From the IMG/VR virus record IMGVR_UViG_3300027708_000012, positions 186,001-250,000 of that record: a stretch of 64,000 nucleotides of DNA. One strand, given 5' to 3'. The translations under genes and the position numbers were made by a program. How positions within the stretch are numbered: position 1 is the stretch's first letter; every line of letters starts with the position of its first letter. Under the pieces are notes generated by a model. That model was given only the letters and a program-made list of their open reading frames with translations. It made no database searches and was not told the origin of the DNA. This document shows, in pieces, positions 1 through 64,000 of this stretch.

Positions 1-404
1 GCAACTTTACACTCTGAATCAATAACTTGTGTTTCTTTAACAATACGTTCTTTAACGGTAGTAATATACTCTGTACGAACTTTAGCTTTTTTCTTACGTT
101 CTTGATCTAGCTTGTTGTTAAATTCTTTACTTTCTTCTTCGGCCTTTGCTACTTTTGCTTGTGCTTCTTCTACCTTGGCTCTCCAACGCATTTCAGTATC
201 GTATCCGCCTCGCAACCAAACACCTAATACAAGTAAAACTACACCGATTGGTTTTAAAAATTTAACATAATTTCCGTAGAAAGGAATCCAACGACCGAGC
301 CAACTTGCCGCAATACCGCTAATACCTGCCGCAATAATTAACCAGTAGACCCAGTTGAGTATTGCGTCTGGTATCAGACTAAGCATCCAGGTAATTTGCC
401 CCAT
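1..404 (-). CDS. Rz/i-spanin-like membrane protein (partial, runs off the left edge)
   Basis: Read by hand: MGQITWMLSLIPDAILNWVYWLII...; N-terminal TM segments then a charged coiled coil (KVEEAQAKVAKAEEESKEFNNKL); immediately downstream of the endolysin. Confidence 0.55.
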   Translation of the reverse strand, partial: MGQITWMLSLIPDAILNWVYWLIIAAGISGIAASWLGRWIPFYGNYVKFLKPIGVVLLVLGVWLRGGYDTEMRWRAKVEEAQAKVAKAEEESKEFNNKLDQERKKKAKVRTEYITTVKERIVKETQVIDSECKV

Positions 405-407
405 GGC

Positions 408-1034
408 TTATCCTTGTAGAACGTGAATAGCGTGATTGTAATGCTTGATGCGGTCTTCTAATCCAAGTGTTCCGCCATTGATACGTTTAGTCAATGTTAG
501 CATGTCGCCTGCATCTGCCCACTGGTTTAAGTTGTTAGCTTCCCAGAACCAAGCGGCACTTTGTACACAACCTTCAAATGTTGTTAAATGTTCGCTAGCT
601 TCGTCTAGACTAATTTCTAAACTTTGTGCATAACGTGAATAGTTGTCTTTACCAGTTAACTGAATAAGTCCACGTCCACAAAACTTCCAACCATCACCCG
701 ACTCTTCTGGTCCGTTACCCATACGGTTTGCGTATGCTCTGTTGGCAATCTTTTCTGGTTGTTGTGCGTAAGCGTTAGCAACATCTATATTGGGGAAATA
801 ACGTGGCCATACTTTGCATAAACTTGCGGCTTTATAGTTTAAGTTTTCTTTAATTGCTTTATAACCACCACTTTCGTGTGCTGTTTGCGCTAAGAAAGCC
901 GCAACACGTGGCACTGTATTAATATCGTAGTCTGGTAATATTTCGCATAGTGCTTCAAACCAATGATCCGCATAGGGATTTTTTCCAATAATTTCTTCAA
1001 ACTTTGCTTGTGTAAAATTAAATTCAAAACTCAT
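408..1034 (-). CDS. Glycoside hydrolase family 19 endolysin
   Basis: AAFLAQTAHESGG, GRGLIQLTGKDNY, SAAWFW, TKRINGG motifs. Confidence 0.9.
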   Translation of the reverse strand: MSFEFNFTQAKFEEIIGKNPYADHWFEALCEILPDYDINTVPRVAAFLAQTAHESGGYKAIKENLNYKAASLCKVWPRYFPNIDVANAYAQQPEKIANRAYANRMGNGPEESGDGWKFCGRGLIQLTGKDNYSRYAQSLEISLDEASEHLTTFEGCVQSAAWFWEANNLNQWADAGDMLTLTKRINGGTLGLEDRIKHYNHAIHVLQG

Positions 1035-1768
1035 TATAGTTTCCTTTCAAGGGCAACTGCCCAGTTTCCGTTCTCAAATATAAATGTACTACCTATTTTT
1101 GTAATATTATAGTTACCAATAACTTTGGTTAAAAACATAACCTCTGCCATGTCCTTACCTTCTAATACTATTGGACCTTTAATGCTATTGTATATTTCGG
1201 TTTTATTTCCGCTATTAATAATATCAAAAGTAACAGTGCCACTATAAGGTCTTGTAAATGAAATACTTTCGTTGATTACATTTAATTTGTCAGCATAGCT
1301 ATTACTGAAAAAATTGCTAAAATTATTTAAATTATTTTGTTGAGTGGCAATGTTATAATCGTCTGCACTTTTTGGTATTGTTAATTCTAAATTTTCTAAC
1401 GAAGCTACTTTACTTTTAAAACTTTTAAAATATCGAAATCTCAATTCTTCTAAACCAGTAACTTTCTTAATACCTTCAACAAGCTCAAATACTTGTTCAG
1501 CAACTTTACGTCCTCGTTCTAATTCTACATAAACTCGATATTGTCCGTCGTCCAGTTCCCCAGGAGTACAATCTGCATCAAGTACAAAATTATAACCCAT
1601 CTCAAAGAAGTTTTCTAAATCTTTAGCTGGATCTTCTTGGTCAACGGTAAAACTTAATACAACAACATCTTCATCATTGCCAACTTTACTTTTAAAACTA
1701 TCAATTTCAAAAACTTTTTTAACTAAATTTTGCAGATCATTAGCTCTTAAACTTTCTGTTATGTTCAT
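1034..1768 (-). CDS. Hypothetical phage protein
   Basis: 244-aa ORF coupled to both neighbours by stop/start overlaps. Confidence 0.75.
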   Translation of the reverse strand: MNITESLRANDLQNLVKKVFEIDSFKSKVGNDEDVVVLSFTVDQEDPAKDLENFFEMGYNFVLDADCTPGELDDGQYRVYVELERGRKVAEQVFELVEGIKKVTGLEELRFRYFKSFKSKVASLENLELTIPKSADDYNIATQQNNLNNFSNFFSNSYADKLNVINESISFTRPYSGTVTFDIINSGNKTEIYNSIKGPIVLEGKDMAEVMFLTKVIGNYNITKIGSTFIFENGNWAVALERKL

Positions 1769-2343
1769 ACAGGTGCTCCTCCGCCCGATGGCGCAGCTGG
1801 TGCCCCACCTGCCGGTGCTGCTGGAGCTGCTGGTGCAGCTGGTGCCCCACCTGCCGGTGCTGCTGGAGCACCTGGAGGCGCCGCTTCGGTAGGTTTGCTA
1901 TCTTTATAATCGTTTTTCATTTTGTCCATGTAGCCTTTGTAGATATCAAAGGCTACTTTCTTAGGCATTTGTATTTCTACAATCCAAATAGGTTTGCGAT
2001 CTAGTTTGCCTTTCTTACTATTAGGACGAATGTCTTCGGGAGTACGTATTTTACGTGGTTCTATTAACTGACTTTTTTGATACTTAACTTTACAACCTAA
2101 TTCTGTTAATCGTTTAGCAGCTGTAGGATTAGGCATCTTACTATGCTCCCACATAAATCCAGCTGTAATCCAGTGACGATCTACTTTAGGGCCGTAAGCT
2201 AATTCACCCTCGTCCCAGTTTTCATAAACATACATATCTGTTTCTTCTAACACACGTTCAAAATCTTTCAATACAGCAAGGCTGCTGTTGTTTTCATACA
2301 GATCTTGTATGTTTCGTATAACGTCTAAAATATCGTGGTACAT
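1765..2343 (-). CDS. Hypothetical phage protein with Pro/Ala/Gly-rich tail
   Basis: 192-aa ORF; TAAATA motif upstream at 2369-2374. Confidence 0.75.
   Translation of the reverse strand: MYHDILDVIRNIQDLYENNSSLAVLKDFERVLEETDMYVYENWDEGELAYGPKVDRHWITAGFMWEHSKMPNPTAAKRLTELGCKVKYQKSQLIEPRKIRTPEDIRPNSKKGKLDRKPIWIVEIQMPKKVAFDIYKGYMDKMKNDYKDSKPTEAAPPGAPAAPAGGAPAAPAAPAAPAGGAPAAPSGGGAPV
1793..1869. repeat. 35-bp exact direct repeat, 42-bp period, encoding part of the APAAPAGGAPAA tail
   Basis: gcagctggtgccccacctgccggtgctgctggagc at 1793-1827 and 1835-1869. Confidence 0.9.
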
Positions 2344-2504
2344 TTGGTGTCCTAGGTGATCTTATACTTATTTAGCTGGTTCGAAATCATAACATATCAG
2401 TTTATTATTCTGTGTATTGTGTAAATAATAGTGTAGGACCTCTGTAGTTATCAGGGCGGTCACTACAAGTCTTACTTTAACCAGTAAAGTAGGAGCACAA
2501 CTAG

Positions 2505-3224
2505 ATGAGTAAACAACGAGTGAAAAAGCGTTTTACATCAGAAGTTAACATAATTGATTTTGAGCCATATCTTCCGGCAAAAAAGCAACGTGTGAGTATT
2601 CAAGCACGTAATGCTAATCAGAAATCTTATCTCAGCAAATTGTATTCAGAATCCACTAGCATAGTACTTGCTATTGGTCCAGCAGGCACGGGTAAAACCA
2701 TGTTGGCTGTACAGTATGGGATTAAGTTATTTCAGGAAGGTATTGTTGACAAGATCGTTGTGACAAGACCCGCCGTTAGTGTAGACGAAGATTTAGGATT
2801 TTTACCAGGTACGCTTAATGAAAAGATGGCGCCTTGGACAAGACCTATTTTTGATGTCTTTTCAGAGTATTATCAAACAAAAGATATAGCAAAAATGTTA
2901 GAGGATGGAACTATCGAAATAAGCCCACTTGCCTACATGCGAGGTAGAACCTTTAAAAATGCATATATTATTGCAGATGAGTGCCAAAACACTACTGTTA
3001 ATCAGATGAAGATGCTGTTAACCCGCTTGGGAGAAGGCTCTAAGATGGTGGTTACAGGAGATTTAGCACAAGCAGACCGATTGAGCGATAATGGTCTGAT
3101 TGATTTTTGCAACCTACTTGAACAAAAGGAATATTTGGAACATATTGATATTATACGATTTGACCACAAGGACATCGAACGCCATAATGCCGTGAAGGAG
3201 GTGTTAGCGGTTTATGGAGAATAA
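2505..3224 (+). CDS. phoH: PhoH-like ATPase
   Basis: GPAGTGKT, RPAV, LGFLPG, YMRGRTF, DECQN, GDLAQAD motifs. Confidence 0.95.
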   Translation: MSKQRVKKRFTSEVNIIDFEPYLPAKKQRVSIQARNANQKSYLSKLYSESTSIVLAIGPAGTGKTMLAVQYGIKLFQEGIVDKIVVTRPAVSVDEDLGFLPGTLNEKMAPWTRPIFDVFSEYYQTKDIAKMLEDGTIEISPLAYMRGRTFKNAYIIADECQNTTVNQMKMLLTRLGEGSKMVVTGDLAQADRLSDNGLIDFCNLLEQKEYLEHIDIIRFDHKDIERHNAVKEVLAVYGE

Positions 3225-3252
3225 AATGGCCTAGCTATTTTAGATAGTCAAC

Positions 3253-3279
3253 AAAAAAGGGCCCTAGTGGCCCTTTTTT
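3253..3279. terminator. Bidirectional intrinsic terminator between convergent genes
   Basis: AAAAAAGGGCC-CTAGT-GGCCCTTTTTT. Confidence 0.85.
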
Positions 3280-4072
3280 ATTTAAGTCCTAATTCTTTAC
3301 GTATGCCGGTAGCACTGATATTAGTTACACTTTCGTCAAATGTTTCTTCGCCTGCGGTATAACCTACACCTCGTCCCCACCCAATGTGTACAATATTAGG
3401 AACAACTTGTATTTCGTATTGTCCTTGATATAATGGATCTAAGTCACGTCGAATAAAACCTTTAACTTTTTCCACTTCAAACGGATTACTTCCTTGCCAA
3501 CCTTGTACATCACGTACCTGGATAATAACTTGTCCAGTCTTGGATAGTAGTCGCTCAAATAGAGCACGATGGCCATCATGCCATGGTTGCCAACGTCCTA
3601 GCATCTGTACAGTTTCTTTCTTCCAATCAAATACAGGACGTCTACGATTATCTAAAATATGCCCTGCAATAAACTCGCCCCATGTTTCTGCTTTTTGTAC
3701 AGTGACGCGGAAATCATAAACTTCTGGTTCAATAAACATAGCGTTAGTATCGGCATAACGACCTTCACGGATAGTGTCTACCCAAATGGTCCAATCTGCT
3801 TTAAAATTATTACGCATTTCAACCAAGGGAGCAACAAAGTCACAGATAACATAATCCATATTGGTCATGCTATCGGCTAGTTCTCGCATACGCAAACTTT
3901 GACGAATACGTCCTTCGTGACTAAAATCCCAATCGTTATATTTCTTACGTACATCGTCGGCGTTGAGCCAGCCCACTTTTTTCTTATCTGCTTGTAAATG
4001 ATCTACAATGTGTTGTGCTAGATAAGTTTTACCAGCACCAGGCAACCCCATTACTAAAATTCTTTTTGTCAT
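3278..4072 (-). CDS. APS-kinase-like P-loop domain fused to an HxGH nucleotidyltransferase domain
   Basis: N-terminal GLPGAGKT and LNADDVR; C-terminal MLGRWQPWHDGH. Confidence 0.75.
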   Translation of the reverse strand: MTKRILVMGLPGAGKTYLAQHIVDHLQADKKKVGWLNADDVRKKYNDWDFSHEGRIRQSLRMRELADSMTNMDYVICDFVAPLVEMRNNFKADWTIWVDTIREGRYADTNAMFIEPEVYDFRVTVQKAETWGEFIAGHILDNRRRPVFDWKKETVQMLGRWQPWHDGHRALFERLLSKTGQVIIQVRDVQGWQGSNPFEVEKVKGFIRRDLDPLYQGQYEIQVVPNIVHIGWGRGVGYTAGEETFDESVTNISATGIRKELGLK

Positions 4073-4518
4073 TTTAATTCTCCTAGTTGTTCTACTTTAA
4101 CACCTGATTTTGTGAGAAATTGTATTCCATCTTCGCTACGATAAGCATCACGGAAAAACACACTGCTAATACCAGACTGAAAAATAAGTTTGGCACAATC
4201 CAAACAAGGAGCATGAGTGATAAACATACTAGCATTAAAGCCAGACTCAGTACTCTTAGCCAACTTGGCAATTGCGTTTGTTTCTGCATGTAACACCTCC
4301 GGTTTTGATTTTAAAACAGTTTCGTAGTCATCTTCAACTTCTATAGTTACTTCGTTTTCACAGTTATTGTCCCAACCAGCCGGCATACCATTGTAGCCAA
4401 TACTAATAATTCTATCATCCTTAACTACAATAGCGCCAACATGTAATCTTCGTGCATGACTTAACTCTGCAAACGTCTCTGCGGTTTTCATGTAGGCGTC
4501 TTTTAACTTCTGTTTCAT
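4069..4518 (-). CDS. dCMP deaminase
   Basis: VGAIVV, GYNG, HAETNAI, PCLDC zinc motifs. Confidence 0.9.
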   Translation of the reverse strand: MKQKLKDAYMKTAETFAELSHARRLHVGAIVVKDDRIISIGYNGMPAGWDNNCENEVTIEVEDDYETVLKSKPEVLHAETNAIAKLAKSTESGFNASMFITHAPCLDCAKLIFQSGISSVFFRDAYRSEDGIQFLTKSGVKVEQLGELK

Positions 4519-5429
4519 AGATGGCTCAAGCGAATTAATGTAGCCGCAAGATTAATCTCTGGATCTATAACTAATGTGTGATCAACTAATCCTTGTTTGA
4601 TAATAAGAATTGCTTTATCCTGCAGAGCTTCTTCTCCAAAGATTTCAATATTATCATATAGCCAGCGGTAGATATCACCCATTTCTTCTGGTCGAGCTTG
4701 TCCGCATACTAGCTTACGTGCTTCTCCAATCTTACCAGCTTTAAACAATTCTACCATGCGGATTTTATAATCTGCAGCTCCAGTATCTCCTTGCTCAGGA
4801 GTATGTAATGTACCGTCAAGACTATTCATCTGTACGGTATTGATGCATTTACGCAAGTCTGGATATGTAGCTTTAACAAACGTATCTAGTGTATCAAGAT
4901 CAAATTCTACATTCTCCTCCATGAGAATGGTAGCCACACGAGCAGTAAACTCAGCAACATCAACTCGCTCAATGTGGAATCCTTGACATCTACTGTGCAA
5001 AGCAGGGATAATTTTATTAGGATAATTGCAAGTAAGTATAAAACGAGCGGTCGTATGATATTCTTCCATGACCCCACGTAAGGCGGCTTGTGCGTTAGGT
5101 GATAAGTAATCTGCTTCATCTAGTAGTACTACCTTAAAATCTCCAAACGGAATCATCTGTACAAAGTTAATAATTTTGTCACGTACATCGTCAACACTGT
5201 TTGTTCGACTAGCGTTAATCTCTAATATATCTAAATCGTTGAGATCTAGTTCTTTAAAAAGAATTTTTGCTAGGGTAGTTTTGCCAATGCCGGCATTACC
5301 GCTAAACAATAAATGTGGTATGGATTTTTGTTTAATCCAAGTTTCAACTTGTTCTTTTTGGTGATTGTCTCTAAACACGTACCCGTCAACGGTACTTGGA
5401 CGGTATTTTTCAACCCATAGTTCTTTCAT
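4515..5429 (-). CDS. Clamp loader (RFC small subunit / T4 gp44-like AAA+ ATPase)
   Basis: WVEKYRP, GNAGIGKT, LDEADYL, SRC; start moved to MKELWVEKYRP at 5429. Confidence 0.92.
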   Translation of the reverse strand: MKELWVEKYRPSTVDGYVFRDNHQKEQVETWIKQKSIPHLLFSGNAGIGKTTLAKILFKELDLNDLDILEINASRTNSVDDVRDKIINFVQMIPFGDFKVVLLDEADYLSPNAQAALRGVMEEYHTTARFILTCNYPNKIIPALHSRCQGFHIERVDVAEFTARVATILMEENVEFDLDTLDTFVKATYPDLRKCINTVQMNSLDGTLHTPEQGDTGAADYKIRMVELFKAGKIGEARKLVCGQARPEEMGDIYRWLYDNIEIFGEEALQDKAILIIKQGLVDHTLVIDPEINLAATLIRLSHL

Positions 5430-5593
5430 ACTAATTCCTCTACAATTCCTAATACTTCTGCCATTATAAAACAAACACCCGCCATTAGCAAATTACCGGT
5501 AATCAAACATCCGCCTGCTACAATACGGATAGCACTTTTTGCAAGGCTAACATAAAAATGTCCCTTGCTTGTATCTTTAGGTTGAATTTCCAT
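5426..5593 (-). CDS. Small membrane protein, 55 aa (not in ORF track)
   Basis: MEIQPKDTSKGHFYVSLAKSAIRIVAGG...LGIVEELV; ATGA overlap with the clamp loader start. Confidence 0.7.
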   Translation of the reverse strand: MEIQPKDTSKGHFYVSLAKSAIRIVAGGCLITGNLLMAGVCFIMAEVLGIVEELV

Positions 5594-5594
5594 T

Positions 5595-5741
5595 TTATTT
5601 TAATCCGTAGTAGGCTAACACATGTAAGTCCCATCCAATTAACGCCGCCCAGAACATTGCCATACCAATACGACCATCGTCGTATTCTTTTTTAGCAAAA
5701 TAAACAGCAACCAACGTAACAATAATGCTAAGTCCGTCCAT
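5595..5741 (-). CDS. Small membrane protein, 48 aa (not in ORF track)
   Basis: MDGLSIIVTLVAVYFAKKEY...; AAGGAG RBS and a sigma70 promoter upstream. Confidence 0.7.
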   Translation of the reverse strand: MDGLSIIVTLVAVYFAKKEYDDGRIGMAMFWAALIGWDLHVLAYYGLK

Positions 5742-5759
5742 AGATTTCTCCTTTAATGT

Positions 5760-5788
5760 ATTGTACAGGTGAAAACAGGGCTAGTCAA
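5760..5788 (-). promoter_or_regulatory. Sigma70-type promoter
   Basis: TTGACT (5788-5783), 17 nt, TACAAT (5765-5760). Confidence 0.75.
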
Positions 5789-5798
5789 TAGCCCTGTT
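5774..5798 (-). terminator. Intrinsic terminator after groES, with the -35 box in its loop
   Basis: AACAGGGCTA-TTGAC-TAGCCCTGTT followed by TT. Confidence 0.65.
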
Positions 5799-5813
5799 AC
5801 TCGAACAAATTAA

Positions 5814-6212
5814 TTATTGTTCAAAACTTGGTCTTGAGAATGTTGCCGGATCAAATGTTGCATGCTCTACTTTACTGTGCTTTCCTAATTCAAGACCGTC
5901 AGGTTTCTCATCAGACACCATTAAAATTCCGTTTACATCTGCTCGACGAATTGTAATTTCAGTACCGTCTTGTTCTACTACAGTGACACCCCGAGTCCAT
6001 CGTCCGTGCTCAAGAAGTATCCATTCACCGATGCTAACGTCTTTTTGTTCGGGCCCAATTGCCCATACACGACCCCAACGGTGTTTAACGCCTTCACTTT
6101 TCCCATCGTCGCTTGGAATAAAAATACCACCTTTTGATATTTGTTCACCAAAATTCATGTCCGTAATAAGAATATTATCACGGACTGGAATAAGTTTTCC
6201 TGTTACTTTCAT
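5814..6212 (-). CDS. groES: GroES-like co-chaperonin
   Basis: LIPVRDNILI, SKGGIFIP, GRVWAIGP, VSIGEWILL pattern; extended C-terminus. Confidence 0.8.
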   Translation of the reverse strand: MKVTGKLIPVRDNILITDMNFGEQISKGGIFIPSDDGKSEGVKHRWGRVWAIGPEQKDVSIGEWILLEHGRWTRGVTVVEQDGTEITIRRADVNGILMVSDEKPDGLELGKHSKVEHATFDPATFSRPSFEQ

Positions 6213-6505
6213 TCGTTGCCTTCCGGATCCATATCAGATACATCTTTTTTACTTGTGACAGCAACTGGTGCAGGTACGGGTGTTGCCACAGGTACAGGTG
6301 CTGGAGCAGGTGCTGGCCTACTTAAATTTATTTGACTTGGAATTCCTGAAGATATAATTTTGCCGCCGGGACCTAACTTATCTCCCCTAGCATTTACCTT
6401 CATATTTCCCACAGCTGGCTGTAACTCGTTTTGGTTAATTAGTTTGCCCATGTCTACTTCTCGACCTTTAGCCGTTCTGTAAATACCTGTTTTTTGATTA
6501 GCCAT
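6209..6505 (-). CDS. Hypothetical protein with Pro/Ala/Val-rich linker
   Basis: 98-aa ORF with GGAG RBS; overlaps the groES start. Confidence 0.7.
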   Translation of the reverse strand: MANQKTGIYRTAKGREVDMGKLINQNELQPAVGNMKVNARGDKLGPGGKIISSGIPSQINLSRPAPAPAPVPVATPVPAPVAVTSKKDVSDMDPEGNE

Positions 6506-6531
6506 TGTAATCTCCTTAATTATACTACTAC

Positions 6532-7041
6532 TTATCTCAAGAATTCTTGCCAGTCTAAATTATATTTGACAGAATCTATTTGGTGTACACCTAGTAAATA
6601 TAGCACAAAACTAGCCACCGAACTGCCTCTACCTACTCCCCAAACAATACCATTTTCGTTACAAGTGTCCACAAAATGTTTAGTCCATTGTAGCAATGGA
6701 ATCATTTTACGACTACGATATTCTTCCATTTCGTCGTAAACACGTTCTTTTTGTTGGTTAGTTGTGCAACGTTTAATACACCATTCTTCTACATCAAAGT
6801 CTTTATACTCAGGCGGCATAAACCAATCACTTTGAAGTGCTTGATCAAAATCCTCAATGCTGATAGAGTCTAACTGATCGTTAAATCTTTGAAATGTAAA
6901 CCCAGCAGTTTTTTCCAACTGCTCCATGTCTTCCGTATAGTCTACAGTTAGATCTTTGAGGTTGGTTAGTTTTCCTTGATAAAGGAACTTAAATATATCT
7001 TGTGTATTAAAAATAGGATTACCAAATTTGTCTAGGCGCAT
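6532..7041 (-). CDS. Stand-alone fragment of DNA polymerase III alpha (DnaE-like, GRGS region)
   Basis: GIVWGVGRGSSVASFVLYLLGVHQIDSVKYNLDWQEFLR then stop; only 169 aa. Confidence 0.8.
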   Translation of the reverse strand: MRLDKFGNPIFNTQDIFKFLYQGKLTNLKDLTVDYTEDMEQLEKTAGFTFQRFNDQLDSISIEDFDQALQSDWFMPPEYKDFDVEEWCIKRCTTNQQKERVYDEMEEYRSRKMIPLLQWTKHFVDTCNENGIVWGVGRGSSVASFVLYLLGVHQIDSVKYNLDWQEFLR

Positions 7042-7048
7042 AGCCTAC

Positions 7049-7077
7049 ATTTTAACTGACTTTAATTAAGCTGTCAA
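7049..7077 (-). promoter_or_regulatory. Sigma70-type promoter for the DnaE-like fragment
   Basis: TTGACA, 17 nt, TAAAAT; ATG only 8 nt after the -10 box. Confidence 0.65.
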
Positions 7078-7282
7078 GTTTTTTATCCCGGTTTTCCATC
7101 ATTTTTTCTAGAGTCGCTTGTCGGCGTTTGCCCAATTCTTCATTATATGTATCCAACATCAAACTTATTTGTTGTTTGACTCCGGGATTGCTGGTCATAA
7201 AATATTTTTTGGTAAGATCAAAGATCTTAGTTTCAAGATCTCCGTCTTTAATTTCTGACAAATTTCCAGAAAGTGGGTGCAT
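7052..7282 (-). CDS. Hypothetical protein
   Basis: 76-aa ORF coupled to the upstream gene. Confidence 0.65.
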   Translation of the reverse strand: MHPLSGNLSEIKDGDLETKIFDLTKKYFMTSNPGVKQQISLMLDTYNEELGKRRQATLEKMMENRDKKLDSLIKVS

Positions 7283-7857
7283 TAGTATTCGCCTAGATTT
7301 TTTATGTATACAGTGGACCCACCGTCAACAGTCCACACTTCAAATACTTCTACTTTTCCGGTAGTAGGAAGGGATACAGTAACAGGATTATTACCGTATG
7401 GCCACCCGGTAGCTGTTTTTAAAACTCCGTTATTTGTTGTAGACAGTGTTGCAGTTCTTGGACTTCCGTTATTGGTTAATATAAGTCTAACAGTACTCCA
7501 CATTCCAGCATCGGGCCAATTTTCAAAAGTTAAAGTTGCATTAGCTGAAAGTGTTACTTGTTGGATAGGACCGTTATCTACGTTAATTAATGCGCCGCCC
7601 GCACCAACAGTGCCTGCATTATAGAATACACCATTGAATTGTGAATACAATCCGTTATTAAATATTGTACCCTGCAATTGATTAACAGGCTGTGTAACAT
7701 CTAATCCATTAGTCTGTAACAGTGTAATTTCTGCAGATGCTTCTGCAAGTCCAGCTTGGATTGCTGTGAAATTATCCCTAAAACCTTGGCTATCGTTATC
7801 TTGTCCTGCTACCGGGTATGCTACATTGATTGCTGAGTAATTTATTTGGCTTGTCAT
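7282..7857 (-). CDS. Putative virion structural protein
   Basis: INVAYPVAGQDNDSQGFRDNF N-terminus; beta-rich, T/N/G-rich; TAAATA upstream at 7888-7893. Confidence 0.65.
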   Translation of the reverse strand: MTSQINYSAINVAYPVAGQDNDSQGFRDNFTAIQAGLAEASAEITLLQTNGLDVTQPVNQLQGTIFNNGLYSQFNGVFYNAGTVGAGGALINVDNGPIQQVTLSANATLTFENWPDAGMWSTVRLILTNNGSPRTATLSTTNNGVLKTATGWPYGNNPVTVSLPTTGKVEVFEVWTVDGGSTVYIKNLGEY

Positions 7858-10733
7858 ACTGTTATCCTGTTATTCTTAAATATTAGATATTTATCGTCGG
7901 TATATCCTGCCGCCGAAGTTATTGTATATCTATCAATTGTGTAATCTATTTTGGTAAAATCAAAACCGCTATGTTTGATATTTAATAAAATAGTATCTGC
8001 TGTTCCAACCTTACAGAAACATAGTGGTATAGCTAGTATGTATCCTAGTTGTTGTTTTTGTCCTGCTGGAATGGACCGCATCCATAGCGGCAAATAGTTT
8101 CTTTCAGTTTTTGCCAATATAGGAGTTCCATCTACAGTATAGCTATTAATAGCTGTGCTAATTCTTTCTTGCCAATTTGTAATACTACTAGGGAAATATG
8201 TATTAGGCTCGGGCGTATTGGTTTGATATCCTGTGCTGTCTACTGTGATATTATAATCAGGCCGATTAACAAACGGAGCATTAACTTTTAAAGAGTCTAA
8301 TTCAAATTGTTCAAAAGTTGTAGGATTTCTTACTTGCTCGAACGTGTGCGGATCTAATACAATTTTTCCATGTTCGTCTAGTACTTTATGAACTTCAAAT
8401 CCTTTTTGCCAAATTGAGTTGCTTATATCTGCAGTAATGTTTTCTGAAGAATTATTGGACCTAATTGATAATGGTAAATGTTTTCCATTAGGTTCTAGAG
8501 GATCAACCATTTGTATATAAACTACTTCATATACTGATTCATTAGATACTGGATCTACAGCTATTGATTTTTGTATACTTTTAAATTGAAATCGTTTACG
8601 CTTAGTGTTTAAGCCCATAGCCCCAACAATAGATGCAGCTGATTGCGCTTCTATTCCAGCATATACCAACATTGTTAGTGATGTCTGCATACCAAAATTT
8701 GTATCTGTTGGTCTGTATATACTTGATGGTGTAAATACGGTTGGATTATTAATAAAACTTTTAAATAAATCTCTTTGTTCAGGAATCAAATATGGTCTTA
8801 CTGTGATGTTGTTATAAACAATATCGTTAGGGCTACTAATTGTAATTGTAAATTCTTTAGTAATTGCACTGTACCCATATTGATCTGCAGACTCGACACT
8901 GAATGTATAGGTTCTATCTACTGTGGTAGTATTTCTATCAAATGTAGTAGTTCTAGAATCAAATGTTATTAGTCCTAGTGTATCTGTATTTGCATTATAA
9001 AATTGATTCGGTATGCCAACTAGCTCGCCATCTAATTTTAAATGTATTCCTGGCGGCAAACTTCCTTTAACTACTGTATACGTAACTTTTGCACCTGCCA
9101 CAGATGTTTCAGCCAATAGACGAAGTGTGCAAATATAATCTGCAGGAATAGTTCCTAAATTACGTGGACTAATCCAAGTAATTTGACTATGGATACTTCC
9201 TAATATAGTTAAATTAAACTCTTTGCTACTACTAACTAATTCTTCACTACTATCGCCGATTCGGGTTGCTGTAATTGTAAATGTAAACTTTTCTGTAACA
9301 CTGGGTTGATATGGAACCATTCCATATAAATCTCCTGTTAGCGGGTCAAAATCAACTCCGGTAGGAAATTTACATAGTGTTCCTATATAAAATGCTGTAT
9401 TATTTGGAATACTAATTAATAGATTAGATGTTAGTGTTAATCTATATCGCGTGTTACTTAATTTATCAACTTGTATTATTTGATATAAATGGTCATACGC
9501 ACCCTCAACATAATTATTAAGAGTAAACCACTGACCAATTTTTGGAGCAACTGACACATTATCTACTGTAACATGATTGCTTGTAATAATATTATCAAGG
9601 CCATTTATTTGATAAGCTACAGCATATGTTTCGTGGTTAGTTGGTTCTTTTCTAAAAGTTACACCGGTATTATCATATAATGCTACAGGTACTGTAAGGT
9701 AATTATTAGATCTAAATGTTCCTAAATTACTATTTGTTAACCACTGGGGGTTTCTTACATAGGTACTATCTGCGGTAAACGCATCGGCTTGACCATCTAA
9801 AATAGTTGCATCGGCTCTGAATTCGTCTGTTCCTGCAACAAATATTTTAAAAATTCGTTGTGCGTTACTAACACCATCTGTTACAGTTACTTTAAACTGA
9901 TAATTTAAACTTAATGAATGATTTATTGATGCCGGGATATTGTAATCAAACATTACGGTATCGTACTGATAGCTATTAAAACTATTAGTATCACCGCTAA
10001 CGTCAGCAACATTCATTAAACTATTAGTTCCAGTTATCTTTGGTATGGGCAAGATATATCCACTGATAAGTCCAGAATTACTTAAAGTTAGCCCTGGCGG
10101 TAAACTTCCATCTCCGCTGGCTATAAAAAAACGTAATTCTCTATTTGTGGCAATACTTAAATCTATAACTTCTAATTGATATTCTATGTAGGTTTGATCT
10201 GTAGTATAAAATTGTTTGTTTGGACCAACAGGCAAATTTCCAGCAGATGTAATAAATGTTGGACGATGATTACTATTGATTGACATAAAGAATGTTCTGT
10301 CCGCAAAACCGGATGCAGTAACATTAACAGAATTGATGTTTTCTGTAGTGCTAACTCCAAATGTTCCGTTGTGATGGTCGGATGTAATATATGTCCCAGC
10401 AGGAATACCAGTTCCTGACAATTTCATACCAACTAAAAATGTTCCAGAAACAACTGTTCTTGGAATAAATGCACCTCCAGAAAAGGTACTATTTTTACTA
10501 CTAGCACTTGCTGACGCTCTTATACAAAATTCAAATTTAGTAAAATACGCAACAATGTACGGGCTACCAAGAATATGATTTCCTTTGATATATAACCCTC
10601 CTGGCAATTTACCAGAGATTACATTATAATTTACTCCCGAATCATTTGTTACCGGCAATGGAATATTTACGGTGCGTTCTTCTGTGAGAACTCCAAAATT
10701 ATAACCCGATTCTTTATTCCAAATTTTTAGCAT
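7854..10733 (-). CDS. Baseplate wedge-like structural protein with Ig-like repeats
   Basis: 959 aa; repeated SGxLPxGLxL / YxFxVxxxD Ig-like segments; lies in the structural module. Confidence 0.65.
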   Translation of the reverse strand: MLKIWNKESGYNFGVLTEERTVNIPLPVTNDSGVNYNVISGKLPGGLYIKGNHILGSPYIVAYFTKFEFCIRASASASSKNSTFSGGAFIPRTVVSGTFLVGMKLSGTGIPAGTYITSDHHNGTFGVSTTENINSVNVTASGFADRTFFMSINSNHRPTFITSAGNLPVGPNKQFYTTDQTYIEYQLEVIDLSIATNRELRFFIASGDGSLPPGLTLSNSGLISGYILPIPKITGTNSLMNVADVSGDTNSFNSYQYDTVMFDYNIPASINHSLSLNYQFKVTVTDGVSNAQRIFKIFVAGTDEFRADATILDGQADAFTADSTYVRNPQWLTNSNLGTFRSNNYLTVPVALYDNTGVTFRKEPTNHETYAVAYQINGLDNIITSNHVTVDNVSVAPKIGQWFTLNNYVEGAYDHLYQIIQVDKLSNTRYRLTLTSNLLISIPNNTAFYIGTLCKFPTGVDFDPLTGDLYGMVPYQPSVTEKFTFTITATRIGDSSEELVSSSKEFNLTILGSIHSQITWISPRNLGTIPADYICTLRLLAETSVAGAKVTYTVVKGSLPPGIHLKLDGELVGIPNQFYNANTDTLGLITFDSRTTTFDRNTTTVDRTYTFSVESADQYGYSAITKEFTITISSPNDIVYNNITVRPYLIPEQRDLFKSFINNPTVFTPSSIYRPTDTNFGMQTSLTMLVYAGIEAQSAASIVGAMGLNTKRKRFQFKSIQKSIAVDPVSNESVYEVVYIQMVDPLEPNGKHLPLSIRSNNSSENITADISNSIWQKGFEVHKVLDEHGKIVLDPHTFEQVRNPTTFEQFELDSLKVNAPFVNRPDYNITVDSTGYQTNTPEPNTYFPSSITNWQERISTAINSYTVDGTPILAKTERNYLPLWMRSIPAGQKQQLGYILAIPLCFCKVGTADTILLNIKHSGFDFTKIDYTIDRYTITSAAGYTDDKYLIFKNNRITV

Positions 10734-10742
10734 GAATGAACC

Positions 10743-11741
10743 TTACTTGATTAAAACAGCAGAAAAAACAGTTCCGGCATTTGCTTGTAAAACTTGTCCT
10801 GAACTAGAACTTGTAAAAGCTGCCAAAGATACATAATCGTTGATACCATTTAGATAAACTGGAAAAGACATTGGTACTGTTCTATTAACATTTGTATTAA
10901 CTTGATTTTCATTTAAATGAACAGAACTAGTATTTTTTAAAATTTTTACATACATTGAACCTGTTCCTAACCCAGATGCAAATGTTACAGAATAAGATAT
11001 ATTATACCAACCTGGCATGTTTGGGCGAAACTTATTATTTGAAAACCAAACGTTTACATCTGACTGTGCAGATAATGTTATAACTGTTTCACTGTTAGTT
11101 GGTATAGTTTGTACTGAAGTTAAACTAGCAGTTGTTACTGTGGTACTAACTGGCACAACTTCGGTACGAGCTAGCTCTCCAAAATCGTAATCGTTTTCTA
11201 GCGGATTATTGAATCCACTAAGAACTCCAGTGCCATTTAAATCGATAGTATAGCCTTTAGGATAATTTTGAAATCCTGTAGGATATGTAATTGTTCCTAG
11301 ATCTAAATCTAAACGATTGCTAGATAGTAGTGTTGATAAAATATTATTTGAGACAGGAAAATCTAAACCATATATCGTACTATGTGTGTCACCGCCGTAG
11401 GTATAATTTCCGTTAAGATTTAAATTACCTGAAAGTTTAGGAGTACTGTCATTTTCTAATTTTGTAACTGATGATAAATGTATATGATTACTATTACTTG
11501 TATCTACAATTATAGTGGTATCAGTTGTTATTGTTTTAAATTCTAAATTTAAATTAGATGTATTTTTTCCAGTAAGTATGGCCGCGCCATTTCCAAGATT
11601 AGTTCCATTAAGTACGGCACCTTCATCAAATAAGGTTTTGAAATTATCATTAACTTTAAGAAATGCCGTACGTAAATCATCTCCAGTACCGTCGTTTGGA
11701 TAAGTTCCTAACTTTATTTCTTTTAATGTTGGTATTGTCAT
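10743..11741 (-). CDS. Tail fibre/baseplate protein with T4 gp10-like N-terminal motif
   Basis: LGTYPNDGTGDDLRTAFLKVNDNF; PKLSGNLNLNG; C1q/TNF-like-looking C-terminus. Confidence 0.7.
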   Translation of the reverse strand: MTIPTLKEIKLGTYPNDGTGDDLRTAFLKVNDNFKTLFDEGAVLNGTNLGNGAAILTGKNTSNLNLEFKTITTDTTIIVDTSNSNHIHLSSVTKLENDSTPKLSGNLNLNGNYTYGGDTHSTIYGLDFPVSNNILSTLLSSNRLDLDLGTITYPTGFQNYPKGYTIDLNGTGVLSGFNNPLENDYDFGELARTEVVPVSTTVTTASLTSVQTIPTNSETVITLSAQSDVNVWFSNNKFRPNMPGWYNISYSVTFASGLGTGSMYVKILKNTSSVHLNENQVNTNVNRTVPMSFPVYLNGINDYVSLAAFTSSSSGQVLQANAGTVFSAVLIK

Positions 11742-11816
11742 AATCCGCTCTCTTTAGTATATTTACCCGTTTTTAAACATTGAATCTGTTGCGTAACGCT
11801 GTGTAGTTTTGTCTCA

Positions 11817-14800
11817 TTATACCAATCTCTCAATTGAAATCATATTGTTGTTGTAAGCGCCACCAATCATCACAGTAATGCGATAGGCTTTGGTGTAGGC
11901 GTAATTCAGTACATAGGTTGCAACGTCACCTTCGCCGGGAAAGTTCCATGAAAAAATTGATGCGCTTGGGGCTGTTGTCATTGAAAAACCAGCAGATGCT
12001 CCGCCAGAACCGACACCCGAGCCATAAGTACCACCTATATAACAAGTTGCTGTTCCGGATACTGTGGCCAAACTCAATCCACGCTGACCGCCGGTTGTCA
12101 CTGTGGCTTTGATATTGTCCATTGTGACAAATGTACCAGCATTGACAAAAGCACTTACACGATTGTTTAGCAGTGTTCCTACACCGGCCGCTGCTTGTGA
12201 AAGATCAATATAAGCGCCGCGAGTTGTGCCACCAGCTTCAAAGAATCTAATTCTATCGATATACTGGTCAATAACAACTTGACTGCCGCTTAGACTAGAA
12301 TTTGGTGATTTTGCTAGATCGACTTCTCCACCTTCGTCACCACTGGCATTTGTTGATACCAAAATACTGCCAGTGGCATTACCAGCAGGTCCTTGTGGGC
12401 CTGTAGCGCCTGTGTCGCCTTTATCGCCTTTTGGTCCTGTAGTTAAAGTTGGTTTGTTAGTCAAGTCATCGTAATTGCCACTGAATGGAGCGGCTACACT
12501 GATAGTACCATCCAATGTCACACTGATATTAGAGCCAACCTTAACACCGCCTAATACACTTGATGTAGCTGCTGGTAGTGTGTATGTGGTGCCACCATAT
12601 GTGCTACCATCACTATTTTTAATAACACCGCTTGCGGGCAATGTCAAATTACCACCCACGCCAAAGATCCAACCTCGTGAATTGTCCACATCTGTCATTA
12701 TCACTATGTCAGCATTGTCTGATTTGAGTGAGAATGCACCCCAGGTTTGTGTTCTAATAATACTTTGATCCGGCAACTTTGTTGTACCATCTGTGCCAAA
12801 GGTCCAAGTTTCTTGACCAGCTTTTAATACCAAATCTTCACTGTTAGAAATATCTCCAGCAACAGTTAGTCCAAATGGCAAGTATGTTTGTCCGCTACCA
12901 GCATCAAAACTCCAGTGTTTCCCATTAAGGTCCACATTAAAATCAGTGTCGCCAGTTGCAAAAAATCCACCACTACTACCGGATATGTTTATGGCGGAAG
13001 TTTCTGGTAATGTTAGCGAGCCATCTGTGCCAAAGGTCCATGTTTTCTTGCCACCGCCAATATTATCAGTAAATGAATTTAATTCAAATCCGCCAACTGC
13101 GTCGGCCTGGAATATTCCATCTCCGTATATATTAGTGCCATTGGGCAGGCTCAGTGTGCCATCTGTGCCAAACTCCCAGTAGTTTCCAACTTCAGTGTCT
13201 ATGTTGCCTGTAAAAATGTTCAAACCGTTGCCGGCTATAACACCACCTGGTGGCATGATAAATCTGCCAACTGTATCGGTATCAAACACAAAGGTATGAC
13301 CTTTAGATTCAATATTGACATTGTTAGTGGCAAACAGGTTAAGATTACCAGAGGCTGATTTAATAGTTGAGTCGGCTGGTACGGTCAAAGTGCCATCAGT
13401 TCCAAAAGTCCAATCGTTACTATTAGATGTAAGTTTAATAGCGTTGAGTGAATTGATAGTTGAAGGACTTACAGGAGGCGCACTACACTCGACATTTGCG
13501 GTCCATCCAGCAAAGCCAGGATATTCTACATTGTTTAATACAATAGTAAGAGTATATCCAGCTATGCCGTGAGCGGTTTCAGTAAAGGTATAAGTATCAC
13601 CAGTTTTATAACCTGGATTGTTTTGTATAGGGAATATCTGTGCCACTGTGGTGGATACCACATCATGGGCATCTGCGGTAAAGGTCACATCCAAGGTCCA
13701 AGCATCGCCGCCATATGGTCCAATGTCTGGTGCAAACCCGTACACTGGCAACAGTACCGCAGAAAATGTTTTGCTCCATGTTTTGGTCGGAACTGTTAAT
13801 GAGCCGTTATTATCAAATGTCCAAGTGTAAGCAGTATCAAGCGCATTAGTTGTTAGTTCAACATTATATCCAATCCTAACATTTGTCTTTGGTCCATTGC
13901 CTACAACATCTAAACTGTATAAATTCAAAGTGCTTTCCGAAGAGGAAATGCTGGCCCAGTTATATCCTTCCCAGTTGAAATTGATAGCACCGTTACCACC
14001 AAGACTGCCGTCTGGCATTGTCAATACACCATCTGTGCCAAAGGTCCACGCCTGATAAGAACCTGTGTTATCAAAGCGAGTATTGATTAAAAAATCTGTT
14101 CCGTTTGGACCAAAGATACCAGCAGAGCCTTCTAGAGATCCAATCAATGTACCATTAGGGAATGTTAGATAACCATCTGTGCCAAAGGTCCAAATGCTTG
14201 GATCCATAACATCATTGGAATTTAGTGTTGCTATTTCTACAGTAGCATCTGTTTGAGTTGGTTGTAGTCTAGTGTTATTGCTATAAGCACCTATTTCAAA
14301 ATTGCCGTTGAGAGTTAGTCTATCGTTAGAATTACCAATAACAAGCCCTCCCGGCAATGTTGTAGTACCATCTGTGCCAAAAGTCCAAAAATTTTGATTA
14401 CTGTTAATTCTTATAGGGCTAGCACTTTGTAGTAATGCTCCAAGACCATCCGATCCGTTAGGAAGGTTTAGGTATCCATCTACGCCGAGACTTACTGTAT
14501 AATCACCATTTACTAAGGTTGATCCATTTCCAACACTAGGTGTATTCCAACTCAATGTGCCTGTACCATTGTTGTACAAGTAACCAGCTGTGCTGGTAGG
14601 TAACACAGCAAAGTTAGGTGCATTTGTGATGTTGTTCCATGTTAAGGAAGTACTGGTAATATAATTGGCATCGTTGGTAAAAGTACTCACATTGGTGGGC
14701 TTGTTTTTAATATAGTCAATGTGTGTTGAATCAGTTTCATTCCAATCAGCTTGTGTTTGATTGGGAATACTGATAACACCATTTAAGTCCACATTGATAT

Positions 14801-14981
14801 TTGTACCAACAGTAACACCGCCCAATCTGCTATTGCTAGCCGGAGGAAGTATGTAACCAATGCTACCAGCTTGCGCACCCTCTACAGTCCACTTCTCTCC
14901 ATCCCAGGTGTAGGTAATTCCGTTTTGTGCAAAAAAAGTTTGCCCTTGGTATGTAGGTGTTGGAAAACTTAGTATAGTCAT
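11817..14981 (-). CDS. Tail fibre protein with WTFGTDG repeats and a collagen-like stretch
   Basis: About 10-12 WxFxxDGxLxxP units; GPKGDKGDTGATGPQGPAGN. Confidence 0.8.
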   Translation of the reverse strand: MTILSFPTPTYQGQTFFAQNGITYTWDGEKWTVEGAQAGSIGYILPPASNSRLGGVTVGTNINVDLNGVISIPNQTQADWNETDSTHIDYIKNKPTNVSTFTNDANYITSTSLTWNNITNAPNFAVLPTSTAGYLYNNGTGTLSWNTPSVGNGSTLVNGDYTVSLGVDGYLNLPNGSDGLGALLQSASPIRINSNQNFWTFGTDGTTTLPGGLVIGNSNDRLTLNGNFEIGAYSNNTRLQPTQTDATVEIATLNSNDVMDPSIWTFGTDGYLTFPNGTLIGSLEGSAGIFGPNGTDFLINTRFDNTGSYQAWTFGTDGVLTMPDGSLGGNGAINFNWEGYNWASISSSESTLNLYSLDVVGNGPKTNVRIGYNVELTTNALDTAYTWTFDNNGSLTVPTKTWSKTFSAVLLPVYGFAPDIGPYGGDAWTLDVTFTADAHDVVSTTVAQIFPIQNNPGYKTGDTYTFTETAHGIAGYTLTIVLNNVEYPGFAGWTANVECSAPPVSPSTINSLNAIKLTSNSNDWTFGTDGTLTVPADSTIKSASGNLNLFATNNVNIESKGHTFVFDTDTVGRFIMPPGGVIAGNGLNIFTGNIDTEVGNYWEFGTDGTLSLPNGTNIYGDGIFQADAVGGFELNSFTDNIGGGKKTWTFGTDGSLTLPETSAINISGSSGGFFATGDTDFNVDLNGKHWSFDAGSGQTYLPFGLTVAGDISNSEDLVLKAGQETWTFGTDGTTKLPDQSIIRTQTWGAFSLKSDNADIVIMTDVDNSRGWIFGVGGNLTLPASGVIKNSDGSTYGGTTYTLPAATSSVLGGVKVGSNISVTLDGTISVAAPFSGNYDDLTNKPTLTTGPKGDKGDTGATGPQGPAGNATGSILVSTNASGDEGGEVDLAKSPNSSLSGSQVVIDQYIDRIRFFEAGGTTRGAYIDLSQAAAGVGTLLNNRVSAFVNAGTFVTMDNIKATVTTGGQRGLSLATVSGTATCYIGGTYGSGVGSGGASAGFSMTTAPSASIFSWNFPGEGDVATYVLNYAYTKAYRITVMIGGAYNNNMISIERLV
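12787..14387. repeat. Dispersed 20-bp repeat CCATCTGTGCCAAAGGTCCA
   Basis: Exact at 12787, 13021, 14029, 14173; 1-3 mismatches at 14368, 13159, 13393. Confidence 0.85.
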
Positions 14982-14993
14982 TATAGGTCCTTA

Positions 14994-15505
14994 TTACCAA
15001 TTATTGTTATTATCAAATGCTATTCTGCGCCAAATTGGTGTGCCCAGGCCTTGCCAAGTTGCTGTACAGAAATAATAATAGTTGTCATCTGCACTCCATT
15101 CGCCTTGTGTATCGCCACTAGCACCTTCTGCATGCTCGGGAGGAATTGCCTTCCATTGGCTTAGAGGAGGACTAGCTTCGACCCAGTGATTTTGATAGTA
15201 CACAAATAACCTACCACTTTGATCATCATACCATATATTATTTTGACTAGGATTACCAGGAGGACTAGCATCTAATGTAATTACAGCATTACCAAACGCA
15301 TCAGGAATCAGTAAGTAACCAGTTCCCGATCCGTTAACAGCTAATAATTTATTAGCGTCCCCTATTCCAGGAGCTGGCACTACACCAGTTCCTAAACTGG
15401 CGTATAACTCATCAAAGTTATTATTGCATTTTATAAAAGCGGTTCGTATAGCATCCCCGGCTTTGTCATTTGCACTTGCACCAACTAGTATATTTTGTTT
15501 AGACA

Positions 15506-15506
<1 letters not shown>
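14994..15506 (-). CDS. Short fibre/adaptor protein with T4 gp10-like N-terminal motif
   Basis: VGASANDKAGDAIRTAFIKCNNNFDELY; NIWYDDQSGRLFVYY module. Confidence 0.7.
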
Positions 15507-27535
<12,029 letters not shown>

Positions 27536-27539
27536 TTAT

Positions 27540-27866
27540 TTAAACTCCAAAGCTAGAACCACATCCGCAAGTTGTAGTTGCGTTAGGATTCTTTATGCTG
27601 AATGTGCTACCCATTAATTCTTCTTTATAGTCTATTTCTGCACCTGTGAGGTATTGCATGCTCATTGCATCTACAAGTACTTTAAAACTGCCTGTTAGCG
27701 GAATTTCAAAATCGTCTTCATTTACTATTTCGTCAAAAGTGAATCCGTAACTAAATCCACTACACCCGCCGCCTTGGACAAATGTACGTAAAAATAAATT
27801 GGGATTGTTTTCTTCTGCTAAAAGATCTAGTATTTTTAGCTTGGCTGAATTGGAAATAGTGATCAT
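27540..27866 (-). CDS. erpA: A-type Fe-S carrier (ErpA/IscA family)
   Basis: [11 protein letters not shown] and CGCGSSF; start moved to MITISNSAK (GAGG RBS). Confidence 0.92.
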
Positions 27867-27921
27867 GATTGCCCTCGATAGAGTATTTATCAAAAGATTT
27901 TTATAATCTTAATGTAAATAC

Positions 27922-28212
27922 ATGATGTTCATAGGCACTGAATTTCGTCAAACACAACACGTGAGAACTAGTAAACGTGGTAAACATCACACTTATAGTC
28001 GTAATAAGACTGTATTGGTACTTCAGTGTGATTGTTGCGGAGAAGTGTTTAACCGAGATAAAGGATCTATGGATCCTAATCGATTAACAAATAATGTTTA
28101 CCATGTATGCAGCAAATGCGATATTAAAAAATTTGCACAAAGTAAAGGCGTTGAAAGTAGGAATGTATGGAGTATTCCTGCCAGTAGCCTTAAGACCGTA
28201 GACCAACTCTAG
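27922..28212 (+). CDS. Small zinc-binding hypothetical protein
   Basis: CDCC and CSKC pairs; TAAATA upstream at 27915-27920. Confidence 0.7.
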   Translation: MMFIGTEFRQTQHVRTSKRGKHHTYSRNKTVLVLQCDCCGEVFNRDKGSMDPNRLTNNVYHVCSKCDIKKFAQSKGVESRNVWSIPASSLKTVDQL

Positions 28213-28750
28213 AGCTGACAATATTCCAGTTGATAATTTTCCATTGGTTATTTAGGTAGCTTTTTTTATCAGCCTGGTAATCTAATGCCCAGGCATGTTC
28301 CCACCAATCAATTAACAATACAATATCTAGTTTTATTTGATGATTTTTAATTGTTTTGATAGTACCATCACTTGCCAAATATATCCAACCGCTACCTTGT
28401 ATTTTCATTGCTTCTTTTTGGAAATCATCCTTGAATTTATCAAAACTTTTAAAATATTTGTTGATAAAATTTTCAGCAATATTTGTGGGTTGATTGGATG
28501 CCTGTGGTGCTTGGTATTGTGTGAACAAAATATGGTGTAAAAACGCACCCGCTTCATTGAAGTCTGCATCGCCTTCGCCGTTGTTAAAACGGTCAACATA
28601 GCCCTTGTACAGTTTTCCATAATGATATTTCATAGTATCTTCGGATATAGCAGGCTCCAATTCGTCCTTTTTGTAGGGAAGAATTGCTTGCTCTAGTGTC
28701 TTAGGAGCATGGCCTTCATTTAAACTAACATAACGAATAAAGTTGTACAT
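28190..28750 (-). CDS. sod: Fe/Mn superoxide dismutase
   Basis: YHYGK, FLHHILF, GSGWIYL, DWWEHAWALDY; four metal ligands plausible. Confidence 0.9.
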   Translation of the reverse strand: MYNFIRYVSLNEGHAPKTLEQAILPYKKDELEPAISEDTMKYHYGKLYKGYVDRFNNGEGDADFNEAGAFLHHILFTQYQAPQASNQPTNIAENFINKYFKSFDKFKDDFQKEAMKIQGSGWIYLASDGTIKTIKNHQIKLDIVLLIDWWEHAWALDYQADKKSYLNNQWKIINWNIVSSRVGLRS

Positions 28751-28755
28751 AATGA

Positions 28756-28773
28756 TATTTATCAGTATAAATA
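28756..28773. promoter_or_regulatory. Back-to-back divergent late-type promoters
   Basis: TAAATA on minus strand (28761-28756) and TATAAATA on plus strand (28766-28773). Confidence 0.6.
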
Positions 28774-28794
28774 ATCCACAAGGAGGAACATATT

Positions 28795-29085
28795 ATGTTC
28801 AAAAAAATCAAAGAGTTTTTCGTAGGAAAACCAAAAGAAGTTGCTGTTGAAGCACCTTATAAAACTGAATCTGCCAATGAATCAGTTTTAACAGTTGTGC
28901 CAGCAGGTACTGAGGCTTCTGTTGCTGCTCCAACGCAAGTTGCTCCAGTTACTCTAGCTGTAGAAGGTGCCGGTGCAGTCGAAGCTCCAGCTGAAAAGCC
29001 AGTTAAAGCCAAAAAGACACCAGCAGCTAAAAAAGCACCTGCGGCTAAGAAGCCACGTGCGCCTAAAAAGCCTAAAGCAGAGTAA
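28795..29085 (+). CDS. Small protein with Lys/Ala/Pro-rich (histone H1-like) tail
   Basis: AKKTPAAKKAPAAKKPRAPKKPKAE; AGGAGG RBS. Confidence 0.75.
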   Translation: MFKKIKEFFVGKPKEVAVEAPYKTESANESVLTVVPAGTEASVAAPTQVAPVTLAVEGAGAVEAPAEKPVKAKKTPAAKKAPAAKKPRAPKKPKAE

Positions 29086-29316
29086 TTAAAACTTAGATAA
29101 TTGGCTAGAATAGTTAGCCATATCTTCTTGAATCCTAACCCTTCGTTTTTCGTCGAGGTTAGGATTTTCTTCTAGCTCTTCCCTAAGAGTTTCCAACCTG
29201 TGTATTAGTTGTTCTCGAGATAGCTTTTGGCTTGATTGTACAGTTCCATGCTGGCGAGATTTTTTCCCTTGCTCTCGCACATTATGTCGAACTGGTTTAG
29301 AAAAGTTATTGCCCAT
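29086..29316 (-). CDS. Possible small coiled-coil protein overlapping the uvsE 3' end
   Basis: Fills an otherwise empty 120-bp gap but overlaps uvsE by 112 nt; start uncertain. Confidence 0.35.
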   Translation of the reverse strand: MGNNFSKPVRHNVREQGKKSRQHGTVQSSQKLSREQLIHRLETLREELEENPNLDEKRRVRIQEDMANYSSQLSKF

Positions 29317-30233
29317 TCGTTAGTTTTGTGATTCCAATAAAAGTCACTGTGTGCCCTTAGTTTTTGTTTCTTGTAGCCATCTACAAGTAACTGTGCGTGA
29401 TCAGGTGCTAGATTAGTGTCATGATTGACGAGATAATCTTCACGAGATACAGAATAATGAAGTGTAGGGCGGAGACCACGCCAACTATCCACGACACGCT
29501 TAACACGATCGTCTGTCGAAGAGATATACTCCCCTTCGCGAATCCAATGATGGTGAATATCGAGCACAATAGGAACGATATCGCTAATATCAAGACAGTC
29601 ATTTAGTCCCCATGCGTTTTCTTCGTTTTCAATTGTAATGCAATTTCTTGCTTCTGGACTGAGCCGGGCATATGCTCTGCGTATGCCTTCAGGGCCTTGC
29701 TTGCCTGAAATGTGGACATTAATTTTAAAGTCTTGGAACGATTTTCCAAAACCCATATAGCGGGCCATATCTGTGTGATATTCAAATTCATCTATGCTTC
29801 GTCCGACAATGCCTTCGTTAATGCTAGCCAGAACAACAAACTGACCAGGATGCATACTAAGACGGGTATTGCTTGCACGAGCACTATCACCAATAAGGAT
29901 AAAATTGCGTTCAAGATATTGAACCACATCGGGTCGTTGCCAAAAATAACTCCATGTTGGCTCGGTATAAGCAGGAAGAATGTCGCTACTAAGACGAACC
30001 ATCCTAAGATTTTCATTAAGTTCTCCTACACGGTCTACAAGTTTTTTTGTAGCCGCCAGATTCTGGACCATTAGATCCCAGAGCTTTTGCTCTGCAACGT
30101 CCTTCGACTGTCTATTTAACCAACTTATGGTAGTTGTACCGGTGTTGTATTGTTTAGCATCGTCGGTTGCTTTAATACCGTTGACTTGTTCAGGAGTGTC
30201 GATCCATTTACATGCAAAGCCTATACGTTTCAT
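29205..30233 (-). CDS. uvsE: UV damage endonuclease (UvsE/UVDE)
   Basis: RIGFACK, RLSSDILP, RLSMHPGQF, INVHISG, TIENEE, LDIHHHW; start moved to MKRIGF. Confidence 0.92.
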   Translation of the reverse strand: MKRIGFACKWIDTPEQVNGIKATDDAKQYNTGTTTISWLNRQSKDVAEQKLWDLMVQNLAATKKLVDRVGELNENLRMVRLSSDILPAYTEPTWSYFWQRPDVVQYLERNFILIGDSARASNTRLSMHPGQFVVLASINEGIVGRSIDEFEYHTDMARYMGFGKSFQDFKINVHISGKQGPEGIRRAYARLSPEARNCITIENEENAWGLNDCLDISDIVPIVLDIHHHWIREGEYISSTDDRVKRVVDSWRGLRPTLHYSVSREDYLVNHDTNLAPDHAQLLVDGYKKQKLRAHSDFYWNHKTNEWAITFLNQFDIMCESKGKNLASMELYNQAKSYLENN

Positions 30234-30403
30234 TACCAATGCCTTATGACGCCTGAGATTATAAAAATGTTTGTAAGTATGTATGATAACACAATTACAG
30301 TACGAATGCAAGCAATTCGATCCGCTTCTGCGTCCGAACTGCCTGCTTTTTCACCTAATGCTTTGGCCCAACTACGCCAAAAATTATGAAAGAAGATCCT
30401 CAT
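30233..30403 (-). CDS. Small membrane protein, 56 aa (not in ORF track)
   Basis: MRIFFHNFWRSWAKALGEKAGSSDAEADRIACIRTVIV...; TAATG coupling to uvsE. Confidence 0.7.
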   Translation of the reverse strand: MRIFFHNFWRSWAKALGEKAGSSDAEADRIACIRTVIVLSYILTNIFIISGVIRHW

Positions 30404-30890
30404 TCCACTCACGATGCCCTTCTCTAAAAGCCATATTAGCCTGTGTCTCGCGAACTTCTACACGATAGCACCACAAACGTGCTGCCTCGCCCGGGCCCCA
30501 CATCTCTGGAATATAAACTCCATTGACATACTTGTAGAGCATATCACTAAGGCCTTCACAGCCTAAACGTGGTAGTACTACTACTTTTGCCATTTTCTTT
30601 TCTTGTAGCAACTTGTATGTTTCCATTTCTGGATCATCTTCTGCTACAATAAGAGTGTGATCAAATTGATCTTCTAAAATCTTTTTGAGTTCTTTCAGCC
30701 CACCATAATCAGCCGCCCAATTACGAACGTCTAAATCATTGGTACCAAAATAGAACTTCATTGAAAAACTGTAGCCATGAATTAGGTTACAGTGACTATC
30801 GCTTCGCCATTGTCTGTAAGCACACGGAAATGCGTCCACATATTCTTTTGTGCTTTGATACTTGTATACTACCGGTTGTAGTGTTGCCAT
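30384..30890 (-). CDS. queD: 6-carboxy-tetrahydropterin synthase / PTPS (QueD family)
   Basis: CAYRQW, HCNLIHGYS, DYGGLK, FDHTLI, EVRET motifs. Confidence 0.88.
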   Translation of the reverse strand: MATLQPVVYKYQSTKEYVDAFPCAYRQWRSDSHCNLIHGYSFSMKFYFGTNDLDVRNWAADYGGLKELKKILEDQFDHTLIVAEDDPEMETYKLLQEKKMAKVVVLPRLGCEGLSDMLYKYVNGVYIPEMWGPGEAARLWCYRVEVRETQANMAFREGHREWNEDLLS

Positions 30891-30960
30891 TGTTATGTCT
30901 CCTTGTTAACAATGACATGCAGAATTTATATTGCGGGATGAATGCCTAAGGCCGCATATA
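30891..30960 (-). promoter_or_regulatory. Structured 5' leader of queD (candidate cis-regulatory RNA)
   Basis: UGCGG/CCGCA stem, A-rich linker, GGCAU/AUGUC potential pseudoknot upstream of the AAGGAG RBS. Confidence 0.45.
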
Positions 30961-30963
30961 CTA

Positions 30964-30992
30964 ATTATATAGGTTTATGATTACAAGGTCAA
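30964..30992 (-). promoter_or_regulatory. Sigma70-type promoter of queD
   Basis: TTGACC, 17 nt, TATAAT. Confidence 0.8.
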
Positions 30993-30994
30993 GT

Positions 30995-32467
30995 TTATTG
31001 ATTAGAAATCATTCCAAAGCCTAGCCATTGACCAGGAGTTCCAGGAGTTATGCAAACCCAACCAATGTAGCTACTTGCTTTTGGCTCAGAATTCCAACAC
31101 ATATCTCCAGCATTGAATATGCCAGATGTTGGAGCAGTTTTTCCTGATGTAAATCTACGCCCTCCTAAACTAACATCTCCGTTAACACTAAATTGTAATG
31201 TAGGATCTGGATTATTAATGTTAATGCTCAAAGGTCCGAAAACTTTAACTGGTTTAGCTTGTATAAGTTTATCACCAATATTGATTTCGTTGATATCGCC
31301 GTAAAGCACTTCACTATTTTGACTAGTTAATTTAATTTGATTTTCAGAATTGATACCATTTTGAACTAATTTGATTCCTTCACCGATGGTTATTTGATTT
31401 GCTGTTAAATCATTTAATGTAGTTGTGCCGTCTACTGACAATGTTTTCAATGTTCCCAGTGTAGTTAAACTACTAGTTGTAACTCCGGCGCCCAAGGCTG
31501 TTGAACTTAAGACAGGTCTTGAATCGATATAATAAAATTTACCTGCGGCTATATCAAAACTTTCTGTAGAATGTAATCTATCTGGAGAATTAGACATTAT
31601 TAGCTGTCTTGGCGCACCCGCTCCTGCCCAAACTAAACCAAGACCATATATGCTATTATCCTTTGTTGCTAAGAATTGCAATGCATGTGTACGATCAATT
31701 CTGCTATCAGTAACTACACTAGTGGCGTTTAACGTTCCATAGACGTTTAATACCGCGCCTCCGTTCGCTGGGTTGCCTATATTAACTTCGCCACCTTTTG
31801 TAACAGTAATACGCTCTAGTCCGTCAGAAATGATAGCAATATCGTCGCTACTGTTTGTTCCAAAGTGTGCTATTCCGTTATTAGGACTACCAATAACAAT
31901 GTTAACATTATTGTCTAATATATCAATTGTAAAGTTTGGTTCTTCTGTGCCTATACCTAGTCGATTAAATGTACTATTAACAAACATAAAATCGCCTAGA
32001 GTAGTATCTCCAGCGACTGACAGTTTATTCAGTGTTCCAAGACTAGTTAAATTACTCTTTGTAATAGTTCCGCCTAGTGCTGTTGCACTAATCACTGGAA
32101 TATTATCAATATTGTAGGTGTTAGAAGAGCCAATATCTAAATTGGCATTGGCCCATAATCTTCCACCAGATCTATATATTAGCTGAGTTTGCCCTGTTGC
32201 ATGAGACCAACTAAAACCTTTGCCATTTAATTCAGAATCTACGGTAGAAACCCAACTACCTAAGTCTGTGGAATTATTATCTGCAATTAAATTCTTAACT
32301 TTAAGTGTTCCTACATTAAGGGTACCACCAATAGTTGCATCATTTGCTATGCTAACATTGCCGGTAATACTGTAATTGCCGGTATGTGTTACTAACCCTT
32401 GAGTCGCACTCAGTGTTAGACTACTAATAAAAACGGTATTGTCTTCAATATGAAATATTTGGGCCAT
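30995..32467 (-). CDS. Putative virion fibre/spike protein
   Basis: Two SxLTxLGTLxxLSV repeats; RLGIGTEEP; C-terminal GDMCWNSEP...GWVC...W module; late motif upstream. Confidence 0.7.
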   Translation of the reverse strand: MAQIFHIEDNTVFISSLTLSATQGLVTHTGNYSITGNVSIANDATIGGTLNVGTLKVKNLIADNNSTDLGSWVSTVDSELNGKGFSWSHATGQTQLIYRSGGRLWANANLDIGSSNTYNIDNIPVISATALGGTITKSNLTSLGTLNKLSVAGDTTLGDFMFVNSTFNRLGIGTEEPNFTIDILDNNVNIVIGSPNNGIAHFGTNSSDDIAIISDGLERITVTKGGEVNIGNPANGGAVLNVYGTLNATSVVTDSRIDRTHALQFLATKDNSIYGLGLVWAGAGAPRQLIMSNSPDRLHSTESFDIAAGKFYYIDSRPVLSSTALGAGVTTSSLTTLGTLKTLSVDGTTTLNDLTANQITIGEGIKLVQNGINSENQIKLTSQNSEVLYGDINEINIGDKLIQAKPVKVFGPLSININNPDPTLQFSVNGDVSLGGRRFTSGKTAPTSGIFNAGDMCWNSEPKASSYIGWVCITPGTPGQWLGFGMISNQ

Positions 32468-32500
32468 GGATAAACACTCTCTTTCGAGTATTTATCCATG
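32465..32500 (-). promoter_or_regulatory. Late promoter within an RBS/ATG-sequestering hairpin
   Basis: CATGGATAAA-TACTC-GAAAGA-GAGTG-TTTATCCATG. Confidence 0.75.
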
Positions 32501-32512
32501 TTTTGCCTTAGA

Positions 32513-33700
32513 TTACTGAACTTTAAGAAGAATAGTATCTTCGTTAATGCGTCCGTTCATTTTAGTGTCTGTAGCATTGATCTCTTCTAGGAATTTGCGC
32601 AGAGCAATCTTACCTGCAGACTTAAACTCTTTGAGTTTTTCTTCAGGTTTACGCACAGTCTTTTGTACACTCTTAAACTCATCAAAGCCCGTAATTGTAG
32701 TACCTTTAACACTTAATGTATTAAACTCTGCAGCCACATACTTGCCCAACTTACGAGATTTAGTGTTAAACACCCAAAGTTCGCCAGACCCAATAATATC
32801 CTTTGGATTAATACTTACAAGTTTTAGAGGTTCGTTAGACTTCATAAACTTGAGTTTAGCAACCAGCTTTTCAACGGGCACTGATTTCTTAGCACGAGGA
32901 GCACGATTAACTTTGGCTTCTTGTGCCAACATATCACACGCACTCGCAATTTCTTGATAAAATGCAATCAGATTGCGGATTTGCTTTTTAGTACGATGAC
33001 TATATGCTTCCTTCAATTGTTCATCGCCTTTACCGCTAGCAAGTTCCTCAAGTTCTGCCAAATCTCGTGCATACAACTCTTTAATAATTCGAGCATGCGC
33101 AGCCTTAACTTCTTTGCCTTTTAGCAAGTTGAGCATTTTAAATGCTTTAGGATCAAAATTCTCAGGATCTGTTTGGAAATTTTCAATGGCATCTTCAATT
33201 TCTTCGGTCATGCGATACGATGCTTCACGCACACGTTCTTGAATGGTAGGCTGTGCTACTACAGGTTTAGTATCGACAACTTCATCTTCCTTGTCGTTTT
33301 TGCCTGCTTCAATTACTTCGACAATTGCTTTACGCAACCAAGCACTTGTATCTCGACCATCATTAAAATCTTCACGAACGGCAGGCATGCCGCGATTCAA
33401 ACAACTAGCAATAGCACCCATTGTGACATTGCATCGATTATCTTTAGTTTTCTTAAAGGCAGCAATGTCTTCTTTTGTACAACCAACATTAGTCATCCAT
33501 TTGATAATAGCTGGCTTCAAATCTTTGCCGCTAAATTCCAAACGGTAATATTCCATAGCACCATGCCAATGGCGCAAAAATTGGTTAGCATCCATGGACT
33601 CTACATTATCCCATACGGGACTATAATCTTTAGCCGCTTTGGTGCGATGTGCTGTAACTTGTTTTTTAGTTACACGGGTTTTGGTTGCTACTTTAGCCAT
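32513..33700 (-). CDS. Hypothetical phage protein
   Basis: 395-aa ORF from MAKVATK (GGAG RBS); own sigma70 promoter. Confidence 0.8.
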   Translation of the reverse strand: MAKVATKTRVTKKQVTAHRTKAAKDYSPVWDNVESMDANQFLRHWHGAMEYYRLEFSGKDLKPAIIKWMTNVGCTKEDIAAFKKTKDNRCNVTMGAIASCLNRGMPAVREDFNDGRDTSAWLRKAIVEVIEAGKNDKEDEVVDTKPVVAQPTIQERVREASYRMTEEIEDAIENFQTDPENFDPKAFKMLNLLKGKEVKAAHARIIKELYARDLAELEELASGKGDEQLKEAYSHRTKKQIRNLIAFYQEIASACDMLAQEAKVNRAPRAKKSVPVEKLVAKLKFMKSNEPLKLVSINPKDIIGSGELWVFNTKSRKLGKYVAAEFNTLSVKGTTITGFDEFKSVQKTVRKPEEKLKEFKSAGKIALRKFLEEINATDTKMNGRINEDTILLKVQ

Positions 33701-33732
33701 TTTTTGCTCCTGCTTTGTTAAACAATACACAT

Positions 33733-33761
33733 ATTATATACTCAAACAAAACAAATGTCAA
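33733..33761 (-). promoter_or_regulatory. Consensus sigma70 promoter
   Basis: TTGACA, 17 nt, TATAAT. Confidence 0.85.
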
Positions 33762-33766
33762 CCTTT

Positions 33767-34633
33767 TCAAAATAATATTTCCCTTGCCTCACTGGACGAT
33801 GCTACGTTACCACCCAATAGCTTTATAATATCTGCAGCCATTTTAACTAATTCGGCGTTAGTCTTTGCCAAAACACCTTTACTAGTATAGATATTATCTT
33901 CCATACCAACACGTACATGCCCGCCTAATATCATAGTTTGGGCTACCATTGGCATTTCTTGTTTACCTATACCAAATGCGCTCCATACACTTCCTTTTGG
34001 TAGTTCATTGTAAGCATACATCAGTGCATTAGGAGTTGCATTCCATCCATATTTGATACCCATAGCAAATTGCCAAAATGGAGTTCCTTTGATTGTTCCG
34101 TCTGCCACAAATTCCTGTGCTATACGAAAATCTCCGCTATCAAAAATTTCTAATTCACACTTTGTTCCTGCCTGCTGTACAAGATCTACCATCCTCCTAG
34201 TTATTAACTTATGATTAATACGTATACCATTTTCGGCTTGATGCATAGTATTAAAATCTATGCTGCACAAGTCAGGTTTAATTAATTCAATATGCTTAAC
34301 TCTGTCAATAGCATGAAGCAATACCGTCCCCGGTGCTCCGTGTGATAAGTTATCTTTGCTTGGAATATACAATGCTCCAGGACCTGTTGTTAAATTAATC
34401 AACACATTGGTATTATGTTTTTTAATTCTATCAACAGTATCTCGGTATAAATCTACATCCATACTAGGCCGAGTTGTTTCTGGATTACGTACATGGATAT
34501 GTACAATGGCTGCTCCCGCTTCTGCAGCCTCTAATGCACTTATAGCAATCTCTTCAGGTGTTACTGGCAGATAGGGAGTTTGTTCTCTATTAGTAACAGC
34601 ACCGGTGATGGCACAAGTGATAATAGTTTTCAT
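33767..34633 (-). CDS. Beta-keto acid cleavage enzyme (BKACE/Kce, DUF849 family)
   Basis: IITCAITGA, LPVTPEEIA, AGAAIVHIHVR, ELEIFD, GGHVRVGMEDN; start moved to 34633. Confidence 0.92.
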   Translation of the reverse strand: MKTIITCAITGAVTNREQTPYLPVTPEEIAISALEAAEAGAAIVHIHVRNPETTRPSMDVDLYRDTVDRIKKHNTNVLINLTTGPGALYIPSKDNLSHGAPGTVLLHAIDRVKHIELIKPDLCSIDFNTMHQAENGIRINHKLITRRMVDLVQQAGTKCELEIFDSGDFRIAQEFVADGTIKGTPFWQFAMGIKYGWNATPNALMYAYNELPKGSVWSAFGIGKQEMPMVAQTMILGGHVRVGMEDNIYTSKGVLAKTNAELVKMAADIIKLLGGNVASSSEAREILF

Positions 34634-35379
34634 ACAGTTCTTCCACCGTCCACTAAAAATATACTGCCTGTGGCAAATCGTATGTGTGTACAACACGCTT
34701 CAATAGTACTAGCAATATCATCTGCATACCCAATACGCTTTAACGGACTGGATTCTGCCATCTTTTCGTTAACACCTGGACCTTTAACAGCACCACTAGT
34801 TGGCTCTACCATAAAACCGGGAGACACCGCTACAATACGAATTTCAGGAGCAAGTGCTTTTGCCAAAGTTTTAGTCAGTTGATTGATTCCAGCTTTGCTA
34901 CAACCGTATGCTATATTGCTATTACTTGCACCTTCAGCACTGGTACTGGAAATATTAACTATTAATCCATCTTTGGTTTCTTTAAGCATAGGAGCAAATG
35001 CACGTATTGTAGCAAATACTCCACGCAGGTTAGTTGTTACAATACTATCAAATATTTCATCTGTGAGCGCATCCAAATTTGAAGGCAACACATTTTTTGT
35101 AATGCTTGCACTGTTAACTAAAATATCACAACGACCAAACTGTTTTTTGATCATTGCAGCCGCCAATGTCAAATCAGCTGAATTGGTAATATCTGCTAAA
35201 ATTGCTGTGCCAGATAGTGCTTGCATTTTTTGCATGGCACTATCTATATCTTTTCGAACCAGTGCTACTACTGTGGCTCCTTGCTGTGACAATCGTTGGG
35301 CGGTAGCATAACCCACTTGTCCGCATCCGCCTGTTATGACAGCAACTTGACCTTGGAGATTATTCAATCGTTGGAACAT
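34630..35379 (-). CDS. Short-chain dehydrogenase/reductase
   Basis: ITGGCGQVG, LVNSA, NISS, YGCSK. Confidence 0.92.
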   Translation of the reverse strand: MFQRLNNLQGQVAVITGGCGQVGYATAQRLSQQGATVVALVRKDIDSAMQKMQALSGTAILADITNSADLTLAAAMIKKQFGRCDILVNSASITKNVLPSNLDALTDEIFDSIVTTNLRGVFATIRAFAPMLKETKDGLIVNISSTSAEGASNSNIAYGCSKAGINQLTKTLAKALAPEIRIVAVSPGFMVEPTSGAVKGPGVNEKMAESSPLKRIGYADDIASTIEACCTHIRFATGSIFLVDGGRTV

Positions 35380-35409
35380 ATTACAAGTCCGTTAAATTAA
35401 TATTTTTAT

Positions 35410-36741
35410 TCACAATGTATATATCCGCGCTTGTTCGATCAGTTTATTTTTATCAATCTTATTAACGCCAGTAAGAGGCATAGAATCTAAAATCCAAATT
35501 TTACGCGGACATTCATTGTAAGACAATGTTTTCAAAATATGTGTTTTGATTTCATCTTCTGTTGTATTATTTTTAATAGTTACAAATGCATAAGGTTTAA
35601 CACCTTTTATATCGTCCTCTAAAGGAATAACCGCCGACTCTACTATACAAGGGTGTGTTTCTAATATAGTTTCAATCTTCCTAGGATATATGTTATTGCC
35701 ACCGCTGACAAACATATCATCGGCACGTCCCACAAAATAATAAAAACCTGCGGCATCTGTTTCAAATATATCATTAGTGATAAAATATCCATCTTTTGTA
35801 AATCTAGTGTCCCCATTACTATAACTAGTCATCATAGACGGACTTTTGATTTCTAATATTCCATTGTCTAGTCTATAATCTATTCCTGTAGCCGGATACC
35901 CTACACTCATTTCAGGAGTGGGTAACCACGGATGTTTACTAAACAACCCAGGACCTGCTTCTGTACTACCATATGCTATTGATATGGATATACTAGGAAA
36001 TTTTTGTTTAATAAAACTATATAAAGTTTTGCTAACTGGAGCACTAGCCATGGCAATATGTCTAATGGTCGTAAGTTTAGAAACGTCTTCTTGTAATAAC
36101 AAAGCAATCATAGTAGGAACTGAAGTTATAAAATTGACCTTGTGTTGTTTAATAACTTCTACAGCAGATTTAGCTTCAAATTGACTCATTAGTATTATTG
36201 TAGCATTGCCAGCTAGTCCTACTTCTAGATTAGATAACCCATTCATGTGATAGCAAGGAGCTGCTATTAGCATACGTTTTTTAGGCATTAATGGATCCTT
36301 AGCTTTTTGACTTATAGTCCATAGACGTTTATGAGGTATTACTACGCCCTTTGGCATTTTTGTAGAGCCAGATGTGTAAAGTATAATAGCAGGAGAATTT
36401 TCATCCATGCTAATTTTATCTGGGGTACCTATTTTAAAAAAATTAAAAAAGTTGTCTTCTGTTAGTACGAGTTCACATTGACTATCTTTTATAATGTACT
36501 CACGAACTGTTTGAGGTAGTTTAGTGCTGATTAAAACTGCAGTTGCACCTGCCCGTAGTATACCTAAATAGGCCGCCACAAAATTAATAGAATTATTTGC
36601 TAGTATTCCAACACGTTTATACCCAGAAAGTCCTACAGTAAAGCCGTTGGCTAAGTTGTCGAGCTCAGTATAGCTATACTCTCTATCGGTTATTATTGCT
36701 GTTTTTTCTGACGGTTTAAAAAGATAACCTAAATTATACAT
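35410..36741 (-). CDS. Acyl-CoA synthetase / AMP-binding ligase
   Basis: LYTSGSTKMPKG, AYGSTE, FITND, GRADDMFVSGGNNIYP, GVNKIDK. Confidence 0.92.
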   Translation of the reverse strand: MYNLGYLFKPSEKTAIITDREYSYTELDNLANGFTVGLSGYKRVGILANNSINFVAAYLGILRAGATAVLISTKLPQTVREYIIKDSQCELVLTEDNFFNFFKIGTPDKISMDENSPAIILYTSGSTKMPKGVVIPHKRLWTISQKAKDPLMPKKRMLIAAPCYHMNGLSNLEVGLAGNATIILMSQFEAKSAVEVIKQHKVNFITSVPTMIALLLQEDVSKLTTIRHIAMASAPVSKTLYSFIKQKFPSISISIAYGSTEAGPGLFSKHPWLPTPEMSVGYPATGIDYRLDNGILEIKSPSMMTSYSNGDTRFTKDGYFITNDIFETDAAGFYYFVGRADDMFVSGGNNIYPRKIETILETHPCIVESAVIPLEDDIKGVKPYAFVTIKNNTTEDEIKTHILKTLSYNECPRKIWILDSMPLTGVNKIDKNKLIEQARIYTL

Positions 36742-36760
36742 TCAATGATCCTGTTTAAGT

Positions 36761-36789
36761 ATGTTATATATTCAAATAAGAAAAGTCAA
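36761..36789 (-). promoter_or_regulatory. Sigma70-type promoter of the ligase-SDR-BKACE operon
   Basis: TTGACT, 17 nt, TAACAT. Confidence 0.55.
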
Positions 36790-36839
36790 TAATTTTTTTA
36801 AGAAATATGCAACCCTATAAATATGTCACAAGGAAAATT

Positions 36840-37883
36840 ATGGACTTTACACCTGGAAAACCAATTAGAACTTATGCAGAAAATGGTGCATGGCGTGATT
36901 GGAGTACTGATGAATTGGTTGGGGACAAGCTAAACTTCTTACCAAATTGGAAATGTGGCGCAGGCGTTGACAGTCTATATGTTGATATGGATGGATACGT
37001 TTGGACAGCCAGTTGTCGTGTAGGCGGCAAATTAGGAAATGTATTTGAAGACTTTCGTGTGCCCGATGATTGGATTGATTGCAAACGTAATGTTTGTAGT
37101 TGCGGCGCCGACCTCTTTATTCCAAAAGTTAATAAAATTGAATTTAAACCATTACTTCGTAGAGGTGCTGGGTTAGAAACTGAAATTGAGCTACGTGATG
37201 ATACCCTAACTGATTTTGTTGCTATGGAAAGAACTCATGCAAGTAATCAAAAACAAGTTTATTGGGAAATAGGTCGTCGTTGCAATTATGATTGTAGTTA
37301 TTGCTGGCCGTGGATACACAATAATACCGATCCGCACAAATCGCTAGAAGAACTAATGAAAGCTACAGCACTGATAGAAGAGAAATTCACCAAAGGTGAA
37401 GCAGCTAACTTTATCATTAGCGGCGGCGAGCCAACGGTTAATAAAGATTTCTTAGACTGGTTGCGTTATCTAAACGCCATGGGACATCATGTTAGTTTGC
37501 ATAGTAACGGAAGTCGTTTACCGGACTACTACAGAGAAATCATACACTATGGTGATTTAAATTTAAGTGTACATTTTGAATTTTATGATCGTGCAAAGTT
37601 CGTTCGTGTAGTAGAAGCTATTGCAGACGAAAAAGCCAATAACGGTGGGTTAGGTCATCTGGAAATAAAATTCATGATGGCACCACATAATAGAGAAGAA
37701 ACATTAAGTTTAGAAGAAGAACTCAAAACTCTTCCGAATTTTATAGACTTTTGTACTTGGGCAGTAGTACCTATCCGTGGCGGCTTAGATAATAAAAATA
37801 GTAAGCCAAATTCAACTAGCGGAAGCGAAGTTATGGAGGGTTACACAAAGGAAGACTATATTTTGTTTGGAGACAGAAAGTGA
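36840..37883 (+). CDS. Radical SAM protein with N-terminal SPASM/twitch-like Cys domain
   Basis: CNYDCSYC, ISGGEPT, HSNGSR; N-terminal WKCGAG...C...C...CSC; start moved to MDFTP after TATAAATA (36816-36823) and the RBS. Confidence 0.85.
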   Translation: MDFTPGKPIRTYAENGAWRDWSTDELVGDKLNFLPNWKCGAGVDSLYVDMDGYVWTASCRVGGKLGNVFEDFRVPDDWIDCKRNVCSCGADLFIPKVNKIEFKPLLRRGAGLETEIELRDDTLTDFVAMERTHASNQKQVYWEIGRRCNYDCSYCWPWIHNNTDPHKSLEELMKATALIEEKFTKGEAANFIISGGEPTVNKDFLDWLRYLNAMGHHVSLHSNGSRLPDYYREIIHYGDLNLSVHFEFYDRAKFVRVVEAIADEKANNGGLGHLEIKFMMAPHNREETLSLEEELKTLPNFIDFCTWAVVPIRGGLDNKNSKPNSTSGSEVMEGYTKEDYILFGDRK

Positions 37884-38788
37884 ATCACATTGTAACAGTT
37901 ACTTGTGACAGAGACTTTGACATGATGTTGATGCAAGCACAGAGTATTGATAAATTTTTATTAGATAGATCCACACACTGGGTTGTAATACAAACTTCTA
38001 GTAAACCAATACAAGAATGGGTCGATGCATTAAGTCCGTATTATACCGGGCCTTGCCAGTTGCGGTTTTTTGATACACGCTCTTATAAGAAGACACTGAG
38101 TGAAAATCTACTAACACCCGGGCATAAAAATTGGATTGATCAGCAGATGTTAAAATTATTAATTGTTGATCGCATTGATAGTGATTCCTACTTGGTATTG
38201 GATACTAAAAATTTCTTCATCAAGCCAACTAGGTTATCTGAATCTCCTCAACATGAGGGGAATGCTTTTATAGATGAGAGACAGAAACAATATCGATACT
38301 GGCCCGATTGGATAGAATTATTAGAAAATATAACTGGTAAAAAACCAACACATTTTTGGGAACCAACAACTCCCTTTCGAATGAAAACATCAATCGTAAA
38401 AGAAATACTAAACAATCATCCTAAGCTAGAATTACTTTTTGATTATGTTCACAATGGACTTACAATTCCAGCAGGAATAAGTGAATTTATATTGTATAGA
38501 TTTTATAGTAATTTTGATTTTAATACATCTGTTAAATCTTTTTCATTTACTTTTTGGGGAAATTATACAATAGAAATGTTTAGATCGTGCCTTACTGACA
38601 ATAACATTAAAATCATAGGATTTCATAGATTTTTTATACGAGATCAATCTGATGACTGTATTTCTGAAATTCAAAAATCTTTAATAGAAATAGGATTTGA
38701 CAATAATATTGTTAACAGAGTATTTGATAAAAAGTATTGGGCAATAAATGTAAACAATCACAGTAAATTAAACCAGCCTCAGCATTAA
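37880..38788 (+). CDS. Glycosyltransferase-like protein (DUF6492-like)
   Basis: QQMLKL, YLVLDTKNFF, SEFILY pattern. Confidence 0.5.
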   Translation: MNHIVTVTCDRDFDMMLMQAQSIDKFLLDRSTHWVVIQTSSKPIQEWVDALSPYYTGPCQLRFFDTRSYKKTLSENLLTPGHKNWIDQQMLKLLIVDRIDSDSYLVLDTKNFFIKPTRLSESPQHEGNAFIDERQKQYRYWPDWIELLENITGKKPTHFWEPTTPFRMKTSIVKEILNNHPKLELLFDYVHNGLTIPAGISEFILYRFYSNFDFNTSVKSFSFTFWGNYTIEMFRSCLTDNNIKIIGFHRFFIRDQSDDCISEIQKSLIEIGFDNNIVNRVFDKKYWAINVNNHSKLNQPQH

Positions 38789-39399
38789 ATTTTTTCTAAC
38801 ATTACATCACAATACATTTCGTTTTGTAATGCCATACCAGTTATCTTCCAACCCTCTTTTACACACAACCAATTTACTACTTCTACGGTCCCGTAATCTT
38901 CTTTATTTCTATGATCGTACATCATATAATCGTTATAAATTAGTTTTCCTCCGGGCGATAGCTTTGCTTGGGCAGCTTTGGTATCTTTCCAAATACCTTT
39001 TAATGAATGATCCCCGTCTATATAGATCAAATCATAAGTGCCTTTGTATTTGTGTAAATTAGTAGAACTATCTCCTTCAAATATCTGCAAATCTACGGTG
39101 TCACCAAATTTATTTTTTAGTCGATTGTAATAAAAATCACTGTGTGTTGACCCATTAAATTTTTCAATGGCAGGTATTCCATTAAATGAAACATTTGCAT
39201 TATGTAGTTTAAATATATCATATGCTCCGAATATTTTAGGTGTCAATGTTTCTATCATATATTCGGAAAAATCACCATAAGCAACACCTAACTCGGCAAT
39301 AGATTTTATGCCAGATCCTACTAGGTTATCAATAAGGTTACGCCTGTGAGCAAAAAGTTTAGCATCTTTCAAATGTTCTGGTTGTAATGGTAAGGGCAT
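38785..39399 (-). CDS. Class I SAM-dependent methyltransferase (Methyltransf_24-like)
   Basis: ELGVAYGDFS, DLIYIDGDHS, LSPGGKLIYNDY. Confidence 0.85.
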   Translation of the reverse strand: MPLPLQPEHLKDAKLFAHRRNLIDNLVGSGIKSIAELGVAYGDFSEYMIETLTPKIFGAYDIFKLHNANVSFNGIPAIEKFNGSTHSDFYYNRLKNKFGDTVDLQIFEGDSSTNLHKYKGTYDLIYIDGDHSLKGIWKDTKAAQAKLSPGGKLIYNDYMMYDHRNKEDYGTVEVVNWLCVKEGWKITGMALQNEMYCDVMLEKI

Positions 39400-39401
39400 G
39401 A

Positions 39402-40112
39402 TTATCTAATATAAGTGTCATCTTTTAATGATTGTATAAAACTTTTAAGCTCTACAGCGTTAGCTACTTTATCCCATAGCTGTTCAGTTTTTCTCTTTTT
39501 TAGTTGATCATTTATTTTCCCGCGATATATTGGACGTTGTATGTATTCAAATAGTTCTGCTACTATATTTTCATAGTGTATAGTAGTGTAAGTTATATCT
39601 AGCGATTTCAACCAATTATCAAAATTCTTATTTTGTTCGTATAACCAAGCCATTTCTTCAAAGTGATGTATTTCTAAATCATCGGGTAAGTCAGATGCTG
39701 TAAATTCGTGCCACACACCTGTGGATAATGCTAGTCCGTAACTTAGTATTTGAGCTTCTATATCTTGTCTTTTTAACACTACAAATTCTATATTACATTT
39801 TTCTATTCTTTTAATAATTTCTTTATGATTAGGGATATTACTGTAAGGAAAAAATCTTACCACAAGTGATTGATTTTTGTCACCATTCTCTAATGCTAAT
39901 AGCACATTTTCAACACGTTCTTCTATAGAAATTGAGCTAGTATCATCGTAATAGTTAAGAGTGTTATCATCGTTTATTTTTACTCTAGTTTCTAAATTAT
40001 GAGTAAATGGCTCGTATAGGTTTGCCATGTTACGAGTTGAACTTTCAAGCAGTGTGGCCAGTAATTGACTACCACTACGCGGTAACCCTAAAATGCAAAA
40101 TCTCTTTTTCAT
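39402..40112 (-). CDS. Sulfotransferase-like protein (Stf0/P-loop type)
   Basis: ILGLPRSGSQLL 5'-PSB loop, LYEPF, LKRQDIEAQILS, IHYE. Confidence 0.7.
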   Translation of the reverse strand: MKKRFCILGLPRSGSQLLATLLESSTRNMANLYEPFTHNLETRVKINDDNTLNYYDDTSSISIEERVENVLLALENGDKNQSLVVRFFPYSNIPNHKEIIKRIEKCNIEFVVLKRQDIEAQILSYGLALSTGVWHEFTASDLPDDLEIHHFEEMAWLYEQNKNFDNWLKSLDITYTTIHYENIVAELFEYIQRPIYRGKINDQLKKRKTEQLWDKVANAVELKSFIQSLKDDTYIR

Positions 40113-41059
40113 TACTTTTCCTTAGTACTCATAATATCAAAATTACAATGACACATATTTTTGCTACACACTATTGGCTCAGTTGGGAGAGTTAAATCTA
40201 CGTCGTTTATTTTACCAACAGCACCACCCTCTTTACACCATCCTCGATAAATTGAACCATCCATATCAACAATCAATTGCTCAATACCAGCATAGCATTT
40301 CCAGCCAGACCAGTCATTGATTTTTTCGCTAATGAACCTATGCGCACTTGATACTTGGCTAGTACCGTCAGGATATACTACACGCATAGCACCTCTGTAA
40401 TAATCAAATGTCTTGGTAAATTTAATATGTTTACTGATTAATTCGTGTTGCTTATCAAATATTCTCTTTTGAAAATCATTATAATCATAGAGTGTATCAC
40501 CAAAGTCGTGGATCAATGGCTGCAAGGCCATACTAATATTGCCTAAATTTTTAATTTTATTTGCTACAGCATAACAATGATCAAACTTTTCAGGACTCAT
40601 CATTATGTTAACGTGAGTGCGTACATCGTTGTTTAATAATTTAACTACGTCAATAAAGTGTTTATCGTCAGCATGCTCTGGATGAAAGCTAAGACATACA
40701 TGATCAAAGTATTGTTTATTTTCTTCCCAGTATCTTAGTGTGCGTGATCCATTACTGATTAAACCAACTTTGACACCCATCTCAGAACAAAATTGACAAA
40801 TTTCAATAAAATGTTTATACATTGTGACTTCACCACCAGTGAATTCAAAATATATTTTTTTATGAAAATATTGATCTTTTACACGAGCAATGAAATTTTT
40901 AATTACGCTAGGATCAGGCCAATACTTTGATCCATCGTGCAGTGCTGAAGGACAATACGAGCAACTATAGTTACAGGTATTGCCCAAGCACCAATTGACT
41001 ACAAACCAATCTTCGTGCGAATTGTTTGAATGTTCTAACCGTATATATTTGTGTTCCAT
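40112..41059 (-). CDS. Radical SAM protein with C-terminal SPASM/twitch-like domain
   Basis: CNYSCSYC, FTGGEVT, ISNGSR; C-terminal WKCYAG...C...C...CHC. Confidence 0.88.
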   Translation of the reverse strand: MEHKYIRLEHSNNSHEDWFVVNWCLGNTCNYSCSYCPSALHDGSKYWPDPSVIKNFIARVKDQYFHKKIYFEFTGGEVTMYKHFIEICQFCSEMGVKVGLISNGSRTLRYWEENKQYFDHVCLSFHPEHADDKHFIDVVKLLNNDVRTHVNIMMSPEKFDHCYAVANKIKNLGNISMALQPLIHDFGDTLYDYNDFQKRIFDKQHELISKHIKFTKTFDYYRGAMRVVYPDGTSQVSSAHRFISEKINDWSGWKCYAGIEQLIVDMDGSIYRGWCKEGGAVGKINDVDLTLPTEPIVCSKNMCHCNFDIMSTKEK

Positions 41060-41086
41060 GGAAAACCTTATAATATACTAGTTATC

Positions 41087-41926
41087 TCAAGTCCATAGTG
41101 CGTCTCTAATTTTAATAAGTCGAATCATCATATCGGTATCTTCTTTTTCATATGCCGCTTCAATCTTTTGAAGCAACTTATGCGCCTTGTCGCTAGCCTT
41201 TTTAACAGCAGGATCTTTTTCCTGCCCCCAATTTAGCTTGCCACCATTGGCAATACGACTTGCTTCACAGGCCGCAGTCCAACCACTGGCTTCGTATGGA
41301 TCGGGTCGGTTACGATAGGTCACAGTCCACCAATTGTAAAGTTCTTTGATTTCCTTGGCACGTAGTGCTTGACCAGTTGGTTTGCCATAGTCAGGATGTT
41401 CGGGCCCACACCAGTCGTTATTAGTTAGTGTCATGGCCCAGTCTAAGTGATCAAGGCCTGCTTGCGGACAACGCCATGTACGCCAGCGGAACCAACCTGT
41501 GGCCCAGAATGGTGCATTATATTTGGCTTTATCTTTTTCATCACCCCAGGCAATGTGACTCCATGCTTGTTCTACTTCAACAAAGTCAACAAGTTCATTA
41601 AACAAACATGGCAAGAATCGATTCCCAACATCGCACCAGTTGCCAGGACGAATATCGCGAACATGAGCAGTAAGACTATGAGTCCGAGTAACCCACCGAT
41701 TATTAATATAATACTTGATATCATAGAGTTTCCTTACAGGCCAAGTTACAAAATCTTGTAGATGGCCGAGCCCTTCTTCTGCTAGCCAGTAACGGAAATT
41801 GTGTTTCATTTGAGCTGTGGTTGTCCAGTCGTCCCATTCTTCGGCTGTTCCTGCACTCAATTTCTTAGTACCTCGGATCCAGTCTGCGAAAGGAGTACAA
41901 CTCCAGTAGTTAGTGTGATGTGCCAT
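41087..41926 (-). CDS. Trp-rich hypothetical phage protein
   Basis: Long ORF; likely start MAHHTNYW. Confidence 0.75.
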   Translation of the reverse strand: MAHHTNYWSCTPFADWIRGTKKLSAGTAEEWDDWTTTAQMKHNFRYWLAEEGLGHLQDFVTWPVRKLYDIKYYINNRWVTRTHSLTAHVRDIRPGNWCDVGNRFLPCLFNELVDFVEVEQAWSHIAWGDEKDKAKYNAPFWATGWFRWRTWRCPQAGLDHLDWAMTLTNNDWCGPEHPDYGKPTGQALRAKEIKELYNWWTVTYRNRPDPYEASGWTAACEASRIANGGKLNWGQEKDPAVKKASDKAHKLLQKIEAAYEKEDTDMMIRLIKIRDALWT

Positions 41927-41927
41927 T

Positions 41928-42674
41928 TTATTTTTTAAACCCAAACGGGCATTTACTTTCGTATTTGTTTATGAGATTCTTTGTCGTTCCGTACTTATTA
42001 AGAAACGACGTAGGAATTAAACGCTCTCTTTTGTTCATAAACTCTTCTTCGCTGAGTTTATGCACATGTACTTTTACACTCCTATCATCCATTGGTACAA
42101 TATTAACCATAGGAGTTCCTTCTTTAATCAAAAGATTTTCTCGAAGATTTTGAAAACTAAAAAACATGTTAATATCAGTTGTGGAATTATATTTGTAATT
42201 AACTACACCTGGGGGTATGATAAAATTTCCCGGATTTCTAAATCCCCATGTATTCTGAACCCACATCCAGTTGATATTTTCCTTGCATTCAATTAACCAC
42301 GGAGTTTGAATTTTTAAATGTGAATATTCATTCGGGTTTAAATAGCCTTCCATCTGTCTAAAGGCATGATGGCCAGCGGCTGATATACCATCAGCAAACT
42401 GTAAACCAAACTGGCGATTAACCGTCAATCCAATCGCCATCTCACTCCATAAAGGAATGGTAATTCCGTTGTTAAAAAACTGATTAAATCCTGTACAACC
42501 TTTAATAGTTGACTGTGGGAATATACCCGACTCATCTGGATAGCTTTTATCCAACACCTTCCACCAATCGGGGAAAAATTTGTTAGTATTATCAATCGGA
42601 TAAAAGTCGTGAACATACTGTCTGCCGGTAAAGCAGTCTACATTAATAGTATTAGACTTAAACCAAAACATCAT
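41928..42674 (-). CDS. Hypothetical protein (beta-rich)
   Basis: 248-aa ORF coupled to neighbours. Confidence 0.7.
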   Translation of the reverse strand: MMFWFKSNTINVDCFTGRQYVHDFYPIDNTNKFFPDWWKVLDKSYPDESGIFPQSTIKGCTGFNQFFNNGITIPLWSEMAIGLTVNRQFGLQFADGISAAGHHAFRQMEGYLNPNEYSHLKIQTPWLIECKENINWMWVQNTWGFRNPGNFIIPPGVVNYKYNSTTDINMFFSFQNLRENLLIKEGTPMVNIVPMDDRSVKVHVHKLSEEEFMNKRERLIPTSFLNKYGTTKNLINKYESKCPFGFKK

Positions 42675-43036
42675 TTAACAAACGATTTTAAATCAGGCGG
42701 AGTCCAGCCTACAGGTTTTAATACCTTACCGTCCTCACGTTTACGAACTTTACCAGTATCTTTATCAATCTTGGCAAAATTTGTTTTCATAACTTCTTTC
42801 CAAGCACCTTCGGCATCAAAACCCGCACTATGTATAGCACCAATAGTAACGACTAAAATATCAATAAGTGCATCTAATTCTTCTACAGCATCGCGAGTTG
42901 CAAATGCAACACTATGCTCTTCCATTTCTTCTTTAATTAAATTAAGATACAATTTGTATTGATCTTCGTTGTGTGTGCCTACTGTCTGATCGCAGGCCCG
43001 CATAAATTTTTCTTGATCTCTAAAAGGGTTTGTCAT
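42671..43036 (-). CDS. MazG-like NTP pyrophosphohydrolase
   Basis: LIKEEMEE, EELDALIDILVV, VMKTNFAK, REDGKVLKP. Confidence 0.85.
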   Translation of the reverse strand: MTNPFRDQEKFMRACDQTVGTHNEDQYKLYLNLIKEEMEEHSVAFATRDAVEELDALIDILVVTIGAIHSAGFDAEGAWKEVMKTNFAKIDKDTGKVRKREDGKVLKPVGWTPPDLKSFVK

Positions 43037-43257
43037 CTCATTGCATCCATTGTTAGTTCTTTTCCATATACATGGGCCACTGGTTTAATCCAACCATGAT
43101 TAATACATTCTAAAATAAGATCTTTATAATTTTCTGGACAGCGATTACTTATTTCAAATCCTGCTCTTGGACAAGTTACAAATCCATCAGTTAGTGTAAA
43201 CTTAGGATCACTTTGTCGTATAGTTCTAATATTGGTTGTTTTGCTAGTTATTTGCAT
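43033..43257 (-). CDS. Hypothetical protein
   Basis: 74-aa ORF in operon. Confidence 0.65.
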   Translation of the reverse strand: MQITSKTTNIRTIRQSDPKFTLTDGFVTCPRAGFEISNRCPENYKDLILECINHGWIKPVAHVYGKELTMDAMR

Positions 43258-43461
43258 TCAGGCCATCCTGTCTATATTTTGTCCTACGGCACAGTTCATT
43301 CGTCGTGCCATCTCAATGCGCTTTTGTTCGTTAACTTCTTTGTCGTACTTGATTCGTCGTTCTTCTAAAACTAATTCTTCGTGACGCTTGTCTATTTTTC
43401 TAATTTCAGATTGCTGATACAATTTGAGATTTTGTGCTGTAACACTAGTAATTGCTGTCAT
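43258..43461 (-). CDS. Hypothetical coiled-coil protein
   Basis: 67-aa ORF overlapping the ligase stop. Confidence 0.6.
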   Translation of the reverse strand: MTAITSVTAQNLKLYQQSEIRKIDKRHEELVLEERRIKYDKEVNEQKRIEMARRMNCAVGQNIDRMA

Positions 43462-44783
43462 AACTTTTCTCCAATTTCAAAACCTCTAAAACCCTTAAAT
43501 CTTGGAAAACGTAAACTATATGTACCGTCTTGGTTTTGTGTAATAGCATCCGCTCTTACTTCGACAATGTTTCCAAGCACGTTTGCACGGTTATTCCAAT
43601 AATCATCACGATTACTATCAGTAAAACCGGATCCAACGTTGACACGTATTGCTTTACCGTCATCAACACCTTCGCACACAAATGCACCAAGTTTACCAAT
43701 ATTTTTTCCTGTACCTTCTTCAACATTTACAACCTCCAATGATACTTCAATGAAAGGCTTCAACTTCAGCCATGCAACACTACGTTTACATTCATAAGGA
43801 GCTTCTGGATCTTTAATCATAATGCCTTCGTACCCACCAAGTACAGCTTGTTGATTAATTTCTTTAAATCTTGCATATCCTTCTGGTGTTTCCAAATCAA
43901 CAAGTTCGTTGGCAACATAAGTTACATTAGGCAACATGTCTTGATTCTGCTCAACCCAAAACTTAACCATGCTACTGCGAGTAGTTTGATCTTTGTTGTA
44001 GATACCTTTCTCAAAATCTTCTAATGGCAACACATCAAACAAGTTAAGCACGGCATCTCCTGCTTCTATATTGTCCTTACGGTGTACTTGCTTCATCAAA
44101 TCTTGAAAACTACTAGACATAATTTCTCCATCTAGCACTAAGTCCATACTTTTACTGGAGCCTTTTAGTTGGACCACGTTTGAAATTTGTTGTGCTATGT
44201 GAGGGAAATTAGCAAGTTCTTTACCATTGCGACTGAACATGTCCACCCGACCATCAGCACGAACGATAGTGATAACACGGACACCGTCAAGTTTAACTTC
44301 GATAAGTTTCTTGCCGGCGACTTTAGTTTCATGATTAGCACTATCATGAGCAAGCTGACAACCAAATACGGGAATAGCATAGTCAGCATATTTCTTCTCC
44401 ACTACTTTGTTAATTGTTTTTTCGCTTACACCACAGCGCAAGTCTTTGATTAAAATTCTACGATACCAACCATTCCATTCTTTTTTGGTAGCTGACTTCA
44501 TCATGGCCTGAATCATATCACGTGCTGTATTGCCGGTGACATTGCGAGTAACAAGGCCAGTAAGAGCGAGAGTAAAACTATCCCAAGGTAAGCCAGGGCC
44601 ATCTTCATCTGTTTTCTCCGGAATTTGTTTAAGTCCAAACGTAATCATTGGATCAAGTGCAAGACGACAACCGTGAAAGAATTCGTCATTTCCTTCTTGG
44701 GCAATAGCTTCAATAATTGCTTCTTTGTTCAAACGACTTGGATGACTTTCTAAAGCCCAGATATGACTTGCGCAAACACTCAT
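43458..44783 (-). CDS. lig: ATP-dependent DNA ligase
   Basis: EVKLDGVR, LDGEI, YEGIMIK, WLKLK, VGSGF, SLRFPRF. Confidence 0.95.
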   Translation of the reverse strand: MSVCASHIWALESHPSRLNKEAIIEAIAQEGNDEFFHGCRLALDPMITFGLKQIPEKTDEDGPGLPWDSFTLALTGLVTRNVTGNTARDMIQAMMKSATKKEWNGWYRRILIKDLRCGVSEKTINKVVEKKYADYAIPVFGCQLAHDSANHETKVAGKKLIEVKLDGVRVITIVRADGRVDMFSRNGKELANFPHIAQQISNVVQLKGSSKSMDLVLDGEIMSSSFQDLMKQVHRKDNIEAGDAVLNLFDVLPLEDFEKGIYNKDQTTRSSMVKFWVEQNQDMLPNVTYVANELVDLETPEGYARFKEINQQAVLGGYEGIMIKDPEAPYECKRSVAWLKLKPFIEVSLEVVNVEEGTGKNIGKLGAFVCEGVDDGKAIRVNVGSGFTDSNRDDYWNNRANVLGNIVEVRADAITQNQDGTYSLRFPRFKGFRGFEIGEKL

Positions 44784-44815
44784 TTTAACTCCAATGATTA
44801 ACTGTACAAGTGTAT

Positions 44816-44844
44816 ATTGTACAGTGTAATTATCAGTATGTCAA
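44816..44844 (-). promoter_or_regulatory. Sigma70-type promoter of the ligase operon
   Basis: TTGACA, 17 nt, TACAAT. Confidence 0.8.
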
Positions 44845-45558
44845 GTGGTTTGTGGTCTTAAATGGCTTGCCGTAGTAGGCATTTTCCAAATTACGCATGA
44901 TCAAATTTCTCATTCTGCGTATGATTGGATGATTGTGATTCCAATCAAATGCTTTCAAATAATCGTTCCAAGTGGAATTTTTATGTCGTCGACATTGATT
45001 TGAATCTAGATAGTAACCTATTGCTGTGGGGTCGTAACCAAATCGATCAATCAACTCGCAGGCACAATTGAAAGCATGGGCACCCATTTCGTCTCGATCC
45101 CCATAGTACTCTTGTTTTTTGCGTTCTTTGGCATATTCAGCTGTGCTTTGGTATCCAGGAATATTTTTGAAATTTCGGCTACGGAACTGACGTTGATGCA
45201 CAATCTCATGTAGTACCACATCGGCAAATCTCACAGCCATGCGCTTAAATCGATGTTGGGTAAGTTTAAGTTTCTTGTCAGCAGGATTGTAATTAAAATT
45301 GACTTCTATAGCAGGCAATTTTTTTCGATCCAAATCGCTGTAATATACTCCTCCCATAAAAACAAAACCTGGAGTGGTAGGTGCATAAATGCACTTTTTC
45401 AGTTTGAGAGGTATATGCGCTTTGACATGTCTAATAATGCGTTTTTGTATTTGGCTGGGGCTCAACTCTTTGCCCACTATTTCACTATTGAGTGAATAGA
45501 ACATAGAGTACAGATTACTGCGGGTTAATTCCGACCAATCAAATGGTAGCTGAGTCAT
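44833..45558 (-). CDS. HExxH (zincin-like) hypothetical protein, paralog A
   Basis: VLHEIVHQRQ ... DRDEMGAHAF. Confidence 0.7.
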   Translation of the reverse strand: MTQLPFDWSELTRSNLYSMFYSLNSEIVGKELSPSQIQKRIIRHVKAHIPLKLKKCIYAPTTPGFVFMGGVYYSDLDRKKLPAIEVNFNYNPADKKLKLTQHRFKRMAVRFADVVLHEIVHQRQFRSRNFKNIPGYQSTAEYAKERKKQEYYGDRDEMGAHAFNCACELIDRFGYDPTAIGYYLDSNQCRRHKNSTWNDYLKAFDWNHNHPIIRRMRNLIMRNLENAYYGKPFKTTNHLTY

Positions 45559-45566
45559 GGCACACT

Positions 45567-45595
45567 CCTAGTAAGTATATTTATAGTATACTAGG
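45567..45595 (-). promoter_or_regulatory. Late promoter in the loop of an RBS-sequestering hairpin
   Basis: CCTAGTA-TAC-TATAAATA-TACT-TACTAGG followed by AG (RBS AGGAG). Confidence 0.7.
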
Positions 45596-45616
45596 GCGTA
45601 CCGTTATATACGCATA

Positions 45617-46207
45617 TTATGGACGTTTTGTTATGATTTCGTCAATCAACCCGTATTCCAAGGCTTCCTGCGCACTCATGTATTTGTCTCGTTCCATGTC
45701 GTATTTGAATTGCTCGTAGGTTTTGCCCTTGCTGTTATGGTTAACATAGATCTGTGTCAAATTCTTCTTCATTTTAAGAATCTCTTCGACTTGGATTTCC
45801 ATGTCTGTAGCCTGCCCACCTGCACCGCCCGAGGGCTGATGAATCATGTGTCGAGCGTTTGGTAGCATTTTACGCTTGCCAGGAGCACCAGCAGTAGCAA
45901 GCAGACTTCCCATACTACAGGCTTGGCCCATGACGACTGTGCAAACATCAGGCTTAATGAATTGCATAGTATCGTAAATAGCCATGCCAGCTGTAACCAC
46001 TCCGCCCGGACTATTGATAAAAAAGGTAATGTCTTCATTTCCTTGACTTTCTAAAAAAAGTAATTGTGCCACTAACAAACTGGAACTATGTTCGTTAACA
46101 TCGGTGTCTAGCATGACAATTCGATCTTTTAGTAAGCGACTGTAAATGTCGTAACTACGTTCTCCGCGAGCTTCTTGCTCAATAACCATTGGTACTAAAT
46201 TTGGCAT
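45617..46207 (-). CDS. clpP: ATP-dependent Clp protease proteolytic subunit
   Basis: [24 protein letters not shown] (Ser), MIHQP (His), MERD (Asp). Confidence 0.96.
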
Positions 46208-46209
46208 CT

Positions 46210-46662
46210 TTATCCTTTAAAATTTGATGTATCGTATGTTTGAGCAAAGATGTCTTTTTTAACTACACCGTAGTCATTTGTACCGTGACGAACAATAACA
46301 TCTTCGCCTGTATTATAGTGTAGCTTCTCTCCCCAGCTGGTGTCAACACTTCCGGAATGATCTGCAAGTTTAGCAATCTTCATAATCTTTTTAGGAGTAC
46401 AAACACCGTGGCCGTGATCATCTTTAAGTTCTTGGAACTTGTGCGGAGGGATTGGGTACTGTTCACCTTTTGGTCCTGTTAAGATATAATAGCCTGCCTT
46501 ATAGTTTACAGGACCTTCGAGTGTTTCAATTTGCCCATCTGAATCAGCAATTTCGTACTTTTCTTTGGCAGGCTTTTTGTAAGTTTCAAAGCCATCATGT
46601 TTGAACCAATTGTCGGTAATACCTTCAATTGATTCTACAATTTTAATAAATTCTCTAATCAT
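46210..46662 (-). CDS. Hypothetical protein (PGDYG-like)
   Basis: [35 protein letters not shown]. Confidence 0.7.
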
Positions 46663-46663
46663 A

Positions 46664-47461
46664 TTAATTACTAATAGTCACCTGGCCAACTACAGCACCA
46701 GGTTTTTGTAGTGCAGCTTCCCGCTTGGCTCGATACTCAGCATTATCTACTGGAAGTAGATTTAGTGTGCCGTTTCCAGTTGGAGTAACTACGCTAACCT
46801 TATCTGACTTAGCGGGAGCAATTTGCTCACTAGGGGATAGTGTTTGCGGTGCAGGAATTGGTGTTACTGTAACTTGGTCTCGATCGAGTTCTTTAAATGC
46901 TTGTTCTTCTCGAGTCAATGCAACTTCTTTTTGTCGTTGTACTTCTTTACCAATTTTCAATACATTGGCATCACCTGTTGGCAACACAATCAATACATAC
47001 GACCGAAAACGATTTCCTTCCGCAATATGTTTGACTTCTCGAACTTCTACGCCAAGTAAGCTGACTTCACGACAGGCTGTGCGAACAGCAAGTTCTGTAT
47101 TGTCGGTACTGGCTTTTTCAGTATCAGTTTTAAAAATCTTAGTACTTTGGCTAGCTGTTCCGCCAGCTGTCATACAAATTTTACCATAAGCATCGGATTT
47201 AGCTTTATGATCGGCCATGGCCATATCGTAGCTTACACCGGTACCGGATGCGTAAACAGCATTGTTGCTTGAAGGCAATTTATACATCCATTCAGGAGCC
47301 TTGCTAATAGCATTATCTACATATTTTTCTTGACGCTGGCGTTCAGCATCTGCTCGGCGTTCGTATGCGTCCGAAGTAGATCCAAAAATCTGTGCGCTAG
47401 CATTGGTGCCAAGAAGTGCAAGGGTTGAAGTCAATACTAGTGTCTTAAAATTATTTTTCAT
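46664..47461 (-). CDS. Exported protein, LPP20-like domain
   Basis: Signal peptide ending NASA; APEWM, VYASGTG. Confidence 0.6.
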   Translation of the reverse strand: MKNNFKTLVLTSTLALLGTNASAQIFGSTSDAYERRADAERQRQEKYVDNAISKAPEWMYKLPSSNNAVYASGTGVSYDMAMADHKAKSDAYGKICMTAGGTASQSTKIFKTDTEKASTDNTELAVRTACREVSLLGVEVREVKHIAEGNRFRSYVLIVLPTGDANVLKIGKEVQRQKEVALTREEQAFKELDRDQVTVTPIPAPQTLSPSEQIAPAKSDKVSVVTPTGNGTLNLLPVDNAEYRAKREAALQKPGAVVGQVTISN

Positions 47462-47462
47462 T

Positions 47463-47609
47463 TTAATTTCCTTTGTTAAGATCCACGGATGGCTTTGAAA
47501 TCTTTTCTTTAGTCCATTCTGCAGACGATTGGAGATCCTTACCTACACCTGCTACTGTTGAGCAAGCGGCAAGACTTGTTACTAAAATCAATGCTACTAC
47601 TGTTTTCAT
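47463..47609 (-). CDS. Entericidin A/B-like lipoprotein, 48 aa (not in ORF track)
   Basis: MKTVVALILVTSLAAC-STVAGVGKDLQS: lipobox LAAC plus the C-x-T-x-x-G-x-G-x-D signature. Confidence 0.75.
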   Translation of the reverse strand: MKTVVALILVTSLAACSTVAGVGKDLQSSAEWTKEKISKPSVDLNKGN

Positions 47610-47734
47610 TTTGCCAACTCCGTACTTTGTGTCTTAACTGTGTCTACACCCTTGTCCAACATTTTAGCAATGCCGGAAAATCCAACTGTTGCTAGAACTA
47701 GTCCAAAGACTGTGCCTAAAATAAATGCCTTCAT
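47606..47734 (-). CDS. Small membrane protein, 42 aa (not in ORF track)
   Basis: MKAFILGTVFGLVLATVGFSGIAK...; ATGA overlap with the next gene. Confidence 0.7.
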   Translation of the reverse strand: MKAFILGTVFGLVLATVGFSGIAKMLDKGVDTVKTQSTELAK

Positions 47735-47761
47735 ATAACCCTCTCTGTGTGTTAAAATTTA

Positions 47762-47790
47762 ATTATAACGTAATGGTACGTTAAAGTCAA
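47762..47790 (-). promoter_or_regulatory. Sigma70-type promoter
   Basis: TTGACT, 17 nt, TATAAT. Confidence 0.82.
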
Positions 47791-47791
47791 C

Positions 47792-48328
47792 CTACCATTT
47801 ATCCACAATTAGCCAATTTGTATCTGAATTATCAACTTGGCAAATTACACCGTTGAAGACTTTTAATTGCCTATCTACAACTAAGTGTTCTTGGAACATA
47901 CGGCAACGACTATTGCGATATGTAAAGTATTTTTTATTTGATCCAAACGGTGCTTCTGTTTCTAAAATTGTATTACCTTTTTTAAGGGTTGCAGGTACCG
48001 TTTCACCTTCTCTACAACTAGTAACACTTTCGGTTTTGAACCGTCCGGGCATATCCATAAGAAGATTCTTACGTGCTCGTTCTCGGGCATAGTAACAAAG
48101 GCTTTCGGGATTTTCCCAACCTTTTTCAGTTTCTCTCAAATGGTATGTTTTACCGTCTACATCCATATCAAATTCTACAGTACATTGGCCCATAATTTTA
48201 GTATCTTTTACTAAATTAGTAATTGGTCCTACTTGGCGTTCGTTTGTCAGTTGACTGGCTACTTTTACATTACATTCTGCCATGGCAAAACTACTAACCA
48301 AACAAGACAATAGTATTAGTGTTTTCAT
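47792..48328 (-). CDS. Exported Cys-containing hypothetical protein
   Basis: Signal peptide MKTLILLSCLVSSFAMA; start moved to 48328. Confidence 0.7.
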   Translation of the reverse strand: MKTLILLSCLVSSFAMAECNVKVASQLTNERQVGPITNLVKDTKIMGQCTVEFDMDVDGKTYHLRETEKGWENPESLCYYARERARKNLLMDMPGRFKTESVTSCREGETVPATLKKGNTILETEAPFGSNKKYFTYRNSRCRMFQEHLVVDRQLKVFNGVICQVDNSDTNWLIVDKW

Positions 48329-48678
48329 GATTGCACACAACTATAGGTATACCACCAAATAGTAGCCTTGAGCCTGCTATTAAAAATACGATCCGATTCT
48401 TCTAATTTTTCAGGATCGGGATTAAAATTCTTTGAACGCTGTAATTTTGTTAGCTCAGCTAATTGTTGATCTTTTTTATCACAACTTACTGGATATTTTT
48501 TTAGATCTTCGTAAGAAATTTCACGAAAATATTCAGTAGTCGGAACTACAGTTGCCGCAGAGTTACTATGATCGAACAATGAGAAAAATGTCCAAATAAT
48601 TAGTAAACCTATCAGGAACCTTAGTACCGGCAAAAATATTGCTAGTATGACACCTGCTGTAATAATAAGTAAAAACAT
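48325..48678 (-). CDS. Membrane-anchored hypothetical protein
   Basis: N-terminal hydrophobic segments. Confidence 0.7.
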   Translation of the reverse strand: MFLLIITAGVILAIFLPVLRFLIGLLIIWTFFSLFDHSNSAATVVPTTEYFREISYEDLKKYPVSCDKKDQQLAELTKLQRSKNFNPDPEKLEESDRIFNSRLKATIWWYTYSCVQS

Positions 48679-48709
48679 ATTTGCCTATCAATGAAGTTTC
48701 ATTAATAGT

Positions 48710-48738
48710 ATTATATGCTCATTACTGATACTTGTCAT
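48710..48738 (-). promoter_or_regulatory. Sigma70-type promoter
   Basis: ATGACA, 17 nt, TATAAT. Confidence 0.65.
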
Positions 48739-49147
48739 CCAATTCGACGCTCGAAAGTGATGCAATAGTTTGGAACTTTTCCCAAGCCATTTTAGCGGCT
48801 GGATTGGTCTCTAGCTCACTGTTTGGTAAAACTGCTTCTAACCAAATTTCTGGTCGGCGGCGTGGATGCGCACCAAATTGTCGAGGCTGATGCATCTTGC
48901 CATCTTCGTAGATCATAATGCTTACGCTACGAAATTTATCTTCGTCGTCTTTACTATGGTAATCATAGTTTCCCCATTCAGGGTTGCTTAATCCGCCGAG
49001 GCAGTAACCTGACCAAATTCCGGCCCATTGGTCGTCATCTCGAGGATCAAAGTCTGTACGAGTAATTAATACCAATACATCGTCTATGTTTACCCGTCCT
49101 TCCACAATGTCTAAAATACAACGGCTGTAACTTAACCCAATTTTCAT
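48722..49147 (-). CDS. Hypothetical protein
   Basis: 141-aa ORF in operon. Confidence 0.7.
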   Translation of the reverse strand: MKIGLSYSRCILDIVEGRVNIDDVLVLITRTDFDPRDDDQWAGIWSGYCLGGLSNPEWGNYDYHSKDDEDKFRSVSIMIYEDGKMHQPRQFGAHPRRRPEIWLEAVLPNSELETNPAAKMAWEKFQTIASLSSVELDDKYQ

Positions 49148-49551
49148 TTTGCCTTCTCTCCTAATTCTTTATAGCCTGCCCAACTTGGATGAATGCCGTC
49201 CGGTTGTAGGCGTGTAATTGGTAATACTGTATCTCCAAATCCTCCTGCAACTTCACGCACAATTGCTTGGACTTCTGGTTTGATTGCCGGTAGAATCCAA
49301 TAGACACGCTTGGCCAATACCTTTGAACGGATAGCGGAAATTTCTTCTCGTGTGTTAACACCTTTGTGATCGTTTGATCCGAGACTAATGATTAATGTCT
49401 CAGCAAGTGGCAATGCACCTTTATCACCTTCAAGGTATTGTTTGCGCCATTGCCAACTATTAATTCCGCCCTTGGCAACAGCAACACAATCGGGTCTAAA
49501 TTGTTTAGTACCAACAGCAATACTATCCCCAATAATTAAACAGTCAATCAC
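49144..49551 (-). CDS. Minimal SGNH/GDSL hydrolase
   Basis: IIGDSIA, ISLGSND, DGIHP blocks. Confidence 0.85.
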   Translation of the reverse strand: MIDCLIIGDSIAVGTKQFRPDCVAVAKGGINSWQWRKQYLEGDKGALPLAETLIISLGSNDHKGVNTREEISAIRSKVLAKRVYWILPAIKPEVQAIVREVAGGFGDTVLPITRLQPDGIHPSWAGYKELGEKAK

Positions 49552-49552
49552 A

Positions 49553-49792
49553 TTAACCTCTTGATGCGGTTTTAGTGCGTATTACAGCCGGTCCGTCGCT
49601 TTCAAAATCCATTCCAGCATTTCGTCCTTCATAACATTTACCATTCCATTTCATACTAATTTTAACTGCTTTGTTGACAATTACATTGAGTAAGACTTTG
49701 TCCTCAAAATCTTGCACAACCGCTTCGGTCATCTTAGCACTCTTTGCCATTTTGATTTGACAAGTATCACTGTGCCTCAGTACTGTAGCCAT
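49553..49792 (-). CDS. Hypothetical protein
   Basis: Likely start MATVLRH with GGAG RBS. Confidence 0.65.
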   Translation of the reverse strand: MATVLRHSDTCQIKMAKSAKMTEAVVQDFEDKVLLNVIVNKAVKISMKWNGKCYEGRNAGMDFESDGPAVIRTKTASRG

Positions 49793-50087
49793 TTTTATCT
49801 CCACGATTAAATGTAAAAGTTACATTTTTAATACTGTCCCAACGAAAGCTTCTCCAAGCGTTGGCATCTAAATCAAACACAGGCATTACATCGTCATTTA
49901 CTTTACGTTCTGATTTAGATTCTACACTAGCAGGATCTTTAAACATAATAAATGTTGGATTAGTAGTACACCGCATGACACGTTCACTACCATCTTTTTT
50001 AGTAAATGTAACCGATACATTTTCCTGTTTTAATACGTTTTTAAGCCAAAGTTTAAAACGTTTCATATTGGATTCACTTAGCGGCAT
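49767..50087 (-). CDS. Phage WYL-like/SH3-like small protein
   Basis: VTFTKKDGSERVMRCT ... VFDLDANAWRSF. Confidence 0.7.
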   Translation of the reverse strand: MPLSESNMKRFKLWLKNVLKQENVSVTFTKKDGSERVMRCTTNPTFIMFKDPASVESKSERKVNDDVMPVFDLDANAWRSFRWDSIKNVTFTFNRGDKNGYSTEAQ

Positions 50088-50238
50088 TTTCTAATTCAAC
50101 AATACGTTCTTGTAACATAGAAATTCTATTTTCTAATTCATCAACATGTTCGGCAACTCGTTTCATAAAGTCAGCGGTATTTTCACCAGTTGTACGAAGC
50201 ATTTGCGGTACGCTTAGTTCTTTAGTTTCTTCACTCAT
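50074..50238 (-). CDS. Small coiled-coil protein, 54 aa (not in ORF track)
   Basis: MSEETKELSVPQMLRTTGENTADFMKRVAEHVDELENRI... Confidence 0.65.
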   Translation of the reverse strand: MSEETKELSVPQMLRTTGENTADFMKRVAEHVDELENRISMLQERIVELENAAK

Positions 50239-51123
50239 TTAAATCTCCAATAAAATATCGGGGTTCCAGCCACTGTTTTCACTGTAGCCGTCGTTTTCAT
50301 AACCACGGGGGTTGCATACAATTCGTGTTTCACCAATCACATAATCAGACGGCTGATGCATGTGACCATGTGTCCACAGCACAATCTGTGGGTGATCCAA
50401 AATGAACTCACTTAGGTCACTGGCATAACCACCGTTCATAAGTGTCTGACTTGCGTATTGCTCATGCACACTTTTAAAACTGGGAGCATGATGGCCTACC
50501 ACCACACACTTCTTGTCCTTGTGTTCTTGAACAATGTGTTTGATATAGCCCAGCGTCTTGTCGTGTCTAATAGCAACATCCAGCGGACTCATAGCCGCAT
50601 ACTCACGCTTTTCATTACGAATAATTTTAAAGTCGTTCATCATATCTTTGATAGCATGCATGGTCAAAGAATCTCGACGATTCATGTCAGTCCATAATGT
50701 TCCACCCACAAACACAACATCAGTTACTTCACCTGTTTCTTTATTCCTATCTTGAATAATGTAAGTATCTTGTTCCAACATATGAATGTTGGGATACTTG
50801 GCACACTCGTCACGCATGTAATCAATGGCACTGTAAAACTTACCGTGATAGAATTCGTGATTGCCCATGATGTAGATCACATGAGGAAACTGAAAACTAC
50901 AACGCTTAAAGAAGTCGCGAAAACGAGCGACCCGTTGCATCTTACGGCTAAGATCTGCCAATGCTCCACTGCTATATGGATTAAAGTCAGCGGCATGATG
51001 ATCGTGCAGATCCTGGGCGATGCAAATATCACCACCTAGGATCAGTACATCATAGTCCTGATCATTAACAATATTAATGTCGCTGAACTCCAAGTGGAGA
51101 TCAGATACAAGTTTAATCCTCAT
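50239..51123 (-). CDS. Calcineurin-like metallophosphoesterase
   Basis: SDLHLE, GGDI, GNHEFY, VGHHAP, HGHMH; start MRIKLVSD. Confidence 0.92.
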   Translation of the reverse strand: MRIKLVSDLHLEFSDINIVNDQDYDVLILGGDICIAQDLHDHHAADFNPYSSGALADLSRKMQRVARFRDFFKRCSFQFPHVIYIMGNHEFYHGKFYSAIDYMRDECAKYPNIHMLEQDTYIIQDRNKETGEVTDVVFVGGTLWTDMNRRDSLTMHAIKDMMNDFKIIRNEKREYAAMSPLDVAIRHDKTLGYIKHIVQEHKDKKCVVVGHHAPSFKSVHEQYASQTLMNGGYASDLSEFILDHPQIVLWTHGHMHQPSDYVIGETRIVCNPRGYENDGYSENSGWNPDILLEI

Positions 51124-51718
51124 GGTCTTCTTTCTCTGTTTCAAACGGCCAAGCCGTTTTGCTTTCTAATACAAATTTTTGAGCATCTTCTTTGGTAAGA
51201 CGCCCTGCTTTATGTTCTTCAATAGCAAACCGTAACGCTTCTTCAACAAACGCATTAAAGGTCATATCACGCTCGTGTGCTAGTTTCATGTATTGTAACA
51301 GTTCTTCATCTGAAAAGTCAACTGGAACTGATATTCGTGTATCATAATCTTCGCCTGCTCGAATAGCAAGTGCTTTTCGGATAAAATCATCCGCCACTTC
51401 CAAATCAATATAGTCCACATCGTCCCAAGCTTCGTTTAAATTCACATCGCGAGCCTTGGCTTCTTTGCTGTGCTTTTCAACATTTTTTGGATTGATCATG
51501 CGATAGGCACGATCATTGGTATAATCGCACATACTGACTTCATATACCTTTTGGCTCTTGGTGCTGAACACAATACTGAAACTGTATCCACCTTTACCGT
51601 GAACGCCATTCCAGCTATCTAGCGTATAGCTATTCGGACCATAACATCCCCAACCATAATCACCGCCTTCGGTAATTTTATAGTCAACTAGTTCCATCCA
51701 TTCTTTCATCGAGATCAT
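51113..51718 (-). CDS. Hypothetical protein
   Basis: 201-aa ORF; possible C-terminal ribbon-helix-helix-like segment. Confidence 0.7.
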   Translation of the reverse strand: MISMKEWMELVDYKITEGGDYGWGCYGPNSYTLDSWNGVHGKGGYSFSIVFSTKSQKVYEVSMCDYTNDRAYRMINPKNVEKHSKEAKARDVNLNEAWDDVDYIDLEVADDFIRKALAIRAGEDYDTRISVPVDFSDEELLQYMKLAHERDMTFNAFVEEALRFAIEEHKAGRLTKEDAQKFVLESKTAWPFETEKEDHED

Positions 51719-52200
51719 TATTCGTTTCCTTCTTCGTTATAAACAATATTTCTTTCTGTGGCATGTTCTTCACATAGTGTAGTAACCCATCCGCCTCCAA
51801 CACGCTTGCCATGTTTGCCACAAGTTTCGCAAGTTACTCCTGACATTGATTCTGCCATCGTTACCATACCGCTGATATAGTCATCGCCACCGGTGTAATA
51901 AAAACGCAGTGTGCCAAACTTTTCTTTGACTTGGTCTAGCGTTACTTGTGGAATAGCATCCGGAACTGGCCGCATGTCTTCCGGCGAAGCTGTACTATTA
52001 AAAGTAATTGCCCAGTTACGTTGTTTCTCTTTCCAGTCAATGTGATGTTGAATATTGCCCATGAGTTGATCCAAGATATCAAACCAACCATCGCCACAGC
52101 TGAACCCCCAACACATGCAAGTTTCAGTCATAGGCTTGTCACGGTTCACCATCATCTTTGGATACCGTTCACATAGCAATGTATCTAGTTCTTGTTTCAT
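51718..52200 (-). CDS. Hypothetical phage protein
   Basis: CGDGWFDIL, QVKEKFGTLRFY, CETCG...TLC. Confidence 0.75.
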   Translation of the reverse strand: MKQELDTLLCERYPKMMVNRDKPMTETCMCWGFSCGDGWFDILDQLMGNIQHHIDWKEKQRNWAITFNSTASPEDMRPVPDAIPQVTLDQVKEKFGTLRFYYTGGDDYISGMVTMAESMSGVTCETCGKHGKRVGGGWVTTLCEEHATERNIVYNEEGNE

Positions 52201-52448
52201 TTTTCATCCTCTGTTACTACAAAGTGATCAATAATCAAATCCAGTGCGGCAATGGTTTGCATATTGAGTCCAACATCTTCAGGATGTAGCCAATAGCCGT
52301 CTGGGTTAGTATCTGACTTTGGATTCTTCTTCCATTGCTTTAGTTCTTTCTTGAGATACGCACGATAATCTTTTAGGTTAAGACTGGTGATACGATCAGC
52401 GGTCTCACCGTCAATCCATTGGTGAGGTTTATGTTTTGCTTTGCTCAT
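52197..52448 (-). CDS. Hypothetical protein
   Basis: 83-aa ORF in operon. Confidence 0.65.
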   Translation of the reverse strand: MSKAKHKPHQWIDGETADRITSLNLKDYRAYLKKELKQWKKNPKSDTNPDGYWLHPEDVGLNMQTIAALDLIIDHFVVTEDEK

Positions 52449-52899
52449 TATGATCTCTCGTTAATTCTGCTACAAATAAAAACTTTTCGTATGCCTTACG
52501 TACAGTTGGGTTAGACAATAACTTGTCAGCTTCCAACATCATGGCTTTAACTCCTGCCTCAGCACAGTCATGCACACTGAGCCCGGTTAGTGTACAAAGT
52601 TCGTCACCAAATTCTTTGGCTAACTTTTCCCAAGCCTTCTTCTGTCCTAGTGTAATAGGGGTCTTCTGTGGTCTAAGCTCGCTGGCCTTTGATATAGCCC
52701 GGCAGATAGCATCTTCTGCTACACGCCCAGCGGCAATCATTGCGGCATAGTTAGGGTCGATGTTGTACCTGCGACTAGTACCACCAGGGTAGCTCATAAC
52801 CAAATGAGTACCCTTAGTAAAGCCGTCCATGAAGTCGTTATCATACTCAGCAACAGGCACATACTTGCGTCCAATCTTTTCGTAATATATCTTTTTCAT
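52429..52899 (-). CDS. Hypothetical protein
   Basis: 156-aa ORF in operon. Confidence 0.7.
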   Translation of the reverse strand: MKKIYYEKIGRKYVPVAEYDNDFMDGFTKGTHLVMSYPGGTSRRYNIDPNYAAMIAAGRVAEDAICRAISKASELRPQKTPITLGQKKAWEKLAKEFGDELCTLTGLSVHDCAEAGVKAMMLEADKLLSNPTVRKAYEKFLFVAELTRDHNEQSKT

Positions 52900-53252
52900 T
52901 CTACTACACCTTCCACACGCTTGCCTTCTTTAAGTGTACGCATCAATTGTCGATTACGTTCCTTTTGTTCAGCCGCCGAGCGTTTCTTGTCATCGCTCAA
53001 CTTGAGCATCATGTCGTATTCACGTGCCCATCGAACACCAGCTAGCCAATCTTCAAGACGTTCAACACTACCAATAAACAATTCAGCATCACGACTGTAA
53101 ATTGGCAATGCGTCAGGATCTTTTGGCTTGAGGCTTAGGGCACCGTGATCATCAGACCAATCACTGTGTTTGCTCTTGGCAAACTTAAATCCTAGCTTGT
53201 CGATTTGTTCTTCAAGACGACGAATTCGTTCAATTGTATTCCAACCAGCCAT
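52896..53252 (-). CDS. Hypothetical protein
   Basis: 118-aa ORF in operon. Confidence 0.7.
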   Translation of the reverse strand: MAGWNTIERIRRLEEQIDKLGFKFAKSKHSDWSDDHGALSLKPKDPDALPIYSRDAELFIGSVERLEDWLAGVRWAREYDMMLKLSDDKKRSAAEQKERNRQLMRTLKEGKRVEGVVE

Positions 53253-53253
53253 A

Positions 53254-53445
53254 TCAATCCTTATCTATAGGCACACAAAATTTAGGGAACATTCCAACTT
53301 GTATCCACATGTCATCATGCTGTTCCATAATGACTCCACCTAAACACATAATAGGTCTAGGCTTAGTAATTACTAACATAACTAGCTGTGCAATGATAAC
53401 TATGCCTAAGATAGTCATCAATGTTCTAAATGTCCATGTACTCAT
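53254..53445 (-). CDS. Small membrane protein
   Basis: Likely start MSTWTF (ATGA overlap); one TM segment. Confidence 0.6.
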   Translation of the reverse strand: MSTWTFRTLMTILGIVIIAQLVMLVITKPRPIMCLGGVIMEQHDDMWIQVGMFPKFCVPIDKD

Positions 53446-53663
53446 ATAATTTTTCCTAGCCCTAGCCAAATTAATTGATCTAGTTCTTGTTGATAGTCTT
53501 GTCCAATTCTACGTTTTTCGTAGATGGCTTGCAACACTTCCTTACCATCGCCATAGTCCATAACACCAGAACCGCGAGACTCTAATTCTTCAATAAGATC
53601 ATCTGTTTCAAATTCTGACAAGTCGACATCTACTTCAACTTCTGTGTAAATTGTTTTATACAT
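53442..53663 (-). CDS. Small acidic hypothetical protein
   Basis: EVDVDLSEFETDDLIEELESRG. Confidence 0.7.
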   Translation of the reverse strand: MYKTIYTEVEVDVDLSEFETDDLIEELESRGSGVMDYGDGKEVLQAIYEKRRIGQDYQQELDQLIWLGLGKII

Positions 53664-54358
53664 TATTGTACTGCCTTAACGTAATTTAATCTAGTCACAT
53701 CATTTTGATGCTTCCAGTGTTTGCTGTGATCTTTAACTTTGGCTTTGACAATTACACACGGGCCAAGAGTCAGTGCTGTTTTGTTTAACCACGAAACCAT
53801 CCTGTTGTTTATTATAGCAGAAATATTGTAGCCTTCAAAGTTTTTTGACTTAACTGATTCAAGTATTTCACAATCTAAATCTTTTAGCTGGCTACCAATT
53901 TCTCCAAGATAACCTTCTTCAACTTGTCGTGCAACTTTTTTGATTTTGTTCTGAACTTTGTCCCTAGCATAGACACTTGGCAAGCAGGCAATGTATCCGA
54001 AGTTTTTAAGTTCAATTGCATCGTCACTTAAAAAACTATTGATATTAGTTTGAAATTCGTTTTCACCTTCGATGGCTGCAAACAATAGTCGTTTAAAATA
54101 TGTTTTAATTTCTTCTGCTAATACAGCATCTTCGGGTAGTACACGAAGTGGCATAGGAGCGTCTTTTGGATCAGCTGTCCAGTTATTAGGATTTACTGTA
54201 CACAACATCATCATTTTATTAGTTTGTTTTGAGTACAAATACTTGCCATCAGAAGCATATACTCCTTCGGCTTCTTTAAGATATGCACCGTTAACTCGCT
54301 GTGCGGCACAAGACAGTTCTAAAACTTGTTGCGTAGGAAACGTTTTCATATCGCTCAC
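53663..54358 (-). CDS. Hypothetical protein with possible C-terminal OB fold
   Basis: YLGEIGSQL...IVKAKVKDH...TRLNYVK. Confidence 0.65.
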   Translation of the reverse strand: MSDMKTFPTQQVLELSCAAQRVNGAYLKEAEGVYASDGKYLYSKQTNKMMMLCTVNPNNWTADPKDAPMPLRVLPEDAVLAEEIKTYFKRLLFAAIEGENEFQTNINSFLSDDAIELKNFGYIACLPSVYARDKVQNKIKKVARQVEEGYLGEIGSQLKDLDCEILESVKSKNFEGYNISAIINNRMVSWLNKTALTLGPCVIVKAKVKDHSKHWKHQNDVTRLNYVKAVQ

Positions 54359-54382
54359 TTTGTTAGTTTCTATACGTGTATT

Positions 54383-55045
54383 TTACATGAAAACGTATCT
54401 CTTGTCAACTGTTTCTAAATGATGATATATCTTTTTGGATAACCTTTTGGTAAGAGTGTTTAAACCAAAATGTCCAATGTAAGCCCTGAGCTGTGGGCTT
54501 GAAAATTGGCTACCTGTGCGCATCTTGCTCAAAACACTAATCCTGCCCATGCGCTTTTTGGCACGAGTTGCATCCATTGTTCGTAACAGTTCAATTGCTA
54601 TGCTGAACGCATACGCATCTAATTCGTCATCGTCTGCCAAGTAACGCTCATATGGAGTATCAAAATGCTCGCCATATTGATTATGGTCGCGTCGCATACT
54701 TTGATATTGATGTCTAAACTCATGCACAGTGGCATCAAAGATTTCTGTAAGAAAACTAGTTATTTGATGTGGCCCGAATGGTTCGTCGCCTTTTAAATTA
54801 TGATAGACGATGACTTCTATAGCGGTATCCATATTGAAATCATTTTCGCTGTCATAGTAAGCCATGACATACCACTTGTCAGGATCTAGTGTTTTATCTT
54901 TTTTAGTCTTAATAGCAATATCAAAATCGTGTAATTTGAAAGTATTGCGGGTACGACCTATTAATTTTTTGAAAGTTGTTTGCTCAGAACTTTGCTCTCG
55001 AACTTGTTTACAAACTTTATATACACGTTCAAGAATTATGTTCAT
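54383..55045 (-). CDS. HExxH (zincin-like) hypothetical protein, paralog B
   Basis: TVHEFRHQYQ ... DDDELDAYAF. Confidence 0.7.
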   Translation of the reverse strand: MNIILERVYKVCKQVREQSSEQTTFKKLIGRTRNTFKLHDFDIAIKTKKDKTLDPDKWYVMAYYDSENDFNMDTAIEVIVYHNLKGDEPFGPHQITSFLTEIFDATVHEFRHQYQSMRRDHNQYGEHFDTPYERYLADDDELDAYAFSIAIELLRTMDATRAKKRMGRISVLSKMRTGSQFSSPQLRAYIGHFGLNTLTKRLSKKIYHHLETVDKRYVFM

Positions 55046-55047
55046 GA

Positions 55048-55266
55048 TTACAACCTATAAGTTACTCTACCTTTTGAGAGATCGTATGTACTAACTTCTA
55101 ATCTTACATTATCGCCTAGAATAATTCTAATTTTATTTTGTTTAAGTTTTCCGCCTAAATAGCAAAGAAGCAAATTAGGCATATTATCAACTTTTACTCT
55201 AAACATATTTCCGGGCAACACTTCTTCAACTTGACCGGTTAATTCAATTACATCATCTTTGCTCAT
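55048..55266 (-). CDS. infA: Translation initiation factor IF-1
   Basis: MSKDDVIELTGQVEEVLP...FRV...IRIILGD.V..EVS.YDLSKGRVTYR. Confidence 0.95.
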   Translation of the reverse strand: MSKDDVIELTGQVEEVLPGNMFRVKVDNMPNLLLCYLGGKLKQNKIRIILGDNVRLEVSTYDLSKGRVTYRL

Positions 55267-55433
55267 ACTTTACTAATCACAATAGAACCATCCTCAATTT
55301 CAATGTTCAACGTGTCTCCGTCTTTCCAGCCGGTATTCTCTAAAAGCTCGGGCGGAAGTTTCATAATAACATTATCCGGATCTCCAGGAATGTCTTCAAA
55401 TATATCTTCTGCGTTAAATGTTAGTTTGTCCAT
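55263..55433 (-). CDS. AbrB/MazE-like small protein, 56 aa (not in ORF track)
   Basis: VIMKLPPELLENTGWKDGDTLNIEIEDGSIVISK; ATGA overlap with infA. Confidence 0.7.
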   Translation of the reverse strand: MDKLTFNAEDIFEDIPGDPDNVIMKLPPELLENTGWKDGDTLNIEIEDGSIVISKV

Positions 55434-55448
55434 TGTATATTTACTCTG

Positions 55449-56003
55449 TTATTCATCGTCACTCCAAGGAACTGGTCTCCAACCCAATCGATTTAAATCC
55501 AATTCAATTTCTTCAGTAACATGCCCTTCTGGTACATAGGTTCTGCCATCTGGATCTGTTTCAGGCATAACTGCGGTTAGTCCGTATCCTTTATCCCGGG
55601 TACCAATGCCGCTACAGTACCAATCAATATAGTCACCCTTTTCTTGCATATCGGCAATTATACCTCCGGCATGGCGCCAACTGCAACTCCAAACTTCGCC
55701 TTTCATTTCTTGCCAAAACTCTCTGCTTTGCCAAGTCATGTTGCACATTGCGGCATACAAGTTTTGAGCATAGATGTCCGACTGTTTAACTTTATCGCAA
55801 AGTTCTTTTGAACTGCGTAAGTCGTATTCCATATTGTTCTTTTGCCAAGCAGGATCTACGATTGCTTTGTCATCTTGTTCTTGCCAACTTTCGTACATGG
55901 CAATTAATTTAGAATCGGGCTCTTTGCCTTCATCTTGACACCGTTCAATATACCCGTCTCGTTGAAAAGTATGACGATCAGGGCTCTTATTTACTTTTAC
56001 CAT
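55449..56003 (-). CDS. Hypothetical phage protein
   Basis: Likely start MVKVNKS at 56003; YAQNLYAAMCN, SWRHAGGIIAD. Confidence 0.75.
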   Translation of the reverse strand: MVKVNKSPDRHTFQRDGYIERCQDEGKEPDSKLIAMYESWQEQDDKAIVDPAWQKNNMEYDLRSSKELCDKVKQSDIYAQNLYAAMCNMTWQSREFWQEMKGEVWSCSWRHAGGIIADMQEKGDYIDWYCSGIGTRDKGYGLTAVMPETDPDGRTYVPEGHVTEEIELDLNRLGWRPVPWSDDE

Positions 56004-56322
56004 TATGGAAATTACCTTGGATGCAATGGCGGACTTCGTGTCCAATTGTATGAAAATTTGCTGTAGGTCCTGTGATGATTGTACACTGAGTGCCTTCGTT
56101 ATTCCAAAAGCTGCAAGCATCGACACCAAATCCAAAGCCTTGTCCAGTTAATCGTTTGCTTTCTGCATCGCAAGCAGCCTGAACATTATTTACAGGTCTG
56201 AATGTAATAGTCGTTCGATTAGTCATGTTACGAGTCATAAGAAACTCTTCGTGCGGATCTTCTTGATAAGCAAACGAGTTAGCGGTTACTAACAAACTTA
56301 CAATTACTAATGCCTTTTTCAT
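55987..56322 (-). CDS. Exported small HExxH protein
   Basis: Signal peptide MKKALVIVSLLVTANSFA; GHEVRHC. Confidence 0.7.
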   Translation of the reverse strand: MKKALVIVSLLVTANSFAYQEDPHEEFLMTRNMTNRTTITFRPVNNVQAACDAESKRLTGQGFGFGVDACSFWNNEGTQCTIITGPTANFHTIGHEVRHCIQGNFHNGKSK

Positions 56323-56346
56323 ATGTGCCTCTGTGTGTTAATAAAA

Positions 56347-56457
56347 TGGTGTAGACGGTAGGATTCGAACCTACAAAGTCACCCTAAGGGCTAGACCCTT
56401 GCCCTCCGTTCGCCGAAGCTACTAGGAGGAGGTATACCAAGTTCCACTCACGTCCAC
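56347..56457 (-). ncRNA. Atypical tRNA-like RNA, 111 nt, CCA-encoded
   Basis: Acceptor GTGGACG/CGTCTAC-A-CCA; T arm GTAGG-TTCGAAT-CCTAC; D-loop GG; no canonical 7-nt anticodon loop. Confidence 0.8.
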
Positions 56458-56463
56458 ATTTAT

Positions 56464-56492
56464 ATTATACAATCGATCTGCATTTAAGTCAA
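56464..56492 (-). promoter_or_regulatory. Sigma70-type promoter of the tRNA-like RNA
   Basis: TTGACT, 17 nt, TATAAT; G1 of the RNA is the 7th nt after the -10 box. Confidence 0.8.
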
Positions 56493-56508
56493 CGCAGATT
56501 GGTTAAAA

Positions 56509-56871
56509 CTAGTCTGCTGATCTAGTTAGATAGTAATCACGTATTTTGGTACATCCAAAAGAAGATTTGATACTTTCTTTAACAATGTTGGTATCGAATT
56601 TCTTACAAGAAAATACATCTAAATAAATTTGTCCTAGATCATCAACAAAATGAGCAACAATACTAGAAGTAACAATAATTTGTACAACGGTGAAGCCAGC
56701 TTTATCTGGAAATTCGGATGCGGTGTATTCAATTACAGGGTTGCCAACTGGCGACATATCTATATCTTTTACTAACTTTTTAATCCATCTTTCAACATTA
56801 TCTCGATTTGACATCAACAACTGATTACCGCCTCCACAATCGAGTATTGATTGATAACCCCAGTAATCCAT
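56509..56871 (-). CDS. speD: Pyruvoyl-dependent S-adenosylmethionine decarboxylase-like proenzyme
   Basis: AGFTVVQIIVTSSIVAHF, YLDVFSCK. Confidence 0.75.
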   Translation of the reverse strand: MDYWGYQSILDCGGGNQLLMSNRDNVERWIKKLVKDIDMSPVGNPVIEYTASEFPDKAGFTVVQIIVTSSIVAHFVDDLGQIYLDVFSCKKFDTNIVKESIKSSFGCTKIRDYYLTRSAD

Positions 56872-56895
56872 TTAATTTCCTTATTATATAGTAAC

Positions 56896-56924
56896 ATTGT
56901 ACAATTAATTTAAATTTAAGTCAA
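56896..56924 (-). promoter_or_regulatory. Sigma70-type promoter
   Basis: TTGACT, 17 nt, TACAAT. Confidence 0.75.
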
Positions 56925-56926
56925 CA

Positions 56927-56950
56927 AAAAAGGCTCCGGAGAGCCTTTTT
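56927..56950 (-). terminator. Intrinsic terminator after dctP
   Basis: AAAAAGGCTC-CGGA-GAGCCTTTTT. Confidence 0.85.
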
Positions 56951-56962
56951 AAATTTAATCAA

Positions 56963-57907
56963 TTATTTTGATTGAATCTTAGCTACTAAGCCAGCAGTAA
57001 AATAGTTCTCAAATTTCTCGTAAACTACTTTAGTTGCTTCTGCAAAGCGAACTTGCTCTTCTGTGCTCATACGAACAACTTCAATACCGTCAGCTTCTGC
57101 ACGAGCTTGTACAAGTGCGATGTCGTCGATACTTAGGCTACGCTCATAACGTGCGGCTTCTTTAGCGGCTTCGCTAACAACTGCCTGTAGTTCTGAACTT
57201 AGTGTGTTCCAGAAGTCAGTACCAATCAAAATGCTTGTTAAGAACAAGCTGTGTTCTGTGTGGTTGATAACTTTAGATACTTTGTCGTGTCCTAGTGCAT
57301 AAACACGAGGATATGTGCTTTCGCCAACTGTTACATTAGCTGAAGCCAAGTTCTCTGATAGTTCTTCCAATTCCATTGGAACTACATCAGCACCAAGGGT
57401 TTTGAATGTTTCGATAGCAACTGGGCTGAAACTTGTGCGCAACTTCATACCACGTAGGTCTTCAATCTTAGCTACTGCTTCATTACCAGGAATGATACGG
57501 AAACCGCCTGAGTATGTGAAAGCTAAACCTTTAACTTTCTTAGACTCTTGCAAGCTATCTAACAAACTAGCGCCGACTTCACCTTCGAATACGCGACTTG
57601 CGTGATCGTGGTCTTTAAACAAGAACGGTAGATCCAAAGCATAAAAGTCTTTGTTGATCTTACCTAGTGTAATTGTGTAAGTTTGACTCATTTCGATTGC
57701 GCCAGAATCTAGCAAATCTACTAAGCTGTGCTTGTCAACTACAACACCGTTATTGTACTTTTCAGCGTATTCGCTCATAGTCATAACTTCGATTTCAAGT
57801 TGTTCAGGTGCTCGTGCATTTACTTCTTGAGCAAATACTTTGGCGGCGCGAATAAACAACTCAATTGGCTCGTGTGCGAGTACCCATTTTATGTGTTTTT
57901 TGTTCAT
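56963..57907 (-). CDS. dctP: TRAP-type solute-binding protein (DctP family) without signal peptide
   Basis: ALDLPFLF, KIEDLRGMKLRT, FKTLGADVVPM, HTEHSL; N-terminus MNKKHIKWVLAHEP has no hydrophobic core. Confidence 0.85.
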   Translation of the reverse strand: MNKKHIKWVLAHEPIELFIRAAKVFAQEVNARAPEQLEIEVMTMSEYAEKYNNGVVVDKHSLVDLLDSGAIEMSQTYTITLGKINKDFYALDLPFLFKDHDHASRVFEGEVGASLLDSLQESKKVKGLAFTYSGGFRIIPGNEAVAKIEDLRGMKLRTSFSPVAIETFKTLGADVVPMELEELSENLASANVTVGESTYPRVYALGHDKVSKVINHTEHSLFLTSILIGTDFWNTLSSELQAVVSEAAKEAARYERSLSIDDIALVQARAEADGIEVVRMSTEEQVRFAEATKVVYEKFENYFTAGLVAKIQSK

Positions 57908-57933
57908 TTCAAATCTCCAATGGACTAATATAC

Positions 57934-58194
57934 TTATTTAGTTGTTTTGGATTTTTCTGAGTTATCTGCTACTTTTTTACCCCAATCCGCTACGTTCCAA
58001 GCACGTTCGTGAAAGAAATAAAGTATGCTGTTAACTACTAAGGCAAAGCTAACAACTCCTAGCCCTACCATCCAGCTACCGCTTGCTAACCATCCACCAA
58101 CAAAGTTTGTAATAGTTACTAGAATACGCCAAGTAATAACCTTAGCCAGTGAGCGCGGAATACGCTCTTGAAATTTAGTTTTTAAGTTTAACAT
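57934..58194 (-). CDS. DUF2061-like small membrane protein
   Basis: RSLAKVITWR ... LYFFHERAWN. Confidence 0.8.
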   Translation of the reverse strand: MLNLKTKFQERIPRSLAKVITWRILVTITNFVGGWLASGSWMVGLGVVSFALVVNSILYFFHERAWNVADWGKKVADNSEKSKTTK

Positions 58195-58202
58195 ATTTTT
58201 TT

Positions 58203-59450
58203 TTAATGTGGCCAGTCTATTTTATAGTTAACTATGTGATGTTTAAAGTATTCGTATACACCTGGATCGTCAACGCTTATCTTTTTATAGTCATTGATCA
58301 TACCTAAATTTGTAAGACCTTCTGGGGTTTTCTTACCGTTAATTGTTAAATTCCCTAAAGATTCAAGTTTAGTTTTGAAATAAAAATACCAATTGTTCTT
58401 ATCATAGTTACATATGTAATTCCTAGCTGTGTACTTATATGTTGCAATGGTATTGTGTATTTTTTCTCCGTTGTTATTATTGACCATACTCCATAACTGA
58501 TAATCGATTCCGTTAAACCAATTAATAGTAGAATCTATGCATTGTCGTACAGACACCACTGTATTAAAATATAATGCACCCCTCACCGAACAATTTAAAT
58601 ATTTTACATTAAAAATCAACCACCAAAAGAAATCGTGCAAGCTATGCACAGGAACCGATGATGTGTTTATATTATGCACATATTTTTGATATAATAATCT
58701 ACCGTGCTCCAGACCTTCGGGCGTTGTATTGTATGCAAAATGCCTAATAAGAAGATCTTTATAAGCACTGTAATGCACATCACCGGACGATATTTTATAT
58801 TTTAAAGGCCGTAAGTTTGCTTGTACTTCAGGACTAAGATGTCTAGTATATTCGTCATAGTTATTGTACATCTCTAATCCGATACTAGTTCCCATAATAC
58901 AATCGCCTTCGTCTGAAGTAATTGGCATGTAGCCCATGTTGATTATATCGTCGTACCAATAGTTCAATGAATCGAGTATTTTAAATTTACCGTGGATATA
59001 ATTTTCCCATATGTACGGGTTTTCAATTACGGCGTGCATACTCGAAGAAATAATCACCGATTTTAATTCTTCTTGATTTAAATTTTTAAGAAGAGAAACA
59101 AGAACAAGTGTGCTATCTATGCCGCCTGAATATAATAATGCAAATTTTTTCCCTTGTTGAATTAAGGCTTTAATTTCCAAAGCGCGACTATCTGTTACTT
59201 CCTCAAACGATTTATTAAAATTTGGATCGTAAGCAGGCATTGCAAAATCTGGAATGATTTCTTGCTTCCACGGAAGGCTCCACTCCCCTTCGTTGCGTGT
59301 AACAAATCGACTTAATGAAAATCTTTTTGCAATATCTAAATAAAATTTACCGCCGGGCCCAGATTCTTCTCTGATGCTGTTCCAAAAATCCCAAGGTGCA
59401 TATCTGTCACCTCGAATATTATGGAAATAAAGTGTGTCGTCTAAGTTCAT
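58203..59450 (-). CDS. PP-loop (asparagine-synthetase-like) ATP pyrophosphatase 1
   Basis: ALLYSGGIDSTLVL; ITSDEGDCIMG; no N-terminal Cys glutaminase domain. Confidence 0.7.
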   Translation of the reverse strand: MNLDDTLYFHNIRGDRYAPWDFWNSIREESGPGGKFYLDIAKRFSLSRFVTRNEGEWSLPWKQEIIPDFAMPAYDPNFNKSFEEVTDSRALEIKALIQQGKKFALLYSGGIDSTLVLVSLLKNLNQEELKSVIISSSMHAVIENPYIWENYIHGKFKILDSLNYWYDDIINMGYMPITSDEGDCIMGTSIGLEMYNNYDEYTRHLSPEVQANLRPLKYKISSGDVHYSAYKDLLIRHFAYNTTPEGLEHGRLLYQKYVHNINTSSVPVHSLHDFFWWLIFNVKYLNCSVRGALYFNTVVSVRQCIDSTINWFNGIDYQLWSMVNNNNGEKIHNTIATYKYTARNYICNYDKNNWYFYFKTKLESLGNLTINGKKTPEGLTNLGMINDYKKISVDDPGVYEYFKHHIVNYKIDWPH

Positions 59451-60202
59451 CGTTTTTTAATTAAAGGTATTAATATTTTTGCGGAGCTGTCAAACTCCCA
59501 CCATTTTTCTCCAAAGTCTGCATTTCCAGCATTGTGATGATGATTGTTATGCCAACCTTGCCCCCATACAAATAGACCAGTAAACCAATTATTAACTGAA
59601 TTGTCATCTGTGTTATGATTTCGGTATCCCGCTGATGGAATATGGCCTACTACATTGACTAAATTATCTTGATGATGACTTAACAAAATTGCTGGAATTA
59701 AAACCCCTAGAGTAAATTGCCAAGAAACAATTGCAGAAATTAAAATGGTACTCCAAAATATTTTATTATGATTTTCATGTAGGTAAACAAGATAGGGGTC
59801 TTTCATAATATCTCTTGCTGACATTAAATTTACCTTTGCCGGATTAATTTTACGTTGCCATGTTATAAATGCACTTAGTTTTCCGTGTATGGGACTGTGC
59901 ATATCTTGCTCTTTGTCTGCATACCTATGATGTATTCCTCGATGTAAAGCTACCCAGAACGGTAAACTTCCATCGGCACTCATCATACCTAAGTAAGCTA
60001 ACACTTTAGCAATAATAGGATATGTCTCAAAACTTTTATGAGCAAAGTATCTATGGTATCCAACAGCAACACCAAACCCGCCAATTAATGTCCACATGAA
60101 TAAAATGCCAATCAGATTCCACCAAGTATAGTTTATAAAAAACAACGAGGCTAGAAAAATAACGTGTAAGGGATAACTTACTTTATATAAATGTTTATTC
60201 AT
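59447..60202 (-). CDS. Membrane fatty-acid desaturase (delta-9-like)
   Basis: His boxes HRYFAH, HRGIHH, HNNHH; DNSVN, GQGWHNNHH. Confidence 0.92.
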   Translation of the reverse strand: MNKHLYKVSYPLHVIFLASLFFINYTWWNLIGILFMWTLIGGFGVAVGYHRYFAHKSFETYPIIAKVLAYLGMMSADGSLPFWVALHRGIHHRYADKEQDMHSPIHGKLSAFITWQRKINPAKVNLMSARDIMKDPYLVYLHENHNKIFWSTILISAIVSWQFTLGVLIPAILLSHHQDNLVNVVGHIPSAGYRNHNTDDNSVNNWFTGLFVWGQGWHNNHHHNAGNADFGEKWWEFDSSAKILIPLIKKR

Positions 60203-60728
60203 TTCGATAACACCATCTAACTACTTGATCAACCGGACTAATAGTATTTCCGACAAAACTGTTTATGAATGGATACGTTGTTTTTTTATTTTTTGGAATT
60301 TCATACATTGTAAAAACACTGTATCGTTGTAATTCAATAGAGTGTTGCCTAGTGTTAGCCGATTTAGTAAAACTAGAAGGTTGGACATATACAAAGTTGA
60401 AGAGTTCTTCTGATTCCCAATATTTAATAGCAGCATTATATAATTCTGCAATACCATTAGTAGCTGCATTGAACATTGGATTACCATGCTTGCAAACTAC
60501 CAGTATCATGTACCATGCTGGTACAGTGTGTAATTTTTTAGTTGCCATGAATGAAATTAGTTTTTTATTTTCAAAACAACCAAAAATTACAACATTAGGT
60601 CCTATGATACGGGTAACTTCTTCAATTGATAAACGAGTCCGTAATACTCTCCTGGCAAATTTTTTATGTTCTGCACATAGATGATATATTTCGGAATAAT
60701 CATCCGGTTCGCAAATTCTTATGTGCAT
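60195..60728 (-). CDS. Hypothetical protein, possible GNAT fold
   Basis: MHIRICEPDDY start and FGCFENKKLISF strand-turn pattern. Confidence 0.5.
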   Translation of the reverse strand: MHIRICEPDDYSEIYHLCAEHKKFARRVLRTRLSIEEVTRIIGPNVVIFGCFENKKLISFMATKKLHTVPAWYMILVVCKHGNPMFNAATNGIAELYNAAIKYWESEELFNFVYVQPSSFTKSANTRQHSIELQRYSVFTMYEIPKNKKTTYPFINSFVGNTISPVDQVVRWCYRNE

Positions 60729-61291
60729 TGGTCTATCCTTTTATTTAATTCGTCCCAGCTTATGCTAGGAATGAATGTTGCAGAAATAGTTAATCGAGGT
60801 TGTGTATTTTTTGAAACATCAAGTACGTGCGGGAATTCTGTACGAATAAAAGCAGACGACATTGATAATATTTCTTGATGTAAAGGCTCGGTTGTTACAG
60901 GATATACAAATGCTCCAGAATGATCGGAAAAATCTTGATTGTCAATATCTGGTCTTTCGTACCAGGAAATAATTCCAGGTTCTCCTCCAACATAAAATGC
61001 TAGTCTCCAAATTAACGGGCCGTCAATTGTATTACCGTCAATATGATTACTAGTTACAGTTCCGGGCCTTGCAGTAAATGCATTTACTTTAGCAACTTTC
61101 AACCCCAATTTGTCTGCCAATGTAGTTAAGTCTTTTCCAAATTTACTTCTAAGTATTTTTCTTAAATTTAAATAACCGTGGTACTCTAGTTGTTTTGTAA
61201 TATCGTGTTCATGCAACATCGAAATTACCATTTCGATATCTTCTTTCGAAGGTTTAAAATTATCAAATGTCCTTACAAATTTATCTCTCAT
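60719..61291 (-). CDS. Hypothetical cupin / 2OG-Fe(II)-like protein
   Basis: SNHIDG (HxD) ... FPHVL ... RLTISA. Confidence 0.55.
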   Translation of the reverse strand: MRDKFVRTFDNFKPSKEDIEMVISMLHEHDITKQLEYHGYLNLRKILRSKFGKDLTTLADKLGLKVAKVNAFTARPGTVTSNHIDGNTIDGPLIWRLAFYVGGEPGIISWYERPDIDNQDFSDHSGAFVYPVTTEPLHQEILSMSSAFIRTEFPHVLDVSKNTQPRLTISATFIPSISWDELNKRIDQCT

Positions 61292-61298
61292 ATTAATT

Positions 61299-62009
61299 TT
61301 ATAAAATAGTCCCGCGTTTAAAACTATGAGTTTCGCCCATTAATTCGTAGTAATAATCTGCGACCCACCATGTTGTTTCATATTGCTGTTCCCACATTTT
61401 ATTAATTTTAAATTTAGCTTCTTTTAAAGTTTGACTAAAATATAGAATTTTTTTAATTTCTTGTATAATTCCGTTAGGATAAAATGAACGATCTGTATAA
61501 GAGCTAAGACCGTCCACCCATTCTTTAGGAAAAAATTCCTGAGAAATTGTGTAAGTATCGTAAAAATTTACGGTAATACTACATAATTTCCCGGCATACA
61601 TTGCTTTATGCACATAGTCGGCATACTCTTTAAGTGATGACAGCATACTGTTACTACTTTGTGCTTTAAAATCTTCCGGAGTTCCTTGGTAACTAATTTG
61701 AAGAGGATTGTCTATAATTTTTAATATAGGAGTTTGCCCATGTATTAAATCAGAAATTGTTCCTCTCTTTTGACGAGTCTTGTCAAATATCATAAACTCT
61801 AGGCAATTCGTATTATCCATTTTTCCGATATTATTAGGTAATACATATACCACCGATGCTATTTTTGATGATAACACTTTAGCAGTTTCGAGTGTTACCC
61901 AAAAGTCTTCATTATCGACAATTAACCAACGATCGAAGGAATGACAATAAATTCCGTTCTTTCTTCGATTGGAATCTTTGTCGTAGTAGTATTGCAAAGA
62001 CTGACTCAT
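61299..62009 (-). CDS. Hypothetical protein
   Basis: Likely start MSQSLQYYY. Confidence 0.7.
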   Translation of the reverse strand: MSQSLQYYYDKDSNRRKNGIYCHSFDRWLIVDNEDFWVTLETAKVLSSKIASVVYVLPNNIGKMDNTNCLEFMIFDKTRQKRGTISDLIHGQTPILKIIDNPLQISYQGTPEDFKAQSSNSMLSSLKEYADYVHKAMYAGKLCSITVNFYDTYTISQEFFPKEWVDGLSSYTDRSFYPNGIIQEIKKILYFSQTLKEAKFKINKMWEQQYETTWWVADYYYELMGETHSFKRGTIL

Positions 62010-62096
62010 TTTTAGTATCCTGTGTTGGTGGCAAATATTTAGCACCATACGGTTGCGGCTGATAAATATTGTATATTATTAATAAGGATATTAAAT

Positions 62097-62420
62097 ATGA
62101 CCTATACTACTACGAGTACTTGTCTTAGACCCAGTTCTCAAGAGAAATTCTGGACTTTTGAATTACAAGACTCTATAGATAATATTCCGTACGAGTCCGG
62201 AGCCGATGCTTATATAAAAGCAAAATATATCGATACTAACAAACTTCTTTCTCTGGGTTTTAGTGGAGCAGCTTACCCTCATGGATTAGAAAAAATAGTT
62301 ACTAGAGAATGGGCGTCTGAAAATGATGCGATGGAGTTTTTTTCTGACGAGTTTTTAACGCCTTATTTTGTCAAAAGAGATTTTTATAATGAAACGCACG
62401 GACACGTTGTACGTGTATAA
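62097..62420 (+). CDS. Small hypothetical protein
   Basis: 107 aa; TAAATA at 62063-62068 and AAGGA RBS. Confidence 0.7.
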   Translation: MTYTTTSTCLRPSSQEKFWTFELQDSIDNIPYESGADAYIKAKYIDTNKLLSLGFSGAAYPHGLEKIVTREWASENDAMEFFSDEFLTPYFVKRDFYNETHGHVVRV

Positions 62421-62431
62421 TATTTAAAATT

Positions 62432-63295
62432 ATGTTTAAAAATATACCTAAAGTATTTGCACATGTATCGTCTGTAAAAGATAGCAATTTTGTATTACCT
62501 GAATATATTTTAAACTATAGTAATGATACGGCAAATTTGTTTCACAAATATTGTCCGCACAGGATGTATCCGTTAGGTTTGACAGGGGAGCATGTTAACA
62601 ACATAACTTGCAAATTTCATAATTTTAAATGGAATAAAGACGGAACGCCTATTAATAATCCAAAAAAATTGCATTGTGGCAGTGCAGAAATAGGTCGCTC
62701 CGGATTAGTATTTAAAAATTTTAAAGAACCAAATCATCAATGGGTGGATGATTTAGCCGACGAAAAAAACTTAGTATACAGTCATTCTTGTCGCGGCGAA
62801 AGCAAAGGTAGTTGGTTATGGTTAATGGATGCCGAAGCAGATTACCTGCATATATATGGTGGGCAAGTACACCCTCGACTATCTTCTATCATTGATCTAG
62901 AAGAATCAATAATGGATCAAGGAGAAGGATGGATTTATCAAGAGCACACTCCGGGCTGGTGGTCAGTATATATCTATCCGTATACTTTTATAGAACATAC
63001 AGATGGGTGTTTATCTGTAAACTATGTGGTACCGTCTAATTCAATTGATGAGTATGGGTTTGAGTGGATCACACAATTTTATTACGACCCGACAGTATCG
63101 ACTGATCTTAGAGAAGAATTTGAAACTCTAGAAACTGTATTCAGAGAAGATGTAGCTGTTGCTGAATTGCAGAAAGGAAATTATTTTCCTTTAATGAAAG
63201 CTATGAATCGCTACGAAGATCACTGTGTTCATTTTGGTCAGTGGTTTCGGAACCACCGATTGCCGCCATCAATCGAGATTCAGAAAGTAGAATAG
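62432..63295 (+). CDS. Rieske 2Fe-2S oxygenase-like protein
   Basis: CPHR ... CKFH Rieske motif; EADYLHIYGGQVH; FREDVAVAE. Confidence 0.85.
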   Translation: MFKNIPKVFAHVSSVKDSNFVLPEYILNYSNDTANLFHKYCPHRMYPLGLTGEHVNNITCKFHNFKWNKDGTPINNPKKLHCGSAEIGRSGLVFKNFKEPNHQWVDDLADEKNLVYSHSCRGESKGSWLWLMDAEADYLHIYGGQVHPRLSSIIDLEESIMDQGEGWIYQEHTPGWWSVYIYPYTFIEHTDGCLSVNYVVPSNSIDEYGFEWITQFYYDPTVSTDLREEFETLETVFREDVAVAELQKGNYFPLMKAMNRYEDHCVHFGQWFRNHRLPPSIEIQKVE

Positions 63296-64000
63296 TTTCT
63301 GTTCTAACTCTAGTAAGAATATTTTTCATACCAAATTCAAGCATGAATCGTGGTTTTGATAATGCACCCGGTTCAAGGTCTCCTTCAAATCCTACCATTT
63401 TTTGTCTTGTTTGAATAGAAGGCCACCATTCTTGATGTATCCGTGCCTTACTGCTGCTTATTGATAATTTTCCAGGAATCAAATCGTTTATTAAATTTTG
63501 AACTATTGGCAAACGTGTATGCGCTACAGTTAGCTCAGGTGAATATTCAAACCAATCTGGAATGGCCGGCCTTCCTATAGTTTTGTGGTAAACAGACCAG
63601 TGCCGTGGACCTTCTGCAAATTCAAAAACCCAAGGACGTTTATTTGTCATATCTCTACTAGTTCTACGCCAATACGGCTCCCCGCTACCCATAATTGGTA
63701 ACCCATCACAATATTCTGTCATTTTCATATGCGGTAACCAGCCAGTGCTATTACTATAGCATTTGGTCCAAATATCATATGCTTCTTGTTCAAAAAATTT
63801 CTGTAAATTAAAGTCAATAACTTTTGGAGTTATATTTAACTCCTCGCATATTTTAAATGCATATGCAAGCTCTTTCCAATTGTAGTCATTTTCATATTTA
63901 AAAATATAAACATTGATTGGTATTTTTAAATCATGGTGTATACGCAATATAATTTCACTATCGACTCCGCCGGAAAATAAAAGATCTAATTCACCGGTGA
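63201..64000 (-). CDS. PP-loop ATP pyrophosphatase 2 (partial, runs off the right edge)
   Basis: Frame stays open upstream of the track start: TGELDLLFSGGVDSEIILR; IMGSGEPY. Confidence 0.7.
   Translation of the reverse strand, partial: TGELDLLFSGGVDSEIILRIHHDLKIPINVYIFKYENDYNWKELAYAFKICEELNITPKVIDFNLQKFFEQEAYDIWTKCYSNSTGWLPHMKMTEYCDGLPIMGSGEPYWRRTSRDMTNKRPWVFEFAEGPRHWSVYHKTIGRPAIPDWFEYSPELTVAHTRLPIVQNLINDLIPGKLSISSSKARIHQEWWPSIQTRQKMVGFEGDLEPGALSKPRFMLEFGMKNILTRVRTETILLSESRLMAAIGGSETTDQNEHSDLRSDS

What the first reader, a model, noticed from the sequence alone, without database searches (positions are those of the whole stretch)
56963..58194. DctP solute-binding protein with no signal peptide and no transporter partners
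Seen: a full DctP-like sequence starting MNKKHIKWVLAHEP with no hydrophobic export signal. It has its own late-type TAAATA motif (57935-57940) and terminator. No DctQ/DctM gene is in the window; the only nearby membrane gene is the 86-aa DUF2061-like protein. Established: DctP proteins are periplasmic carboxylate binders that work with DctQM. Inference: repurposed as a cytoplasmic or virion-associated ligand sponge or sensor, for example for a product of the adjacent cluster or a host defence signal.
Basis: partly seen in the sequence, partly recalled or inferred. Interest (0 to 1): 0.65.

Follow-up and report, generated by a model that had tools for sequence, protein, structure and literature searches.

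The report
Cytoplasmic DctP-type binding protein in phage
A large T4-like phage carries an intact, strongly conserved copy of a bacterial "periplasmic" organic-acid-binding protein that has lost its export signal and has no transporter partner; it belongs to a big, apparently undescribed clade of such proteins in phages and predatory bacteria, which most likely bind a carboxylic acid inside the cell.

Summary
Window 56963-57907 (-) encodes a 314-aa DctP/TRAP solute-binding protein (Pfam 7e-51). The AF2 model has pLDDT 95.6 and TM 0.88 to solved TRAP binders. Only 10 codons are open upstream, so there is no room for a signal peptide. The whole 345-kb T4-like phage record has no DctQ, DctM, TctC or MFS gene.

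Two details are wrong. The "late-type TAAATA" is a common 6-mer that overlaps the DUF2061 stop codon. DUF2061 is not the only membrane gene nearby.

The gene is the last of a seven-gene operon, which ends in a strong terminator.

It is not a one-off. All 68 copies in 59 related viral contigs lack a signal peptide. dN/dS is 0.05-0.23 with saturated dS.

A tree places them in one large signal-less clade, nested among exported relatives from Bdellovibrionota. Bona fide Bdellovibrionota genomes carry signal-less copies too. In some they sit in operons with an oxalate/formate-family MFS transporter. In one they sit between cytoplasmic enzymes that act on carboxylic acids.

In phages the commonest neighbour is an AsnB-type carboxylate-adenylating enzyme.

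Best reading: a cytoplasmic carboxylate binder that captures a substrate or hands it over. It is not a TRAP transporter subunit. The ligand and the partner are unknown.

The parts
56963..57907 (-). Signal-peptide-less DctP-family (TRAP-type) solute-binding protein, 314 aa
   Evidence: PF03480 at 7.2e-51. AF2 pLDDT 95.6. Foldseek hit 4p47, TM 0.88, E 4e-29. Only 10 codons are open upstream.
57915..57918 (-). Shine-Dalgarno GGAG, 7 nt before the ATG
   Evidence: Read directly from the sequence.
56926..56950 (-). Intrinsic terminator that closes the operon: hairpin AAAAAGGCUC-UCCG-GAGCCUUUUU followed by a U tract
   Evidence: Fold of -15 kcal/mol, z -3.97, 0 of 200 shuffles as good. Sequence.
57934..58194 (-). 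DUF2061 membrane protein, 86 aa, a two-helix hairpin; a recurrent neighbour of this DctP
   Evidence: PF09834 at 2.5e-14. Hydrophobic residues 35-62. Present in 9 of 34 non-identical phage loci, always within 2 genes of dctP, and adjacent in 6 against 1.2 expected.
58203..59450 (-). AsnB-type PP-loop synthetase domain (carboxylate adenylation and amide formation) without a glutaminase domain, 415 aa
   Evidence: SGGIDS motif. Weak LarE hit. AF2 pLDDT 86.6. VIA-align: TsnB9 Z 14.0, asparagine synthetase Z 11.9, beta-lactam synthetase Z 11.2, carbapenam synthetase Z 10.8.
59447..60202 (-). Membrane fatty-acid-desaturase-like di-iron protein, 251 aa
   Evidence: PF00487 at 1.8e-11. Weak DesA-family hit. 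Two hydrophobic segments.
60195..62048 (-). Three upstream operon genes of unknown family (177, 190 and 249 aa), overlapping or nearly abutting
   Evidence: ORFs. No Pfam or NCBIfam match. Homologues of the 249-aa protein recur beside dctP in L003-L005, L007, L068 and L089.

Best explanation
The gene encodes a folded, functional DctP-type binding protein that stays in the cytoplasm of the infected cell and binds a small carboxylic acid. It is not a subunit of a TRAP transporter.

It belongs to a clade that lost the export signal once and has been kept under strong purifying selection in T4-like aquatic phages and in Bdellovibrionota.

Its most likely job is to capture an organic acid inside the cell, either made there or brought in by a carboxylate transporter of another kind. 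It would hold the acid as a sink or hand it to cytoplasmic enzymes that activate carboxyl groups. In this window the candidate enzyme is the AsnB-type synthetase two genes upstream in the same operon.

Shown: family, fold, lack of a signal peptide, lack of transporter partners, conservation, phylogeny and gene neighbourhoods.

Inferred: cytoplasmic location, carboxylate binding, and the capture or hand-over role.
For: (1) Intact binder
- The HMM match spans almost the whole family profile.
- The AF2 model has pLDDT 95.6 and superposes on solved TRAP binders over about 312 columns, TM 0.80-0.88.
- The arginine of the TRAP selectivity filter aligns with R157, in the motif KLRT, in the HMMER alignments to 4p47, 4n8y and 4xfe.
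- By constant offset, R137, R157 and S197 correspond to SiaP R127, R147 and N187. This step is my inference.

(2) No export
- All 68 copies in 59 viral loci start no more than 7 residues before the conserved first strand W-V-L-A-H-E-P.
- Signal peptides are present on other binding proteins of the same phages and on a neighbouring ORF in the window.

(3) Selection
- dN/dS is 0.05-0.23, with dS at or above 0.9 even for the 92%-identical copy.
- The conservation therefore reflects constraint, not recent transfer.

(4) Phylogeny
- The tree has 203 sequences. The basal branches all carry signal peptides.
- One clade of 103 leaves (support 96) is signal-less. It is sister to exported Bacteriovorax proteins.
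- The trait changes state only 8 times, against about 67 in shuffles.

(5) The subfamily works without TRAP membrane parts
- The exported Bdellovibrionota relatives are orphans.
- 3 of 5 such genomes have no DctM at all, and in one where DctM is present it lies on a different contig from the DctP gene.

(6) Cytoplasmic partners in real cells
- Bdellovibrionota loci L071 and L074 carry the operon OFA-family MFS carboxylate transporter, then a ~200-aa HxD..H protein, then signal-less DctP. TIGR04259 scores 348.6 bits against a cut-off of 335. L070 and L072 show the ~200-aa gene and DctP, preceded by an ORF cut by the contig end.
- L089 has BKACE, DctP, acyl-CoA ligase, SDR, an unknown gene and an AsnB-like gene in one direction with short gaps.

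(7) Phage neighbourhoods
- A PP-loop AsnB-like gene is present in 23 of 34 non-identical loci. It is adjacent in 9, against 4.3 expected, and within 2 genes in 16.
- All solved structural relatives of the window's copy adenylate a carboxyl group.
- The window's phage also has BKACE, SDR and an acyl-CoA ligase, at 33767-36741.
Against: - No ligand, location or partner has been measured.
- Gene neighbourhoods vary a great deal. In several T4-like relatives the gene sits in the tail and head module, with no enzyme beside it. This argues that it can act alone or on a host component.
- The adjacency counts are modest and the loci are related, so they are not independent.
- R157 is not universal in the subfamily: 81 of 113 signal-less members and 43 of 90 exported members have it. 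Some members may therefore bind something other than a carboxylate.
- I could not get model coordinates, so placing the invariant residues in the cleft rests on homology.
- Structure prediction of a DctP-DUF2061 complex gave no answer.
- Expression data could not be obtained.
Confidence: 0.5

Rival explanations
1. The binding-protein fold has become an enzyme. The clade catalyses a reaction on a carboxylic acid in the cytoplasm, as has happened to other periplasmic-binding-protein folds.
For: The subfamily has its own invariant polar set (H12, S133, E196, R201, H219, T224). This set is kept in both exported and signal-less members, and it is kept more strictly than the canonical Arg157. The protein is extremely conserved, as metabolic enzymes are. 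It sits inside enzyme operons.
Against: The same signature is present in the exported, periplasmic relatives, where a binding role is expected. All structural neighbours are binders. No catalytic motif is known for this fold family.
Confidence: 0.15
2. It acts at the inner face of the membrane. It docks on DUF2061 or on a carboxylate transporter of the host or the phage (MFS, TctA, DctQM) and gates it or pulls substrate from it.
For: DUF2061 is always within 2 genes of dctP where it is present, and adjacent in 6 of 9 loci against 1.2 expected. Both DUF2061 tails are charged and probably cytoplasmic (read from the sequence). Bdellovibrionota operons pair the signal-less DctP with an MFS carboxylate transporter. 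Some phages place it beside DctQM or TctA.
Against: DUF2061 is present in only 9 of 34 non-identical loci. The window's phage has no MFS, TctA/C or DctQM gene. The complex prediction gave no support either way. No TRAP binder is known to dock from the cytoplasmic side (my own knowledge).
Confidence: 0.15
3. It is a sponge that sequesters a host signalling or defence molecule, or a regulatory metabolite such as 2-oxoglutarate, to manipulate the infected cell.
For: It is an orphan, cytoplasmic, high-affinity-type binder that is very widespread in phages and sits in varied genomic contexts. Those are features of a self-sufficient function.
Against: Orthologues in free-living Bdellovibrionota sit in metabolic or transport operons, which a counter-defence protein would not be expected to do. 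No defence-related neighbour was seen. Nothing links the fold to known signal sponges.
Confidence: 0.1
4. It still works in the periplasm with a host TRAP transporter, and reaches it by an unconventional route (hitch-hiking on an exported partner, or a leaky envelope late in infection).
For: It keeps the full binder architecture and the filter arginine. The cyanophage PstS precedent shows that a phage binding protein can use a host transporter (my own knowledge).
Against: The signal peptide is absent across the whole 103-leaf clade and has been for a long time. The same phages use normal signal peptides for other binding proteins. Even the exported relatives are not linked to DctQM.
Confidence: 0.05

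Closest known systems
Canonical TRAP-transporter solute-binding proteins (DctP family; for example PDB 4p47 Oant_4429, 4n8y, 4xfe, SiaP 2cex)
   Same: Same Pfam family and the same two-lobe fold along its whole length (TM 0.80-0.88, 20-28% identity). The conserved arginine is at the equivalent position.
   Different: This protein has no signal peptide and no dctQ or dctM in the genome. It has its own N-terminal signature (W-V-L-A-H-E-P) and its own invariant set (H12, S133, E196, R201, H219). No solved structure aligns with its first ~50 residues in the best sequence matches.
Signal-less DctP orthologues of Bdellovibrionota found here (L070, L071, L074, L089)
   Same: They belong to the same signal-less clade at 47-55% identity and share the same signature.
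   Different: They are cellular. In L071 and L074 they sit in an operon with an oxalate/formate-family MFS transporter and a ~200-aa HxD..H protein; L070 shows the same arrangement, cut at the contig end. In L089 they sit in a BKACE / ligase / SDR / AsnB-like operon. The window's phage has the enzymes but no transporter.
Phage-encoded periplasmic binding proteins used as auxiliary metabolic genes (cyanophage PstS; my own knowledge)
   Same: A phage carries one soluble binding component of a bacterial uptake system without its membrane parts.
   Different: PstS keeps its signal peptide and is thought to feed the host's PstCAB in the periplasm. This protein cannot be exported.
Cytoplasmic or catalytic descendants of periplasmic-binding-protein folds (LysR-type effector domains, cyclohexadienyl dehydratase; my own knowledge)
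   Same: A binding-protein fold is re-used away from transport.
   Different: Those derive from other binding-protein classes. I found no description of a cytoplasmic DctP-family member in the searchable literature.

Membership tests
DctP family (Pfam PF03480, TRAP-type solute-binding proteins) | Sequence match to the family model over its full length | tested here: met
   E 7.2e-51 and 173.6 bits against a cut-off of 23.4, over profile positions 13-284 of 286. NCBIfam TRAP_S1 137.7 bits against 50. The narrower TIGR00787 scores 141.9, below its cut-off of 175.
DctP family (Pfam PF03480, TRAP-type solute-binding proteins) | Two-lobe binding-protein fold with the long C-terminal spanning helix | tested here: met
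   AF2 pLDDT 95.6, with a helix at residues 238-272. The top 49 Foldseek hits are all TRAP binders, TM up to 0.88.
DctP family (Pfam PF03480, TRAP-type solute-binding proteins) | Conserved arginine that binds the ligand's carboxylate (SiaP R147) | tested here: met
   R157 aligns with the K-I/L-R-T/V arginine of 4p47, 4n8y and 4xfe. It is present in 81 of 113 signal-less clade members. Ligand binding itself was not measured.
TRAP transporter system (functional tripartite unit) | N-terminal signal peptide or lipobox that places the binder outside the membrane | tested here: not met
   Only 10 non-hydrophobic codons are open upstream. None of the 68 viral copies has a signal peptide.
TRAP transporter system (functional tripartite unit) | DctQ and DctM membrane subunits encoded with the binder | tested here: not met
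   No PF04290 or PF06808 match at E <= 1 in the 345-kb record, which is 94% complete. A host copy cannot be excluded, but it would be out of reach for a cytoplasmic protein.
Phage auxiliary binding proteins of the PstS type | Exported binder that can serve a host membrane transporter | tested here: not met
   There is no export signal. Other binders in related phages do have one.
Phage sponges for defence signals | Binds a nucleotide-derived immune signal and protects the phage from a signalling defence system | not testable with these tools
   No assay is available here. No sequence or fold link was seen. Cellular orthologues sit in metabolic operons.
T4-type late gene | TATAAATA late promoter shortly upstream of the gene | tested here: not met
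   Only cTAAATAa is present, overlapping the preceding stop codon. The full octamer is used elsewhere in the genome: 13 of its 18 copies lie within 60 nt upstream of an ORF.

The most novel reading that the evidence does not exclude
The signal-less 'WVLAHEP' clade is a new functional class: a TRAP-type binding protein that works in the cytoplasm. It would either be the substrate-capturing subunit of an undescribed carboxylate-amidation pathway (with the AsnB-type PP-loop enzymes that recur beside it), or be an enzyme itself. Such a class would be shared between T4-like aquatic phages and predatory Bdellovibrionota. It would be used together with phage-borne porins and TTT or TRAP uptake genes to rewire organic-acid use in the infected cell.
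Probability: 0.25. Interest if true: 0.8.

Novelty: new variant of a known kind. Interest (0 to 1): 0.62.

Why it matters
TRAP binding proteins are textbook extracytoplasmic components. A large, ancient and strongly selected clade that works inside the cell would add a new role to the family, in the way cytoplasmic descendants of other binding-protein folds became regulators or enzymes.

The clade is abundant. The word search gave 2,529 relatives, and the 120 best were all 85-96% identical. The large representative search gave 175 clusters below 1e-30. Yet it is absent from all 50,697 deposited phage genomes except as bacterial contamination. It therefore marks a function of uncultured freshwater T4-like phages that current annotation mislabels as a "periplasmic transport component".

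Related phages also carry porins, TctA/TctC, and complete DctQM sets with exported binders. This points to organic-acid acquisition and processing as a theme of phage metabolic reprogramming. The protein is small, soluble and easy to express, so the question can be tested directly.

Tried and rejected
- Megablast of the region against deposited phages found nothing. The tblastn hits there were bacterial DctP genes in contaminated or short records, at 21-33% identity.
- The DNA ligase and a structural-region protein did not place the phage near any isolate.
- The complex prediction for DctP and DUF2061 returned 'no answer' (score 0.00). It counts neither for nor against binding.
No expression or transcript-boundary data were obtained, and read laying was not used.
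- Literature searches found no description of a phage DctP or a cytoplasmic DctP. I searched for phage with DctP, for phage-encoded TRAP binders, for TRAP-type AMGs, for signal-less TRAP binders, for DUF2061, and for TctC in freshwater phages. Many 'dctp' hits were the nucleotide dCTP.
- The scanner did not list the operon terminator. Folding the stretch showed it.
- A DUF2061-DctP fusion by frameshift is rejected, because stops close both frames.
- An upstream alternative start is rejected. The 319-329-aa database versions only add the translated, non-hydrophobic intergenic spacer.
- No family was found for the ~200-aa HxD..H protein, for the 177-, 190-, 248- and 249-aa window proteins, or for the ~394-aa PP-loop cluster, beyond the PP-loop motif.
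Full report
WHAT IS THERE

The window is bases 186001-250000 of a 345,369-bp IMG/VR virus record that CheckV rates 94% complete. The record encodes a T4-type major capsid protein (PF07068, 1.7e-80), so this is a large T4-like phage. No deposited phage is close to it.

The ORF at 56963..57907 on the minus strand gives a 314-aa protein. It matches Pfam DctP (PF03480) at 7.2e-51 over almost the whole profile. It also passes NCBIfam's TRAP_S1 model.

An AlphaFold2 model built on 27 homologues has mean pLDDT 95.6. Foldseek aligns it along its whole length with solved TRAP binding proteins. The best hit is 4p47 at TM 0.88, and every one of the top 49 entries is a TRAP binder. The protein is intact, not a remnant.

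NO SIGNAL PEPTIDE, NO PARTNERS

- The reading frame is open for only ten codons upstream of the ATG, and a GGAG sits seven bases before it.
- The conserved first beta-strand of the fold begins at residue 6-8. Nothing in the protein is hydrophobic enough to be a signal or an anchor.
- The DUF2061 gene ends 26 nt upstream, in another frame. TAA codons close both frames, so a fusion by frameshift is excluded.
- The whole record has no DctQ, DctM, TctC or MFS gene.
- The phage does use signal peptides elsewhere. The 111-aa ORF at 55987-56322, 640 bases downstream of dctP, starts with a textbook one.

The 'late-type TAAATA' hexamer exists at 57940-57935, but it reads cTAAATAa and overlaps the DUF2061 stop codon. 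TAAATA occurs 309 times in the genome and upstream of 80 of 379 ORFs.

The full T4 late octamer TATAAATA appears to be used in this genome: 13 of its 18 copies lie within 60 nt upstream of an ORF. It is not present here.

The genes from 62048 down to 56963 overlap or are separated by 26 nt at most. A strong hairpin and U tract follow the dctP stop codon (z -3.97). A sigma-70-like promoter for the next gene comes right after that. I therefore read dctP as the last gene of a seven-gene operon:
- three proteins of unknown family (249, 190 and 177 aa);
- a membrane desaturase-like protein;
- a 415-aa PP-loop protein;
- DUF2061;
- DctP.

The desaturase-like protein has two hydrophobic segments, so DUF2061 is not the only membrane protein nearby.

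IT IS A FAMILY, NOT AN ACCIDENT

- The word-based search found 2,529 relatives. The 120 best were 85-96% identical and 314-329 aa long, all from metagenomes.
- The longer versions only add the translated spacer.
- IMG/VR holds 59 loci with a relative, at 100% down to 39% identity, some with two or three paralogues.
- In all 68 copies the protein begins no more than seven residues before the W-V-L-A-H-E-P strand.
- Against the window's copy, dN/dS is 0.05-0.23. dS is about 0.9 or more even for the 92%-identical protein. The high identity therefore reflects constraint, not recent exchange.
- Neighbouring proteins in the same loci are only 25-55% identical.

ORIGIN

The exhaustive search of 1.84 billion cluster representatives gave 8,385 hits, 175 of them below 1e-30. 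The nearest share a signature with the window's protein: W8, H12, P14, T131, S133, G134, G135, E196, T198, R201, H219 and T224. They come in two forms, with a classical signal peptide or without one.

I built a tree of 203 sequences with FastTree and rooted it on Bacillaceae lipoprotein DctPs.
- All basal branches carry signal peptides.
- A single clade of 103 leaves (support 96) is signal-less. The two apparent exceptions in it are over-extended ORFs.
- Its sister group is exported Bacteriovorax proteins.
- The trait changes only 8 times, against about 67 in shuffles.
- A second, small signal-less group has hydrophilic N-terminal extensions.

In the species-genome collection, the cellular relatives are mostly Bdellovibrionota: Bacteriovorax, Bacteriovoracaceae, Pseudobdellovibrionaceae and Bdellovibrio. 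That scan used only two peptide patterns, so it is not exhaustive.

THE SUBFAMILY DOES NOT LOOK LIKE A TRAP SUBUNIT EVEN WHEN EXPORTED

The exported relative in a Pseudobdellovibrionaceae MAG has no dctQM beside it. Three of five Bdellovibrionota genomes that carry the subfamily have no DctM at all. Where I checked a genome that has DctM (G001), it lies on a different contig. These are MAGs, so absence is not proof.

CONTEXT IN REAL CELLS

Signal-less copies occur in loci that are clearly cellular:
- L070 has flagellin and RNase J;
- L074 has a ketoacyl synthase;
- L089 has GroES and GroEL;
- L068 has a ClpX-like ATPase on a 504-kb contig.

In L071 and L074 the arrangement is an MFS transporter, then a ~200-aa protein with an HxD..H motif, then DctP. 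In L070 and L072 the ORF upstream of the ~200-aa gene is cut by the contig end, so it could not be checked; it may be the same transporter. The MFS protein of L071 scores above NCBIfam's cut-off for the oxalate/formate antiporter family (348.6 against 335). It also resembles lactate transporters.

In L089 the order is BKACE, DctP, acyl-CoA ligase, SDR, an unknown gene and an AsnB-like gene, all in one direction with gaps of 82 nt or less.

So the cellular orthologues are tied to carboxylate transport of a non-TRAP kind, and to cytoplasmic enzymes that act on carboxylic acids.

CONTEXT IN PHAGES

Neighbourhoods vary.
- In one group of T4-like phages the gene sits between the head-closure gene and the terminase, next to the tail sheath and tube genes.
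- In others, as in the window, it sits among biosynthetic genes.

I reduced the phage loci to 34 with non-identical DctP. The commonest neighbour is then a PP-loop protein of 340-435 aa carrying the SGGxDS motif. It falls into two sequence clusters that are related at the motif (hhalign probability 95%). It is present in 23 loci, adjacent in 9 against 4.3 expected, and within two genes in 16.

DUF2061 is present in 9 loci, always within two genes, and adjacent in 6 against 1.2 expected. The loci are related, so these counts are suggestive only.

I folded the window's PP-loop protein (pLDDT 86.6). An exhaustive structural comparison puts it with the synthetase domains of the asparagine-synthetase class, above the generic PP-loop enzymes at Z 7-8:

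| Structural match | Z | Aligned residues |
|---|---|---|
| TsnB9 | 14.0 | 260 |
| Human asparagine synthetase | 11.9 | 194 |
| Beta-lactam synthetase | 11.2 | 189 |
| Carbapenam synthetase | 10.8 | 193 |

It lacks the glutaminase domain. By established knowledge of that enzyme class, all of these enzymes adenylate a carboxyl group.

The window also holds BKACE (PF05853, 2.5e-92), an SDR and an acyl-CoA ligase at 33767-36741. This is the same set that flanks dctP in L007, L015, L068 and L089.

BINDING SITE

HMMER alignments to 4p47, 4n8y and 4xfe place R157 (motif KLRT) on the arginine that binds the ligand's carboxylate in TRAP binders. They place E196-S197 on the E-N of the conserved (Q)EN motif.

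The spacing R137 / R157 / S197 equals that of SiaP R127 / R147 / N187. I take this as correspondence, but it is my inference.

The family-invariant residues fall in the loops that form the cleft in known structures. I could not check this on coordinates. R157 is kept in 81 of 113 signal-less members and 43 of 90 exported members, so the subfamily's own invariant set may matter more than this arginine.

EXPLANATION

The best-supported reading is a cytoplasmic carboxylate-binding protein. It would capture an organic acid and act as a sink, or hand the acid to carboxyl-activating enzymes. It is not a TRAP transporter subunit.

My confidence splits as follows:
- about 0.8 that it is a functional cytoplasmic ligand binder;
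- about 0.5 for the statement as a whole;
- less for the specific hand-over to the AsnB-type enzyme.

Rivals:
- an enzyme derived from the binder fold (0.15);
- a factor at the inner face of the membrane, working with DUF2061 or a transporter (0.15);
- a sponge for a signal or a regulatory metabolite (0.1);
- unconventional export to serve a host TRAP system (0.05).

The complex prediction with DUF2061 gave no answer.

NOVELTY

I found no paper that describes a phage DctP or a cytoplasmic DctP-family protein in the searchable library. No solved structure belongs to this subfamily.

It is a member of a known protein family used in a new way, so I rate it a new variant of a known kind. The clade is large, old and strongly selected, and it is shared between phages and predatory bacteria. 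That makes it more interesting than a single odd gene.

LIMITS

- The host is unknown.
- The MAG-based absences are soft.
- The tree was made with FastTree only.
- The adjacency statistics are not corrected for relatedness.

Noticed in passing
L032:3213-8933 (also L033, L036-L038, L052): Related T4-like phages encode a complete TRAP set: DctQ (PF04290, 6e-21), DctM (PF06808, 4e-60) and a 388-aa DctP of another subfamily with a clear signal peptide (MKRFIGAVLATAMSFGMFASVATVNA). Two signal-less DctP paralogues flank this set. It appears to be a whole phage-borne TRAP transporter.
   Followed up: partly
L049:2759-3733 and 9034-9942; L064:6368-7276, 9281-10186 and 11414-12295; L119:4796-6961: Phages of this group also carry TctC/Bug-like binding proteins with signal peptides. 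One has a TctA membrane subunit (L119) and one a Gram-negative porin (PF13609, 5e-28, L064), all next to the signal-less DctP. Uptake of organic acids looks like a theme.
   Followed up: partly
window 33767-36741: This is a cluster of a beta-keto-acid cleavage enzyme (PF05853, 2.5e-92), a short-chain dehydrogenase and an AMP-forming acyl-CoA ligase. The BKACE is 66-84% identical in related phages. The trio sits right beside dctP in L007, L015, L068 and L089.
   Followed up: partly
L070:556-1161, L071:7369-7986, L074:7385-7999, L050:11427-12080, L007:10596-11261: This is a ~200-aa protein family with no Pfam, NCBIfam or PHROG match. It has a conserved L-P-x-L-P-P-P start and an H-T-D ... H-S motif, like Fe(II) oxygenases or cupins. 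It lies directly upstream of the signal-less DctP in Bdellovibrionota and in some phages.
   Followed up: partly
window 15506-27535: A single 4,009-aa ORF on the minus strand lies among structural-looking genes. It was not examined.
   Followed up: no
window 56509-56871: An S-adenosylmethionine decarboxylase-like gene (PF02675, 6e-13) lies directly after the dctP terminator. It has its own sigma-70-like promoter, TTGACT-17-TACAAT, at 56924-56896.
   Followed up: no
window 36807-37883 (+) and 40112-41059 (-): Two radical-SAM proteins (PHROG hits). With the Rieske protein at 62432-63295 and the desaturase-like gene, they suggest that this part of the genome encodes an elaborate small-molecule pathway.
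   Followed up: no
whole genome G000: The T4 late-promoter octamer TATAAATA occurs 18 times, 13 of them within 60 nt upstream of an ORF, in a genome that is 95% coding. T4-type late transcription is probably in use.
   Followed up: partly
L008-L014, L016, L022, L048, L051 (for example L008:8026-8707): IscU-like and IscA/HesB-like iron-sulfur assembly genes, recognised by eye, lie just downstream of dctP and a PP-loop gene in one phage subgroup.
   Followed up: no
P0157, P0166, P0171, P0174, P0177, P0184, P0190, L084: This is a second, independent signal-less group of the same DctP subfamily, with hydrophilic N-terminal extensions of 16-30 residues. One member is from a Polyangiaceae MAG.
   Followed up: no
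L075, L081, L082 (one 'Polynucleobacter' MAG); L067, L073, L088: These short contigs carry phage-like genes and signal-less DctP, but are binned into freshwater Burkholderiales, Methylococcaceae and Gammaproteobacteria MAGs. They are probably mis-binned phage fragments. The true host is open. The phage GC content of 38% and the genes shared with Bacteriovoracaceae are a lead.
   Followed up: no
window 55449-56135 and 55987-56322: Two minus-strand ORFs overlap by about 150 nt. The 111-aa one has a clear signal peptide. One of the two starts may be mis-set.
   Followed up: no

What the first reader, a model, noticed from the sequence alone, without database searches (positions are those of the whole stretch)
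57934..64000. Unknown phage tailoring-enzyme cluster: two PP-loop ligases, desaturase, GNAT-like, cupin and Rieske oxygenase
Seen: a tightly coupled minus-strand run (hypothetical, cupin-like HxD..H, GNAT-like, desaturase, PP-loop, DUF2061-like, then dctP), a divergent late-motif unit (small protein plus Rieske), and a second PP-loop enzyme at the edge. Established: these families perform amide or adenylate ligation, acyl desaturation, acylation and O2-dependent hydroxylation. Inference: a phage biosynthetic pathway I cannot assign to any named one, possibly making an acylated/oxidised small molecule or peptide, or modifying virion or host-envelope components. The 107-aa gene (62097-62420) is a candidate substrate or scaffold.
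Basis: partly seen in the sequence, partly recalled or inferred. Interest (0 to 1): 0.8.

Follow-up and report, generated by a model that had tools for sequence, protein, structure and literature searches.

The report
Jumbo-phage acyl-tailoring enzyme island
A 345-kb lake phage carries a real, conserved island of about 19 enzyme genes (amide-forming ligases, membrane fatty-acid desaturases, oxygenases, acyltransferases and a signal-less binding protein) that recurs in related phages and in predatory Bdellovibrio-type bacteria; its product is unknown but is most likely a modified fatty-acyl or lipid compound.

Summary
The gene calls are correct. The flagged stretch is the left half of a ~13-kb accessory island, window 56,963 to about 69,950 (past the window end), in a 345-kb freshwater jumbo phage.

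It has two recurring modules:
- **Module A:** an orphan-fold protein (F2), a stand-alone asparagine-synthetase-type PP-loop ligase (F1), a DctP-type binding protein without signal peptide, and DUF2061.
- **Module B:** GNAT-fold acyltransferases, three Δ9-type desaturases with intact His boxes, five HxD…H cupins, a compact Rieske oxygenase and a second PP-loop enzyme.

A BKACE/SDR/CoA-ligase trio flanks F2-F1 in relatives. Here it lies 20 kb away, at 33,767-36,741.

The same gene set is clustered in Bdellovibrionota genomes. Phage F1 proteins form one clade beside the cellular ones, and island genes are shuffled gene by gene between phage lineages. So this is a selected functional unit, not a chance neighbourhood. 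It is neither a named pathway nor a neutral block.

My best reading is ATP-dependent activation and amidation plus O2-dependent desaturation and hydroxylation of a carboxylate-bearing acyl substrate (confidence about 0.4). The idea that the 107-aa gene is a substrate is not supported.

The parts
56963..57907 (-). DctP-type (TRAP family 7) solute-binding-fold protein without a signal peptide, probably cytoplasmic. It keeps the Arg of the K-L/I-R-T carboxylate-binding strand.
   Evidence: PF03480 E 7e-51 and NF037995 137.7 bits against a cut-off of 50. The ORF cannot be extended upstream. The N-terminus starts only 5 residues before the mature-domain strand, and all six phage and three Bdellovibrionota orthologs likewise lack a hydrophobic leader. 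Aligned to 4p47, LKIRT corresponds to MKLRT.
57934..58194 (-). DUF2061 small membrane protein (86 aa), apparently two hydrophobic helices.
   Evidence: PF09834 E 2.5e-14. It is 90-92% identical in L010 and L016 and 74% in L018.
58203..59450 (-). F1: stand-alone asparagine-synthetase-type synthetase domain. It is a PP-loop ATP pyrophosphatase that would adenylate a carboxylate and form an amide. It has no glutaminase domain.
59447..60202 (-). Membrane di-iron fatty-acid desaturase of the Δ9 (SCD/DesC-like) type. It is paralog 1 of 3 in this genome.
   Evidence: PF00487 44.7 bits. NF049918 DesA family E 3e-20, below the equivalog cut-off. His boxes HRxxxH, HRxHH and HNNHH are intact in all paralogs.
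60195..60728 (-). F23: 177-aa GNAT-fold protein, a putative acyltransferase. A second paralog lies beyond the window.
   Evidence: No Pfam hit. The ESM Atlas structure search returns only GNAT families, TM 0.59-0.65. hhalign against the GNAT201 family is negative.
60719..61291 (-). F22: 190-aa cupin-type (HxD...H) putative Fe(II) oxygenase.
   Evidence: H82, D84 and H154 align with the triad of 29 other island cupins. The nearest Atlas neighbours are viral cupin-like clusters without a Pfam family, with Asp_Arg_Hydrox or 2OG-FeII_Oxy members in several of the nearest clusters.
61299..62009 (-). F2: 236-aa orphan-fold protein, the universal genomic partner of F1. The likely start is 62009, not 62048.
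62097..62420 (+). F21: 107-aa small protein of unknown function.
   Evidence: Found in only 4 locus types. It is conserved along its whole length at 22-34% identity. No Pfam or PHROG hit.
62432..63295 (+). Compact Rieske non-heme-iron oxygenase alpha-type protein (287 aa).
   Evidence: PF00355 E 4e-8. C41, H43, C60 and H63, plus D137, H140, H147 and D240, are invariant in 8 family members. The nearest PDB sequences are Rieske oxygenases, including SxtT and SxtDIOX, matching over the Rieske domain only.
63201..64000 (-). F6: second PP-loop ATP pyrophosphatase, cut by the window end. The full gene is L001:5135-6250, with a probable start about 48 codons later.
   Evidence: SGGVDS motif. PF06508 (QueC) E 1.4e-5 over the P-loop only. 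The family profile hits NH3-dependent NAD synthetase at 2e-5. It is homologous to F1 only over the 112-column nucleotide-binding core (hhalign probability 94%). It is adjacent to Rieske in 7 of 9 loci.
33767..34633 (-). BKACE (beta-keto acid cleavage enzyme), part of the detached arm of module A.
   Evidence: PF05853 310 bits. It is 92% identical to the BKACE that sits beside F2-F1 in L016 and 62-67% to the Bdellovibrionota copies. Closest PDB entries are 9zsc and 3c6c.
34630..35379 (-). Short-chain dehydrogenase/reductase, overlapping BKACE by 4 nt.
   Evidence: PF13561 and PF00106. The best match is the Bdellovibrionota cluster SDR at 62%, above phage L016 at 53%.
35410..36741 (-). AMP-binding acyl/aryl-CoA (or carrier-protein) ligase.
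   Evidence: PF00501 and PF13193. Closest solved relatives are MenE, 4-coumarate-CoA ligase, 4-chlorobenzoate-CoA ligase and FadD13. It is 77% identical to the L016 cluster copy.

Best explanation
The finding is part of a mobile accessory enzyme island, conserved in its modules though variable in size, in a freshwater jumbo phage. It has two modules that together act on a carboxylate-bearing, fatty-acyl-like substrate.

**Module A.** This module supplies and activates the acid:
- The SDR, BKACE and CoA ligase would turn a beta-hydroxy or beta-keto acid, or a free acid, into an acyl thioester.
- The signal-less DctP-like protein would hold a carboxylate ligand in the cytoplasm.
- F1, an asparagine-synthetase-type ligase working with its orphan-fold partner F2, would adenylate a carboxylate and convert it to an amide.

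**Module B.** This module tailors the chain:
- GNAT-fold proteins would transfer the acyl group to an amine.
- Three membrane Δ9-type desaturases would introduce double bonds.
- Five HxD...H cupins and one Rieske oxygenase would hydroxylate or oxidise.
- A second PP-loop enzyme would make a second amide-type bond.

**Likely outcome.** The result would be a remodelled membrane or envelope lipid, or a lipo-amide compound, made in the infected cell.

**Shown here.**
- The gene families, their intact catalytic motifs and the folds of F1 and F2.
- Conserved co-occurrence in phages and Bdellovibrionota.
- Absence of a signal peptide on the DctP-like protein.
- Mosaic exchange of island genes between phage lineages.

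**Inferred only.** The substrate class, the order of the steps and the nature of the product.
For: **Conserved synteny.**
- The close relative L010 keeps nearly the whole gene order.
- L013 and L016 carry F2-F1-SBP flanked by AMP ligase, SDR and BKACE. They also carry ACP, Asp_Arg_Hydrox, Rieske, GNAT, the second PP-loop gene, desaturases, an ATP-grasp enzyme and radical SAM enzymes.
- The island sits between the same backbone genes as the 5-gene minimal island of L018.

**Cellular counterpart.** Bdellovibrionota loci L042, L044, L045 and L064 cluster AMP ligase, SDR, BKACE, F2, F1, signal-less DctP, GNAT201, cupins and two desaturases.

**The window genome has the trio too.** Its BKACE/SDR/ligase genes lie at 33.7-36.7 kb.

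**Lipid or acyl direction.**
- There are three integral-membrane Δ9-type desaturases with intact His boxes.
- ACP and acyl-CoA-type ligases occur in sister islands.
- LpxO/OlsC-type Asp_Arg_Hydrox relatives are present.
- Phage Δ9 desaturases have been shown to be active in cyanophages (PMC5776448).

**Amide formation.** F1 is structurally an AsnB/TsnB9/beta-lactam-synthetase-type synthetase, and the DctP-like protein keeps its carboxylate-binding Arg.

**Signs of selection.**
- Catalytic residues are invariant across deep divergence.
- Genes are exchanged one by one between phage lineages.
- Fragments 100% identical to the window are present in lake metatranscriptome libraries.
Against: - No substrate or product is identified. 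Every chemical step is inferred from superfamily membership.
- Island content varies greatly, from 5 to about 25 genes. Module B occurs without module A nearby (L030-L033, L036), and module A occurs alone (L017, L018). The modules could therefore serve separate purposes.
- In this genome the BKACE arm is 20 kb away.
- No ACP was found in the window.
- No electron-donor protein for the desaturases or the Rieske protein was identified.
- The closest solved DctP relatives are uncharacterised in the table. From my own memory, several bind sugar acids rather than fatty acids.
- The RNA-library evidence is low depth, and DNA carry-over is not excluded.
Confidence: 0.42

Rival explanations
1. The island is a hypervariable 'parking lot' of independent auxiliary metabolic genes with no common product. 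On this view the desaturases adjust host membrane fluidity, as in cyanophages. The binding proteins and the BKACE/SDR/CoA-ligase trio scavenge and catabolise an organic acid. The cupins, GNATs and PP-loop enzymes each have separate targets.
For: - Gene content differs widely between relatives at the same genomic slot, and the modules occur separately.
- The BKACE arm lies 20 kb away in this genome.
- Genes are replaced one at a time between lineages.
- TctC-like island proteins carry Sec signal peptides, as expected for uptake proteins.
- Single desaturase AMGs are known in cyanophages.
Against: - The same combination (F2, F1, signal-less DctP, GNAT201, cupins, two desaturases and BKACE/SDR/ligase) is clustered in distantly related cellular genomes. 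Unrelated functions would not be expected to travel together in this way.
- Fixed pairs recur: F2-F1, GNAT201-desaturase and Rieske-F6.
- The DctP-like protein has no signal peptide, so it cannot serve periplasmic uptake.
Confidence: 0.3
2. The island is a macromolecule-modification system. The PP-loop enzymes, 2OG/Rieske oxygenases and GNATs would modify phage DNA, tRNA or proteins (virion or host). PP-loop enzymes such as QueC and TilS act in this way in other systems, and phages are known to hypermodify DNA.
For: - F6 gives weak QueC and NAD-synthetase P-loop hits.
- Distant F1 homologs (27% identity) sit between small terminase and SNase/TerL in T4-like contigs.
- 2OG oxygenases and GNATs often act on proteins or nucleic acids. 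This last point is general knowledge, not tested here.
Against: - F1's whole fold is AsnB/TsnB9/beta-lactam-synthetase-like, and its match to other PP-loop classes (NAD and GMP synthetases, LarE) is clearly weaker.
- Three integral-membrane fatty-acid desaturases, ACP, CoA ligases and BKACE have no place in nucleic-acid chemistry.
- A carboxylate-binding SBP fold is conserved in the core.
Confidence: 0.1
3. The island is a ribosomal peptide (RiPP or lasso-type) or other peptide natural-product cluster. The 107-aa gene would be the precursor or scaffold, and the AsnB-like enzyme the macrolactam cyclase.
For: - Lasso-peptide cyclases are AsnB homologs (general knowledge, not tested here).
- A small ORF lies divergently beside the enzyme run.
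Against: - The 107-aa family is present in only 4 locus types and absent from the minimal and most large islands.
- It is conserved over its full length with no leader/core pattern.
- No leader peptidase or RRE-type protein was found.
- F2, the real partner of F1, has an unmatched fold.
Confidence: 0.04

Closest known systems
Cyanophage-encoded Δ9 lipid desaturases (vFAD-I and vFAD-II; Roitman et al., PMC5776448)
   Same: Both are phage-borne DesC/SCD-type membrane desaturases with three His boxes. The published ones were shown to be active on C16 chains, with a proposed role in host membrane remodelling.
   Different: Here there are three diverged paralogs (about 30% identical to each other) in a non-cyano freshwater jumbo phage. 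They are always embedded with a GNAT, cupins, a Rieske protein and PP-loop enzymes, rather than occurring as a single AMG. Their substrate is untested.
Asparagine synthetase B superfamily synthetase domains (AsnB/ASNS, beta-lactam synthetase, carbapenam synthetase, TsnB9 hydroxyamidotransferase)
   Different: F1 has no N-terminal Ntn glutaminase domain and a different 90-residue N-terminus. It has no Pfam or NCBIfam membership and about 10% sequence identity to solved members. It has an obligate genomic partner (F2) with an unmatched fold.
TRAP-transporter DctP-family solute-binding proteins
   Same: The domain scores above the Pfam and NF037995 thresholds, and the Arg-bearing strand is conserved.
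   Different: It has no signal peptide in phage or Bdellovibrionota orthologs, and there is no DctQ/DctM nearby. It is therefore not a periplasmic transport receptor. It may be a cytoplasmic ligand carrier or presenter.
BKACE (DUF849) / dehydrogenase / CoA-ligase catabolic triads, such as lysine fermentation (Kce) and dehydrocarnitine cleavage
   Same: The BKACE is a strong family member (310 bits) and is translationally coupled to an SDR and next to a CoA ligase. The textbook reaction is beta-keto acid plus acetyl-CoA giving acyl-CoA plus acetoacetate (my own knowledge).
   Different: The substrate is unknown. Here the triad is linked to ligase, desaturase and oxygenase genes in a phage and in predatory bacteria, rather than to a catabolic operon with a transporter.
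Uncharacterised Bdellovibrionota gene cluster (L042, L044, L045, L064)
   Same: It has the same families in one cluster: AMP ligase, SDR, BKACE, F2, F1, signal-less DctP, GNAT201, cupins and two desaturases. Identities to the phage proteins are 40-67%.
   Different: It is cellular. L042 is flanked by Dlt-like ACP/ligase/MBOAT genes and a Cys/Met PLP enzyme. It lacks the Rieske protein, F6, F20/F5 and DUF2061 of the phage island. It is uncharacterised in the literature I could search.

Membership tests
PP-loop ATP pyrophosphatase, asparagine-synthetase-type synthetase domain (F1) | SGGxDS pyrophosphate-binding loop | tested here: met
   The SGGIDS motif is present, with S108 G109 G110 D112 S113 invariant in 45 sequences.
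PP-loop ATP pyrophosphatase, asparagine-synthetase-type synthetase domain (F1) | Overall fold of the AsnB C-terminal synthetase domain | tested here: met
Glutamine-dependent asparagine synthetase (AsnB proper) | N-terminal Ntn glutaminase domain with catalytic Cys | tested here: not met
   F1's PP-loop motif lies at residues 108-113 and the AsnB-family structural alignments begin at about residue 64, after a short unrelated N-terminus. The upstream partner F2 has no Ntn-like or any recognised fold.
Glutamine-dependent asparagine synthetase (AsnB proper) | Curated family model (Pfam Asn_synthase or NCBIfam) | tested here: not met
   There is no Pfam hit at E up to 1. The only NCBIfam hits are LarE, NadE and GuaA P-loop fragments far below their cut-offs.
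Δ9 (SCD/DesC-type) membrane fatty-acid desaturase | Three His boxes (HxxxxH, HxxHH, HxxHH) plus the Pfam FA_desaturase domain | tested here: met
   All three boxes are intact in the three paralogs and in relatives. PF00487 scores 44.7, 66.2 and 70.3 bits against a cut-off of 29.7.
Δ9 (SCD/DesC-type) membrane fatty-acid desaturase | Equivalog-level match, regiospecificity and lipid substrate | tested here: not met
   NF049918 (DesA family) scores 72.7 bits against a cut-off of 400. Regiospecificity is not testable in silico.
TRAP transporter solute-binding subunit (DctP) | Family-7 SBP domain | tested here: met
   PF03480 scores 173.6 bits and NF037995 137.7 bits against a cut-off of 50. TIGR00787 scores 141.9 bits, below its cut-off of 175.
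TRAP transporter solute-binding subunit (DctP) | Export signal peptide and partner DctQ/DctM membrane genes | tested here: not met
   There is no hydrophobic leader and no possible upstream extension. No DctQ/DctM-like genes occur in any island.
Rieske non-heme-iron oxygenase (alpha subunit) | CxH...CxxH [2Fe-2S] ligands plus a 2-His-1-carboxylate site | tested here: met
   C41, H43, C60 and H63, and D137, H140, H147 and D240, are invariant in 8 members. PF00355 scores 33.5 bits against a cut-off of 20.3.
Rieske non-heme-iron oxygenase (alpha subunit) | Dedicated reductase or ferredoxin partner | not tested
   None was recognised in the island. The rest of the 345-kb genome was not searched.
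2OG/Fe(II)-type cupin oxygenase (F22, F5 x2, c192, F20) | HxD...H facial triad, with a basic residue for the 2OG carboxylate | tested here: met
   F5 has H79, D81, H148 and R159 invariant. F20 has H108, D110 and H160 invariant, plus R119 and K170. In the merged set of 30 proteins H82 is invariant, with D84 and H154 at 90% or more.
2OG/Fe(II)-type cupin oxygenase (F22, F5 x2, c192, F20) | Curated family model | tested here: not met
   Only 2 of 30 members touch PF05118, with a best E of 0.0014.
GNAT acyltransferase | Pfam GNAT domain or GNAT fold | tested here: inconclusive
   The GNAT201 family meets PF00583 (24.1 bits against 20.7, in 9 of 14 members). The window's 177-aa F23 has no sequence match, only a fold match at TM 0.59-0.65 on a medium-quality ESM model.
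Lasso/RiPP cluster | Short precursor with leader and core, plus a leader protease or RRE next to an AsnB-like cyclase | tested here: not met
   The 107-aa gene is not co-conserved with F1 and is conserved along its full length. No protease or RRE families are present in the islands.
BKACE (beta-keto acid cleavage enzyme) | PF05853 TIM-barrel domain | tested here: met
   It scores 309.9 bits against a cut-off of 24.8, with E 1e-75 to PDB 9zsc.

The most novel reading that the evidence does not exclude
Two kinds of attackers of Gram-negative cells, a lineage of freshwater jumbo phages and predatory Bdellovibrionota, may share a dedicated and previously undescribed pathway that builds an amide-linked, desaturated and hydroxylated acyl compound (a novel lipid or lipo-amide) inside the cell. 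Its core would be a new two-protein amide synthetase: an AsnB-type ligase plus an orphan-fold partner. That synthetase would be fed by a cytoplasmic TRAP-type binding protein re-used as a substrate carrier rather than a transport receptor.
Probability: 0.2. Interest if true: 0.85.

Novelty: new variant of a known kind. Interest (0 to 1): 0.62.

Why it matters
Phage auxiliary genes are usually single enzymes borrowed from host core metabolism. This case is different: a multi-enzyme, modular tailoring cluster that is maintained, expanded in paralogs and traded gene by gene among jumbo phages, with a counterpart in predatory bacteria.

If it makes or remodels a lipid-like molecule, several things would follow:
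- Phage control of host membranes would extend well beyond the single Δ9 desaturases known from cyanophages.
- A function would be assigned to several large families that are now 'hypothetical': F1 (410 homologs found, none carrying a functional name), F2 (165 representative clusters, with a confidently predicted but unmatched fold) and many viral cupins.
- A non-transport role for a TRAP-type binding protein would be revealed.

It also gives concrete, cloneable gene sets for finding new amide-forming and oxygenase chemistry.

Tried and rejected
**Searches that led nowhere.**
- DNA and protein searches against 50,697 GenBank phage records found nothing for the island or F1. A tail-fibre-like ORF (window 30995-32467) gave only short partial hits. 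The phage has no close cultured relative.
- PHROGs gave only two 'unknown function' families, for DctP and the desaturase.
- The promoter and terminator scan showed no excess over shuffles, so the 'late motif' could not be assessed.
- Seven literature searches found no description of this cluster. These covered jumbo phage with desaturase, DctP with AMG, BKACE with TRAP, jumbo phage with asparagine synthetase, freshwater jumbo phage with desaturase, and Bdellovibrio with desaturase and asparagine synthetase. The cyanophage lipid desaturase search found only the known single-gene desaturases.

**Ideas tested and rejected.**
- F2 as the missing glutaminase (Ntn) domain of an AsnB-like enzyme. 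The confident model has an unrelated, unmatched fold.
- The 107-aa gene as precursor or scaffold.
- The DctP-like protein as a periplasmic uptake receptor. It has no signal peptide, whereas the TctC-like island proteins do have one.

**Profile comparisons.**
- F23 against GNAT201, and F5 against F20, by hhalign: no detectable similarity.

**A corrected assumption.**
- I first assumed a marine origin. The sequencing-run search shows freshwater and lake samples.

**Not attempted.**
- A search for an ACP, ferredoxin or reductase in the other 280 kb of the genome.
- A direction-of-transfer test with a rooted tree.

Full report
**Source and context.** The window is positions 186,001-250,000 of IMG/VR contig IMGVR_UViG_3300027708_000012, which is 345,369 bp long. 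Phage identity is supported by tail-fibre, baseplate, DNA-ligase and endonuclease PHROG matches in the window and by backbone genes shared with other large viral contigs. The nearly identical DNA occurs in freshwater and lake metagenomes, not marine ones. No GenBank phage record resembles the region.

**Checking the observation.** The family assignments hold up as follows:
- DctP and DUF2061 are clear Pfam members.
- The 251-aa protein is a membrane desaturase (PF00487). It has the HRxxxH, HRxHH and HNNHH boxes typical of Δ9 SCD/DesC-type enzymes.
- The Rieske protein has both the [2Fe-2S] ligands and an invariant D/H/H/D mononuclear-iron set.
- The 190-aa protein carries an HxD…H triad that aligns with 29 other island cupins.
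- The 177-aa 'GNAT-like' protein is supported at fold level only.
- The edge gene is a second, different PP-loop family (F6). It is homologous to F1 only over the nucleotide-binding core, and its profile hits NH3-dependent NAD synthetase.

**True extent of the island.** Reading past the window end (L001 and L020) adds more genes:
- the rest of F6;
- a second desaturase;
- three cupins: two F5 paralogs with invariant H79/D81/H148/R159 and a 192-aa relative;
- F20, another HxD…H protein;
- a third desaturase;
- a second F23 paralog;
- a 201-aa GNAT (PF00583);
- a 178-aa unknown protein.

After these come an Mtd_N-domain protein and the backbone block Metallophos/DSPc/AAA_33/DUF2828. The island therefore runs from 56,963 to about 69,950 in window-equivalent coordinates, with 19 genes. 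In contig L018 the same slot lies between the same backbone families. It holds only five genes: F2, F1, DctP, a TctC-like protein and DUF2061.

**Conserved architecture.** I clustered ORFs from 34 loci and counted neighbours. Two modules emerge.
- *Module A.* The 236-aa 'hypothetical' protein (F2; window 61,299-62,009) lies directly upstream of F1 in L011, L013, L016, L017, L018 and L042-L045. In L010 it lies directly upstream of an extra F1 copy. In the window and at L010's second F1 copy, a cupin-F23-desaturase cassette separates the two. The module is followed by a DctP-like and/or TctC-like binding protein and often DUF2061.
- *Its detached arm.* In L011, L013, L016 and the cellular loci, an AMP-ligase/SDR/BKACE trio flanks module A. 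The window genome has this trio at 33,767-36,741. Its BKACE is 92% identical to L016's.
- *Module B.* GNAT201 lies within three genes of a desaturase in 18 of 19 loci, usually next to two to four tandem desaturases. Rieske is adjacent to F6 in 7 of 9 loci. F6 is within three genes of a desaturase in 11 of 14 loci.
- *Larger islands.* These add ACP, Asp_Arg_Hydrox, 2OG-FeII_Oxy_3, ATP-grasp and radical SAM enzymes.

**Cellular counterpart.** A scan of 185,579 species genomes found F1 relatives in 80 loci. The closest (38-47% identity) are in Bdellovibrionota MAGs, an unclassified 504-kb contig and one Burkholderiales MAG. In L042, L044, L045 and L064 the same families are clustered: AMP ligase, SDR, BKACE, F2, F1, DctP, GNAT201, cupins and two desaturases. 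L042 is flanked by a Dlt-like ACP/ligase/MBOAT/DUF1574 set and a Cys/Met PLP enzyme, and L043 by HlyD and a trypsin/Sel1 protein. Both are bacterial contexts.

In an F1 tree the F2-associated orthologs form one clade (100/99). Inside it the eight phage proteins are monophyletic (100/99) next to the cellular ones. This fits a single old exchange, but I did not test the direction. More distant F1 homologs (23-29%) occur alone in Bacteroidota, Burkholderiales and CPR genomes. Homologs at 27% also occur in T4-like phage contigs, between the small terminase and SNase/TerL.

**Points that constrain mechanism.**
1. The DctP-like protein has no signal peptide and cannot be extended upstream. The same holds for all phage orthologs and three of the four Bdellovibrionota copies. 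The TctC-like island proteins, by contrast, have classical Sec leaders. The DctP-like protein keeps the Arg of the carboxylate-binding strand. It is therefore probably a cytoplasmic carboxylate binder, not a transport receptor.
2. F1 lacks a glutaminase domain. F2 does not supply one. Its model is very confident (pLDDT 94.5, 131-sequence alignment) but matches nothing in the PDB or AlphaFold DB clusters, and nothing but a viral hypothetical cluster in the ESM Atlas.
3. The AMP ligase is nearest to MenE, 4CL and FadD-type CoA ligases. The BKACE is a strong family member.
4. All catalytic motifs are intact across deep divergence.
5. Identities are mosaic:

| Compared with | Protein and identity |
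|---|---|
| L016 | DctP 90%, DUF2061 90%, BKACE 92%, F1 53%, F2 32% |
| L010 | F1 75%, F2 62%, desaturases 83-84%, DctP 48% |
| Bdellovibrionota | SDR 62% (its best match; phage L016 is 53%) |

Genes have been swapped individually while the set is kept.

6. Four lake metatranscriptome libraries contain short contigs 100% identical to the window over DUF2061/F1, the desaturase, F2, the 107-aa gene, Rieske and F6. Depth is low and DNA carry-over cannot be excluded.

**Interpretation.** The co-inheritance of these families in phages and bacteria shows a functional unit. The enzyme classes fall into three groups:
- *Carboxylate activation:* CoA ligase, BKACE and the two PP-loop amide-forming enzymes.
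- *Acyl transfer:* the GNATs, and ACP in sister islands.
- *O2-dependent chain tailoring:* three integral-membrane desaturases, five cupins including LpxO/OlsC-type relatives, and the Rieske protein.

These classes point most economically to a fatty-acyl-like, carboxylate-bearing substrate and an amide-containing, desaturated or hydroxylated product in or at the membrane. That is inference from superfamily chemistry.

The main rival is that the slot collects independent auxiliary genes. It is supported by the large variation in content and by modules occurring separately. It explains poorly the recurrence of the same combination in Bdellovibrionota and the signal-less binding protein. Nucleic-acid or protein modification and a RiPP reading are less likely, for the reasons given under the rivals. 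In particular, the 107-aa gene is not co-conserved and looks like an ordinary folded small protein.

**Comparison with known systems.** Single Δ9 desaturase AMGs are established in cyanomyophages (PMC5776448). AsnB-type enzymes, BKACE triads and TRAP binding proteins are each well known. What is new is the combination, which has these features:
- a modular, paralog-rich tailoring island;
- an AsnB-type ligase paired with an orphan-fold partner;
- a cytoplasmic DctP-type protein;
- the same set shared between jumbo phages and predatory bacteria.

I found no description of it in seven literature searches. The cyanophage desaturase search turned up only the known single-gene case.

**Verdict.** I class this as a new variant of a known kind, namely phage auxiliary or biosynthetic gene islands. 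Interest is moderate to high because it is directly testable by expression and lipidomics.

Noticed in passing
window 33767-36741 (-): A BKACE, SDR and AMP-binding CoA ligase operon. It is the same trio that flanks F2-F1 in sister phages and in Bdellovibrionota, but here it lies 20 kb from the island. Its BKACE is 92% identical to that of contig L016.
   Followed up: yes
window 36807-42674: A second accessory block sits next to the BKACE arm. It holds two radical SAM enzymes, a DUF6492 protein, a Methyltransf_24 methyltransferase, an Stf0-type sulfotransferase and two unknown proteins. It may belong to the same chemistry or to a separate glycan or sulfation function.
   Followed up: partly
window 15506-27535 (-): A single 4009-aa ORF lies in the structural region, next to tail-fibre and baseplate-like genes. 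It had no match among the related loci that were compared.
   Followed up: no
window 63201-63295; L010:4953-5029; L028:5948-5958: The Rieske and F6 genes overlap convergently at their 3' ends, by 95 nt here and 77 nt in L010. In L027, L028, L029 and L039 the same two genes are co-directional and overlap by about 11-17 nt. This implies an inversion of F6 in the window lineage while adjacency was kept.
   Followed up: partly
L010:11248-12132, L011:11278-12195, L013:11250-12149, L017:4413-5312 and 6103-7014, L018:12332-13249: TctC-like (tripartite tricarboxylate) binding proteins in sister islands carry clear Sec signal peptides. The DctP-like proteins of the same islands never do. The window island has no TctC-like gene.
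   Followed up: partly
L020:11134-12204 (-), about 6 kb past the window end: A 356-aa protein with an Mtd_N (major tropism determinant N-terminal) domain lies directly after the island. It may be a receptor-binding protein or a target of a diversity-generating system.
   Followed up: no
L003-L009 (for example L006:6784-7893): Distant F1 homologs (27% identity, 369 aa) sit in T4-like phage contigs between the small terminase and an SNase/large-terminase pair, with none of the other island genes.
   Followed up: partly
window 56963-62048 compared with L016, L010 and L045: Identities are mosaic. DctP, DUF2061 and BKACE are 90-92% identical to L016, but F1 and F2 only 53% and 32%. F1, F2 and the desaturases are 62-84% identical to L010, but DctP only 48%. 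The SDR is closest to a cellular Bdellovibrionota-like copy (62%). This indicates gene-by-gene exchange.
   Followed up: yes
window 62336: One contig from a lake RNA library carries a 1-nt T insertion in a T-run inside the 107-aa gene. It could be a strain variant or a homopolymer error.
   Followed up: no
window 57934-63900: Four lake metatranscriptome libraries hold short contigs 100% identical to several island genes. All near-identical DNA runs are freshwater or lake samples, so the phage is not marine.
   Followed up: partly
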